Assembly (NCBI RefSeq): GCF_000143415.4
Contig: NW_003314368.1
Location: forward strand, 454,792 to 518,791
DNA from: Selaginella moellendorffii
Taxonomy: Eukaryota > Plantae > Lycopodiophyta
Direction of reading: 5' to 3'
Length of the DNA stretch: 64,000 bases
Part shown: piece by piece, positions 1 through 64,000 of the stretch
How the letters are laid out: every line of letters begins with the position of its first letter
Numbering within the stretch: position 1 is the first letter of the stretch
Notes under the pieces: model-generated
Database searches by the model: none
Seen by the model: the letters and a program-made list of their open reading frames with translations, nothing else
Told to the model about the DNA's origin: nothing
Position numbers and translations under genes: made by a program

Positions 1-404
1 GATGGTTTTCTTTGTTTGTTTTTCCAGCTTGCATTCTAAACGTGACGGCACCAAAGAGCGACGTATGGATTGTATGGAAAATACGAACACACGAACCTTC
101 TATGAAGCTCTTTAGCAAGTTCGCGTCGGGAGCTCCATAGCGACGCGTGGAAACTTCAAAGTACTGTATGAGAACGCTTGCCAAAAGGTAGAACCTCTGA
201 TAACTGGAAATCCCAGACAATCAATCCAGCGCGAAAAGGCAATTAGAACAGCGTGGATTCCATAAGAGTCGGGGTTGGAACTTATCTGTCTGTGATGTCG
301 ATTGGGAAGACAATTCTCTCCAATCTACACCTTTGTTGTTGCATTATTTGCGAGTCACACCATGATGATGTCTAGGCTCTCTCTTTCAGTTGCATAGCTG
401 CTGA

Positions 405-830
405 GCTCCGGGAGAACACCACAAACGCATTTGTTCTCTTCCTCCAAGTGCATTTGACAGGACTACCTGAGAATAGACATCAAAATCATCATAGAAAATC
501 CGATCAGGTAGAATCGCATCGATTCAAAGCTGGTGTGCAGGACTTTAACAAGGTACAAGCTTACGTAATAGGATAGATATTACCTCTACAGCACCTAGCC
601 CTCTCGAAACCAATTCAAGACAAACATAAGCCATACCTTGGTCGAGGGAGACACGGTCTTTGAAAACTTAAGTGCTGATTTCTTGAGCCTCAGCCGATTA
701 ACACGATGTAAGCCATAGTAAAGTATCTGTCATACCTCAAGGTGTCTATCATCGGACTGAAATATATGTCCTAGCAAGAACCAAAGCATACCTCTAAAGA
801 CAAGTCCTGCATTCATGAACCATGTTAGCA
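405..830 (-). pseudogene. degenerate duplicate of the 3' exons/introns of the adjacent KAS gene
   Basis: Collinear matches to 1160-1780, e.g. ccgatcaggtagaatc~ccgatcgggtagaatc, aggtacaagcttacgt~aggtacaggcttacgt, gccataccttggtcgagg identical, tgtcatacctc identical; no open frame. Boundaries approximate. Confidence 0.65.
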
Positions 831-1151
831 CAGGAAAGTGTAGAGTTATAAACAAGCTTACATAAGTACGACGAAAGCTAATTGCGACTTCCTGAAAAAT
901 CACAAAGGAACCAAACTCATCAGGGGCATTGAAAGTGTCTAAAGCGATAGAAATCTGCAAGATCGCTACCCAAAGCTGTGGAAGCTACATTTACCTGCTT
1001 GATTCGCAGGAGATCGCTGGAGAGGCTACGTACTTAACATATTGCTTCGAGCAATGGCTAACGAGTCCCCAGGAACACAAACGGACTGTGATACCATGAA
1101 CTTTTGAGTCATTTTGAGAGAATCCTCTCCAGTCTGGAATGTTGTTGTTTT

Positions 1152-3286
1152 CTAGTGACTCGGAGGAGAGGTGAACACCAGGGATGCATTCGTTCCTCCA
1201 AAGCCAAATGAATTTGACAAGACTGCGTGAATGGACATAGCCTTTGTAGAGCCGATGGGTACAAAGCCGTCGTGGAAAACCCGATCGGGTAGAATCAGAT
1301 TCAAAGTTGGCGGAGCTTGCCCCTGAGAAAAAATTTCACGACGAACGTAAGGTTACATGGGGAACTAAGGTACAGGCTTACGTGATGTAGCGCCAAAACT
1401 GAGAAGATCGCCTCTACGGCTCCAGCAGCCCCTAGGAGGTGTCCAGTGGCTCCCTGCAAACCAATATAAATAAAGCTCAGTGGAGTCCCAGAAGCGCCAT
1501 ACCTTGGTCGAGGAAAACGCAAGGTTTCCAGTTACTGCATGCTCCTTAAATACAGTTTTGATGGCCACAGCCTCAACTTTGTCACCTATGCTTCAAATCA
1601 ACAAGCTTTAAAAGAGCAGCAGGAATCTTTGTCATACCTCGCGGAGTCGATGTTGCGTGAGCATTGACATAATCGATTTCATTGGGTTTCAGTCCGGACT
1701 AACATGAAATCGAGGTTAGATCTGGGTTTCGCTAACAAGAACGGAAGCTCACTTGCTGCAAAGCTCGATTCATAGCCAGAACAGCTCCTTTCCCATCTTC
1801 AGACGGTTGAGTGATGTGGTGGCCGTCACCTGGAAAACACAATATGTTAGCAACAGCATAACCATAGTGACGAGGTACCCGACATCCCATATCCACGGAT
1901 TTCCGCGTACATTTTTGCTCCTCGTCTTTTTGCATGCTCATATTCCTAGAAACAAATCAGAAGTGTTTTTCTCAATACAAATCTTACCTCAAGAATCATA
2001 ATGCCCGCACCTTCTCCAATCCTATACTTACACGAGTTAGCCTCAAACACAGAAACATCCGCACTCACTTACACAAAACCTTCACGATCACTGTCGAATG
2101 GCCGTGAAGCACGTTCGGGACATGCGTTGAATCTAGTACTTAACGCCTTTGCTCTGGGCAAGATAAAAGAATAGAAGAGCATTATATATAATGTCACTAA
2201 GAAAACGATTGCAAACACCTGCAAACCTGGAAAAGCCCGCTAGTGAAAGCGCATCGATGCTGGCCTCCGTTCCACCTGCAATCATAACATCTGCATCTCC
2301 GAATCGAACCATTCTGAATGCATCTCCAATTGAATGAGCACCACTCGCGCATGCAGTTACTGCCGCATGGTTGGGCCCCTGACAAGAAAAATAGTTTTCA
2401 TACGCACAGGGACTAAAGATCTTTCCTCCCACCTTCAGCTTATACTTTATGCTAACATTTCCCGCGGCCATGTTTATCAAGATGCGAGGAACGAAATAAG
2501 GACTTAATCTGTTACTCCGCTGGCGGCATACAAACAAGGTAGGCACAAACAAAACCGATGGAAAAACTCACATAATCACGAATGAGCTGGGCCGCCTCCA
2601 AAACATCAGTTATACACCCGATGCCACCACCTATTGCCACACCCTAGAGAATTAAGACAGAACCATTACGTTCTTCTCAATGCTTGAGATGAAGAAAAAA
2701 GAAATCGCGCGTAAAAAGAAAAAGCTACCGTTCTTTCGCTGGCCTCATCACTCTCGGAAGGATTCCAATCCGCGTCAGAAAGAGCCTCAGCAGCAGCACA
2801 CATTGCGTAAGCAATGAAGGGAGCAAACTTCTGCTCAGTAGAAGAAGGAAAAAAAAAAGAAGCGTTAACAAAGTATGAACTCGAAATTCCAGAAGCCTAC
2901 CTTCTCGGACATCCACACATTTGCTTTGAAATCCCCGAGTCCCGTGCCGTAGGGAACAGCAGCCACGACATGAGAAGGAAGATTATTCATTACCGCGGCG
3001 CGAATCGTTTCATCTTCGTGTTCCAGCCTCAAATCATCTTGTTTGAGCGCGCGCACACCGCATTTCCGGTTGAGAAGCCTCTCCCAAGCGTAATCTACTC
3101 CACATCCCAGCGGCGATACCAATCCTAATCCTGCTCAAAACAGTTTTTCATCGATTCTCTTGTGAAATCCTTACCGGTAACAACGACGCGCCGCTGCAAG
3201 AGGATCGGAGGCTCTCCAAAATCCTTGATCGACGAGGACACAGTGCCCGCGGCTCTCGCGCGCTTCACGGAGAGAAATCTCCGCAT
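1152..3286 (-). CDS. KAS: 3-oxoacyl-ACP synthase (KAS II/FabF type, probably mitochondrial), multi-exon
   Basis: Exons encode [11 protein letters not shown] (transit-like), [27 protein letters not shown] (catalytic Cys), [44 protein letters not shown]; GT-AG introns. Confidence 0.93.
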
Positions 3287-3368
3287 TCCCGAGCCCTAAA
3301 CCCTAAGCCCCAGGACACACGTGGCATAAGCTAAGTAAAACAGGTGGTTAGATTATAGCCGTTGAGTT

Positions 3369-5306
3369 TCAAAGCTGGATCTTTGATAGATAGTAAGGCA
3401 AGCCCATCTCTTGCAAGGGGACGCCCAACGCCGCTAGTTTAACCTCGAAAGCCTTGACGATAGAATCGTGTGCCTGGAAGAATTTGCGAAGAATGAGAAG
3501 AGTTGTCCTACAAAGAAGCTAGAATTAAAGCTCGTTACCTTTGTAACTCTTCCAAGCTCGTAATAGAGAGACTTGATTTGCTGGTTCTTGGTTTCTAACA
3601 CCTTGTCAAACTTGTAGTCCACTTTACCGGGTTGGAGTTTCCCGGCGAGTGATTCACCAAGTTGAGCCTCCTGAAAATTTATAAAATGAGAGAGAAGATC
3701 ACTAAAAGATGTACTAGATCAAGTACCTTCTTTTCCAATTGTTCTTGGACAACATGGAGCTTCTTTTCCAAGAGCATGCTCTTAAGGCCACACTTCTGTT
3801 GGACATCGAAAATGCAAGACTCGAACCTGGCGTAGAGATCGTCTTTATCTTCTTGAACCTGGAGAGGGAGTATAAGTTCGTCATGACGAAGTATTGCTTG
3901 CTTTGCCTTGTCCATTTTCTCTTGTAGGCTCCGGTACTGCCATTCAAGATGTTTTATCTGTTCGAGGGTGTCGGCGTAATGAACTCTCAGCTGTTGGAGC
4001 GCTTGCCTATCCTGGTTGAAGTTCAAGAGCTAAAAGTCCACCAAAGATTAAAAATTACCTTTTCCAAGACTTGAATGTGCTTGCGAAGTACATCCAGTTC
4101 TTTCAGGGCCTTCGTCAGGGGCTCCATTGAATGCTTGTTTTCCTGCGCAATCTCGTACATGAATTTCTCGTTTGCTTGCTCCTTCTTTTTCATGTCTGTA
4201 ATGTCTTCCTACAGGCAACGAAGCGGCAATTATAGCGAATACGACAGCTTGACGAGATGTTTGGCACCTTGAGCGTCTTGATGAGATCTAAGTTGTTCTG
4301 CGTGATGTCATTGTAGTAGAATTTAATATCCGCAAACGCTTTTTCGTGCTTCTTCATGAGCTCAATAATATGCTGATTTTTTCGTTCTTCGATCTCATGA
4401 ACTTCCTGCTTCTTTCGGAGTTCCGAGTCCTCCTCGATTTTCTTGCACTGCACACGTAGACAGAGTGAGCAAGCGCCTGATCAAACCGCACTCACCGACT
4501 TTTCTTTCATTACTCTGAACCAAGTCCTTAGCCTTCGCGTCATACTCTTGCCTGATCATGCTAATTTCTTTGGCGTGATCCTGATTGCACACCGCTCAGC
4601 CACAAAAAAAAAAAAAAAAAATCATTTTGAATTGCGCTACTCACCAGCTTGAGCTGTCTGATCGTATCTTCGTATCCAAGCTCCACCTCCCTGACCTTAG
4701 ATTTTAAAAGACGCTGTTCATCCCTACAAAAGTCCGAGCCTTTACGAGATATGATATGCAACGCGTTTTTTTCACACAAAAGAAACCTTACAAGAGCTGA
4801 TGCTCTCGCGTTGCGGCTTGTTCAGCAAACAGCTTCAACGCGATCTCATTGTCACCTTTCACTGCCCCTATGATACCTTGCTGCTCGTACTGAAGATGTC
4901 TGGTCTTTTGATTGAAAACCTGGGAGAAAAAAAAGAGAAAATGAGATAGAATCATCCAGAGAATAGTCATCCTCTCCCTACCTGCATTTGCACCCGATGC
5001 CTTTCCTCGATGCCCTGGATGTCATGATCTTTAATGAACAGCACCGCTTTGCATTGGTCAACTTCCTTCTTTTTGAGTTCATAGAATGTGTTGAGCTTGT
5101 CCTGGAAACGTAATGAGTTTAAAACGCAAGGAAGAAAAGTGTAGAGTAAGTATGATTACACGCTCAATCTGGACACGGTTGCGTGCCCGTTCCTCCTTTT
5201 CCTTTTCGGCATTTAGAGCACGAATTTTGCCTTCGAGCTCCTGTGTGCTGGGGGCAGCAGCAGCCTCTTCCACAGCCGGCGCGGGCTCCTTACCTTTGGG
5301 CGCCAT
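3369..5306 (-). CDS. GAS8: dynein regulatory complex subunit 4 / growth arrest-specific 8 (trypanin family), multi-exon
   Basis: Coiled-coil exons [84 protein letters not shown]-terminal [19 protein letters not shown]. Confidence 0.88.
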
Positions 5307-5441
5307 GGAATTCTAAACTGCAAAACCTACGAGTGTTGCTTGAGAGCTCATCCCCAAGCAACGTGGCCGGCTGAAGCTGATGTGGCCAATACAGTTATGT
5401 GTCTTTTTCCGAGAACAAAGGAAGAAAAGAGCAGACTTACA

Positions 5442-8400
5442 TTAAAGCATTCGAGCGACTTGCTCGTACAGATCGTGCGGCCAATTTCTGGGCACGGTGT
5501 TTGCAACAAATTTGGCGATCTGCGCAGACAAAACTGTTAATCGTTTCGCGAAAGCAAGAAACTGGTTTACCTTAGCCTTGAGAGTGCGCATATGGCCATC
5601 TCTATCGGGAACATTATCAAGGCAGATCAAAGCCGCCTTGAGAAGATCAGGCACACAAGCTTGAACAGGAGGAGATATGCTTCTCAGGTCTTCGGCACTC
5701 TTTTCCGGTGTCCATGGAGTCAGTGGAAGAAATGACAGCCTGGGAAGCTCAGCGATCGCGTCCGGATATCTCCCCAGGCGAAACAGTTTGTGGAACGCTA
5801 CGATTCCTTCAAGTTGCCGGAAGGAAACTTGCTGCTCTGTTACTTGTTCAGCCTCTCGCGAGCTGCAAACTCATGAAATTGTTAGTAGCCAAAATCACGA
5901 CCAAATGGCCGGTACCTTCCAGTTCCGCTTCCAGCTTGCTTTTTGTAAGTCTCCGCAATGTCGTTCCCAGCAAGGATAAGGCCTGCAACTTTGGCCTCTC
6001 CATCTGCACGGCCAGTGGCCAGTGCGCAGATTGCCTCAGAAAGCCTGCGAGTTACTATTTCTAGAGCCATTGCAAAGGCTCCAACACGTTTCAGCAACTC
6101 GATAGCCTGGAACAAAAATTAAAAATCAATACAGACTCGACGAATTGCTACTTTACCTTCTCGTAAAGGCCTGACTCTTGAGCATGTCGTGCAGCTTCAA
6201 GTAACATCTGCTGCTGCATAGTGGGATCGGGCAAAAACCTTCTCAACGCACCTTCCGACCCGATGCCGTTTGAGCCTAGCAGAAGTGCAATACCACCATC
6301 TCTTAGAAGAAGCTCGATGAGTAGCTGCTTCAACATCATGTTCCTTTGCCTCTGCTGATCATTACTGTTCTGTCCGCTCCAGGAAATAGCGCCACCTCCA
6401 ATGGCAGCAGCAGCCTGAACGTAGTACTCCAAAGCCGTCGCAAGGTTGTTTTGCCGGACATATGAAAGTCCATAGTGTCGGATGATGCTTGTGATTTCTC
6501 CAACCGGACTCATTGTTCCAGGCTTTGCTTTGTTCGACGCGCCTTCTGAAAGGACACCATGGTCTGCCAAAGCAATGGCTATATGCACACCGTCTATATG
6601 GTCCCCGTCGTTGCTGATCTCTCTTGTAAGATAAAGGATGGCCGCCTGGAGTTGTAAGCTTAATAGCAGAACGTAAGGATAGACCAAAGGATCTTTGCCG
6701 TTCTTAGTATAGTAAGATGGCTCGAATTTGGTCAGGTAGTTCTGCAAATCCTCCAAAGTATAAGGTACTAATCCATCTTGGGGTGCTGGACCGCAGTCCC
6801 GAGTAATAGAAAGCATAAACCACATAAAGTCCTCGATCGTAGTGAATAGCACAGGAATGTCCCGTAGAAGACGTTCAGCTTGCTGCCTGCTACCGGAAAG
6901 AACAGCATATAGAAGCATTTTCTTCTTATCGTATCCAGCACGACCTGGCCTGTCCCCAATCCGTGCCATTTTTTCACATTCCTCAAAGGCGGCCGTTGCA
7001 GTAGCAGAAGATACTGCTCCTCCCGTGGCGATCCACTCCGTAAGCTGCAAGTTTGCTAATCAGTAGCAGCGCAATAGAAGTTTAAACGTACCAGTGGAGC
7101 ATACGAACGGCTAGCTCTAGACGACTGCGCCACAAGTTTGGCTTCCTCATAATAACCAGATCGGAGGCAAAAATAAATCTGCAAAACCAGTCACACAATA
7201 ATCTGCTCAGTTGTTCGAACTAATTGTTTTAGCAGTACCTGGTACCAAGTAGTATCAATTGGCGGTTGCCTATGTGTATCAGTAGCATCGAAGTCTAACA
7301 AACCATAATCTCTTAGCCGGACCTAAAGAAACTCAAACACGTCAGGTAATCTTTTGACACAACTTAAGAAGATACGCACGCGCAAAAAAGCTCGTACACG
7401 TTGTAAGTTTCCAGTAGATCCTCCAAGTGCTGCCTGTTAGAATCCGTAAGCAAACATTACGTTCTTGCAACAGATCAAAGGTCACCTGAGCAGCATGACT
7501 TTGTATTGTGTCCAGCATATACTTTTCATGACCAGCTTCCAAATGGCGGCGGGCACCAAAAACCATTTTCATCTTTCTACTAAGATGAGATGGATATTCG
7601 AAGTCCTCACCTAAAAGAGACTGACAACGCGGACAAATGTAAGAATGCTTCAGTTCTAAAGAAACCGCATACCTGAAGGAGATACCAGATTTTGGCCATG
7701 TTCACAGATTTTGTACCCATTTTCTCATCAGCAAACGCCAAAAACGTGTCTTTCAGAGTGCTCGCAACCTGCAAAACATTACAAGAAAGATATCGTTGCA
7801 CACCAAAAAATGTTGCATACATACCTTGAATGGTTCACTTCGTTCTCTTGCAGCATTAAGCTTCGCAACTGCTTCAGCGTACCCCGCAGCCTTTGCATTC
7901 ACCACTTGCGACGGAGTTGATAGAAACGGGTTTGGTGCGCGCATATCAGGCAAAGCCTTCACCGCAGAAGAGTCGAGAACACCAGAAACACGACTGGCTT
8001 GTTTCCCGGGAGTGCCAGAAGAAAGTGGCAAGCGACTCAAGCTATTCAAAAACTCACGCTTCTCTTTTTGCCAGTCATCCTGTAGAAAGTTCCGTCAGAT
8101 AGCGAATACTAAAACACGACGTACTTCCAGTGACTTCATCATGTAGTCATCAAAACTTCGAACGTTGTCTCTTTGAGAATTCAAAATCGCTGTAAGCATT
8201 GACATTTCATGCACCTAAGGCAAGAAAAAAAAACTGTGAAAAATCAGAAAGAAATCCGAAGCCAGTAGACCACACCTGCTGTAGATACTCCTCCACGGTC
8301 GTCGCTTCCACAGGGAAAACATCTTCGAAGCTTGTCTATGGAGAGAAAGAAAAGAAAAACAATCAGCTCTAAACGAAAAGTCTCAGTCGCCAAACCTTGA

Positions 8401-8773
8401 GCTCAAACGCCTTTAGCTCTCTGGCAAGTTGATCGGCATTTATGCCTTCTCTCGCTAGTAATCTATAGCAACACCCAAGCTGCTAAACCAGAAAAGAAAA
8501 ATTCCCGCTTACCGAGTAGCGGCAATAGATTGGCCAGTGGCATCGTAGCGATTCGTCCGGGCCTTAAGCTGGCGCGAGAGAGACTCTAGCTGATCCAAGC
8601 TCCTCTGCGCAAGCAAGAGAGAAGCCCCGAGAATCAAAATGCAGGCCACAAACGCAAAGATTTCTTGCCTGGAGCGGTGGAAATGGCGCCGCCGGCGCGG
8701 CCGATTGCAGCAGCTGCGACGAGTTCTGGAGAAGATCCGCCCAGCTGCGCATGTCCTGAGAACCCCCCGCCAT
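5442..8773 (-). CDS. NUP93: nucleoporin NUP93/Nic96, multi-exon
   Basis: N-terminal WADLLQNSSQLLQSAAPAAPFPPLQ, FTTIEDFMWF, YYTKNGKDPLVYPYVLLLSLQL, C-terminal PRNWPHDLYEQVARML*. Confidence 0.92.
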
Positions 8774-8845
8774 CGCGAGCGATAAACCCTAATGCCGCAA
8801 ACCCTTAAACAAATGTTACTTCTTATTACTTGGAACGAGGAACGA

Positions 8846-11206
8846 TCACACTCTCTCGACGAGAGACGAGGGCTCTGGACGACAGCCCAGGGAATAAACC
8901 CTGCGAATCTTTGGGAGGCCAGTGAGCGTCATAGCCTCCTGGAACGAAGAGCCGCGGAGAAGAAGCCTCGGGACAAAGTTCTTCTTTGACGAGTTTTTGG
9001 CCACTTCCACCGCGCCTTTGTTGCTTTCGTTCTCGTCTTTGGAACGTCCCAGCTTTAGCGGCTTCTTTCGACTGTGGAGCAAAGCCACGGCGGTTCCAAA
9101 CGCTTGGAGCGTCGACAATGGCTGCTGGAAGCTCACAGAGAATGTATCGTCGTCATAGAGTGGCGACAATCTGAGAGCTACCTCGTGTTTCTTTGCCTGG
9201 CAAACAAACACAAACTTGAGCCACCAAAGAAAAAAACCAAAGCGTGTTTTTGAGCTTACCTGGAGCACTACGTTGATGCCACCACTTTGTTCTTGAGCAG
9301 CCTTTGCCGAGCACCTCAAAGTTTGCTGGTTTTCGAGTAGCACCAATCCACAACCCAAGTCCCAGCTTCCACAGTCGCATTTGCCTCCACCCCTCCACCT
9401 TTCGAGCAAAGGCAGCGGACCGGGGAGTCCGTAAGCCGGGCAGCCATGCTCGCCGGCTGGGAGAACCACCGTAAGGCTCATCTTCTCGTAAGTTTCTTCG
9501 ACCAAGCCGGGAGCATTGTTTCTCTTGAGCCTGCTCTCCCAGCTACTAAGTTGGCTGTTGGTGCTGTTCGATCGCTTCTTCACTCCGATCGGAACTCTCG
9601 TCACCACCGCCGCGACCTCCACAAAACTCGTCCGGCTGGAGAAGCTCCCTCCCGTCTCCGACCCTCTGAACGAGAAAGAGTCGCCTAGCTTTGAGCCTTC
9701 CTTTCTGTTGTGCTTGAGAAATCCAACCGAGGACCAGTGCTTTCCCGGTGTGCCAGACTTCTCCGCTACTCGAGGAGACTCGGACGAGCTGCTCGTGACA
9801 CAACCGGGTGATTCGCTCGGCGTTGCGTCCCACGAAGAAAAGCTGAGCCTCCTGCTGGAGCTGACAGCAAGTTGCTGCCGGGGGCTGCTCATCGCTACTT
9901 GATCTTTCCCACGGGCCTCGAACAGCACAAAGTCCGAGTCCAAGTAATGTCTGTTCCTCCCGCCGCGATCCATCTCGGGAATCACAGTGCTGAAGATCTT
10001 CATCTTGCCGAGGACTTCCACCGCCGGCTTGTCTTTCTTTCCCCACTGCCTCCACCCCGATCGCTCTTTTCCCTTGCACTTGTACGAGGAAAACACGAAC
10101 ACCTGGTCGCAAAGTTCCTGGTCCTCTGATATGTCCTGGCTTGCGGTCTTCGCGACGATCAACTCCTCTGTATCGTCCAGCCATAAGTTATAGCTGATGT
10201 CTCCATCTTTCGCTAGACACTGAAGAGACCCCTTGACGAACTTGGCCGGCATGATCGAAGAACTCCGCTGCTGCTTGATCGCAAAAGCTTGCTCGGGCAG
10301 TAAACGATGGCGGCTCGCTTTGGACGAAACCAGCACAAGCGACCGGCATGCTACCTCGGGAATAAAACTCGCTGCTCTCGCTGTGAAACGCTGCCTTTGG
10401 AAGAATTCCAGTTCCTTCTTCGTATCCTTCCCAGCAGTAGTAGTGGATGATGTCGATGATCCTTGGAAGACGTCGAAAGATTCGGCGCTTCTCGAGCCAT
10501 TCCCGGAGGAATTCTTCTTCTTTGATCCACTGTTTCGTCTCGAGACTTTCATGTGAGCGTTGAAGAAATCAAACTTGCCAAAAACACTGCCAGCTGACTC
10601 GGTGCTTGGCGACGAGCATTCCACGAAAGAGTTTTCCAGCCTCCGCACTGTTCGTCGAAACCGGACGCTCCGCAACGCATCCAAGTTTCTTGGGTCGTCG
10701 TGATGCGAGCTTCTCTCATCGCTGCTCGCTACTGCCGAGTGAAAATCCGGTGAAGAGCTCGGGAGTGGCGATCGGAACGTCGAGCTGATCGTCGAGACGG
10801 GACTTGGCGGATGCCGGTGATCAAACACCGAGAAAGCGTTCGTCCTAGCACGACGGCCCAGCAGCGTACCTTGGGCCCGATCACTACTCTCGCAGGAATT
10901 GCAGCTCATCCTGGTATCATTCTGCCTCAGCGCTTCCTCCGCCTCCACGAGCACTTGGTCCTCGAGCCTGTCCAGGATTTGCAAGAGCTCCGAGCACGTC
11001 TCTCCTTGCGGCGAACACATGATGGCCGAGTTGAAATTCCTGAGGATGCGTGCAAACACGGACTGGTTGATCGCGGGAGAGATCTCTTTCAGCAGCTTGT
11101 TGGCATTCTCCAGGCAGTGGATTTCCCCCAAGAACTTGCGCAAGCGATGCTCCTGGCTTTCTTCTTCTCGCAGCTCGGGCTTCTTACTCGGAGAAATCAC
11201 TTCCAT
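8846..11206 (-). CDS. DUF3527-domain plant protein; probable 63-nt in-frame intron at 9197-9259
   Basis: 786-aa ORF with LLERWRGGGKCDCGSWDLGCGL and FSVSFQQPLSTLQAFGTAVALLH motifs; GTAAG..CAG segment of 63 nt. Confidence 0.8.
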   Translation of the reverse strand: MEVISPSKKPELREEESQEHRLRKFLGEIHCLENANKLLKEISPAINQSVFARILRNFNSAIMCSPQGETCSELLQILDRLEDQVLVEAEEALRQNDTRMSCNSCESSDRAQGTLLGRRARTNAFSVFDHRHPPSPVSTISSTFRSPLPSSSPDFHSAVASSDERSSHHDDPRNLDALRSVRFRRTVRRLENSFVECSSPSTESAGSVFGKFDFFNAHMKVSRRNSGSKKKNSSGNGSRSAESFDVFQGSSTSSTTTAGKDTKKELEFFQRQRFTARAASFIPEVACRSLVLVSSKASRHRLLPEQAFAIKQQRSSSIMPAKFVKGSLQCLAKDGDISYNLWLDDTEELIVAKTASQDISEDQELCDQVFVFSSYKCKGKERSGWRQWGKKDKPAVEVLGKMKIFSTVIPEMDRGGRNRHYLDSDFVLFEARGKDQVAMSSPRQQLAVSSSRRLSFSSWDATPSESPGCVTSSSSESPRVAEKSGTPGKHWSSVGFLKHNRKEGSKLGDSFSFRGSETGGSFSSRTSFVEVAAVVTRVPIGVKKRSNSTNSQLSSWESRLKRNNAPGLVEETYEKMSLTVVLPAGEHGCPAYGLPGPLPLLERWRGGGKCDCGSWDLGCGLVLLENQQTLRCSAKAAQEQSGGINVVLQVSSKTRFGFFLWWLKFVFVCQAKKHEVALRLSPLYDDDTFSVSFQQPLSTLQAFGTAVALLHSRKKPLKLGRSKDENESNKGAVEVAKNSSKKNFVPRLLLRGSSFQEAMTLTGLPKIRRVYSLGCRPEPSSLVERV

Positions 11207-11505
11207 AGCCGGGCCTCAGCTCTCCCATTTGGCCCCCGAGAAGAAGAAAAGCTCTGGATTTCCAGGAATCATCGCTGCATCGCAATGGAAAGAGAGAAAT
11301 TTTAGGACCGCTCTGGCAAGAATGTCGATCGAAACAGCTTCAGTGCAAGAAACTCGCTAACGCCATACCTGATGATCACTGGATCGATCGGAAGAACAAA
11401 CGCGGGCCCGCCATAGCTCCCTGGAAGAACTGCCGAGAAGTAAAATTTTCTCGATGGAGCTGGATCATCGGCGCCAGCGCCAAGCCGGTATCGGCATTGC
11501 TGCGA

Positions 11506-11528
11506 TCGCTCGCTCGCTCGCTCGCTCG
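11506..11528. repeat. (TCGC)n microsatellite upstream of the DUF3527 gene
   Basis: atcgctcgctcgctcgctcgctcg seen directly. Confidence 0.8.
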
Positions 11529-13316
11529 ATCTACCCTTTTCCCTTTCCCTCCCAAGCGTTTCTTGAATTCAGGGCAAGGTAAAAATGCTTGTTACCGCGG
11601 AGGTAAAATCCGTGTCGTCGAGTAGAAACAATAGAAAAGTCAAGGTGAAAGTGAGCTTGACGGGCAGTGACGCGGCAATTGACGGCGGCGTGGTTGGGGC
11701 GTGGTTGGTTATATTCCAGGACGCCGTGAAGAATCATTGGCTCCCGGGCATCACATGATAAAAGTGACCGCCCGTCAAGAAGTGAACGTTAAGCTTCTTC
11801 ACGCCCGTCGGGGTGTCCTTGTAACGAATTTTTGGGCCGTATGTGGCCATCAAAGATTACGGATGTGGTACAGTATATTGGACCACGGTTAAATACAAGA
11901 TCTATTTTGGCAGGATAGTTGCCGCATTTACGAGCCTGATATCTTGCACACGTGGCGATCTCCCGCCCGTCGACGCTGTTGCCCCAAGAAGTTAATGGAT
12001 AGCATCGCCAACTTTGAATGCCACAAGAAAGTTTTTAATGTTGGTGGAGGCTGAGAAGACTCGAAAGATTTAAAGGAGTTTATTTAGATAGGCATAGACT
12101 GCTTCCATTCTTCCATTGCGTCAAAGATTTTTGGCGTCACTTTGTCATACTGCGGGGCGGCGGGGACTGTGCGCGTTCGACTCCTCTCGCCAACACCGGC
12201 TAAATTAAACAAATTTTTTTAAGGTCCTGGGGTCAATGGCCTGATTGATCATTGCATGCCTCGACCCTAGAAAAGAACCATGCAATTATATTATTTGCAT
12301 CGTGGTGGATTGGAAGGTTAAAAAAACTCGGGATAGCAACTCTTCGGGAGCTTTAAATAAGGTTTTGGAGGGAATTTTTGATCATGGGCAATTTTCGCAG
12401 TCACGCAAAGTACCGGAGGCTGACCGGCATTTTTGGGTATTTGCAGAGTCAAAAGGATTAGACTATACCAGCGATTCAAAAAAATTTAAATCCTTACGTA
12501 GAGCTCGACCTATAATCTGAGACTGTAAGTACATACATTTTCAGCAAAGAAAGCTATCATACTGACCCACTGATCACTGGCTGCAAGAAAAGAGATCCAT
12601 CATCCAATCCAAAAAATGCCCTTTGGGGCACATTTCCCGCTCCCTTTTCGTTTGAAACAAAGCTGCCGCTCAAATTCGAAAATTTTGTCCGGGAATCTTT
12701 CTGTTGGGCGCTGTGCATTTTAGGGCTGACAACGACGGCCACGATCGACGGCTCTGATGGAAGCTCTGTTTCTAGGGCTTGCGAGATAGGGCTCGAGAGG
12801 AGAAATGCAAGCGCTGAGGGCCACCGTAGCTGCGGCGCGCAACACCAGGCCATGGAACAAGGCGCAGATCCGTGAGATTCATCCGCGCGATGCCGAGGTA
12901 AGGAGCTTTTCGATCGATTGGAATTTGATCGAATAGATTGATCGCAATTGCAGCTCTTGTCCCCGGATCCAGCCCTCGCTCCTTTCAAGAGCAATAAACC
13001 CACCGCGAAGAAGATGCAAATGGTGGGCGATGCTACAATTGTTTTGCTAGGACTGGGTAAGTATCCCATTTCGTTTTCTTCCAACTGGAGCTTCTCAATG
13101 CCCTTCCTTTTTTTTCCCAGGCTTTCTCTACGAGATCCACTATCGATGGCAGAAGAAATGCGACGAAGCAAAGGAATCGACGTAAACTGTGTACAAATTC
13201 TAAATAAAAAAGAAAAAAAGAGGAAAAACGCTGCTTCACAAGCACTCACTTTTTTTTTTCTCTTCACTGCTACTAGCCTATGCTATCAAAATTTTTTGGA
13301 CATCCTCGACTTACAT

Positions 13317-14394
13317 TTAGAACGAGTTCACCCTCCTCAGCTCCACTCGCCTGGCCTTGGCGTTTTTCTTGGAACGTTTCAGCACCGTCAGCATGTCTAT
13401 CACCTGAGAAAACAAAAACAATGGTTTTCGATTTCGATCGAGAATCTAGCGTACCTTGGCCCTGTACCTTGCATCCTCGGCCTATTACCATAAACCCAGC
13501 GAGAAACCACTCTCTTAGAAGTTAAAACTAAGCAAAGCTTCTCTTTTACCTGTTGCCTCTTGAGCTTGTCATTCTCTTCTTTGAGCAGCGTTACCTCTGC
13601 TTCAAGCTCTGCTGTGTAAGCCTGGCGATCAAATAAGGCAAAAGAAAAACAGAAGGGGCAAATTTTTAGAAAAGAATCCAGCCAAAGTCTTTAAAAAGTT
13701 GGATTTTTACCTGTTTCCTGGCCCTGGAACGCGCAGCCGACTCTCGGTTCTTTATCATCCTCCGCTGCCTTCGCTCGGCAACTTTGTCCACGTACTCGTC
13801 CGGCTTGTGGAAGGCGTCTCCGTAGGAAAGGACCTGGCCACCGCTTGGAACCATACAGCATTCCTCGATCTTGGTAACGAAAGCTCGCAATCTTTTGGAG
13901 CTGGAATTGGCGGCGCTGGGATCCATTCCCTGCATGTAAGCTAGTTCCAGATCATCCCTCTCGCGCTTGTGAGGAGCAGGCCCCAAGTCTGGGAACGTCG
14001 ATCCAATCCCCGTGGGAGCGCTGTCGGCCACCCCCGATTTGACGAGGAATTCCTCCAGCGTCATCTCGCCCAGCGTGCGCTGTGGAGCGATGCCGGACTC
14101 CGGCGCTTCCGTGGACGACGCTGCCGCTGTGCTCGTGAGCTTACCCTCTTGGATTTCCCTCCAGACCTCCTCCACCGAGAGCTTGATCTCGGACGAGGAG
14201 GGATTCTCCTCTTCCTCCTGCTCGGACGAGGAGGGGAGCGAGGGCTGCGACTCCTCCTCGCCCGTTGCCGCCACCAGCAGCTCGTCGATGTTCATGGATG
14301 AGAACTTCTTCTCCGGCACGCCAAAGCTCTTGAGATCGTCCAAGACTGGCCGCACTGGCGAGGAATTGAGATACTCGGCGCTCACGGCCCCCAT
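13317..14394 (-). CDS. group A bZIP transcription factor (ABI5/ABF/AREB-like), 4 exons
   Basis: SMNIDELL, SVEEVWREI, QRTLGEMTLEEFLVKSGV, ERRQRRMIKNRESAARSRARKQ|AYTAELEAEVTLLKEENDKL, C-terminal LRRVNSF*. Confidence 0.92.
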
Positions 14395-14645
14395 TTCCCC
14401 TCAAGAATCGGAAAGATTCCAAGACTGCTCGATCAAGAGGCGAAATCTCGCGATTCCTAGCGGCAGCTCGCCTCGCAGCCGCATTCCCGCCCCTCGATCC
14501 AAGAAAGCATCGCGCGACGCTGCGATTGCATGCGAGGCGATCGACTCCGCTGCCAAAGAAGAGAAATTCCGCTACGGCATTTGGAGCCAGAGGGATCGAG
14601 AGGGCGGAAGAGAATCGCGACAGGAAACGGGAAAGACGAAAGAAA

Positions 14646-14768
14646 AACCCTAGGGCACCCTAATTAATATGGCAAGTAAAATTGCCCGCCATAGCCAGAG
14701 CTTCAACATAACAAAAAAATATTTTTTTCGAAGAACCCTAAAATTTATCTCTTGAAGTTTAGGGTTTT
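14646..14768. promoter_or_regulatory. telo-box-like motifs in the bZIP/UTP6 divergent promoter
   Basis: aaaccctag, aaccctaaa and ttagggttt within the 382-bp head-to-head spacer. Telo-boxes are typical of plant ribosome-biogenesis gene promoters. Confidence 0.55.
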
Positions 14769-14776
14769 GGGGAGCG

Positions 14777-16795
14777 ATGGCGGACACCGTCAATGCCTAC
14801 CTCGAGCGCATGCTCCCGGAGCTCGAGGATCTAGAGAAATGGGGCCTCTTTACGCGCTCGGAGATCAAGGAGGTCGTGCGCCGGCGGAGGGAATTCGAGT
14901 ATCAGCTCAAGCGGCCGTCGAGGATCCGGGACGATTTCTTGCGGTATGTGGATTACGAGACGAAGCTGGAATCGCTGCGACGGCTGCGAAAGAAGGTCGT
15001 GGTTAGGGATTTGAATGCCGCCGGGAAGAGATGGAGCGGGCATATGTCCGATGGGGCAAGCGCGATCAGGATTATCAGCATTTACAAGCGCGCAGTGGCG
15101 AGATTTGGTAGCGACATGAGCTTGTGGCTGAAATTCTTGGAGTATTGCAGGAAACATTCTCCCAAGCAAATGCGTCGGGTGAGCGATCGTGTTTATCATT
15201 TGTAGCTCTTTACTTATCTCCGCATTCTTACAGGTGCTGGCAAGAGCTCTCCAGCTTCATCCCAATATCCCAGGATTGTGGATGTATGCCGCGTCCTGGG
15301 ACTTTGAGCACAATCTCGACGTCTCTGCTGCTCGAGCGCTCATGCAAAGAGGACTTAGGATGTGTCCTCACTCGGAGGATCTGTGGCTCGAGTACTTCCG
15401 CATGGAACTCTCTTACGCTCAAAAGCTAAAGTCGCGAATGCTGGTGCTGGGCATCGAGTCCGAAGAGATCGACGCTGGAAAGGAGCAACGAGAGAGTGAT
15501 TTGAGCGTGAAGCTGGCGTGGGTGATATTTAAGAACGCCATTGTTGCGGTTTCATCCAGTGCAAGGTTTCGGCAAAGGTTCGTCGAAGTTCTTGACCGGT
15601 TTGCGCTGGTGAAGTCGACTATCGCAAACGAGATCTACGCAAGTATGACGAGGGACTTCTCGAAGGACGAGAATTGCTGGGACTGGAAAGGAAAGTATAA
15701 ATTCCAGACAACAAGCTCTTGGAAGGATGCTGTGAAGGTCAGTGCGATCTGTCTTGCGGTGGCATCACATCTTCTTACCATCTATTTCACAGGTTTATGA
15801 AGAAGCAGTGGGTGTTGTTTCGTCGGCTCGGATGTATGAGCTGTATGCAAAGTTTCTCGAGGGATTGCTGGATTCTGGGGACGAGCGAGTTCCTGAGTCC
15901 CTTCTTGAGCTCTATGACCGTGGTGAAGAAGTTTGTGCGAGCATAAACTTTTTGGAAGGTCACGTTCGCTTGTTGACGAGAAATGGCTTCCTAGACAGGG
16001 CAAGGGCCCTTACTGAGCAATTCTGCAACGGTCCATTACGTTCAAGCTCCAGGCTATGGGTGTTGAGGCTTACGTTGGAGATTCAACACGGCGGTTTACA
16101 GATGGCTGACATTTCTAAGCTGTTTTTGAAAGCCTTGCAGTTCGTCCAGGCCTCAGAGGGAAAGGACATCTGGAAAATGGTATTTTTATTGTTATCCTGT
16201 ATGTTTTAGCGCTAACAGTTTTCTCCCGGCAGGCTTTGGAGTATTTTTCCGGAATGGACACTTACCTTGACATAATACTACGGCATCTGGAAACTGCTCT
16301 CGGGGTCAAAGGTGGCGGCCAGGAACTTGGTGCTGTCGCTTGGTCTGCAGTAAGCTGGTTCTTACATTTCGACGGTGTTGAAAAGGCTCGGCAGCTCTAC
16401 AATAGGTACACTTTGATCCAACGGTTTCCGGCTAGGAACCAACACTTCCTTTCAGATTTTTGGTGCTACCAGGTCCAAGTCTTTATTTATTCAAGCGATG
16501 CATTGGCCTCGAGGCTGATAGAGGAGCACTTGGTGATCAAGAAGCAGTAAAATGCATGCGGAGGCTTTTCGACGCTGCGCTTGAAATATATGGTAGAGAA
16601 GATGTTGGCATTTGGTTGGATTACTGTGCTTTGGAAAAGAAGGTACTAGATATCATTTGCTTAATCTCCCGATATCTTAAAACTTTTGACCAGGTTGGAA
16701 ATGCTTCTAATGCAAGTACCGTGTACTTCCGAGCGAAAAAGACATTAAGTGACCCGTCTTTGTTTATACAAAGACACCAGCTTTTGTTTGCATGA
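14777..16795 (+). CDS. UTP6: U3 snoRNA-associated protein 6 (HAT repeats), multi-exon
   Basis: MADTVNAYLERMLPELEDLEKWGLFTRSEIKEVVRRRREFEY; ARALMQRGLRMCPHSEDLWLEYFRMEL; VYFRAKKTLSDPSLF. Confidence 0.92.
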
Positions 16796-16960
16796 CTCGT
16801 GAGGTTGGTTCGTAAATTTTATCCACTTGTTTGACATAACCTTCCAGATGCAAGCAAACAAAGGTGAGAAACCAAATCTGGAGCTGTTTTGCAGAAGCTC
16901 TTATGGCTGAGCTAGACTAGACTGCAAACATCTAACAAGAGTAATACAAGAGTGGCGGAT

Positions 16961-17602
16961 TTAGCCGGTAAACTCCTTCCGAAGTTGGGATATTGTCTGC
17001 TCGTTTAGTTTGAAGGATTTTTTCAGAACTTCGTCGGAGATACCTGAGCCGAAAAGCGTAGAACCCAGCCGCTCAGCACCAGGATTCTGGCTGTTAAACA
17101 CAGCCAGGAATCGAGCCGGGTGCGCATCGTCCAAGTTAATCTGAAAATGGACAAGGCCTCTGGGAAAGACGAAGACGTTCCCCTTTTCGAGTGTTCTCGA
17201 GAAGAGGTTATTGCTGGACACAAATCCCGCCTGAACCTTACCTTCGAGAAGGAAGAAAACTTCGGTTGAGCGTGGATGGACGTGTGGGGAATTTACAGCT
17301 CCAGGTCCCATTTCACCCCGGGCGAGACTTATCCCGGCGGTGTTGAGGCCTGGAAACTGTTCGACGTTGAGGAGGGTGACAACGAACACGTCAGGAGTAG
17401 TGACGGGCTGGACAGAACTTAGAAGACGCGAGATGAAGTCTTCCTCGGACACCGTTTGCTTACAAGCGAAGCCATTCATGGAGACCGTGGAGTTGAGATC
17501 TGCAACACACAGGTTTTGAAGAGGATCCGGGTCACTGGCCAGGACGGATGCGAACAACAGAGAGCAAGCAACAAGCAGGAGAGAAGTAGCCACACGGTCC
17601 AT
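16961..17602 (-). CDS. germin-like protein (secreted cupin), intronless
   Basis: Signal peptide, SDPDPLQNLCVAD, germin box PHVHPRSTE and FPRGLVHFQ. Confidence 0.93.
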   Translation of the reverse strand: MDRVATSLLLVACSLLFASVLASDPDPLQNLCVADLNSTVSMNGFACKQTVSEEDFISRLLSSVQPVTTPDVFVVTLLNVEQFPGLNTAGISLARGEMGPGAVNSPHVHPRSTEVFFLLEGKVQAGFVSSNNLFSRTLEKGNVFVFPRGLVHFQINLDDAHPARFLAVFNSQNPGAERLGSTLFGSGISDEVLKKSFKLNEQTISQLRKEFTG

Positions 17603-17649
17603 GCTGCTGCAAAGATCTAGATCAGGTCCCTTTTATTTCCAAGGTGAAT

Positions 17650-17706
17650 GACTAGTTCCAACCTGGAAGACTAGTTCCAACGTGAAAGACTAGTTCCAAC
17701 GTGGGA
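17650..17706. repeat. 3 x 19-bp tandem repeat in the germin-like gene promoter
   Basis: gactagttccaacctggaa / gactagttccaacgtgaaa / gactagttccaacgtggga. Confidence 0.85.
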
Positions 17707-18342
17707 TGCGGAGCCGGCACTTCATTTCAACTTTGCTCCAGTAATCTTTGTCAGGTACTTGTGCTGACAAAATTTTAGTTCTTGTAGGCACAAGTCGCTA
17801 TCCGTGCAACGCTCGAATTCTTGTTGGGGGTATGGGATTCTGATCACCAGCTTTGAAGCAGTAGGGATTCCAAAGCTGCAAGGAAAACAAAAAAAAAAAT
17901 TTAGTTCAGTTGGTGAATTGATGGTTGACTTCGTCCATGAAGGTTGGCGGCACGGTTTCTCTCAAACTCTTGGCACTAGGATTGACAGCGTCAGCGCCAA
18001 GCTAGTCCAGCCGTCTCAAGGCGGCGGAAAGTCTTGGGGCCTACTTCATTCTTCGCGCGGAGAAGCTTCGCTGCGCATCAGCGAGCCGCCGCCGAAACTA
18101 TCAGGTACTTCGTGCTTATAGTACTTCTACAATGCGAGGCTTTCTGATCTTACAGCATTTGTTTGAACAGAGATCCCGCGTATGTTAGAAGTCGTCGAGG
18201 ACGCAAATTCAAAAGCGCGTGTTTTTCTCACAAAATATACACGCTGACAGCTTTGACCGAAAAGAAGATATTGAATGGTAGAGTCCACAGCGATGGTGAG
18301 GATCTCTACTTTATCTGTTCTAACACAAGCTTTTCCTTACCA

Positions 18343-18978
18343 TCAGGGAGTAAAGCTGTGCTTGAGCTCGTTAATGACGGACTGATTGAGCCTGAAAGAT
18401 GCAGCGAGCACGGCATCTGGGATCCCAGAACCAAACAGAGTAATCTCCAAGCGCTCCACTCCTGGATTCTGGCTGTTAAACGTGGCGAAAATTGTTGCAG
18501 GAGTGGCTCCAACATTCCACTGGAAGTGGACGAGGCCTCGAGGGACAACAAAGAGATCGCCCTTCTGGAGCGTCTTGAGGAAGAGCTTGTTGGTGGTGTC
18601 CACAAAGCCGGCCTGGACGGTTCCCTCCATGATGTAGATGAGCTCGGTGGCTCGCGGATGGACGTGGGGTGTGTTTACTCCTCCGGGGCCGAGATCTACA
18701 CGATTCACAGACAAACCCTGGGTGTTGAGAGCTGGAAGCTGCGGTACTGTGACTCGGGATGCCACAAATCCTCCTGGAGTACTCACTGGCTGGACGTTGC
18801 GAAGAACAGTGGAGGTAAAGTTGTCCTCGCGCGCTGATGCTGTTGTCAAGCAGGCTGCTCCATTGACACTGGTGGAGGAATCCAGGTCGGCGACACAGAA
18901 ATCTTGCACAGGATCGGGGTCGGCTGCTAAGATTGCTGTGGCAGCGAGCAAGGAAAGAACAAGCGAGAGCAGCGCCAT
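18343..18978 (-). CDS. germin-like protein (secreted cupin), intronless tandem paralog
   Basis: Signal peptide, DPDPVQDFCVAD, PHVHPRATE, VPRGLVHFQ, FNSQNPG. Confidence 0.93.
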   Translation of the reverse strand: MALLSLVLSLLAATAILAADPDPVQDFCVADLDSSTSVNGAACLTTASAREDNFTSTVLRNVQPVSTPGGFVASRVTVPQLPALNTQGLSVNRVDLGPGGVNTPHVHPRATELIYIMEGTVQAGFVDTTNKLFLKTLQKGDLFVVPRGLVHFQWNVGATPATIFATFNSQNPGVERLEITLFGSGIPDAVLAASFRLNQSVINELKHSFTP

Positions 18979-19254
18979 GTCCAGGTTTTTCTTTGTTCTT
19001 TTTCTCGAGACACTGATTATTTATAAGGATTGAGTACGAGACGGAAGCGCGTTTCTAGAAATTTTGAGATTCAAAGTCTCGTGTTTTACATGATGCAAAT
19101 ATTATCATTATTAAATGCATTCAGAGAACTGTACGTTTACAATTAATATTAGTAGCCCATACGAAAATATACATTTAATTGTAAAATAAAAAATAAATCA
19201 AAATATGTATTAACCTTCAAATTAAATAAGTTCTCTTTTCATATATTAATTATT

Positions 19255-19742
19255 AGTGCTCGGCATTCCTCTTCTGCTTGACCTTTCTATCATATACACC
19301 TCTTTCAATTGTACATCCTTTGGACTGCTTTTTGCAAGCCTGTCCTGACCATGTAGAGTTCCATATATACTTGATCCACTGTAATGTTGTCTTAAAAGTA
19401 AATGGTTCTCAATCAGGATGCAAACAAAAATCACCTATGACATCTTGTCAGTGTAGTCCTCATATGCAAAGTTGAGTGCTTTAGCCTTGCCAAAGAACCT
19501 AATAACTACTTGGTCATAGGTCTGGTCACAATAATGTTAGAGACAATGTTGTACCTATTATAATTAGAGAGTGAAATTTTAGTTTTCTTAAACCTTACTG
19601 CCTCCTCTTGTGTCTCATATGCCCCTGCACTTGGAAATGCAATATAAACAATGGCTCTTGAAACATAAAATAAAAAATTCACCAAGTGGAATCATATGAT
19701 AGGCAAGCCTGCAATAAAGATGTAACCTAATGTTAGAATGGT
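19255..19742 (-). pseudogene. 3' half (second AP2 domain) of AP2-like copy A
   Basis: Reverse complement matches ~46960-47410; encodes GAYETQEEAV and TYDQVVIRFFGKAKALNFAYEDYTD. Confidence 0.8.
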
Positions 19743-21723
19743 CACAAGAATATTTTGAAAATATTCTATGTCATGTGTGGCCTAGAGTTCACTCTTTGTT
19801 CATTTCATTAGTATCAGAGTAGCACATTCTTTTAGGGATGGCAGATGGAGTGGCATGAAAAGTATGGTGTTAGTGATAATGGTTATGATGATGAGGAAAA
19901 AATTCTTGATGATATTGTTATGTGGTAAGGTTGTTAAATTTTTTAAGTTCAAAGCAAGATTAAAAAGGTTAAAGATTTTATCAATCTTATTAAGGATTTC
20001 TTACTTTGCATGGACCCTCAAAGTTTAAATCAATCTCATGATCATGATTACCTTTGGTACGTCAAACATGCCAAGTTAGTATTATTTTTGATTCAGGTGT
20101 TATATACAACTTGTTGAGCTCCAAGATGGTGAAGAAACTTGGTTTGCCTATGAAAAAGTGTTCAATAATTTACAAGGTGGTTATAGCAGATGGACATAGC
20201 ACTCGTATTTATGGTGAATGAGCTTTAACTGCTCCTTTGATGGTTAAAGGAATTCCTGACCATCCTTTGTTCCGGGTTATGGATCTTGGTTGCATAAATA
20301 TTATTCTTAGGAATGAATGGTTTTGTGATAGAAAGCAAAGGATTGATTAAAAGTGTAATGTTTTGTGTATCAAAGTTAGTAGCACTATAGAAAATATTGT
20401 TAAAATAGACAATAATGATACTGTATTGATTAATGCTTTGAAATTGGTGACTTGCATGCCTGAAATAACTAGTTCTTTCTTAGTGTACCCATTTCTTTCT
20501 AATATGATCATATCTAATTTGGAGTATGTTCATAGGCATGGGGCTTAGATGGATTGCATTCAAGAGGAGTTCCATGACATATTTCTAGATGAGTTGTTTG
20601 ATAGTTTGCCTAATAAACATAGAATTTAATATGAAATTGACTTGGTTCCTAAAGTTACTCCTTATTAGTAACAACTAACTTGTATTAGTCCTGTTGAAGA
20701 TAAGGAGATTAATAGCCAGCCCTATGAGTACATTCAGAAGTGGTGGTTACGGATAAACAAATCTCCTTGGGATGCTCCAATGGTGATGGTCAAGCAAAAA
20801 GATGGTATATAACATCTTTGCATGAATTACAAAGGATTGAATGATAGAACAGTGAAAAATATGTTCCTAATCCCTAGTATCAATGATTTGCTCAATTGTC
20901 TTTGTGGTGCTTGATATTTTTCGAAGATTGATTTGAAGCAAGGATATCATCAAATTTGTATCAAGCCAGCAAAAACCACATTCCAAATAAGGATGGGTCA
21001 TTACGAGTTTTTGGTGATACTATTTGGTTTGACAAATGTTCTTACAACTTTTTAGAGATTAATGAATTAAGTTCTATAACCTTACTTGGGAAAGTTTGCA
21101 ATTAATTATTTTGATGATATCCTAATATTCAACGAACATGACATGCATATGTGAAGTGTTTTACAGCTTTTAAAGGACAACAAGCTCTACTCAAAATTAT
21201 CCAAGTACAAGTTTTTTTTGGAGGAGATTCGATATTTCAAGCATTTGATTTTAGTGCATGGAGTAAAGTTGATCTTGCAAAGATCTATGTTGTGGTTGAT
21301 TGACCTATACCTTTAGCAATGCATGATCTTCGTAGTTTCTTTGGTATAGCTGGAGTTTTTCGACAATTTGTAAAGGATTTTTCAAAGATAGTAGCTCCCT
21401 TGATTGATCTTCTCCAAAATATGTCAAAATATACTAATATTCATGGTTAGGATAAGAAATATCAAATAACATTTCAACATTTGAAGAAATATTGCATCTC
21501 TACTCTTGTGTTGAAGATTTTGTATTTTAAGTATTTTATTGTTGAGACAAATTAACATTGCTATTGGAATTGTCTTACTTCAAGTTGGATATCCTCTTGC
21601 TTACACGAGCCACAAATTTAATGTAATACAACTAAACTAGCTTACTTGACACCAAGAACTGTATGTTATAATTGCTACTATAAAGGAATAACAACATTAT
21701 CTATATAGATCAAACTTTCATGT
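19743..21723 (+). mobile_element. Ty3/Gypsy retrotransposon 5' part (LTR remnant, PBS, degenerate gag/PR/RT, N-terminal RNase H)
   Basis: LTR end catttca at 19807 followed by degenerate tRNA-Met PBS ttagtatcagag; decayed RT motifs [28 protein letters not shown]; RNase H QELYVIIATIKE*QHYLYRSNFHV. Confidence 0.88.
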
Positions 21724-21806
21724 GAGTGCTACTATTGGGCAGCCAAGAAATTTGGAAACCACTGCTGAGGAATCACACTCTCAATCACAGGCATCCCATG
21801 CTAGTG

Positions 21807-24440
21807 CCAAGGGCAATGCTGATTCCCTGCCTCGCGCTACAGCTCGTAGTACCTGGCCGTGCCCAAGACAATCCAGTCGCCATAGCAGCCATATCCGCCA
21901 CGTCGGACAAACGCGCTTGAACCCTATTTTTCAACCAAATGCGAGGCAAGAACTTGGCGCGGGAGGAATCCCTGGCGCTGCCAATAGAGCTTCTGATCCG
22001 GGAATGCACGAGCTCGGGTGTGCTCTGCGATGCGAGGCGGCTGCATTCGCAGATCGTGGCGAGCGGGAGGGATGTGGGACGGGACAAGTTCCTGGCCAAT
22101 CTGCTCGTGCAAATGTATGGCGCTTGCGGGAGCGTGGAGGATGCCGCGGTGGTTTTCCGCAGCATCCAGCAGCCCAATTCCTTCTCCTACAACATGATGA
22201 TCGCGGCGCTAGTCCGCAACGGCTGCGTGAGCTACGCGAGGGATTTGTTTGACACATCGCGGCTCGTGTTTGATACGGTCTCGTGGAATGCCATGATCAA
22301 GGGCTACATCGACAGCGGATGGATTGACGAGGCGAGGCAGCTGTTTGAGAAGATGCCACACAAGAGCACGTACGCCTCGAATGCTCTCATTGCAGCATAT
22401 GCCCGGACTGGGCAACCTGACGATGCCCAGCGCTTGTTTGAGACGATGACAGTGTCTGCCCGGCGTGATTTTTTCTCGTGGACGGGGCTCATGACCGCGT
22501 GATCTCAGGGTGGCGCCGTTTCAAAAGCAAAGAAGGTGTTTGATGCAATGCCCCTGTGGGACGTTGTGTTCTGGAACGTTGTGATATCAGCACATACCCA
22601 GAACGGGCATCTTAAGAAGGCAAAGGCTTTGTTCGACGATATGCTAGAACGAAGCACCATCTCGTGGAACGCAATGGTGCAGGCTTACTGCCGCAGTGGG
22701 TTTCTCGACGAAGCGTGGCTTTTTTTTTGAGAGCACTCGCGACAAGAATGTGGTGTTCTGGACGGGTATGCTGACCGCGTTTGCTCAGAAGGGTTATCTG
22801 GGCTAAGCCGCCAACTTGTTCCACACAATGCCCGTTCGGAACGTAGTTTCTTGGACTGCTATGCTTCAGGGGCTTGTGCATCTGGAAGATCTCGATGAGC
22901 CGGTTGGCTTTGCTGGAAAGATGCCACAACACAACGACATGGCATGATCATAGCTCATGCCCAGCACGGGGACACGAGGGCTGCCAAAGCCTGGTTCGAT
23001 GGGATGAGCTTCCGGAATGGTGTTTCCTGGGCTGCGTTGGTGGTTGGATTCTCGCAAGGAGGATGCTTGGCAGAAGCGCAAGCCTCGTTTTCAAGGATGC
23101 CTTTCCGGGATGCGGTGTCATGCAATGAGATGATACTTGCGCTCGGGAGCGCGGGGCTGATGCGAGACGCAAAGGTGGTGTTTGAAGAGGCGATTCTCGC
23201 GTGAGACGTTCTAACTTTTACTGCGATGTTGACGGCCCACGCCCGAGCTGGAAACGTGAAAGAGGCGAGACTTTGCTTCGAAAGAATGCCGCACCGCGAC
23301 GTGGTCTCGTGGAATTCCATGATCCAGGCCTACGCCCAGAACGACTGCGTAGACGAAGCACTGGACTTGTTTGCGAAAACACCCGAGCCGGACCTTGTGT
23401 GCTGCAATGCCATGATCCACGCCTTTCCTCGTAATGGTCTGCTCGACGACGCAAGATCTCTCTTTGACAGGATGGCCACCAGGAATCTACTGACTTGGAC
23501 TGGGATGATCACGTCCAGAAAGCCATGCAAGTCTTCTCGAGCATTCCGGACAAGAAGGACGTGGTTGTGTGGACGGCTATGGTGGCGGCGTATGCCAACA
23601 ACGGAGACATGGCAGGAGCTCGAACGGTGCTGGACAGGATACCTTGCCGAGACGTCCCGGCTTGGAATGCTGCGATCACGGGCTATGCCCTCAGCGGGTA
23701 TCCCAGGCAAGCACTGGATCTCTTTGCCACAATAGACGTGGAAGGACTGAGAGGAAGCGAGGTAACTTATATCGAGGTCTTAGATGCGTGCGGCAAACAT
23801 GTCCTCTATCCGACACGGGACAGAGATTCACGAAGGCTTGGCTGCTGGCTGCTCGGACAACGCAAACTCGATCAAAGTTGGCAATGCGTTGCTGAGCATG
23901 TATGGCAAATGCGGCCGGCTGGATCGAGCTTGGGAGATCTTCGTGTCCATGCAGCAGCAGCAGCAGCAGCAGCAGAAGCGTCATGGCTGCAAGCAGGAGG
24001 AGCTCGTGTGCTGGAACGCGATGGTGGCGGCGTATGCACAGAACGGCCACAACCCCGAGGCGGTGGAGCTGTTTCGAGTGATGAATGTGGAGGGCGTGGA
24101 GCCGGACGAAATCACGTTTGTGAGCTTGCTGTCGGCGTGCAGCCATGGCTGGAAACAGCGAGGTGGAGCTTTAAGTCGCACCAACGAGACTACCAGGGAG
24201 TTGACTCGGCTCCCACGCACTACATGTGTGTGATCGACGGACTGGGACGAGCAGCCATGGCCGAGCAAGCCGAGGACTTGATCCGACATATGCCCTTCCA
24301 CCCGGATCCAGTGGCGTGGGCGACTCTGTTGGGTAGCAGCGGTGTGGATGTGGGTGGTGACTGAGTGATGGAGCTCGATCCAGCCATCGCTGCCGTCTAC
24401 GTCTTGCTCGCAAACATCCACTCCAGGGACGAGGAGTAAG
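21807..24440 (+). pseudogene. PLS-class PPR gene with E domain, no DYW; disrupted by stops and frameshifts
   Basis: Many DVVSWNSMI/VVWTAMVAAYA/GNALLSMYGKCG repeats; E-domain HYMCVIDGLGRA..MPFHPDPVAWATLL..YVLLANI; in-frame stops near 22500, 22804 and 23202; (CAG)n polyQ tract at ~23952-23975. Confidence 0.88.
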
Positions 24441-24961
24441 CCAGTTGGATCTCCTTTCCAAAGCTTTCGGAGAATGGAGACGGGGCGCAGCCGCGTTTCA
24501 GAGCTCGCCATCTTCAAGCTGCAACGACGGTGAGTATAAACTCGCTTCTCCTTGCGCTACTACTGGCTTTGTTTTCTTCTATCATGGCGACACTTTAGTC
24601 GCCGGGTGCAATTCATTCAACAGTCGTCGGCCAGGTCCTCCCGATCAAAAGATCTCAAAACAAAAATCTCCACTGAAAAGCTTGTCTTTTTGGTGATTAT
24701 TGCAGGCCGGAGTCGCGAGAAATGCGGCCGAGTGCATGGCCAAACTCGCCTTCGTTCTCATCAGTGTCGTAGGGGACGAAATAGCTGGTAAAGGAGGCAA
24801 TGATCTTTCCAAGTCGGATTTCTTCCTAGGAAATGCTGTGGTGGATCACTAGAAGGCTCTGGGCCTACCGACAAACGGTAGTAGCTCTCTCTTCGTTTTG
24901 CTCCCAGTGTAGAAAACCAAAAAAAAAAAAAGCCTTTTTGTGAGTCATAGCTCATGAATTA

Positions 24962-25200
24962 TTACGTTACAGCCCTGACGATACTGGAAACTGATGCTGG
25001 CTCGAACCACACTGGAACATTTGCTTGCTTCGCCACTGGAGTTTCTCCGTTAGCAATTGATGATCTATGAGAATTGGATAACCACTTACACTTGCAAGCG
25101 GTTTCCAGTGACTCGGGAGTGAGGTTGGCATCCAGCAACACAGCCGGTGCTGCTTGGATGAGAATTGTGAGATCCATTCCGAGGTCAAGTGTTTCTCCTG
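24962..25200 (-). pseudogene. fragment of a PfkB-family (pseudouridine kinase-like) gene with intron
   Basis: AVLLDANLTPESLETACK|VAKQANVPVWFEPASV; a related piece (YILPNEKEL) lies on the opposite strand at ~25250-25290. Confidence 0.65.
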
Positions 25201-25460
25201 GAAACTTGATCAGGAGAAGAAAGTACTGCGGACGAAACTGTTTAGTGTCCTCGCTTATATATTGCCAAACGAGAAAGAACTGGCTGGTTTGGGAGAAACA
25301 CTATCGAGTCTTGACACTGCTCTAGTTCCTAGTGGCTGACCAAGGAGCAGCACTACATCCATCTCCATGTTAATGAATCACCCATTAAAATTTCAATTAG
25401 AGCTAAGTGGGATTGCCGCTTCTTATTAAAACAAAACAACCTCTCTTGTTGGCCGCTGAA

Positions 25461-26993
25461 TCAAGGACATGATTTTGCCAGTCGCGGGACGAGCATTAGG
25501 GGTTCTTCTCTGATTAAAACAATGCCAAAGTAAGCTTTCATATTGACCTCGTCCTTTCCATCTGGGAGGCTCCACTCAAATGTGTGCAGCATTGTAGCCA
25601 GAGCATAGTGCACCATAGTGAGACCCATGTTCAATGCGGGACACATTCTTCGGCCTGATCCAAAGGGTATCAGCTCGAAGTTCTGACCTGTGACTTGCAC
25701 ATCAGACTTTGTCTCCAGAAAACGTTTGGGATTAAACTTGTTGGCCTCGCTCCAAGTAGATTCATCTCTTCCAAGAGCATACGCATTCACCAGCAGCCCT
25801 GTTCCTGCAGGAATGTTGTATCCCCAGATGTTACAAGATTCCACGGATTCATGAGGAGCTAGCAAAGGTGCCGGAGGATGTAAGCGAAGTGTTTCTTTGA
25901 CTATGGCCTGCAGAAACTCGAGCTTTGGGATATGCTCCTCTTCCACGGTACCATTACTTCCAACAACCTCCTCCAGTTCTTGTTTTACTTCTTGCATTAA
26001 CTCGGGATTTCTCATGAGCTCGGCCAGAGCCCAATCCATTGTGACTGCGATGGCGTCTGTACCTGCTGCAAGCATATCCTGAGATGCGAAAACAACCAGT
26101 TAGTACTTCAAACTTCTCCCATGTCTTACCGAAGTCAACGCCTTGATTCTGGTATCATCTAGAACTCCACCAGCAATCAAAACGTCCATGAAATCCTTCA
26201 CCTCGTGATGAGACTCCCGGGTTTTCTTGTGCTCTTGAAGTTGCTCTCCAAGGTAGTTCACCAGTTGCGTTTGGAGCCACTTGATCCTGAAGACTTTGGG
26301 ATCAGCCCAGCTGAGGCATGGGATAAGATCCCCGATTTGCAGACCATTCCCAACTTTGGAGGCTTCATTGAGGTTGTTGAGGAATTCTTTCAGCTTTTCA
26401 GATTCACTACCTGAGGCGTCCGAAATGCTCTTGTTCAACACCATGCGGCTCATGGTGTTGAAGGCGAATTGGAAAAACCTGGAAGTCAGATCTACAGGTC
26501 TTCTCTGGCTGCATGCTTCCACAAGTTCCGTGATGAGCATGGACATTTCCAGCTTCCGCACGGGCTGGAACATCTGCACGCGCTTTGTAATGAAAAACTC
26601 AAGAGTGCAAATCTTCCTCAAATGCCTCCAGTGATCACCGTAAGGAGCCCATACCAAATCCGTCGCATCGTACCCAAAATACTTGGCTGCTGAGTTTGCA
26701 GGCCTGGAAGCAAATTCACGGTCATGAGTCTTGAGAACTTCTTCTGCAGCAGCTGGTGTCGAAGCTACTAGTGTCTTGATTCTCCCCAGCTGCAGGTACA
26801 TGAGCCCTCCATGCTGCTTTGCAAGCCGGAAAAGATACTCATGCGGAAGTTTCTTTCCTACCAAATGAATGTGGCCTATGATGGGCAGCGCTCTTGGAGA
26901 TGGTGGAAGACTTTGATTTCGCTTGTTAGTACACAAGAGCACAACTAGTATGAGAGCAAGCGTGAGCACAATTGTAAGTATCATTTCTAGCAT
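25461..26993 (-). CDS. cytochrome P450, A-type (CYP71 clan), 2 exons, ~493 aa, apparently intact
   Basis: TM anchor, LPPSP, APYGDHWRHLRK, AAGTD, KETLRLHPP, PKRF, PFGSGRRMCPA; phase-0 intron 26079-26129. Confidence 0.93.
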
Positions 26994-27139
26994 ACTGGCA
27001 TGTGGAAGTAAGCTTAGTTCTTTATGTATACAGATTGGAATATACTTAGGTATCTTGCAACAAGTATATAAGTATATACCTAAGTTATTATATGTAGTTA
27101 TTATACACTTTCAATATCTTTTGTAGGATCCCAATTGTG

Positions 27140-29690
27140 ACAGACCATCAGGCACTGCAATGACTTTAAACATGAATACATATTCTGTCATATTTTAATA
27201 ATGGAAGGCCCAATTTAGAGTAAGCACTTTTTAAAAAAGTATGTTTACCAAACACCTTTACTATTATGCCTTTTGTGTTAATATTGTTTGGTCCTAAATA
27301 TTATTTATAGAAAGTGTTTAAATTTGTTTATTTGGCATGGAATATAGAGATTGTGTTGAAGACAATGGTGTTGGTCCCATGTCCAAATTCACAATCTAGC
27401 ACTATTCTATATTTAGTAAGTTTCAAATTTGTCCTAAAGATTAACTCCTGGTACTAAAAGTGGCCAAGAGTGAAAGTTCCTCAACAGAGGGTTTAAATGT
27501 ATAGTAGGGATAGTAGGTAAGTTAAGCATGGTTGATTAATCTGAGGTATAATTTAACTCCTACTTACGTGCTTGTTCTTGTTTTATATTTGACTTGGGTC
27601 TAAGCCCAAGTTCCACACCATGCTAGCTGATGAAATACCTATATTCTTGCGTTAGGCCACTGGAATACTAAAATAGTTCCAAATTTCATTTAGCTCGATT
27701 TTGTGTGTTAGTCCTGACATTGGGATGTTGGATGCAATTGTTCCAAGTCACTTCGTGCTTCTATCCCTTTGTTCTTTGGGTTGTACGCTCATAAGTCATT
27801 TTGTGCTCTAGTATTGTTGATGTTTAAATTTGAGTGAAATAGGATATTTATCCATAGAATTGATATTGAGTTTGATTAGACTCAATACATATAGTATTAA
27901 TAATTTGGCTATAGCTTTATATTATTAGCATTCATGTATTTGCTAGTTAATAATTATATTAGCTTTCAAATGAGTTGAGTGGCAAGTTTGAGTTAGCTGT
28001 GTTCTAAATAAGATTATTTAGTAAGGGTTAAGCTTTTAGTTTTTCCTTGAAAAATAATTGAGTTGTGGACTATATTAGCTTTGCAAAAGAAAAAGATTTT
28101 AAAGTTGTTGATTCCTTATTGGATTTAAGTTGAGAATATATCGATCATTGATGATTTCTCTTGTGTTTGTTATGAAGTGAATTATATTTTATTATGCACA
28201 AATAAATTCATGGAGGATTGTTTAGTGATCACTTATTAAGCATAACTTTGTTGTGCTTAGTTTTTGGATTGATGCAAATATACTCTTCTTTAGCTTTGGC
28301 ATTATTAAGTGTAGCTTTTGGATGTGTTAAGAAGGATATTGTGGGTTGCACCATGATTTTTTCTTTAACATTAACATTAGTTTATATAAGACTTGTGATC
28401 ATTGTTAAATAGGAGGTAAATATAAGCTTCTTTAAACTTTATGTTCTTTGAGTTTTATACTCTATGCTCTATTTGTTAAAAGGTGTTAGGGAAGGCATTT
28501 TTGGTTTATTAGCTTTGATGTTAAAGTTAGTATTTACATCCAACAATCATTGATGATGATTAATTATCATCTAGAATAGTTGATTATCCTTGTCAAAAGT
28601 TTTGCTTGATTATTATTGATATGTTCTTTTGGATGGTGGATTCTTTATTTAACAACAATTATGCATCTCTCTATTGATGGGATGATTGATAATCTTTCAT
28701 GATAGTTAGTTATTCAATTTGATGGCTTTTAGCTTTTCGCATTACCATATGTTTTTTTATGGATTGTTTTGGATTAGTCTCTTGAGTTTTAGACATTGGT
28801 AAAATGTTGCTGACACTTGCTTAAGCAACTTGAGTTCCTTCGTATTGTTGATTGATATCTATTCAAGTTGGCTAATGTAATAGTTAGCATAATCAAGTGT
28901 TTATTGATCTTGCCACATTCATTTTGTTTTGTTAATTATTACTATAGTTACTTTTGATAGATTTGATGTTTTTTCCTTTGGGTGATATATTCGTGAGGAT
29001 TTTGCTCACTAGTCAATACATTCTATAAGTTGTCTTTCATAAGTTGTTTAGCATACTATTTGTAATTTTTGATAGCTAAATTTTATCATTGATTCTTCTT
29101 GATGGTATACTTGCTATTGAGTTTCGTGGATGGTTAATCTTTTGTGTTCTAACTATAGTGATCTTGGTGGTTTCTATACTATAATTCTAGTTTATTGGAT
29201 GAAAACTGCATTAGAATACTTAAAATTAGTTTTGATGTAGCTCTTCCATCATGAAGAAATATAGTCTATAAGCTTTGTCATAAAAATAAATAAATTTTCA
29301 CTTTATCCTTACAAGAATTATGAGACTAATAACTTTCCCACAATTCTAACCAAGAATGAATGTTTTGACTATCATAAACATCTAGTGATAATTTCCATTC
29401 CATGATACTATAATCTTTGGCATGTTTGATATACCAATAGTAATCATAAATACAAGATTGATTCAACCTTTAAGGTCTAAAAAAATTAAAAAATCTTTAA
29501 TGAGATAAACAAAATCCTTGAACCTCAATAATTTAGCAACTTTGCCACATTAGAACATCATTAAAAATCTTGGCTATCACTTATGCCATACTCCTTATCA
29601 AGATCTATATCCCATTCATTTACCATCCTTAAAAGAATATATTGCTCTGATACTAATGAAACAAACAAGGAGTGAATCCTAGGCTAACCT
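27140..29690 (-). mobile_element. heavily decayed LTR retrotransposon remnants
   Basis: Reverse complement at ~29690-29570 has an LTR end plus Met PBS (ttagtatcagagc) and leader homologous to 19770-19880; region is AT-rich and CpG-depleted; left boundary uncertain. Confidence 0.6.
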
Positions 29691-31329
29691 CCCAACTTTT
29701 AAAGCATTACAACTTTAAATCCCACAATCCATAGAATAGTGTTAAACTTTGGACTCATTATAACATCTAAATAAGTATATCCTAGCAAGAGCTCCTCAAG
29801 TGCCATTAGGGAAACCATGCACTAGCAATTCTTATTCAAATCTTGAAGTGTCTTACATGAATCCCTATATTCATTTTCTGCCTTTTATTTTGATTTTTGG
29901 GCCAAGAAAGGCCAAACCTTGTTTTGTAAAAAGTTTTCACAACCTTCGTTAGCCACAATGTCATTCCCCTAATCTGTACTCTTGGGGGTTGAGATTGGAA
30001 GACAATTGTCACATCTGCATACTTGCGTTCCTTGCGATAGGTGTTATATTGTGTTCACATGTGATACACTTTATATTTTACAAGAGATAGGTTCACCAAA
30101 AAACAAGACACAATACTTTTCTTTTATCTACTTTGGAAGTATTCATCCTACATAACTTTTAGTGTGGGATCCTGTGGAGATACATCTAAATGGTACCATT
30201 TTGCTGCTATCACTTGTATAAAATCTCTAGCTCGATTGTCTTGCCATCTTAAGTTACAATTCTTAGCACGGTCCATTGTTTCTTTCAGTGATCTTTTGTT
30301 GAGAGGAAAAAAAATATCCCTGCTGAGAAATCATGAGTATGGGTCTGGAGGTATAAGACAATTGTGACAGATATGTATCCTTATGTTTATATTAATATAA
30401 ATATGTATACAATACAATATCCTCTTGTCACCACAGTTATATATGTACAGCTATAGTGTACACTTTTATATTCTACAAGGGCCAATAAAGGATCTCACCA
30501 ATCTTCCTTGCAACAAGCAAGTATTGACAACACACACAACAAGTTGTGGGGGATCGAAGACGAACAAAGAGAAGATGAGGGACCACAGAGAGAGAAAAAT
30601 CCATGCATTGCATGATACGTCCCATGCCTCCCAATACAATTTTTATATTTACTGATAATAAAGGTTTACTTGTTAAATAAGTTTATTTATCTAGTCCCAC
30701 TTAGGAAATAAGTTTTTAAAAACTGTCCAAAACATTTGTAGCGGTCTATTGTCCCTTTCAATGATCTTTTGTGGGTCAGAAGGATCTAAATCCCTTGTAT
30801 TATGATGTTTTGGACAAATATATATACATTAAATCTGCACCTTAGATAGACGAGCAGAAATAGCATATTACTGAGAATGTCACTATAAATTCTATCCTTA
30901 ATTGCTTTGGAAATAACACTTTATGATTTAATAATCTTATATTTTCTGACAAGATTCTATGACTTGCAAGAAACACATAATTTTTATTTATAATTTCGTA
31001 CTGTGATCACTTCAACACATGTGTCTGTGACATTATTTCCACATTATGGCATAGTCATATTAAAGCATACTTCTATTATTAAATTACAACTCAAAAGGAC
31101 TTTGTCACGTGATCAAATCTAGGACAAAATAGAAATTATACATTGCTAGCAAAATGTAATGAAGATTTACTGCATCCACGATGAACGGCTGTGATGAAAG
31201 TTAAGTTAGGGTTAGGGCAGCTGCCGGCATTAGGGTTTTACAAAAAGTAGAGTGGGAGATTGGGAGTGACTGTGGGATCCATTGGTGTTGAATAGAATGC
31301 TGCCAATAGTAAGTTTTTTTCTCCTCCAC

Positions 31330-31480
31330 TCCCACGCCACACCCAGCACCGCAGTGCCCATGCCACACCCAGCACCAGTGCCGCACCCACGCCGCATCCA
31401 GCGCCGCCACGCCCACGGCACGCCCAGCGCCCCCACACCCACGTCACGCCTAGGGCCACCGCGCCCACGCCACACCCAGC
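31330..31480. repeat. GC-rich imperfect tandem repeat (ccacgcc/cacccagc units)
   Basis: cccacgccacacccagc at both ends with variant units between. Confidence 0.7.
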
Positions 31481-31769
31481 GTGACTTTGTCTTCACAGAA
31501 GTCCTTGTGAATCCCTGATTCAATGAGTGTAAACGTTGTGATGCAGGCTAGCACTTGCAGGAGGGGCTTAAGATTTTTAAAGCCTATCCATTCTTTCTCA
31601 TCTCAAGGAGCCTTTGAGCTTGCAGCTCCACAGCAAAACCAAAACCTTGAGCTGCCTCATCGACTTCATGTTTCATTGGAGGCTTTGGAACGCTCCAGAA
31701 CATCACTCCATGATTTTGTAAGATGTAGTTGCAATTGTCATGGCTGACAAGCGCGTGCTTTTAGTGCAT

Positions 31770-32342
31770 CTCACATTTCATGTTCCATGGCCTGGATCCC
31801 GGCAACCACGAACACAACTTCAAGTGCTTGCCAGTTCTTGCTTTCACGGAGGCTTATGTGTATGAGGTCTGTAATTCCAAGAGCCCTATGGAGTATCTGA
31901 ATTGTTATGGGCACAGGTCGATGTAGAATACGAGAAAGCTCTAAAGAAAATGCAGGATATCCATGACCCAGTCAATGACGTGGATCCCTTTTATGGGCTT
32001 AAACTGGAACTCGCGGCTCGAAATCTCTGGACGGATAGGTACGTCTGATGTCCATTCAACTGGCTCAATCATTGCTTGAAACAATGCAGGATGGCAAATG
32101 AACTTTTGAAAGGATGCCATTACTTGAAACTAGAGCAATCCATTTGTCGTTCCAGTCCAGAAGATCAAATTTCAATCCTAGATGCACGCAGAGCTTTGGA
32201 GTTCAAATCAGCCGACTACAAGTTGCTCAACCTCTTGCTTTACAAAATGAGGGGAGAAGAGGTGAATGAGTTCCACTTCGGCTTTCTAGAGTTGTCAAAT
32301 CTTCTTGTGGAGTTGGCAGATAACTATTGTTCTACAGGCTGA
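31770..32342 (+). pseudogene. truncated fragments of a conserved plant protein of unknown function
   Basis: Exon-like pieces LPVLAFTEAYVYE and ARRALEFKSADYKLLNLLLYKMRGEEVNEFHFGFLELSNLLVELAD; no complete gene structure. Confidence 0.45.
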
Positions 32343-33464
32343 GTACATTTCCGTATGAAAAAGGCTAGAAAGTTAATACCCGTCATGTACTTTGCTTGCG
32401 CCAATGCCGACATTACAGCTCCAACCCATCTATCGCTGGGTTTCTCCTTTGCAAGCTTAAAAGCCCTGAAGAAGAAACAAAACAAATGTGAGAGACAACT
32501 TCAATCACCGTGAGTCAACGTTTTGTCAACGTGAATGCCACGGTGAGCTGGAGCAGGAGAACCAAAATCTGGCTGTCCAACCAATACTGCAATCGCTGAA
32601 TAAATGAACAATCACATTAAAGTGGAATTTTGAAAAATACCATAATATTGGTGGGGGCTAGGGCGGACGAAAACTGTTGAGACTGACGTATTCACGGTCT
32701 GTATTCCTAAGGTGGCTGTTTCTGTGTATCATGAGTCGTTTGTCGAACTTATTTCAGGTCCGAAACACAGCCAGCAAAGGAAAGAAGGGAGGCAAGAAGT
32801 TTTTTCAGGCCAGCGTTTTGCTTTGATCTGATTCCTTAGATAGGGATTGGATGACAAGGCTTTCAATGTTCAGCAAATCGTGTTTGTGTAGCTTTTTCTA
32901 CCGAACTCAATTTAATTCGATTCGCTCCTGTGCTTCTATGGTCCCGCAAAGGTGAGGATCACGCCTTCTGCAAGGTCAAGCGAGGATCAGAACGTTCTCA
33001 CGAACTTCTGGGTAAGAGATGTTTTTTTCCTCCTTTTGTGCTAGCTTCAGTGTCTAGATTGCAGCATGCAGGAAGTGGCAGATGTAATGCAGCCTCAAGA
33101 CGTAGGAGTCGTGACGAGAAGCTCAATCGCTGCCACGACGTGGTTTCCTGGACGAAATGCTTCTCAAAGGATGACAGGATCGAGGAGATAGCGAGATCAC
33201 ATATTCTGATCCGGCGAGACGCCCAAGAGAGAAAGAGCATGGCGCGGGAGAGTGGGGGCTTAGGGTGAGGTGCCTGACCTCGGGTGTCCGAGCTCAGCCC
33301 GGGTACCGCGATCATAATTCTTCCAAAAAGTCTTTGGATTCTCTCGAATTCTAACAAAGTGAATTCCAGTCTGCTCCAATTGAAGTTTTGATGGAATTTT
33401 TTACACGATCCCCTCAACTAAAGGTCCAATCGAACTCTCCATCCTGAAAATGAGAGGGTATACA

Positions 33465-33725
33465 AAAAGACTGTCACGATTATTGAGGTTCATAATCCCA
33501 TCCTCGAGGATACATTTCCACTTGCTCTTTGATCTAGTTACCTGCAAAGACAAAGTCAACTCCATCTCTAACTTCAGACAACCAAACCTTCTCAAACTGC
33601 GCTAGTACGAGATGAGTTGTCTTTGGCTCCTCTCCAGCTTGATCGATGTCGTTTAACTCGTCCTCCTTATCGTCATCTTGTTCATTCAAGGGAGGCTCTA
33701 ATCCTTCGGAGTCCACACCTTCCAC
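33465..33725 (-). pseudogene. 3' fragment of TFIIA large subunit with intron
   Basis: Acidic PPLNEQDDDKEDEL..HLVLAQFEK|VTRSKSKWKCILEDGIMNLNNRDSLF; upstream it abuts PPR remnants. Confidence 0.8.
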
Positions 33726-33819
33726 TTGTGTTGCTGTCGCTACCAGAGTCTCGTTAGCCGGTTCTTCTGTACGTTACAATGAGCCTGGCGACGAAGGTTC
33801 ACAGTCGGATCCACAGTAT

Positions 33820-35175
33820 CACTCGAAACAGCTCCACGCCGCGGGGTTGTGGCCGTTCTGTGCGTACGCCCCGGCCGTCTGGATCAAGCTTGGGAAATCT
33901 TCGTGACCATGCAGCAGCAGCAGCATCAGTGCTGGAACGCGATGATGGTGGCATTTGCCATACATGCCGATCGAGTTTCCGTTGTTCAAGCAGCCAGCAG
34001 CCAAGCTTTCGTGAATCTTTGCCTGCCAGACAGAAGACACGTTACATCCCCCCAGCGCCGCCCATTGTCGCAAACAGCTCCAGTGCTTGCCTGGATCAAG
34101 CCCGTGATCGCAGCATTCCAAGCCGGGACGTCTCGGCAAGGAATCCTGTCCAGCACTTGTCCGGAATGCCCGAGAAGACTTGCATGGCTTTCTGGACATG
34201 CCCGAGCTGAGCATATGCGGCTATCATCCCAGTCCAAGTCACTAGTAGCCACCTGTAAGTCGTCAAGCAGACAATTGGCGTGGATCATGGCATTGCTCGT
34301 GTGTAACAATTCCAGTGCTTCGCGCACGCAGTCGTTCTGGGGTAGGCCTGGATCATGGAATTCCCCACATTCTTTCGAAACAAAGTCTCGCCTCCTTCAC
34401 TTTCCAGCTCGGGCTCACCATCGCAGTAAAAGTTAGAACTTCTCTCGCGAGAACCGTCTCTTCAAACACGAACTTTGCGCTCCCGAACGCAGCCCAGGAA
34501 ACACCATTCCGGAAGCTCATTCCCAATGGTGTTCCCTGGGCTGCGTTCATCAGCTCTCGTGCCCCCGTGATGCGCATGAGCTTGGAATTCCAGGCCATGT
34601 CATTGTGTTGTGGCATCTTTCCAGCAAACCAACCGCCTCATCGAGAACTTGCAGATGTAAAAGCCCCTCAAGTATAACCATTGTGAAGCGTTGCCACGAT
34701 AACCCTTCTGACCACAGCATACCCGTCCAGGACACGATATTCTTGTCCCGAGTGCCCTCAAACAAAAGCCATGCCTCGTAGAGAAATCCACTGCTGCACC
34801 ATTGCGTTCCAAGAGATGGTGCTGGCATGCCGTATGTGGTGATATCACAACCGTTCCAAGACACAACGTCCCACACGGGCATTGCATCCAACACCTTCTT
34901 TTCCTTTGAAATGGCGAGCACGTGGTCATGAGTCCCCCGTCCACGAGTCAGGCATGGTCAGGTTGCCCAGTCCGGGCATATGCTGCAATGAGAGGATTTG
35001 AGGCGTGCTCTTGTGTGGCATCTGCTCAAACAGTTGCCTCGCCTCGTCCATTGATCATATGAGACCGTGTCAAACACGAGTCAAACAATCCCTGGTGTAG
35101 CTGATGCAACTGTTGCAGACGAGCACCACAATGATTGTGTTGTAGGAGAAGGAATTGAACTGCTAGATGCTTTGA
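33820..35175 (-). pseudogene. deleted/decayed inverted paralog of the PPR gene at 21807-24440
   Basis: Collinear DNA matches (caattccttctcctacaac, gcatatgcccggactgggcaacctga, MSFRNGVSWAA, DRIPCRDVPAWNAAITG, AYAQNGHNP) with many small deletions. Confidence 0.85.
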
Positions 35176-35349
35176 TCCAGCCAATGCTGCCACCTATGTC
35201 TTACTAGCAAACATCCACTAAAGTAACTTCATTGCCCAGGTGGATCTCCTTTCCAAGCTCTATCAAGGAATGGAGATGGGGTGCAGCTGCATTTTGGCCA
35301 TAGCTCACCATCTTCAAGCTGTGATAACGGTGAGTCACTCTACTAGTGT

Positions 35350-37949
35350 TGTTAATTTAGACTATCAGTCCCTTTAATATTTCAGTTGTCAAAAGGATTT
35401 CAAGGTTACTTTGCTTGTTGGCAAGAGTTTTTGTAAGAAATGTTTATTAAGATTCAATATAAGCATGGGGGTGATGATAAAGTGGTTGATGCATTATCCA
35501 AAATAATAAATTTTATCTCATTGATGAAGCTATTTAGCAATCTTTTGAGTTTATAGAGTTTATTGACTTCAACTCTTTTATCACTAATATTTGAGCAAAG
35601 GTTTTGTTGAGGAATATCTTTACAGATTTGAATGGTGACAAGTTTGCATCATTTAAGATAAGATGGAATTCTGACATGTGGTGGTTCCTTATGTTGACAA
35701 ACTCATCAAATAAATTTTAGTTAAATGTCATGATGTGTGAAGTGTTAGACATTTGGGGGTATTAAGAATGTATATATTAGTGAAGAAGCATTTTTTGGCC
35801 TAGGATGAAATCAGATATTAAGAAGTATATATATGGTTATTTGACTTACCAAAAGGTTAAAGTTGATTATCAAAACTTGCTAATCTCTATCATCCTTTAC
35901 ATGAGTCACTTGTGGACAAGTCATTAGCTCTTTCATAATACCTCAAAGGAGTTGCATGACATAAAGTCCCCTAAGGATGCTATTTGAGCTATTTTGGATC
36001 ATTTAACAAAGATGGTTCATTTTTTCCTAGTAAAAATAACAATTAAAGCTTTTAAATTTGCTTAATTTTTTATAGACCAATTATTTAGTCTCTATAGTTT
36101 ACCAAATGATATTGTGAGTGATCGGGAAAATTCACTTCTAAGTTTTGGCAAATGATCTTTAAGAAGCTAGAGACTAAGTTGAGTATGAATAATGGTGAGC
36201 ATCCATAATCAAATGGGCAAACAGAGCATATGAATCAAATGTTAGAAGATATATTAAGGTTTTTTTTGGGAAATTTAACTTAATAAAGAGCATAGGAGTA
36301 CTATTTGTCTTTGCTCATAATAGCATTCATTAATCAGCTATTAATATATCTCCATTTATGGTGATGTATGGTTATAAGGCTAAGTCTCTTGTAAGTTTGA
36401 GTTTGGCTTTGGTTTGGGTACCTCATGCTTGTGATTTCCTTATGCAAGACAAGCTTGAGTTGGCAAAACTGAATATGAGGCAAGCTCAAAATCGAGATAA
36501 AAGATTGGCTGATGAACATTATCATTATCAAGAATACAAAGTTGGTGACAATATTTTTCTTAAATTGTTAGCTGCACAATGGTCTTTGAAAAGAGGTGGT
36601 AGTGCTAAGTTGGCTTTATAGTATTGTGGGCCTTAAACAATTTTACAATGTGTGGGAGATTTTGTTTACACTTTGGACTTGTTAGCTAGTTTAAAGATTC
36701 ATCTAATATTCCATATAAGCAAGCTTAAAGTGTGTTTGCACTCTAGTGATCAATCCATTATCCAAGTCCTAAAGATTTATGTTGAGAAGGTTGGTCCAGC
36801 TAATATTCTTGCTCAAAGATTGGTGAAAATTTATTGTAAGATAATTTGGGAATTATTAGTTTGTGGAATAATTATTCTATAGACGAAGCTATATGGGAAA
36901 TTAAGGATGATATGAAGAAAGTGTTTTTGAGTTTTGACAATCTTGAGGAAGGGGAGAATTAAATTCTATAGCTGTATTGTTATATAATTTAATCCATTTG
37001 TTTTGTTCTCATTCTCTTGTTTTCATGACTATATTATCATGCAAAAAAGCTATATTGCTTTCTTTCTTTCGTAGCTATTTGTTACAATATTGGTGTTACC
37101 ATTTGCACATCCTTTCCTTATGACCATATTGCATTAAACTCCCTTTATGTAAAACTCATTTAGCTTCTTGAGGTCATGAAATGATACAAACCACAAGAAT
37201 ATTCTAAGAATATTCTATGGCCCGAGGTTGTGTTGCGAATGTGACTTCGGGTATCGAAAGTTATCTGTTGACCAGTCTTTACGGACACTCTTACCTTACT
37301 GCCACGACGGCAGGAGGTCGGTATTGCTAGACCCTTTATCAGTCCCTCTTGTGCTAGTGGAGTTAACTGGGCATTTCGAGTGTACTTAGACCGGACGAGC
37401 ATAAGGACAGAATTCCTACGTGTTATTAACTAAGCATACTTAGCCCGGTAAGGAGTTCCCGTCTCATTTTGTCTTGCACTTGCTAATGACAAAAACCCTT
37501 GCGTATTGAGACTAGTCCCTCAATATCGCTACATGATAGCTTACCGTATCTGCCAAACACCCTCGCTATCATGCCTTTTGTGTTAGTCTCATTTCGGTCC
37601 CAAATGCTATTTATAGAAAGTGTCTAGATTTGCTCATTTGGCATATCTACGGAATGTAGAGATCGGCCTGAACACAATTGTAAGATAGGAACTCTTTACT
37701 GGGCTAAGTATGCTTAGTTAATAACACATAGGAATTCCGTCCTTATGCTCATCCAATCTAAATACACTCGAAATGCCTAGTTAACTCCACTAGCACAAGA
37801 GAGACTAATAAAGGGTCCAGCAATACCGACCTCCTACTATCGTGGCAGTAAGGTAAGAGTGTCTGTAAGGACTGGTCGATAGGTAATTTTCAATACCTGA
37901 AGTCACATTCGCGACAGGTTGGCCTAGGGTTTACTCCTTTTTCATTTCA
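35350..37949 (+). mobile_element. Ty3/Gypsy (chromovirus-type) 3' part: rest of RNase H, integrase, chromodomain, PPT, 3' LTR
   Basis: LDYQSL*YF, KVVDALSK, KHFFWPRMKSDI, DHLTKMVHF, PNDIVSDR, NGQTEHMNQMLE, HLIFHISKLK; PPT gaggaaggggagaa at ~36946; LTR ends catttca at 37949 like the 19807 LTR end. Confidence 0.88.
37231..37916. mobile_element. 686-bp foldback element, 238-bp inverted arms, TG..CA termini, 5-bp TSD
   Basis: 37231-37468 is the reverse complement of 37679-37916 apart from scattered substitutions; GGTTG at 37226-37230 and 37917-37921. Confidence 0.9.
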
Positions 37950-39259
37950 CTTGAGCTAGATACTAGACATGTATCCAAAGGGATAGGGTTCTACTTACAT
38001 TATTGAAGCTGCCCAAGGGGCTCTGCAATTTTTTCAAGGATAGACTCCATGATAGTTTGATGCTCATGGCCGAGCCTTCCTCATGCAAGGAGAGCCAGCT
38101 TTACATGCACGACCACAGCAGTGACTCACCGCGACTCATGTTGCATAGCATGTTGGTGAATTCCCTGTCAGGCAGATTGATTGTCGGGCAGAAAATCTAT
38201 GAGTTGGATCTTTCCAAACTATCTGTAAGAACTTCAGTAGTATAAGTGTTACTATGATCATACCTGGGGTATCTTGTGCTCGTAATCTGAGTAGGGAAAG
38301 TTTGGGCAGTAATTCCCATGGAACTTGATATATAAATCCTGTGATTAAACATCTTATAAAAAACATTTCTAGGAAACAAAGAAGAAAAACCTGGCTGCAG
38401 CTTCCTCATTGTTCCATGAGCCTATGTAACTCTGCTTGCTCTTTTCTCATCAGCAAAAAGAGAAAATCAGCATGACTGTCAAAGAACTTCTTTGAGAAAG
38501 CCAGAGATAAAGAGAATCTAACATCCTCACCAAGTGTGTCTCCCACCGCTTGATTCGCTTGTAGAACAAACTCCAATGTAGAGGGACGACTTATTAGTGT
38601 ATCTCCTCACTGACTTCGGCGGGTTTCTCTTCCTTTTGCCTGATTCTTGTTGCTTGGACGATCTCCCTGGTCTTCTTCATAGCACATCTCTTGATCTTAG
38701 AGCTCGGGCTGTGAGACGAAGCCTTCATCAAAGAAGTCGGGCTTGGACGTCTCTCCATCACTGAGGATGGAAACGTTGGAGATGAGATCGACCTCTTCCT
38801 CCTCGAATACGTAATACACATCCTCGGCGTTGTCGTGACCACAGCGCTCCTTTCCATGGAAGACATTGTATCTACATCTAAAGGTTGCGAGGAAGCTAAG
38901 TTGGTAGCTGCCTTGGTCACAGCCCGAGTGGCCATGGAGGGGGCCTCCCGCTTCTCCGTGGCGATCACCGGATGATCATCATCACCAGACTCACCATCGG
39001 TGGATAAACTCGAGTTCGCGGGTTCTTCACTGCCATCTTCTTCAGTCTCCGATTGAGCAGCCCATGATGAAGAGGAATCCGAGCATGCAGCGCTTGCCAA
39101 CTCTACTGCTGCCATCGCTGGTGATGGTGGTGCTAGACAGCGTTGCTTTGTTCTTGGCGCCCTTGATGTTGCTGGAGGGGGGCAATGCAATAGGGGCTCA
39201 GGATCATCACCATGATCATGAGGTAGCACTGGTGTGGGATCAGCTGGAGGGACTTCCAA
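37950..39259 (-). pseudogene. 5' half of double-AP2-domain (euAP2-like) gene, copy A
   Basis: N-terminal low-complexity/basic region, then frameshifted YIGV..YKRIKRWETH, GSWNNEEAAAR, PNFPYSDYEHKIP, APWAASI; collinear with 45500-46850 inverted. Confidence 0.8.
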
Positions 39260-39355
39260 AACATGCTGGCTACTATGCTTATTATAACTAAATGACTACT
39301 ATGACTACATATATTCTGGTTTATACTATAACTCAGCTATAACTAGTTAGTTATA

Positions 39356-41037
39356 GTCTCCCCAAACCTCCCTCGTGAGACTTGACTTGGGAGCTGCTGG
39401 TGGATCATGGTTGCTGCTTCCTCCACCCTAACTGTGGCAGCATTTGTCTTCTGCTTGACCTTCCTATCATGAACGCTGTATGCTCCCTTTTCTGTCCAGA
39501 CCGTGCAGATTTCTTATGTACTGAATGAAGTCATTCTCAGCCAAGGTGATCCACTGTAATATCGTTAGATGGTAAATCAATCAGAACATGCAAACACAAT
39601 CACCTGTGGCATCTCGTCAGTGTAGTTTTCATATGCGAAGTGGAGGTTTTTCTCCCTGCTGAAGAATCTGATAGCCCCTCAATCAGTTCCTGTCAAAACA
39701 ATGTGTTAGAAACAAGTGCAGTTTTAGTTTTTCTTAAACCTTGCTGCCTCCTCTTGTGTCTCATATGCCCCTGCGCTTGGAAATTCAAACATAAACAATG
39801 GCTCTTTAAATATATAACAAAAAACTCACAGTCGAATCGTACGACGCCTCAGCCTGCGGCAAAGATGAAAACCACAGTGTTCGAATGCTGAAGGTCTTTT
39901 GTTGGCTTAGATCAAGTTTTACACTCAAGTAATGCAACTTGAGTCTGATCTTGGCATTATCCAAGTAAGCTAGTACTTACGTTATGGAAGCCGCCCAAGG
40001 GGCTTTGCGATTTTTGAGAAGATACACTCCGTTATGGTTTGATGCTCGAGGCCGAGTCTCCCTCGTCCCAGCGCCATATGCAAGAAGCTCCGGTGTAAAC
40101 CAGAGCAACGACTGGCCAGATGTTGATGAACTCCTTGTTGGGGAGATTGATCCACTGCAGCGAAAATCCAAGTGTTACATCGATCTTTAGAACTACCTGG
40201 AAGAACTAGTCTATGAGCGCTCCTATGATTATACCTGGGGTATCTCGTGCATGTAGTCTGAGTAGGGAAAGTTTGGGCAGTTTGTCCCACAGAACTTGAT
40301 GTAAGATCCTATTACTTATCAAAAAGTTTCCAGGAAAGAAAGAAGAAGATGAAGAAGAAGAAGAAGAAGAGAACCTGGCTGCGGCTTCCTCGCTGCTGCA
40401 TGAGCCTATATAAATCCTCTTGTTGCTTTTGCCCATACCCTGATGATCAGGAAAGAGAGAAAATTAAAAAAAAAAACCACCAGAGAAAAAGACCAAAAGC
40501 AAAGAACATCCTCACCAAATGTGCGTCTCCCACCGCTTCCAATGCAGGGGGACGACTTATTGGTGTATCTCCTCGCTGACTTCGGCGGGTTTCTCTTCCT
40601 TGTGCCCGCTTCTTCTCGCTTGGATGATGCCACGATCTCCCTGGCCTTCTTCTTCGCACCCTTAGACGTTTTGATCCTAGAGCTCGAGCTGCGAGACGAA
40701 GCCTTGATCGCAGTCGAGGTTGGGAGTCTGTCCCTGAAAACGGTGGGGGTGAGGTCGAGGTGATAGCAGACCTGTTTCTCCTCGAATACGTAACGCACAT
40801 CCTCGGGGTCCTCGGGATCAAAGTGGAAGTCGTATCTAAATCTAAAGCTTGCTTGGAGCTCCTCAAAGAAATCGCTTGGTGGCCGCCTTTGTCGCGGCCC
40901 GAGTGGCTATGGAGGGCGCGTCCTTCTCCTCCATGGTAATGATCGCCGGATTATCATCACCACCCGACTCACCAGTGAAGGAAGACAAGCTCGCCGGTTC
41001 TTCACTGCTATCAATTCAATATTCTCCGATTTAGCAG
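39356..41037 (-). pseudogene. AP2-like copy B (5'-truncated); left arm of long inverted repeat
   Basis: KRIYIGSCSSEEAAAR, IKFCGTNCPNFPYSDY, GAYETQEEAAR; near-identical reverse complement of 42199-43874. Confidence 0.85.
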
Positions 41038-41039
41038 AG

Positions 41040-41810
41040 TAAACACACTCTGCGATAGTTTGATGCTCGAGGCCGACTGTTCCTCATGCCACCGACACTT
41101 GCAAGAAGCTCCGGCGACTCATGTTGCGTAGCATATTGATGACCTAGATTGATCCCCTGCAGAGAAAATCCAAGTGTTAGATCGATCTGTCAAACTATCT
41201 GGAAGAACTTCGGTATCCTAAGTGCTAATATGACACACCTAGTGGGAAAAGTTTGTGAGGTCGTAGATCCTAGTTTAAGAATCTTAACAAAAAACTTTCT
41301 ACGAAAGAAGGAGAAGGAGAAACCTGGCTGCGGCTTCCTCGCTGCTGCATGCAGCAAGGTATATTTGCTTCTTTTGTTCTGCCTTAGCCCTGAGGATCAA
41401 GAAAATGAGAAAATCAGCGTGATTGTAGAACGAGACTCCAATGTAGCAGGACGACTTATCAGCGTATCTCCTCGCGCACTTTGGCGGGTTTCTCTTCTTT
41501 TTGCTCCCTTCTCCAAGCTTGGACGAAAATCCCTCCCGAGCCACCCCCGAGCTGCGAGAAGAAGCTAGAACCTTCCTTTCCATAGACGTAGAAGCACGAA
41601 TGTGGCCATGGAGCTTTGCGACTCCACTGCTGCCATTTCTGGTGATGGCGGCACTAGACAGCGTCGCTTTGTTCTTGGCGCTAGCACTGATGACGGCCAT
41701 GGTTGCTCAGTGTTTGCATGCTGAATGCCGGCGGTGCATGTGCTTGATAGTGGGACCTTCATTCAGGAACTTGGGCTAACTCCAGAATCCCATTGTAAGA
41801 ACCTCCACAA
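41040..41810 (-). pseudogene. AP2-like copy E, heavily deleted
   Basis: KKRNPPKCARRYADKSSCYIGVSFY; KKQIYLAACSSEEAAAR. Confidence 0.75.
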
Positions 41811-41840
41811 CCCAGTTGCTTCAAAGAGTCCTTTTTCCAG

Positions 41841-43990
41841 ATGGAGCTGGGATTCCAGATTCACAGCGTCGCGGCCACATCCCTGGATGAAGATCCCACT
41901 ATCAAGCACATGCGCTGCCGGCATTTGGCATGCCAGGCTTGAGCGACAGATTTTCCAAGGCCGTCACCTCTTTCTCGCCACCAACAAGTCTCTCCAGCTG
42001 ATCCGGCGCCCCTGGCAGGTGTCGAGCAGCCAGTGCTAGCCTCTGAAGCTCCTTCTCGTGATGATCCTGTGCCTGCATTGACATTGCCCCCAGTAGCTCC
42101 AGCAGCGTCGAAGGCGCCAAGAACAAAGCGACGCTGTCTAGCACCAGAGATGGTAGCAGTGGAGTCGTCTGCATGCTTGGATACCTCTTCATCATGGGCT
42201 GCTAAATCGGAGCATTGAAGAAGATAGCAGTGAAGAACCGGCGAGCTTGTCTTCCTTCGCTGGTGAGTCGGGTGGTGGTGATAATCCGGCGATCATTGCC
42301 ATGGAGGAGAAGGACGCGCCCTCCATAGCCACTCGGGCCGCGACGCGACAAAGGCGGCCACCAAGCGATTCACTCGGGCTTCCTTGAGGAGCTCCAAGCA
42401 AGCTTTAGATTTAGATGATCCCGAGGACCCCGAGGATGTGCGCTACGTATTCGAGGAGAAACAGGTCTGCTATCACCTCGACCTCACCCCCACCGTTTTC
42501 AGCTTCAGCGACGGACAGACTCCCAACCTCGACTGTGATCAAGGCTTCGTCTCGCAGCTCGAGCTCTAGGATCAAAACGTCTAAGGGTGCGAAGAAGAAG
42601 GCCAGGGAGATCATGGCATCATCCAAGCGAGAAGAAGCGGGCACAAGGAAGAGAAACCCGCCGAAGTCAGCGAGGAGATACACCAATAAGTCGTCCCCCT
42701 GCATTGGAAGCGGTGGGAGACGCACATTTGGTGAGGATGTTCTTTGTTTCTGGTTTTTTATTCTCTCTTTCCTGATCATCAGGGGTATGGGTAAAAGCAA
42801 CAAGAAGATTTATATAGGCTCATGCAGCAGCGAGGAAGCCGCAGCCAGGTTCTCTTCGTCTTCTTCGTCTTCTTCTTTCTTTCCTGGAAACTTTTTGATA
42901 AGTAATAGGATCTATGACCGAGCTTACATCAAGTTCTGTGGGACAAACTGCCCAAACTTTCCCTACTCAGACTACATGCACGAGATACCCCAGGTATGAT
43001 CATAAGAACGCTCATAGACTAGTTCTTCCAGGTAGTTCTAAAGATCGATGTAACACTTGGATTTTCGCTGCAGTGGATCAATCTCCCCAACAAGGAGTTC
43101 ATCAACATCTGGCCAGTCGTTGCTCTGGTTTACACCAGAGCTTCTTGCATATGGCGCTGGGACGAGGGAGACTCGGCCTCGAGCATCAAACCATAACGGA
43201 GTGTATCTTCTCAAAAATCGCAAAGCCCCTTGGGCGGCTTCCATAACGTAAGTACTAGCTTACTTGGATAATGCCAAGATCAGACTCAAGTTGCATTACT
43301 TGAGTGTAAAACTTGATCTAAACCAACAAAAGACCTTCAGCATTCGAACACTGTGGTTTTCATCTTTGCCGCAGGCTGAGGCGTCGTACGATTCGACTGG
43401 GTGAGTTTTTTGTTATATATTTAAAGAGCCATTGTTTATGTTTGAATTTCCAAGGGCAGGGGCATATGAGACACAAGAGGAGGCAGCAAGGTTTAAGAAA
43501 AACTAAAACTGCACTTGTTTCTAACACGTTGTTTTGACAGGAACTGATTGAGGGGCTATCAGATTCTTCAGCAGGGAGAAAAACCTCCACTTCGCATATG
43601 AAAACTACACTGACGAGATGCCACAGGTGATTGTGTTTGCATGTTCTGATTGATTTACCATCTAACGATATTACAGTGGATCACCTTGGCTGAGAATGAC
43701 TTCATTCAGTACATAAGAAATCTGCACGGTCTGGACAGAAAAGGGAGCGTACAGCGTTCATGATAGGAAGGTCAAGCAGAAGACAAATGCTGCCACAGTT
43801 AGGGTGGAGGAAGCAGCAACCATGATCCACCAGTAGCTCCCAAGTCAAGTCTCACGAGGGAGGTTTGGGGAGACCTCGTTTCGGAGGGCTTGGAGGGCAG
43901 CAAGGAAACTAGATGGTCACTAGTTTTCTTGCGTGAGTGCTTCACCATGACAGTGCCATTAGTTTTTTCTCGTGACTGCTTTACAATAAC
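41841..43990 (+). pseudogene. AP2-like copy C; contains right arm of long inverted repeat
   Basis: KKIYIGSCSSEEAAAR|IYDRAYIKFCGTNCPNFPYSDY; second repeat GVYLLKNRKAPWAASIT|LRRRTIRL|GAYETQEEAAR; frameshifting deletion at the start of the first AP2 domain. Confidence 0.85.
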
Positions 43991-45378
43991 ATCCCAAGGG
44001 GACGGTGATCGGAATAAAATATCCCAGTCGTGAGTCCGAATGTTGAGCGAGCAAGTCGGACATAAAAGCAGAAAAGAAATTTGAATTTGAATATGTTTAT
44101 AATTTATAAACACAAGGAGCGCGGGCTTGCAATAGCAAAAGCAAAAGTAACTATTGATGTATTGGAGAGGCATCGCATTTTACCATCTGCGGCTCTGTGG
44201 AGACTCCCTGCAAGCAGCTCAATCCTGCCCATAGTCACAGGCATGCGATCGGTCCATTCAGCAGACCATGCGTGCTCCAAGGACGTCCAATTTACTATCA
44301 TTGGATTGGCAATATCTTTCAATTGCTCAATTACTCGCTCTCCTCTTCCACAGCAGGAGTGGCAGGTCCCACATTTTGTAATTTGACCGCTTTTCGAATG
44401 GCCCCCAGAACCGAATAGTAGGTACTTGGACTTGGAATCTGCCGCATTTTTGTTTTTAAATTGAATGTAATGCAGCAACGATGGGTGCCACAGCTAATCA
44501 AGACATGGAAATTTCTCGGGAATCTTGTGGCTTGCGATGAAGGAGGATTAGAAAAAGGTTTTATATAAGTTTCTTCTTCTTCTTCCTATCCCACATATTT
44601 TATTTCCTTCCAGAATGACAATAGATACCAATCAAAATAATTTAACCAACACTACCAAATCTACAATTTTCCACAATTGCCTGCGATTCTTTTGTAAGAA
44701 TTCAGGCTATTTGTGTTGATCCATGATGAAGTGACTTACAGATTTGGTACGCAAGTAACTCTTGGGTGGTGTTGTTCAAAAGTATTTCACCAGGATTTAG
44801 ATGTAAATTATAATTCCTCAGCTTTGGTACACAAGTAAAATGTGTTTTTCAATGCTTTCTTCAGGTGTTTGGATACTTTCAAATGTTCATATCTGTTAGC
44901 TCTCATTCACCAACGCGTTGCATTTCAATTGACCTCTGATGCACGCCGCGCATTTGACGCCCATTGTCACATGCTCAAGAATTCTTGTTGTCTCGCGATA
45001 ATTCATGCAATTTAATTCTTCTCATTGCTGACTAGGAGAAAATTAACCGCTACTGAATCAGTGTCGATACTTATCCGGATACACAGGGTATAGTTGTCAT
45101 TTTCGTACGCGGCGCTGCGTACGCACCTGCACTGGTACGGAAAGTTTTAATGGGCGGCTGCGATGGCTTGCAGTCGTCATGGACGGCCACGATTTTTCAT
45201 ACGTCTCGTGGCCAGTAGAAGAAAAAGGAGTCAGTTCTCTAGTTCCTTCAGTTTCTTGTTTTGCAGCATGCCTCGCTTGAATCCTGTTAGATCGTACAGG
45301 GTAGCAGCGGAACCTTGGATTGCGGCGCCGCCGCAACCCAGTCGCCACGCTTCGTTCTTGTCGATAGAGCTCCTCGAA

Positions 45379-47410
45379 ATGGAGGTTCTTGCAATGAGAT
45401 TCCAGGTTCCTCCAGATGATCACGACGCGCCCATGTCCCCAGATCAGGATCCCACTATCAAGCATACTCGTTGTCGGCGATCGAGCAAAAGATTTTCCAC
45501 CCGATCGTCTTGGAAATTCCTCCAGCTGATCCCGCGCCAGTGCTAGCAGCTCCTCCTCATGATCATGCTGATGATCCTGCGCCCGCATTGGCATTGCCCC
45601 TGGTACCTCCAGCAGCGCCGAGGGCGCCAAGAACAAAGCGACGCCGTCTAGCACCGACATCACCAGCGATGGCATCATGGCAGCGGTAGAGTCGGCAAGC
45701 TCTGCATGCTCGGATTCCTCTTCATCATGGGCTGCTCAATCGGAGAATGAAGAAGATGGCAGTGAAGAACCGGCAAACTCGAGTTTCCACCGATAGTGCG
45801 TCGGGTGATGATGATCATCCGGTGATCGCCACGGAAAAGAAGGAAGCCCCCTCCATGGTCACTCGGGCCGCAGCCGCCAACCTAGCTTCCTCGCAACTTA
45901 GATACGACGTCTTCCATGGAAAGGAGCGCTGTGGTCACGACGACGCCGAGGATGTGCACTACGTATTCGAGGAGGAAGAGGTCGATCTCATCTCCAACGT
46001 TTCCAGCCTCAGTGACGGAGAGACCTCCAAGCCCGACTTCTATGATGAAGACTACGTCTCGCAGCCCGAGCTCTAAGATCAAGAGGTGTGCTATGAAGAA
46101 GACCAGGAAGATCGTGCAAGCAACAAGAATCAGGCAAAAGGAAGAGAAACCCGCCGAAGTCAGCGAGGAGATGCACCAATAAGTCGTTCCTCTACATTGG
46201 AGTGTCGTTCTACAAGGCGAATCAAGCGGTGGGAGACGCACATTTGGTGAGGATGTTAGATTCTCTTTATCCCTGGCTTCTCAAAGAAGTTCTTTGACAG
46301 TCACGCTGCTGTTTTTGTTGATCATCAGGGGTACCGGAGAACAGAGCAAGAAGATTTACGTAGGCTCATGCAACAGCGAGGAAGCTGGAGCCAGGTTTTT
46401 CTTCGTTGTTCCTAGAAAGGTTTTTGATAAAATGTTTAATCACAGAATCTATGATCGAGCTTACATCAAGTTCCGTGGGAACAACTGCCCGAACTTTCCC
46501 TACTCGGATTACGAGCACGAGATTTTTCCCAGGTATGATCATAGTAACGCTTACACTAAAGTATTTCCAGATAGTTTGGAAAGATCTAACTCTTAGATTT
46601 TCTCTGCAGTGAATCAATCTGCCCAACAGGGAATTCATCAACATGCTACGCAACATGAGTCGCGGCAAGTCATTGCTGTGGTTTACACCCGAGCTTCTTG
46701 CACTTAAAGTTGGCTCTCCCTGCATGAGGAAGGCTCGGCCTTGAGTATCAAACTATCACGGAATCTATCTTCTAAAAAATCACAAAGCCCCTTGGGCGGC
46801 TTCCATAACGTAAGTAGAGCCCCATCCCTTCGGAAACATGTGAGAGATCATCTAGCCTTTGAGAGACCATCTAGCTACCTGGATGATAACTCAATGTTTC
46901 ATTGATCAATCTGAGTATGAAACTTGATCGTAGGCAATAAGAGATCACAGATTATCACCATTCTAACACTGCTTTACATCTTTGCTGCAGGCTGGCCTGT
47001 CGTACGATTCGACTCGGTGAGTTTTTTATTTTATGTTTCAAGAGCCATTGTTTATGTTGCATTTCCAGGCATATGAGACACAAGAGGAGGCAGCAAGGTT
47101 CAAGAAAACTAAAACTTCACTCTCTAATTATACTAGGTACCACGTTGTTTCTAACATTGTTTTAACAGGACCTATGACCGAGCAGTTATTAGGTTCTTTG
47201 GCAAGGCTAAAGAACTTTGCATATGACAACTACACCAATGAGATGCCACAGATGATTTTTGTTTGCATTTGAGAACCATTCAGGATGACATTACAGTGGA
47301 TCACCTCAAGGACGAGTTCATTCAGTACATACAGAATGTCAGGACAAGCTTGCAAAAGGGAGTTCAAAGGATGTACAACTGAAAGAGCTGTATATGATAG
47401 AAAGGTCGAC
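45379..47410 (+). pseudogene. AP2-like copy D, most complete copy but frameshifted
   Basis: YIGVSFYK(+1)RIKRWETHIW|GTGEQSKKIYVGSCNSEEAGAR|IYDRAYIKFRGNNCPNFPYSDY; APWAASIT|LACRTIRL|AYETQEEAAR|TYDRAVIRFFGKAKNFAYDNY. Confidence 0.85.
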
Positions 47411-47899
47411 TTTCTAATAATTAATATAGAAAAAATAATTTATTTAATTTTATGGTGTGAGGTTTAGCTATGAACTCGTAGTGGGCCAATTTTAATGATG
47501 AATTTTTTTGGTTTGCTTATTAGAAATCACTTGATTAGCTTCTGGAGCTGTTATGCAAGTTCCCATAGCTGTGAGAGACAATATGAGAAGATATGAAGCA
47601 ATAGTAGAAGATCTTTATTGCTAGAATCTTGAGAAGCTGAGATTTAATTATTGTGCCATTATCAAAAACCAAGCCACTATGCCACCATTATGTAGGAAAT
47701 CTTAGCCACACCGTAAGCTGCCATGGTAGATCAAAGACACTGCTACTGTGCAGATACTATGGCGAGATAAGAGGGGAAATTCCCTCTCTCAATATTTGGC
47801 ACCGAGTGGTTCACCATGGCAGGAGGGGAGAAAGCTTATCCCCTCTCCCTCACAATTTGGTGCTGAAGTATATGGATTATCAATGCCGAGGGTCAAGAT

Positions 47900-49250
47900 T
47901 ACAATCCACATTCACTATGCTATTTAGTTGGCTGAATGGCACAAAGGTGTTGAATTTTCTAAGTCCTCCACACCATTTGGTCAGCTGAATGGCCAAATTT
48001 TAATATCATCTCCAAAAGTTTCATTTGATTTTTTTTAACATCTCCAAACCATTTGGCCAACCAAATGGCACAAAGTAATTAAAAAATTAACATTTATTTA
48101 CTACTTTTTACCCCAAAAACTGCTCTTATTGTAGAACCTAATCCAAAAGTCTTGGTTGTAAAGAAGCAACAACGTACTAGATCTTTCATATGACATAGTG
48201 GGAGGAATTGGTAATTGGGAAGTTGCTCTCCATTTGAAGAGGACAATATCAAGAAACACAAAGGTAAGATGGCAAGTGTGACAATAAAGGCTAAGGGCAA
48301 GAAGAAGGGTAGGAAAAAAATGATTGAGGAATGAAAAGATGAATAAAAAGGAAAATGGTGATAAAAGGGGATTAGACAAGTTATAATGGTAGTAGTGTGC
48401 AAGTTCATGCACTTTAATATCTTTAGGATAATTATAGATAAGAGGAATGAGCATTGGGGTGGGATCAATGCCTTCCTCAATGAAACAAGAGCAACATTCA
48501 AGAAGGGAAAACAGATTCATGAGTACATGACTCATCTTGTCATCACCAACCTCCTATTGAACTTTAAAGAAGATACTAACTTATTTCCAAAGTGGTAGGA
48601 GTGCAATGAAGAACTCATCAAGCAATTGATTGGATTGTAGAACATGGTTAATGATTATAGTGTCATATGAAGAGGTGTGGATTCTTGCTTTCTGAGAGAC
48701 TAGTCACTAACGTTTGGTCGTTCATCCCTCATTCAATATTGTAGCAACCATCCATTTGGCTTTTCCAATGACAAGCTCAAGGTAATATACAATCTCAGTG
48801 CAAAGCATTGATCATATCATCGACTGTGTCTTTCTCTCTTTGATAGATTTTCTTTGCAAAAGAAGCTTTAGATAATGTCTTGCACACTAAATTTCTTCTT
48901 CATTCTCATGGTGGCTACGGCTATAACTTCTTGGCTAATAAATAATGAAATAGATATATAACAATTTTCACATTCCCTTTGTCTCCAATCTTTTGACTAG
49001 ATGCGCTTATCTCTCCAATCACAATTGAAGAAACATCATGTTCCTGATAAAACATGTTTGCATTCACTTGCATGCTTTGTAGATTGTAGCTATGCAAGAA
49101 TGTCACCTAGTTCTTATTTGTTTATAATTTTTTTTTCTTCCACAGTGATGGCTATGATTGCTAAGCAACTAGATTTGTTGCTATCGTCCAATTCCATTGC
49201 AAAAATTGCTAGACTTTAGGTAAGATAATTATGTTATTTTGATGCTATAG
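47900..49250. mobile_element. possible decayed DNA transposon (hAT-like) remnant
   Basis: Clustered short direct/inverted motifs (gctgaatggc, ccatttgg, aatggcacaaag) at 47925-48075; only weak transposase-like resemblance in 48921-49106. Confidence 0.3.
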
Positions 49251-49479
49251 TGGGTTGTGACTGGGCACTACAAGATCTAAAACACCACATACATAAATAC
49301 ATTACATAACAATATAGTAGTTACATCTAAAACTTTCATCTTCTCATAGTTTACATGAAAATTTGATATTAAGAAGAATGTAATGCTTACCCTCGATTGG
49401 TGTTGTAGTTAAGGATGCATACATTCTTAATCTCATATATGTATGGCATGCAATTTGTAAAGCAAGCTAAAAGCAAGTT

Positions 49480-49684
49480 ACAAACAAAGACAAACCAATT
49501 GAAAAGAATTGAAACGAATTCAAAAGATTCAAATGAAATCAAACGTAATCAAATGAAGACAAAGGAATTAAAACGAATTAAAACAAAGACAAAAGAGTTC
49601 AAATGAACGAAATAATAAAAACCCAAATGAAGACATTAAAACGAAGACAACCAAAGACCAACGAGAACAAACAAAACAAAAAAC
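49480..49684. repeat. A-rich low-complexity repeat (aaacgaa/caaatgaa units)
   Basis: Seen directly. Confidence 0.7.
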
Positions 49685-49789
49685 ATGGCAGCTCCGAAAT
49701 ACATTGAGCAGGGCTCTAGAATATTCACTCGCATCTTTGGGGGCATGAAATGGATGGCCCATGAATGCTGGCGCCAAAATATAATAAAC

Positions 49790-51330
49790 AAGGCAACCTG
49801 GTTGGGACTGGAAACCAGTAAAAACTCTTCCAAAAGTGTCACCAGATTTCTTGCCTCCCCTTCTGCACTGCCAAGAAGAGAAATCGGGAACCGCTCCAAG
49901 TTGCCTACAGCGAGTAGAATTCCACGACTCCCGTGGCAGACAAGGCTTGTGCTCAGAAATATCTGTTCATGGTGTCCTCCGACTTGAGCAGGAGCGACAG
50001 CACTGAAATAGTCGAGACATTGCCAGGGCACGGGAGTCGTCCCGGTAGAGAAAAAGGATCCAGTTATTTCCAGATTCCTCGATCTTTGCCTGCATGGAAG
50101 TAGCGGCAATGAGAAAACAGGAGGTAACTTTATGTGTTTGGAGCAAAGATTGCAAGATTCTCCGCAAGAACATCGATCGCTCCAGCCTCCATGCTGGCAA
50201 CTTTGCTGCCGCTGTTGTGAGTAGTGATCACGGAGAGAAGCCAGAGAGCAACAGTCGTAGGCTGCCTCAAACCCGGAGCTCACCAACTAGAGTAATGAAG
50301 CGCATCCCGACTCGGAAAGAGCGATGGCTTTCTGACTGTGTTCCTTTGCGTTCCACCAATCTTAACTTCGACGTTGCTCGATCTGATGATCCTGACTTCC
50401 CAAGATTGTCACTTTTTCCTGGCAAAGTCTCACCAGCATCTCCGTAACTTTCTCACAAAGGACGGGTAACCGGATTGCAGCGCACGTAACCAACGGGCCA
50501 AGGCTCTTGATCACTCCCAGAAGTTGATGACTATAAGATGCATTGGTCTTGGACCTTGCCACTACGGAGAGCACATCGAGAGCTTGGATCGTCACCATTT
50601 GATCGAACGTGACTCCAGTTAGAAGGTCCACTAGAGCCACCATGGTGCCGCAGAAACTAATACTCTCGGCATCTGGCGGGATAATCAGCTTCATGGCACA
50701 ACTGAGCTCAGAGCAGTGATGGAGAGGCAACTTTGCTCTCACAGCGAAAGATATCCGAGCAGAGGCAGCACTTTTGTGGCTGCTCAAGAACACTAGCCCG
50801 GAAGGACAAGAGATAATTAAGCTTGTGAGACGACCGGAGGCTGATACGTTGAGCCAGCTCACGGCCATGCTCGTCGGGGAGTTATCTTCAAAGAAGCACG
50901 TACTGGCTGCTTGCTCGCTCTAGTTGCGGAACAAGGAAGGACGGAGCTGCTGGATATGAGGCCTTCGACATGCTCATGGCTCTACTCGAAAGCAAGGAGA
51001 AGCTGCCTCGGTGATAGCCAGGATCTTTGCTCTTCGCAAGGACATGCTTCTCGTCCAAAAGGCGACGGGACCTCTAAACAAGCTCGTCAGGAACATCAAC
51101 GGAGAGGAGCCAGAGACGATCAACGTTGCTACTCAGGCGGCAATAGCTCTGGCTGCATTGTTTATGTCTATCCGAGAGCATGGCAACGTCAAAGATGCTG
51201 CCGTGGACGCTATAACACAGCTGGATTCCAAGGTGACAATTTTAGCTCCCGTTGAAGCAGCAGTGAAAGCATTCGTGTTTCTCTTGGAGGTTGCCTTAGA
51301 TGTGCCGCTTGATAGATCCTGTCACTCAGA
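49790..51330. pseudogene. scrambled fragments of a CELLULOSE SYNTHASE INTERACTIVE (CSI1-like) ARM-repeat gene
   Basis: Minus strand: SLGPLVTCAAIRLPVLCEKVTEMLVRLCQE and SLVCHGSRGILLAVGN..ISLLGSAE..EEFLLVSSPNQVAL; plus strand: IARIFALRKD..ALAALFMSIRE. Confidence 0.7.
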
Positions 51331-51518
51331 TTCCCCGAGAAGGCAATCAGGCTGGAAGAGACAACACTGCTGCGGCACTGGCTCAGCTCTTTGCGGTGCA
51401 TTCCATTTGTGTGCTTTGAATCAATGTTTAATTCTTTTTATAAATTATAGATCAACCATTAAATGATAGAAGACTTAGAATATTTTTGTTATATTTAAGG
51501 ATTTTTAAAATCTTAAAC

Positions 51519-51521
<3 letters not shown>

Positions 51522-51549
<28 letters not shown>
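51522..51549. repeat. (TA)n microsatellite
   Basis: Seen directly. Confidence 0.95.
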
Positions 51550-51557
<8 letters not shown>

Positions 51558-51848
51558 CTAAATGAATATCAACCATTTGATGATAGAATCTACCAAAATA
51601 TCCAGATATATTCTAGGTATCTATTACTACCCACATAAACCAAAATGTTTTTAGGAAAAATATAATATTATTATGGTTTTGTTATTAACCTTACCCCTTT
51701 AGAGAAATACTATAAATAAAATGATCAGAAAAATGTATTTGAATTTTGATTTAATAAGAAATTTTAAGGAAAAGAGTTTAATATTTTTTTTCTAAAATTA
51801 TATGTAATTTTTAGATTGGATGTCCTTTGAACTTTTGCATAGTTGTTT

Positions 51849-52869
51849 AGTGGAGGGGAAACTCCACGAACACTAAGATGAGCGAGCTTCATCACATTCT
51901 GATGCTAATTGTCACCATGGCTATCTAGAGGTTTGTTTTCCTCGGCACTGACCTCTTCGGCAGTGATCACTACTCTCCATCACACCACCACTTGCTCTTG
52001 CTTCTCACCAAGCCCTCTTTTTTTATTTTTGTCTCTCCCGATTGATACAAGGGCTTTCCCCCCTCATGATGGATAATTGCCCTAGGATTATTGCTAATCC
52101 CTCACTAATTAATCACACTTAGTCTAAAACAAAGAGATCTTGACATTGTCTCGGTTGTGAGCACACTCTAGCCCCTTGACATCATCTCAACAATGATTGT
52201 GCTGCATCCCAAAGCACCTCTTGCTTTGGAACCTCTTGCCTCTTGAATAAATTACTACACTTGGTGTTCTTAGATTTTCACCTCCCTTTTCTTTTTGCTG
52301 GCTTCATGGTAGGAATAGCCCAATTCTCTCTTCAGCACTTCTTCTCTCCCCACTATCCAACATCTTCCACATCGGAACAAGATGGCCTTTGACTTGGGAA
52401 AGGTAGCCTAGCATGTTCGGCATTCACTTTTCTCTCACTCTCCATGCTCACTCTTCATTCCCAGGCAGTGCACCAAAATGTGGAGGGGAAACTCCATGAA
52501 CACCAAGATGAGCGAGCACAGAGAAACCACTACTGCCTAGGGACTTAAGCTTCATCACATTCTGATGCTAATTGTCACCACAGCTATCCAGAAGTTTGTT
52601 TTCCTCGGCACTGACCTCTTTGGCAGTGTTGTCACTGCTCTCCATCACACCACCACTTGCTCTTGCTTCTCACCAAGCCCTCTTTTTTATTTTTGTCTCT
52701 CCTGATTGATACAAGGGCTTTCCCCCCTCATGATGGATAATTGCCCCAAGGGTCACAGCCCTAGGATTATTGCTAATACCCCACTAATTAATCACACTTA
52801 GTCTAAAACAAAGAGAAACCCATGATCTTGACTTTGTCTCGGTCATGAGCACACTCTAGCCCCTTGACA
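51849..52869 (-). mobile_element. TRIM-like non-autonomous LTR retroelement
   Basis: Direct repeats ~51849-52180 and 52479-52869 ending ccccttgaca; ~300-bp non-coding interior; PBS-like TGGTGCACTGCCTGGGAA (rc of 52458-52475) 3 nt from the LTR. Confidence 0.85.
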
Positions 52870-55387
52870 ATGCCTATAACTTTGGGAAGGATTAAATCAC
52901 TTCTCCCAACTGATGTAAATGGATGAAAGATATATATAAAAAAGTGTAAAATAGGCACTCAAACCAAACATGGTCCTTCTAGAGTCTGGTTCCTCACTAG
53001 ATTCACCATATTAAATATTTTAAGGAATATTCTTGCCTCATTTATTAGCCACAAAAAGCAAATTGGGCTCCAATACCAATATTAAGATCCTATCCTTTAC
53101 ACTTTATACCAACTAACTAAAAGAGTGATCACTTGATTATAAGGCATGATTGCTACAATATGTGGGTTAAGGCACTCGAAGTTGGAGGTGATAGTGTTCA
53201 AAATAAAACTTCTTTAGTAGATTGATTTAAGATTTTAACTTTTTCCAGTGATGGCAATATGGACAAGTGCTTAGCTTAGTTAGCCAATGTAAAGTTTTGA
53301 TTGCCAAATAAACTTCAAATATAAGGCTTTAATAGTTATTTTAATGGTTTAAGGTTTTTGATGGTGAAATTGGTTTGAGGAGTTTTGTGTTATGGACAAG
53401 AATCTATTAGTATTTACCATGGATGAGTTTGAGGTTGTTTTTTTGTCTATGTTTTGCTCTTTATTGTGACATTGAGAATGCTCTTATGGAACTTTGACAT
53501 AAAGGAAAATGATGATTAAGGAATTTATTGAGAAATTTAGTTAATTAATTAGTCATGTTCCAATGAAAGATCTATAATAGAACAATCCTACTTCATTGAT
53601 AGCCTTCATAGTGAGAGCATAAGACAACACTTATATCATTCCCCACCTATAACGAATTTGGAGAGCTCTTTGATGTAGTTCATCAATGTGATAATGACAA
53701 GTACAAGTCTTGCAAGCATTTGAGGAGTCTTTCAATAAAAAATTGTTATGATGATTATTATGAATAATCATCATACTTCTCATCATATCATCATATCATT
53801 ATATTTAGACTTCTTGAGAGGTCACTCAATCTAGTATTATTCAAACCCAAGGATGCTTAACCCCAATTATCTTAAAAACTTTAATCGATTGGAAAAAGGG
53901 GTGCTCTTTCACTCTATATTTAAACTTTTATAAATCATTTCTCAAGTTGTTCTCTTTGATTGTTTATAATCCACCATACTTCTTTACAAGTTTACGCCCT
54001 TGTGAATGGAAGTTAAGAATTACAACTCTCCTAATAACCCCACTCTTTTGACACTCTACCTTTTGGGTCGAGCCCAGTTATAGGTAAATTAGACTTGCTA
54101 GATGTCAATCTCAATATATGGTATGATTCCTCTATCCAACTAATAGAGTGATACCCAAGACTTCTATAATACCAAATGTAAGCTCTTATATTTGGACTTG
54201 ATCACATCAAATCCTGCCATGTCCAAAATGGTGAAATCTATGTCCACTTTTCAAATTCATTCTTTGACTCTTACTTATTAAAGTACTTCATCAATGATTT
54301 GGCTACCTCTATAGTCCTTGGTTCTCTTGAGTGTGGACCATACTTGAGTTTACGAGCTGAAGAATTGAGCTAAATTTTCAATTGTAATTTAGTACAAACA
54401 TTATAAACTTTAAAATTTTAAGGTTATGGTGAATCTAATAATTTCATAACTCTTTATATCTTATATAGATAAAAATTTTCTAAAGGATACTTTTTGTTCT
54501 AATAATTTAAATATTTACTACAAGCAATGATAGGGATGTTTGTTAGAATATAAAATAAAATGTTTGCAAAAATAGTATTCTTGTCACTTCTTTAAATTTG
54601 TACTCTGTGCTTTTTGGCTAGTAAATGTCAGGTTTGTCAGAATTAAAAAATTATTAAATTTGAAATAAGATTCTATATAAAGCCATATAACCGTTTGAAA
54701 GGAAAAAAAATAACCATTGATGTAAGCTTATTGGATATAAAAGAAAGACTTGGTTCTTTTCTAGAATACATTCTTGAGGGGTTTGTCATAACATACTGTC
54801 TAGAATTTATAAATCTTCATTCACACTCTATTCAAAAAAAGGGAAATACACACAAATATCTATGGGTTCTAGTGTTGGTAATTTTAACTCTTACAATCTT
54901 TCTTCCCGGAATTCAAGGGCTAGGAAATGCAATAACTATCCCATTGCATAGCATAATGAAACCACACAAGAGAATGAAAGAAAGGATAGTGATCATGAGT
55001 TGAAGATAAATGCAATGACAAAGGGTGCAACAAATTAGGTGAAAAAGAATGCCCTCTTATTTGTTTTAGAAAAATGCAATTCTGCCACTTTCAAGAAATG
55101 CCTCATATGTTTTCTAGCGTTTAGTAGAAATAATGGCGATGATCAGTATGATGGTATATATGCTCTCGCGACACACTACAACATCACATGAAAGACTACC
55201 ATGAAATCTTTTTTGAGATGGTAAAGACAGAAATGGAAACACATGAGTATTATGGGCAGTATTGCAAACAGAACACTCGGAAACATATAAAATGAAAAGT
55301 GAAATGAAAAAAAACTTTTTTTATTAATTATATAAAGTATAACAAGTTTTATTGATAGAGAATAAACTTCGATAGTGTTGGAAAAAT

Positions 55388-55536
55388 CTAGTTAGCTCCA
55401 AAAGTTTTTTGCAACTCAGCAATAGTAAGGGCTGTTTGGTGTATATGAATATCCACTTTAGGATCCTTGTGCAAAATGTTGATGAAGATGTAGTACATAT
55501 GTTTGCAAGGAACATATGCCTTCCCATGTTCTTCGC
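55388..55536 (-). pseudogene. 3' end of SWIM zinc-finger gene split by LTR element
   Basis: Encodes EEHGKAYVPCKHMYYIFINILHKDPKVDIHIHQTALTIAELQKTFGAN*, continuing the frame broken at ~62727. Confidence 0.8.
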
Positions 55537-58500
55537 TGTAAGCGACTAAATTTTTCATTTTACTTTAGTCACTTAACCACACCTCCAACCACTTGGAGGA
55601 GTCTCACTCACAACCTCCATAAATCCTATTCCGGACTTAGGGATTTGCTAGCCCCAAGAATGGCATCCGTGCCACTCAACCGTTGCACTTGGTCCAAATG
55701 CTCTACGTGTCTAGTCCCATGATTGACACCCAAAGGTACCATTGACATATCGGCCCGTTACACCAAGGCCATACCCATTCACCTTCACGAGTGGTCATCC
55801 CAGATCCACTCTTTAGCATCTTTAAGATGCCTACAGACATGGGGAATACCCTTCCCCAATATCCTTTTGTCAGTTCCTACTAAGTCTCTTTTCTGTCTAT
55901 GGCCATGTTTGCCAACACTGCCACTCGATCAAGGCCCGTAGGCCTGGCCATTAAGTCTCATTATCTTTTGGGACTTCCTCACCATGTGACCATATCCTTA
56001 GTCACTACACTAGAGGACTGCTCCTCCTCCTTTCCCCAGTTTGGGACTTCGGGACAACATTTTGGAACACCGTGGCCCTATGTGAGCTCCGTGGGTATTC
56101 TCCCCACCTTCCACCTTTAGGTGCTCTAGCCATGGGCTCAGAACGAAGTTCCGTTGAGCCATACCAGGTATCCAAGTAGGTAGTGCCACCCACACTTGGA
56201 CTGAGAACATCGACCATTCAATCTCCCAGGGAAAGTAGCCGGCTCTTGAACACTTCACCAAGCTACCCCGCTTGTTGGTCTGTATTCACTCTAACCTTGG
56301 ACCTCTTAGTGGTTATCCCATCACCCAACACCTAGGTACAGCCTTCCTTGGCCAAATTGGCCTTTTCTGGCCAAACTGGCTCCACTAGAGTCCTCCCCTT
56401 ACTATACTTTTGGAGCTCACCAAACCCCCTAGGGTCTGGGAGATGAACGCTTTGGGCTTTCACCCTCTCAGACTTGAACTCAGACTCGGACTCGGACTCG
56501 GACTCGGACTCAGACATGGACTCAGACTTGGGCTTGGGCTTGGGCTCGGTCTCAGCCTCGGCTTTGGTCTCAATCTCGGTCTCGGTCCCGGTCTTGGTCC
56601 CGGTCTCGACTTCGGACTCCATCTCGGGTCCTTCTCGAACTCCATCTCGGATTCCATCTCGGGTCTATCTCGAACTCCATTTCGGTCCATCTCGAACTCC
56701 ATCTTGGACTCCATCTCGGGTCCATCTCGGACTCCATCTCAAGTTCATCTCGAACTCCATCTCAGACTCCATCTCAGGTCCATCTCGAACTCCATCTCGG
56801 ACTTCATTTTGGGTCCATCTCGGACTCCATCTCGGGTCCATCTTAGGTCCATCTCGGACTCCATCTCGGGTCCATCTTGGGTCAATCTCGGACTCCATCT
56901 CGAACTCCATCTCGGGTCCATCTCGGATCCTCTTGTGTCCCTTTTCTAAAGACTCTTTTATTGCTCACTTCATGCTCATTCCTTGAGCACTCCGTTGGGA
57001 GTTCCACTCCCGCTCTTGACCTTTCAAGTCGAAGCCTTTTAGTCCAAATGTGTTACGCTCGTTTGGCTTTCGCTTTGGCCACTACCACGTGGCACCCTTT
57101 CGGCTCCACTTTGGGGCTTAGGGATTTGTGTCTCACAACTCCACCACCCATAGACGAAGTTCGATGTCCTCATCGAACGATAAACTATTTTATAAAGTAA
57201 TACCAATATGTATTACCCTTCCCATCCTTGGCATCTAGCCAATATTCGTCAAGGGTCGGACACCAAAAGCTCACTTTGCCTTGTCTACCCTCTAAAGAGC
57301 ATAGTCTCTCCAACATAAAGACTCGATTGACCACTTGTGGTGGTTTTTTCCCTTTTATTGGTTTAGCTTTTGCTAAACCCATTAGAAACACCTTCTCTAT
57401 CTCAATTCCACTACTCATTGTCGAGTAGTCTTAACTTCTATCGATATAACCATTCATCTTTGGAACTTTTAGTCTTGACTTTTCGAAGTCAATTTCCTAA
57501 GTGTCCTTGACACCTTTCATTACATATATTGTGCAAACTTCATTTCCCCATCCTAGGGAGTTCTCTAATTGAGGGCACCCTCCTCCTTTCTATTTTGTGC
57601 CACTTTTGACACCAAGTTCCAGTTATCATAAGTTGTGCTAGAGTTGTTCATGGCCCTATCATTTGGCTACTTTGCCACTCCCTCCCTTGGAGCTTTCACC
57701 TTTGCTAACTTGGAGCAATTAGGAATCCATCCTTGGAAGCACACTTCCTTTCTCACAATCTGTTAGCATATAACATATTAGTGTTCCATGCCTAACTTTG
57801 CCATTTGGATTCCTTCTAATGAACTCCATGGCCCACACTTGGCCACTAGATTTTTTGCTTTCATCCGTTGATTGTTGCACTTGGGCAACATAAGATTACT
57901 ACCTCCATTCTTGAGGTATCTTTTTGGTTCTATGACAAAGGCTCTACTTTGCTAAGTCCAGAGGGTGCTTACCCCTAGTAGGTCTATTTAGTATTTTCTT
58001 CTACAAGCTCCATCCATGGCCTAACTTTGCGACCCTTCCATAGGTCTCTCCTAAAGACTACTTTCTTGGACTTACTATACTATCGTATTGGCACAACTGA
58101 TTTCCCTTTAGTGCTCTTCTTTAGGTGTGCTTCCCACTTGGTCACCTTGACCAAATCACACCATTATCAATAGTTCAAATCAACACTTTGAACTAGGAAT
58201 CATATTCCTTAACCCAAACAAAGACCTTATCCTTATTTAGCCACACGATCACTTAGTGATCTCATCTTGACCCCTTAACAGGTTTACCAATAAGAACTAG
58301 ACCCTTTTTAAATTGTTGACTATGACTTCGAGGTCATCCCCCATACTTGGCAGTGTGCCCAAGCTAGCCCTTCCGACCAAGGATCCATAGCAACTGAGGC
58401 TGGGTGTCCCCATCTCATTCACCACGTCCTTGGTGCCCTTTGCACTAAAGTGGTCAAGTTAGATATGCCGAGCTTTCACGACTCCGGAGCATCCCCCATT

Positions 58501-61500
58501 TGGCGGTGTGCCCAAGCCAATCTCCTCACTAAGAGTTCATGACCACCGAAATATGAGTGTCCTCATATTCCAAACCATCACCACACCCTTGTGATTTGGG
58601 ACTCGAACCCAAGCACTAGAGGGTTGGGACTTGAACCCAACCTCCGTATATGCATCTACGGATGACATCACCCTAGATGCCTGGTGTGACTCCCCATGCC
58701 GGTGCACCAATTTATATCCAAAGTGCGTTACGGATCATAACTTAGGAACCTAGTCCCTCCATATTGTCAAGTCCTCTCACTTGACAAGTCTATGATCATG
58801 TATAGACCCTTCCATGCTTGGCCCTATGGGCCACCCTTTTTGAAGTTAGCACTTTCAACTAGGGGATTTGTTCCCCTAACTTGCTACTCTCGCTTCGCAA
58901 GTCATCCGACCAATCTAACATAGTTTCATGCATAAGCGTGAAAGTCCTTAACCATCGACTTTCGTTCAAAGTCATCCCTTTGAACATTCGGGAACTACTT
59001 CCTAACTTGGATAGCATTGCCTCATGACAAGTTTCAAGACCACGCTTTTGCTATGTTACTCTGATTTCGCGCGTTCTATGAACCATTTACACTTGGCTTT
59101 CTAGGTACTATGCTACATAAAATTGTCTTTGGGAACCTTGAAGGAACTCTATCCCTTAGCTTGCTAAAGCCTCTCCTTTCCCAGATCTAAGAGCCTAAGC
59201 ATTCGATCAGAGTGAATGAAGAGAGTGATTTTCTCTCTTTGCAAGAAAAATAGCTAGGCTTTCTAATTGCCATATGGTCTAGTATGGACAATTCCATGCT
59301 TTAGACTCTTCATGGCACCACAGTTGCTAATAACAACATGCTCGAGCGCCCACTTGATTCTCCACTCTCAATTGACATAACCACCTTTGGTTATGCTCTT
59401 CGATTCTTATGGTTTGGTTCTATCCCCTTACTACTTACTTTTGGCCTCACACATTTCCTTTGGTTATTCGCTTCCAAACTAGGAGGATAGCTTTGCACTT
59501 TCTACCATGCTTTAACAAGTATTCTTGAGGATGAACCTACCCGATAGCTTAGGGAGTGGTTCCTCAATTCGGGTATGCTCACCTTATAATCCCACACACC
59601 AGGATTAATGTTGCTACATATAGACCTTTATATGGCTATTATTAGCCTTGCCAAAATTCTATTTTTGGCTTTGTTCAATTCAAGTAAACGGACTTCTCTC
59701 GTCTTTGCAACCTTGGACGTTTGGATAGCACCTTCTATCCATCATTCACTAAGGATTTAATCCCTTGGGCTTTGTCTATTGCCCTCGCGATATCAAACAC
59801 CACCTCTTGGTGTTCTAGATGTTTAGATGTCCCAATGATGGACTCTTTGACAATGAACATTCCCTTTTACAACATTGACTTACTATATAGGCACATAAGT
59901 AATTTATCCCCTCTATCTAACTTTTTTATGCCATTAAGAAGTCTTGGGTAGCTACCTGCTACCAGTTTAATTGATTATTTTACACTTTTTGTTTAGTTGC
60001 CTCATAGTTGTCAAGTCCTACAACTCATTGCTGGTGCTTCCACACCTCTATCATTATCTAGGTCACCACACTTCAATTGCATGCCTTCTAGCTTAGGCTA
60101 TGCCATTCCCATTTCCATTAGGATTCCTTTGGGAAGGGGTTCTCGTGAACCCGCCAACTCACCTTAAGGTATTACGCCTTGGCACATTTGGTGTCTCCAC
60201 ACCATCAGCTCCATGAGCTTACTTTTATGACACTTCTTACTTGTGCCTAGGTCCATGCCAAGACCAATACAGTTCTTTCTCATACCAATTATCCGTTAAC
60301 ACTACACCATAGAGTTTACTCACAACTTTGTGTCAAAGTTGTTTCTTCTAGGAACACCTTCCCCACAACTTTAGTATGGCACATTCCGCCATCGATGAGA
60401 TACTCACTGTTCTCATACTTAGATATTATGATCGTCTTCAACCTTCGTGGGGCACAACAAACCTCAGTCCAAATGCTTTTAGCAATCCCTTAGGACCATT
60501 CTTTGACTCTACTTGAGTCATTTAGCATTTTTGGACTTTAAAATCTAATAACCCATAAGGTCCTATTTAAGGTGCTAGCTCGTTGGAATACAATTTCTTG
60601 TATTTATGTCCTACTCATAAGGACCATCTTTACAAGTGTCACTCCAACACTTGATGTTATTCCCTGGGGGCAACTTTTGCCTCTTAGGACTACTTGTCTA
60701 TGTGATGAGATTACTAACTCATCCTTTAAGTACACCCCTAACTCCTTGGGTTGTTTTAGCATTTATTAAAGGTGGCCTCAACTACCATTTCAAGGACTTG
60801 TGTCCTTTTCCGTATTTGACCTTCCACGGTCATTAAGTTTGGTCTCAAATTCATGAGCACCAACCTCAACTATATAAGGATAATCTAATGACTCCTTTAT
60901 TGTTTTGGAGTCTTTATTTTTCCTGTGATCCCAACTATAGTTGTTTACCACAACTACATTAGTCAGTTTGCTGAGTCAAACGTTCATTTGGATCACATCC
61001 TCAACTGTTTGAGGAAAACCTTATACTGTTCCCAAGATCCCGAAGTTGTTCCATTATTCGACCTTTTCTATCCACCACCTCACGTACAAGTTCACATATG
61101 AATTGTAGTGGAGAGCCATGTCTTCCCGACCTACTACTCCTCACGGATAGGCCCACTCCTAGGACCTTCTGATGCCAACACCAGTGGTGATATACTTGAG
61201 CACTAATAAAAGTCGGACTAAGGAACAGCTATGATACCAAATTGTAAGCGACTAAATTTTCCATTCTACTTTAGTCACTTAACCACACCTCCGACCATTT
61301 GGAGGAGTCTCACTCACAATCTCCATAAGTCCTATTCCAGACTTGAGGACTTGCAAGCCCCAAGAATGGCATCCGTGCCACTCAACCGTTGCACTTGGTC
61401 CAAGTGCTCCATGTGTCTGGTCCCACGACTAACACCCAAAGGTACCATTGACATATCGGCCCGTTACGCCAAGGCCATGCCCATTCACCTTTGCCACACT

Positions 61501-62726
61501 AGTAGTCCAATACCACTAGCATCACAGTCCTGTCTCTCCAAAACTGGGTCATCCATCCACGAGTGGTCATCCCAGATCCACTCCTTAGCATCCTTAGGAT
61601 GCCTATAGATATGAGGAATAGCCTTCCCCAATATCCCTTTGTCAGTTCCTACCAAGTCCCTTTTCTATCCATAGCCATGTTCGCCGACACTGCCACTCGA
61701 TCAAGGCCCGCAGGCCTAGCAACTAAGTCCTATTGTCCTTTGGGACTTCCTCACCATGTGATGTATCCTTAGTCACTACACTAGAGGACTGCTCTTCCTC
61801 CTTTCCCTAGTTTGGGACTTTGGGACAACATTTCGGAACACCGTGGCCCTACGCAAGCCCCATAGGTACTCTCCCCACCTTCTGCATTTAGGTGCTCTAG
61901 CCATGGGCTTAGAGTGAGGTTCTATTGAGCCACACCAGGTATCCAAGTAGGTAGTGCCACCCACACTTGGACTGAGAGCATCGACCATTCGATCTCCCAG
62001 GGGAATTAGAGCCGGCTCTTGAACATTTCACCAAGCTACCCCGCTTGTTGGTCCGTATTCACTCTAACCTTGGACCTCCCAGTGGTTATCACATCACCTA
62101 ACACCTGGGTACAGCCTTCTTGGGCCAAACTGGCCTTTTCTGGCCAAATTGGCTCCACTAGAGTCCTCCCCCTTACTATACTTTTGGAGCTCACCAAACC
62201 CCCTAGGGTCTGGGAGATGAATGCTTTGGGCTTTCACCCTCTCAGACTCGAACTCGGACTCGGACTTGGACTCGGACTTGGACTCGGACACGGACTCAGA
62301 CTTGGGCTTGGGCTTGGGCTCGGTCTCAGCCTCAGCCTTGGTCTTGGTCTCGGTCTTGGTCCCTGTCTCGACTTCGGACTCCATCTTGGGTCCTTCTCGG
62401 ACTCCATCTCGGATTCCATCTCGGGTCTATCTCAGACTCCATCTCAGACTCCATCTCGGTCCATCTCGGACTCCATATTGGGTCCATCTCGGACTCCATC
62501 TTGGGTCCATCTCGGGTCCTTTCGTGTGCTTTTTCTAAAGACTTTTTTATTGCTCACTTCATGCTCGTTCCTTGAGCACTTCGTTGGGAGTTCCACTCCT
62601 GCTCTTGACCTTTCAAGTCGAAGCCTTTTAGTCCAAACGTGTTATGCTCGTTTGGCTTTCGCTTTGGCCACTACCATGTGGCACCCTTTCGGCTCCACTT
62701 TGGGGCTTAGGGATTTGTGTCTCACA
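55537..62726 (-). mobile_element. full-structure LTR retrotransposon (Gypsy-like), internally decayed
   Basis: LTRs 55537-57136 and 61243-62726 (tgtaag...ctcaca); Met PBS tggtatcatagc (rc of 61228-61239); purine-rich PPT next to 57137; TSD ttcgc/ctcgc; protease-like YLIDGG near 60390. Confidence 0.93.
56478..56930. repeat. 6-mer (gactcg) and 12-mer (gactccatctcg) tandem arrays inside the LTR; shorter version at ~62245-62520
   Basis: Seen directly in both LTRs. Confidence 0.9.
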
Positions 62727-63821
62727 CTCGCGCTTTGTAAAGTCTAGATATGTGCAAGAAGGAAATTCATGAATGGCAATTATGTACTCTCCACTTTTTG
62801 TTTTGACTATGTACTCCTTTGCAAGCGTAGTGATGTACTTTGTGAAGAGAATCTCACACTCAAGTGTTTGAGCCAAGTTTATTTTGCCCTGCTTCTGCTT
62901 GGAGACGGTATTAATAAATTTAACTGCCTTACTTTTTTGTGTTGGCCTCATGTGCATCTCTGTAGGAATAATTCTGGTTTTGTCACTCATGTCTCCAACT
63001 CTCCTCTCAAGATTGAAACCAGATTTCTCAAGGTTTTCAATCTCATTTGAGGTGAGCACGATCTCATTAGCAACTGGCCATTCTTTAGGTACTGCATCAG
63101 GTTTAGTCACTATAGTGTCTTCAAGCCGCTTCATATGGTTGGCGTCGGTGTTGCAACAATATAGCCAGCACCATCTCGAAAATCTTACTTGCTTTCGTTC
63201 CCTATAGAAATATGGGGCTGGAACAGAAGCAGATTTGTCATCACGAATCCAGGCCCAACCCTTGCCCCTCGGAAGCATCCCCACACACCTTACATTCAAT
63301 TTTGCTAGCACACGTCGGATTGCCCATTGCTTCGGCTCTATGCTACGGTAAGCAATTTCAACCTGTTGCGATGCACTCTCTTCATCAGCCACTTGAGGTG
63401 GCTTGGTCCGAGAGTGGTGTCTTGGAGCAGAATGGTACTCGACATCAAGTCTGTGAGAGATTTTCGCTCCAAGATTTGTATCATCTTCCCTAGCAAAGGA
63501 AAAATGACGTTTTGAGCAGACCGTCTTCATATCACCAATAGAAGCTCGAGGAGTGTACTCCATAGATGTGCCATAGACCACTTCCTCAACTGCAGTTGCC
63601 ACTATTCGAGTGGATGGAGTTAATTTTCTCTTCATCCTATCATGTAACATCTCAATAAAAGGCTTTGTTCTCACGTATCTTCCTTCCTCGAATACCAGTG
63701 CCTTTGAAGATTGCTCTATAACATGTATCAAATCTGATAGATAGACTTTGTATAGACTTATCTTCCCTTTCCCTGCCTCAGAGGAATGCCAACTCCAGTG
63801 CTTACTTTCAGAGAGATTCAT
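62727..63821 (-). pseudogene. SWIM zinc-finger protein gene, 5' part (interrupted by LTR insertion)
   Basis: Long ORF ending YIIAIHEFPSCTYLDFTKRE at the insertion; joined with 55536 it gives CxY..CKH (SWIM CxC..CxH with a C-to-Y change). True start not established. Confidence 0.75.
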
Positions 63822-64000
63822 AGTTGGGGTGTATGCGAGGTCCTCAAGTGGTTGATCCTAATGGAAAAGGCAATATTAAGAGATAATAAAATGAGAAGAA
63901 AAAATAGAAACCAACTTGAAAAGAGTGCTGTCCCTACTGGAACATCCTAACTTCCCACCACCCTAACTATGACTCAAGTTGTGGTAGGCAACTTATGTTT

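What the first reader, a model, noticed from the sequence alone, without database searches (positions are those of the whole stretch)
39356..43874. Near-perfect inverted duplication (~1.7-kb arms) of an AP2-like gene: candidate hairpin-siRNA / proto-MIRNA locus
Seen: 39356-41037 and 42199-43874 are almost identical reverse complements, introns included. The ~1.2-kb spacer is itself partly palindromic (41640-41690 vs 42114-42160; 41715-41765 vs 41883-41933). Copies E and C start head-to-head only ~35 bp apart, leaving no room for a promoter between them. Both arms carry the same frameshifting deletion in AP2 repeat 1, so neither makes an intact protein. Established: inverted duplication of target genes is the standard model for the birth of plant MIRNA and hairpin-siRNA genes. 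Inference: read-through transcription would fold into long dsRNA whose small RNAs could silence this AP2 subfamily in trans.
Basis: partly seen in the sequence, partly recalled or inferred. Interest (0 to 1): 0.8.

Follow-up and report, generated by a model that had tools for sequence, protein, structure and literature searches.

The report
Mirror-image copies of a dead AP2 gene
In the spikemoss Selaginella moellendorffii, a broken copy of a DNA-binding regulator gene was copied in reverse beside itself; RNA read across both copies would fold into a long double strand, but nothing shows that it is read or silences anything.

Summary
Window 39356-41037 and 42199-43874 are reverse complements. 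They are 98.2% identical at aligned bases (30 substitutions in 1635), with 10 indels, and the match runs through the introns.

The window is Selaginella moellendorffii scaffold GL377672.1. The repeat is the youngest layer of a 9.4-kb mirror cluster of five dead double-AP2 gene copies: A, C and D on the minus strand, E and F on the plus strand.

- **Both arms are dead.** C and E share three frame-breaking lesions. Two of these are also in a third copy, X, on scaffold GL377605.1, so the gene was dead before the duplication.
- **E is the original.** E keeps the flanks it shares with X. C is the secondary copy, with new junctions at both ends.
- **No promoter between the copies.** The inner copies D and E face away from each other and are both cut at about codon 33-37 of exon 1.
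- **Hairpin potential is real but untested.** One transcript across the locus would form a ~1.6-kb stem (-3751 kcal/mol). That would need a promoter outside the repeat. No RNA or small-RNA data could be reached.
- **Few possible targets.** Intact-looking paralogues are only 65-69% identical. The best shares six exact stretches of 21-31 nt with arm E.

Verdict: a real but ordinary pseudogene palindrome. It is at most an unproven member of the known class of inverted-repeat siRNA loci, and it is not a proto-MIRNA. The scan also noted this same stretch as a nested palindrome in note s1-341565.

The parts
39356..41037 (-). Left arm, copy C. A pseudogene copy without 5' end or promoter. It runs from the N-terminal region to the 3' end of the gene, introns included.
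   Evidence: Searches show the inverted match to 42199-43874. One search gives the tblastn match to family reference P0004. Searches show that C lacks the flanks shared by E and X, so it is the secondary copy.
42199..43874 (+). Right arm, the core of copy E. This is the part of E that was copied to make C.
   Evidence: The public model SELMODRAFT_428826 (P0010, 286 aa) lies at 42436-43763.
41038..42198 (.). Spacer, which would be the loop of any hairpin. It is made of truncated copy D (minus strand, about 41037-41830) and the 5' part of copy E (plus strand, about 41835-42198).
   Evidence: One search gives tblastn pieces of D (aa 201-243, 307-352) and of E (aa 45-132). Searches show the short mirror matches. 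In one search, 768 of 1161 spacer bases pair within the spacer.
41775..41874 (.). Axis of the palindrome. D and E meet head-to-head here. Both are cut at about codon 33-37 of exon 1, with no start codon and no room for a promoter.
   Evidence: 73-nt arms 41702-41774 / 41875-41947 with 100 nt between them; reading of the codons on both strands.
42698..42719 (+). Junction of the 23-nt frameshifting deletion in AP2 repeat 1 of E. The same junction lies in C at 40527-40548.
43098..43119 (+). Junction of the 17-nt frameshifting deletion in the linker of E. The same junction lies in C at 40109-40130 and is also present in X.
43538..43556 (+). 2-nt deletion and resulting in-frame TGA in AP2 repeat 2 of E. 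The same lesion lies in C at 39674-39692 and is also present in X.
39263..39355 (.). 93-bp AT-rich filler between C and the 5'-truncated copy A. It ends in a 20-nt near-palindrome at 39337-39356.
37967..39262 (-). Copy A, the outer left copy. It lacks exon 1. Its 3' part lies at about 19270-19742, beyond an 18-kb insertion. It is broken by stops and frameshifts.
   Evidence: It is about 84% identical, inverted, to F at 45507-46841.
43875..45267 (.). Spacer between E and F. It is homologous to the spacer between X and A' in the related locus, and it presumably holds F's upstream region.
   Evidence: L001:3669-4676 matches 44354-45314 at 68-77%
45268..47428 (+). Copy F, the outer right copy. It is the only copy that keeps the exon 1 start (MPRLNPVRS...). 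It is still broken: a 1-nt insertion in repeat 1 (after 46216), a TGA in the linker (46741), and a 5-nt deletion in repeat 2 (after 47212).
   Evidence: The public model is SELMODRAFT_428827 (P0002).

Best explanation
The locus is a real palindromic cluster of five decayed copies of a Selaginella-specific double-AP2 transcription-factor gene. The copies are A, C and D on the minus strand and E and F on the plus strand.

How the 1.7-kb repeat most likely arose:
- Copy E was already dead when part of it (42199-43874) was copied at the DNA level into the opposite arm in reverse orientation. That made copy C.
- C kept none of E's flanks, and it appears to have replaced the original spacer and the first exon of A. 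This fits templated break repair between the arms of an older palindrome (inferred).
- The centre-distal half of the arms was probably homogenised again later by arm-to-arm conversion (inferred).

What it does:
- The repeat encodes nothing.
- The three inner copies have no promoter of their own and point away from the axis, so none of the cluster's own gene starts can produce an RNA containing both arms.
- It is most likely a neutral structural by-product of a repeat-rich region.
- It has a latent property: any outside transcript that crosses it would fold into about 1.6 kb of near-perfect dsRNA and would be diced as an endogenous-inverted-repeat siRNA source. Those siRNAs would act mainly on the local pseudogene copies.

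Shown: the structure, the lesions, the order of events and the fold. Inferred: the repair mechanism and the lack of function.
For: Structure and identity.

Location: the window is GL377672.1, with window position 1 at record position 454792.

Family: it is a double-AP2 family. The reference SELMODRAFT_411646 (P0004) scores 44.5 bits on Pfam AP2 with two stretches, and its best PDB match is WRI1 at 3.6e-15.

Lesions: C and E share frame-breaking lesions, two of which are also in X. F and A are broken independently.

Order of events: site patterns are C-odd 15, E-odd 12, X-odd 48, and the ML tree gives ((C,E),X) with support 93/88 and 100/100. C and E are therefore the youngest split.

Direction of copying: X shares both flanks and the downstream spacer with E and not with C. 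The type-1 tree ((A,A'),F) is discordant with the type-2 tree ((C,E),X), which requires a transfer between the arms.

Centre: D and E are both cut at about codon 33-37, a few bases apart.

Related locus: it carries X and A' in tandem with no inverted partner within 9.8 kb.

Uneven divergence: 24 differences in 775 bases in the centre-proximal half against 6 in 860 in the distal half, p = 3e-4.

Hairpin fold.
Against: No expression, small-RNA or methylation data could be consulted, so 'no function' is an inference from anatomy.

Long near-perfect inverted repeats are often strong siRNA sources once any read-through occurs. An antisense start at F's upstream region, or read-out from neighbouring transposons, cannot be excluded.

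The very low divergence of the distal half could also reflect selection for pairing rather than neutral conversion.

Copy D is oddly distant from E in the tree (path 0.43, against 0.11 for A to F). The fold-back history of the centre is therefore not fully explained.
Confidence: 0.6

Rival explanations
1. It is an active endogenous-inverted-repeat (hairpin) siRNA locus. An outside Pol II promoter reads through C, the loop and E. The RNA folds back and Dicer-like enzymes cut it into 21-22-nt siRNAs. These act in cis on the cluster and perhaps in trans on intact double-AP2 paralogues.
For: The predicted fold has a 1.6-kb stem, with 21 perfect runs of 21 nt or more and the longest at 220 nt. Exact blocks of 25, 30, 21, 29, 31 and 24 nt are shared between arm E and the locus of the intact-looking SELMODRAFT_411646. 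Fewer are shared with other paralogues. The class is well documented: IR71 and MuKiller (PMC10827316), OGI/MeGI (PMC7048303) and the ARR17 pseudogene inverted repeat (PMC7403218). The low divergence of the distal half could reflect selection for pairing.
Against: There is no transcript or sRNA evidence. The copies point away from the axis, and D, C and E lack promoters. The founder was already a pseudogene, only 65-69% identical to the paralogues. The related locus on GL377605.1 lacks the inverted copy, so the repeat is not conserved. S. moellendorffii has no obvious 24-nt sRNA peak (PMC5569507).
Confidence: 0.3
2. It is an assembly artefact. The second arm would be the other haplotype's allele of copy E, wrongly placed in reverse, or the product of a chimeric clone.
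For: C to E divergence is 1.8% over the arms and 0.026 on the tree. That is close to the divergence of two clear haplotype pairs of the same family, at 0.017-0.020. The assembly holds both haplotypes, as the syntenic pairs L005/L006 and L004/L007 show.
Against: The window has no N, so both junctions lie inside Sanger contigs. C has two specific junctions with unique sequence (truncated D, and the filler plus A). It shares neither flank with E, as an allele would. The arms differ by 10 indels, unlike a chimeric snap-back. The axis itself lies between diverged arms (79%), not identical ones.
Confidence: 0.05
3. It is a gene fragment captured by a transposon. Copy C would have been picked up and inserted by a Pack-MULE, a Helitron or a similar element.
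For: The region is rich in transposons. There is an AT-rich 93-bp filler with a 20-nt near-palindrome at C's outer end. Another first-reader note reports a candidate Mutator-like element at 55388-64000 (unverified).
Against: No terminal inverted repeats or target-site duplication flank C. The filler has no other copy in the window or in the fetched loci. The copied segment sits in the mirror position within a pre-existing palindrome, which points to inter-arm repair.
Confidence: 0.05

Closest known systems
Endogenous inverted-repeat siRNA loci (endoIR-siRNA), such as Arabidopsis IR71 and maize Mu killer (reviewed in PMC10827316)
   Same: A kilobase-scale, near-perfect, non-coding inverted repeat. 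If transcribed as one RNA it would make dsRNA without needing an RNA-dependent RNA polymerase.
   Different: For those loci, Pol II transcription and siRNA populations were shown experimentally. Here neither is known, no promoter faces into the repeat, and the host has little 24-nt siRNA.
Pseudogene inverted repeats that silence a functional paralogue: persimmon OGI/MeGI (PMC7048303) and the poplar ARR17 pseudogene inverted repeat (PMC7403218)
   Same: A non-coding inverted duplicate of a regulator gene, made by local inversion or duplication of a paralogue.
   Different: Those repeats are documented to silence their targets through small RNAs (PMC7048303, PMC7403218). Here the founder was long dead, and only six exact blocks of 21-31 nt match the best candidate target.
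Young MIRNA genes born by inverted duplication of target genes (Allen et al. 2004, cited in PMC10827316; updated in PMC3237417)
   Same: An inverted duplication of a gene-family member as raw material for a foldback.
   Different: The stem is about 1.6 kb and the loop about 1.16 kb, not a short imperfect hairpin. No known miRNA family matches. At best this would be the earliest, pre-miRNA stage.
Palindromes maintained by arm-to-arm gene conversion, such as primate Y-chromosome palindromes (own knowledge)
   Same: Mirror arms carrying gene-family copies. The gene trees are discordant and divergence along the arms is uneven, which suggests sequence transfer between the arms.
   Different: It is much smaller, all copies are pseudogenes, and there is no evidence that conversion preserves function.

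Membership tests
endoIR / hairpin-siRNA locus | A long inverted repeat able to form an extended near-perfect stem | tested here: met
   MFE -3751 kcal/mol for 39356-43874. 1621 of 1682 left-arm bases pair with the right arm. Perfect runs reach 220 nt.
endoIR / hairpin-siRNA locus | Both arms lie on one Pol II transcript | not testable with these tools
   No RNA data were available. Exact-ORF look-ups in public assemblies found nothing. The anatomy argues against an internal promoter.
endoIR / hairpin-siRNA locus | A population of 21-24-nt siRNAs from one strand covering both arms | not testable with these tools
   No small-RNA data were reachable. No paper names the scaffold or the gene models.
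Young MIRNA (inverted-duplication model) | A short imperfect hairpin giving one dominant duplex | tested here: not met
   The stem is about 1.6 kb and the loop is 1161 nt.
Young MIRNA (inverted-duplication model) | Foldback arms similar to an intact target gene | tested here: inconclusive
   65-69% identity to the paralogue loci. Six exact blocks of 21-31 nt are shared with the SELMODRAFT_411646 locus.
Young MIRNA (inverted-duplication model) | A match to a described miRNA family | tested here: not met
   An Rfam scan of 36000-48500 found nothing in the arms, apart from a sub-threshold chance snoRNA hit in arm C (sR52, 40342-40398, 23.8 bits against a gathering score of 50, E = 0.19); two sub-threshold miRNA hits lie outside at about 47950-48090.
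Double-AP2 transcription factor (AP2/ANT/WRI-like) | Two AP2 DNA-binding repeats | tested here: met
   The family reference P0004 scores 44.5 bits on Pfam AP2 (cut-off 33.3) with two stretches, and matches WRI1 chain 7wq5_A at 3.6e-15. Remnants of both repeats are found in C and E by tblastn.
Double-AP2 transcription factor (AP2/ANT/WRI-like) | An intact reading frame | tested here: not met
   A 23-nt deletion in repeat 1, a 17-nt deletion in the linker, and a 2-nt deletion plus TGA in repeat 2, in both arms. No start codon or exon 1 start.
euAP2 (miR172-regulated) | A miR172 target site | tested here: not met
   No match with up to 3 mismatches anywhere in the window. The pattern was typed from my own knowledge of the site.
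Pseudogene-IR trans-silencer (OGI or ARR17-IR type) | siRNAs from the repeat repress an intact paralogue | not testable with these tools
   Only the sequence precondition could be examined, and it is weakly met.

The most novel reading that the evidence does not exclude
The palindrome is read through from outside in some tissue and makes 21-22-nt hairpin siRNAs. Through the six conserved 21-31-nt blocks in the AP2-repeat exons, these would lower the expression of the intact double-AP2 paralogue(s), such as SELMODRAFT_411646. I know of no example outside seed plants of a pseudogene inverted repeat regulating a transcription-factor family, in the manner of OGI/MeGI.
Probability: 0.07. Interest if true: 0.6.

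Novelty: new member of a known kind. Interest (0 to 1): 0.25.

Why it matters
If the locus does make hairpin siRNAs, it would show that the inverted-duplication route to small-RNA regulators of transcription-factor genes also operates in a lycophyte, a plant with a reduced 24-nt siRNA pathway.

As it stands, its main value is descriptive:
- It is a dated, step-by-step example of how a small palindrome of pseudogenes forms and exchanges sequence between its arms.
- It warns that the public gene models over it (SELMODRAFT_428826, SELMODRAFT_428827 and the 676-aa model) are stitched across frameshifts.

Tried and rejected
- **Pfam on single ORF pieces of the arms.** No AP2 hit, because the domain is split by introns. 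I used the public family proteins instead.
- **Exact-ORF look-ups for transcripts.** Two arm ORFs (194 aa and 68 aa) were looked up in public assemblies to find transcript contigs. Nothing is on record.
- **Paper searches.** Searches for the four local SELMODRAFT ids and two paralogue ids, and for both scaffold accessions, returned nothing. Banks et al. 2011 (PMC3166216) is not held.
- **miR172 site and Rfam.** No miR172 site and no meaningful Rfam hit in the arms.
- **A long terminal repeat next to copy A.** I looked for one that could read into the palindrome. None was found in 36801-38000. A Pfam call on the neighbouring ORFs failed because of stop codons, and I did not pursue it.
- **CpG depletion as a methylation signature.** The arms are at 0.71-0.74 and the paralogue genes at 0.79-0.89. 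The difference is too small to tell anything.
- **Haplotype mis-join.** Considered and rejected, because C shares no flank with E.
- **Spliced model.** ORFs were searched one by one by reference, and exon structure was read from tblastn of public proteins inside scripts.
Full report
**Observation**

The inverted repeat is real and lies at the stated coordinates. An inverted-repeat scan and BLAST of the window against itself match 39356-41037 to 43874-42199 at 93.6% over 1722 columns, gaps counted. In a MAFFT alignment of the core there are 30 substitutions in 1635 aligned bases (98.2%) and 10 indels of 1-24 bp. The match runs without a break through the introns, so the copy was made at the DNA level.

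41619-41681 matches 42167-42114, including a perfect 28-mer, and 41702-41774 matches 41875-41947 at 79%.

**Where it is**

A word search with one ORF found two Selaginella moellendorffii proteins. Fetching their contigs showed that window 35747-57382 is 100% identical to GL377672.1:490538-512173 of assembly GCA_000143415.2. Window position 1 is therefore record position 454792, and the arms are at 494147-495828 and 496990-498665. Earlier notes of this scan had already named the genome.

**What the gene is**

The copies belong to a small double-AP2 family. Two word searches, limited to proteins of similar length, found it only in Selaginella moellendorffii. The most intact member is SELMODRAFT_411646 (P0004, 482 aa). 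It scores 44.5 bits on Pfam AP2 with two stretches, and its best match among solved structures is the double-AP2 factor WRI1 (7wq5, 3.6e-15).

ORFs were searched one at a time by reference, and the exon structure was read from tblastn of the public proteins inside scripts.

**The larger structure**

The 1.7-kb repeat is the youngest layer of a mirror cluster of five copies.

| Copy | Strand | Window coordinates | State |
|---|---|---|---|
| A | minus | 37967-39262, 3' part at about 19270-19742 | Split by an 18-kb insertion; lacks exon 1 |
| C | minus | 39356-41037 | Left arm; no 5' end |
| D | minus | 41037 to about 41830 | Fragment, cut at both ends |
| E | plus | about 41835-43874 | Right arm is 42199-43874; cut at the 5' end |
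| F | plus | 45268-47428 | Only copy with the exon 1 start |

A 1.4-kb spacer separates E and F. A and F are about 84% identical.

All copies read away from the axis. D and E abut head-to-head, and both are cut at about codon 33-37 of the reference. D's homology ends near 41828 and E's begins near 41835-41850. Such a symmetrical cut suggests that the original palindrome arose by a fold-back at a break in exon 1. That is an inference.

**All copies are dead**

C and E share three lesions:
- a 23-nt deletion in AP2 repeat 1, with the junction after 42707 in E and before 40539 in C;
- a 17-nt deletion in the linker, after 43108 in E and before 40120 in C;
- a 2-nt deletion that creates an in-frame TGA in repeat 2, after 43544 in E and before 39686 in C.

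The last two are also present in a third copy, X, on scaffold GL377605.1. X has a still larger deletion in repeat 1. The gene was therefore dead before C and E separated.

F carries its own lesions: a 1-nt insertion, a TGA and a 5-nt deletion. A is interrupted and has stops. The public gene models over the cluster are stitched around these breaks:
- P0010 (SELMODRAFT_428826) covers E.
- P0002 (SELMODRAFT_428827) covers F.
- A 676-aa model on the minus strand lies at 38136-41700, fusing D and C with part of A.

**Order of events**

The related locus (L001/L008, GL377605.1) carries X and an A-like copy, A', in tandem. Downstream of A' is the same nested insertion that follows A. Directly upstream of X is a 7.4-kb LTR retrotransposon. 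No inverted AP2 copy lies within 9.8 kb.

- **C and E are the youngest split.** Three-way site patterns are C-odd 15, E-odd 12, X-odd 48. An ML tree gives ((C,E),X) and ((A,A'),F).
- **E is the original.** X shares both flanks and the downstream spacer with E and not with C. E therefore sits in the ancestral context, and C is a secondary copy with two new junctions.
- **What C displaced.** The junctions join C to truncated D at 41037, and to a 93-bp AT-rich filler before 5'-truncated A at 39356. C appears to have replaced the original inner copy, the spacer and A's first exon.
- **Likely mechanism.** I read this as templated repair of a break in the left arm from the right arm (inference).
- **Uneven divergence.** There are 24 differences in 775 bases near the centre and 6 in 860 in the distal half (p = 3e-4). 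This suggests a later arm-to-arm conversion.
- **Age.** C to E divergence (0.026 on the tree) is close to that of two clear haplotype pairs of the same family (0.017-0.020). A to A' (0.045) and X to E (0.052) are larger. GL377605.1 could therefore be a very diverged haplotype or a segmental duplicate.

**Is it an artefact?**

This is unlikely.
- The window has no N, and the genome was Sanger-sequenced (PMC5750206).
- C has two specific junctions with unique sequence and shares no flank with E.
- The arms differ by 10 indels.

**Hairpin potential**

Folded as one RNA, 39356-43874 has an MFE of -3751 kcal/mol. 1621 of 1682 left-arm bases pair with the right arm. There are 21 perfect runs of at least 21 nt, and the longest is 220 nt.

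The rest cannot be tested here, and the anatomy weighs against it.
- **No internal promoter.** None of the cluster's own gene starts can transcribe both arms, because D, C and E have no promoter and every copy points outward. A hairpin RNA needs an outside start, such as an antisense start at F's upstream region or transposon read-out. I could not identify one.
- **Weak similarity to possible targets.** The arms are only 65-69% identical to the intact-looking paralogues. Arm E shares six exact blocks of 25, 30, 21, 29, 31 and 24 nt with the SELMODRAFT_411646 locus, and fewer with the others.
- **No miRNA signature.** No miR172 site and no Rfam miRNA family is present.
- **Host biology.** S. 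moellendorffii shows no obvious 24-nt small-RNA peak, and CHH methylation was reported missing in adult aerial tissue (PMC5569507).
- **No data reachable.** No paper mentions the gene models or scaffolds. Exact-ORF look-ups found no transcript contigs.

**Comparison with known systems**

In shape this is an endogenous inverted-repeat siRNA locus of the kind reviewed in PMC10827316 (IR71, MuKiller). In origin it resembles the pseudogene inverted repeats OGI (PMC7048303) and the ARR17 pseudogene repeat (PMC7403218). It is not shaped like a MIRNA. It meets the structural criterion of the endoIR class. The two functional criteria, a single transcript and an siRNA population, could not be tested.

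**Verdict**

This is a real but ordinary pseudogene palindrome with a well-resolved history. I put 0.6 on a neutral by-product, 0.3 on some hairpin siRNA production, and about 0.07 on real trans-regulation of the AP2 family.

Noticed in passing
window 37231-37916; L001:11152-11174: A foldback element with 234-nt arms (89.5% identical) sits just beyond copy A. It is absent from the matching place in the related locus on GL377605.1, so it is an insertion polymorphism between the two loci.
   Followed up: partly
L008:1889-9248; window 55537-62726: An LTR retrotransposon lies directly upstream of copy X in the related locus. Its LTRs are at 1889-3526 and 7624-9248 and are 96.4% identical. It belongs to the same family (80-85% identity) as an element in the window.
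   Followed up: partly
P0004 (L003:6001-7987): In the intact family member, each AP2 repeat is followed by a linker-like motif (WINLPDKDFINMLRN and WITLSKEEFIYYIRN). By phmmer its second repeat matches WRI1 repeat 1 plus linker, and its first repeat matches WRI1 repeat 2.
   Followed up: partly
window 38136-41700 (-), 42436-43763 (+), 45747-47382 (+): The public gene models over the cluster are stitched around frameshifts and stops, and they are labelled AP2/ERF or uncharacterised proteins. They are a 676-aa model, SELMODRAFT_428826 and SELMODRAFT_428827. None reaches the Pfam AP2 threshold.
   Followed up: yes
window 42199-43013 vs 43013-43874 (and the mirror in C): Divergence between the arms is uneven: 3.1% in the centre-proximal half against 0.7% in the distal half (Fisher p = 3e-4).
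   Followed up: partly
window 41037-41830: Copy D abuts E in mirror position, yet it is very distant from every other copy in the tree (end branch 0.24; path to E 0.43). Its origin is unexplained.
   Followed up: partly
L005/L006 and L004/L007: Two other loci of the family each occur twice in the assembly, with the same neighbouring genes and about 2% divergence. These are clear haplotype pairs and give a yardstick for allelic divergence.
   Followed up: yes
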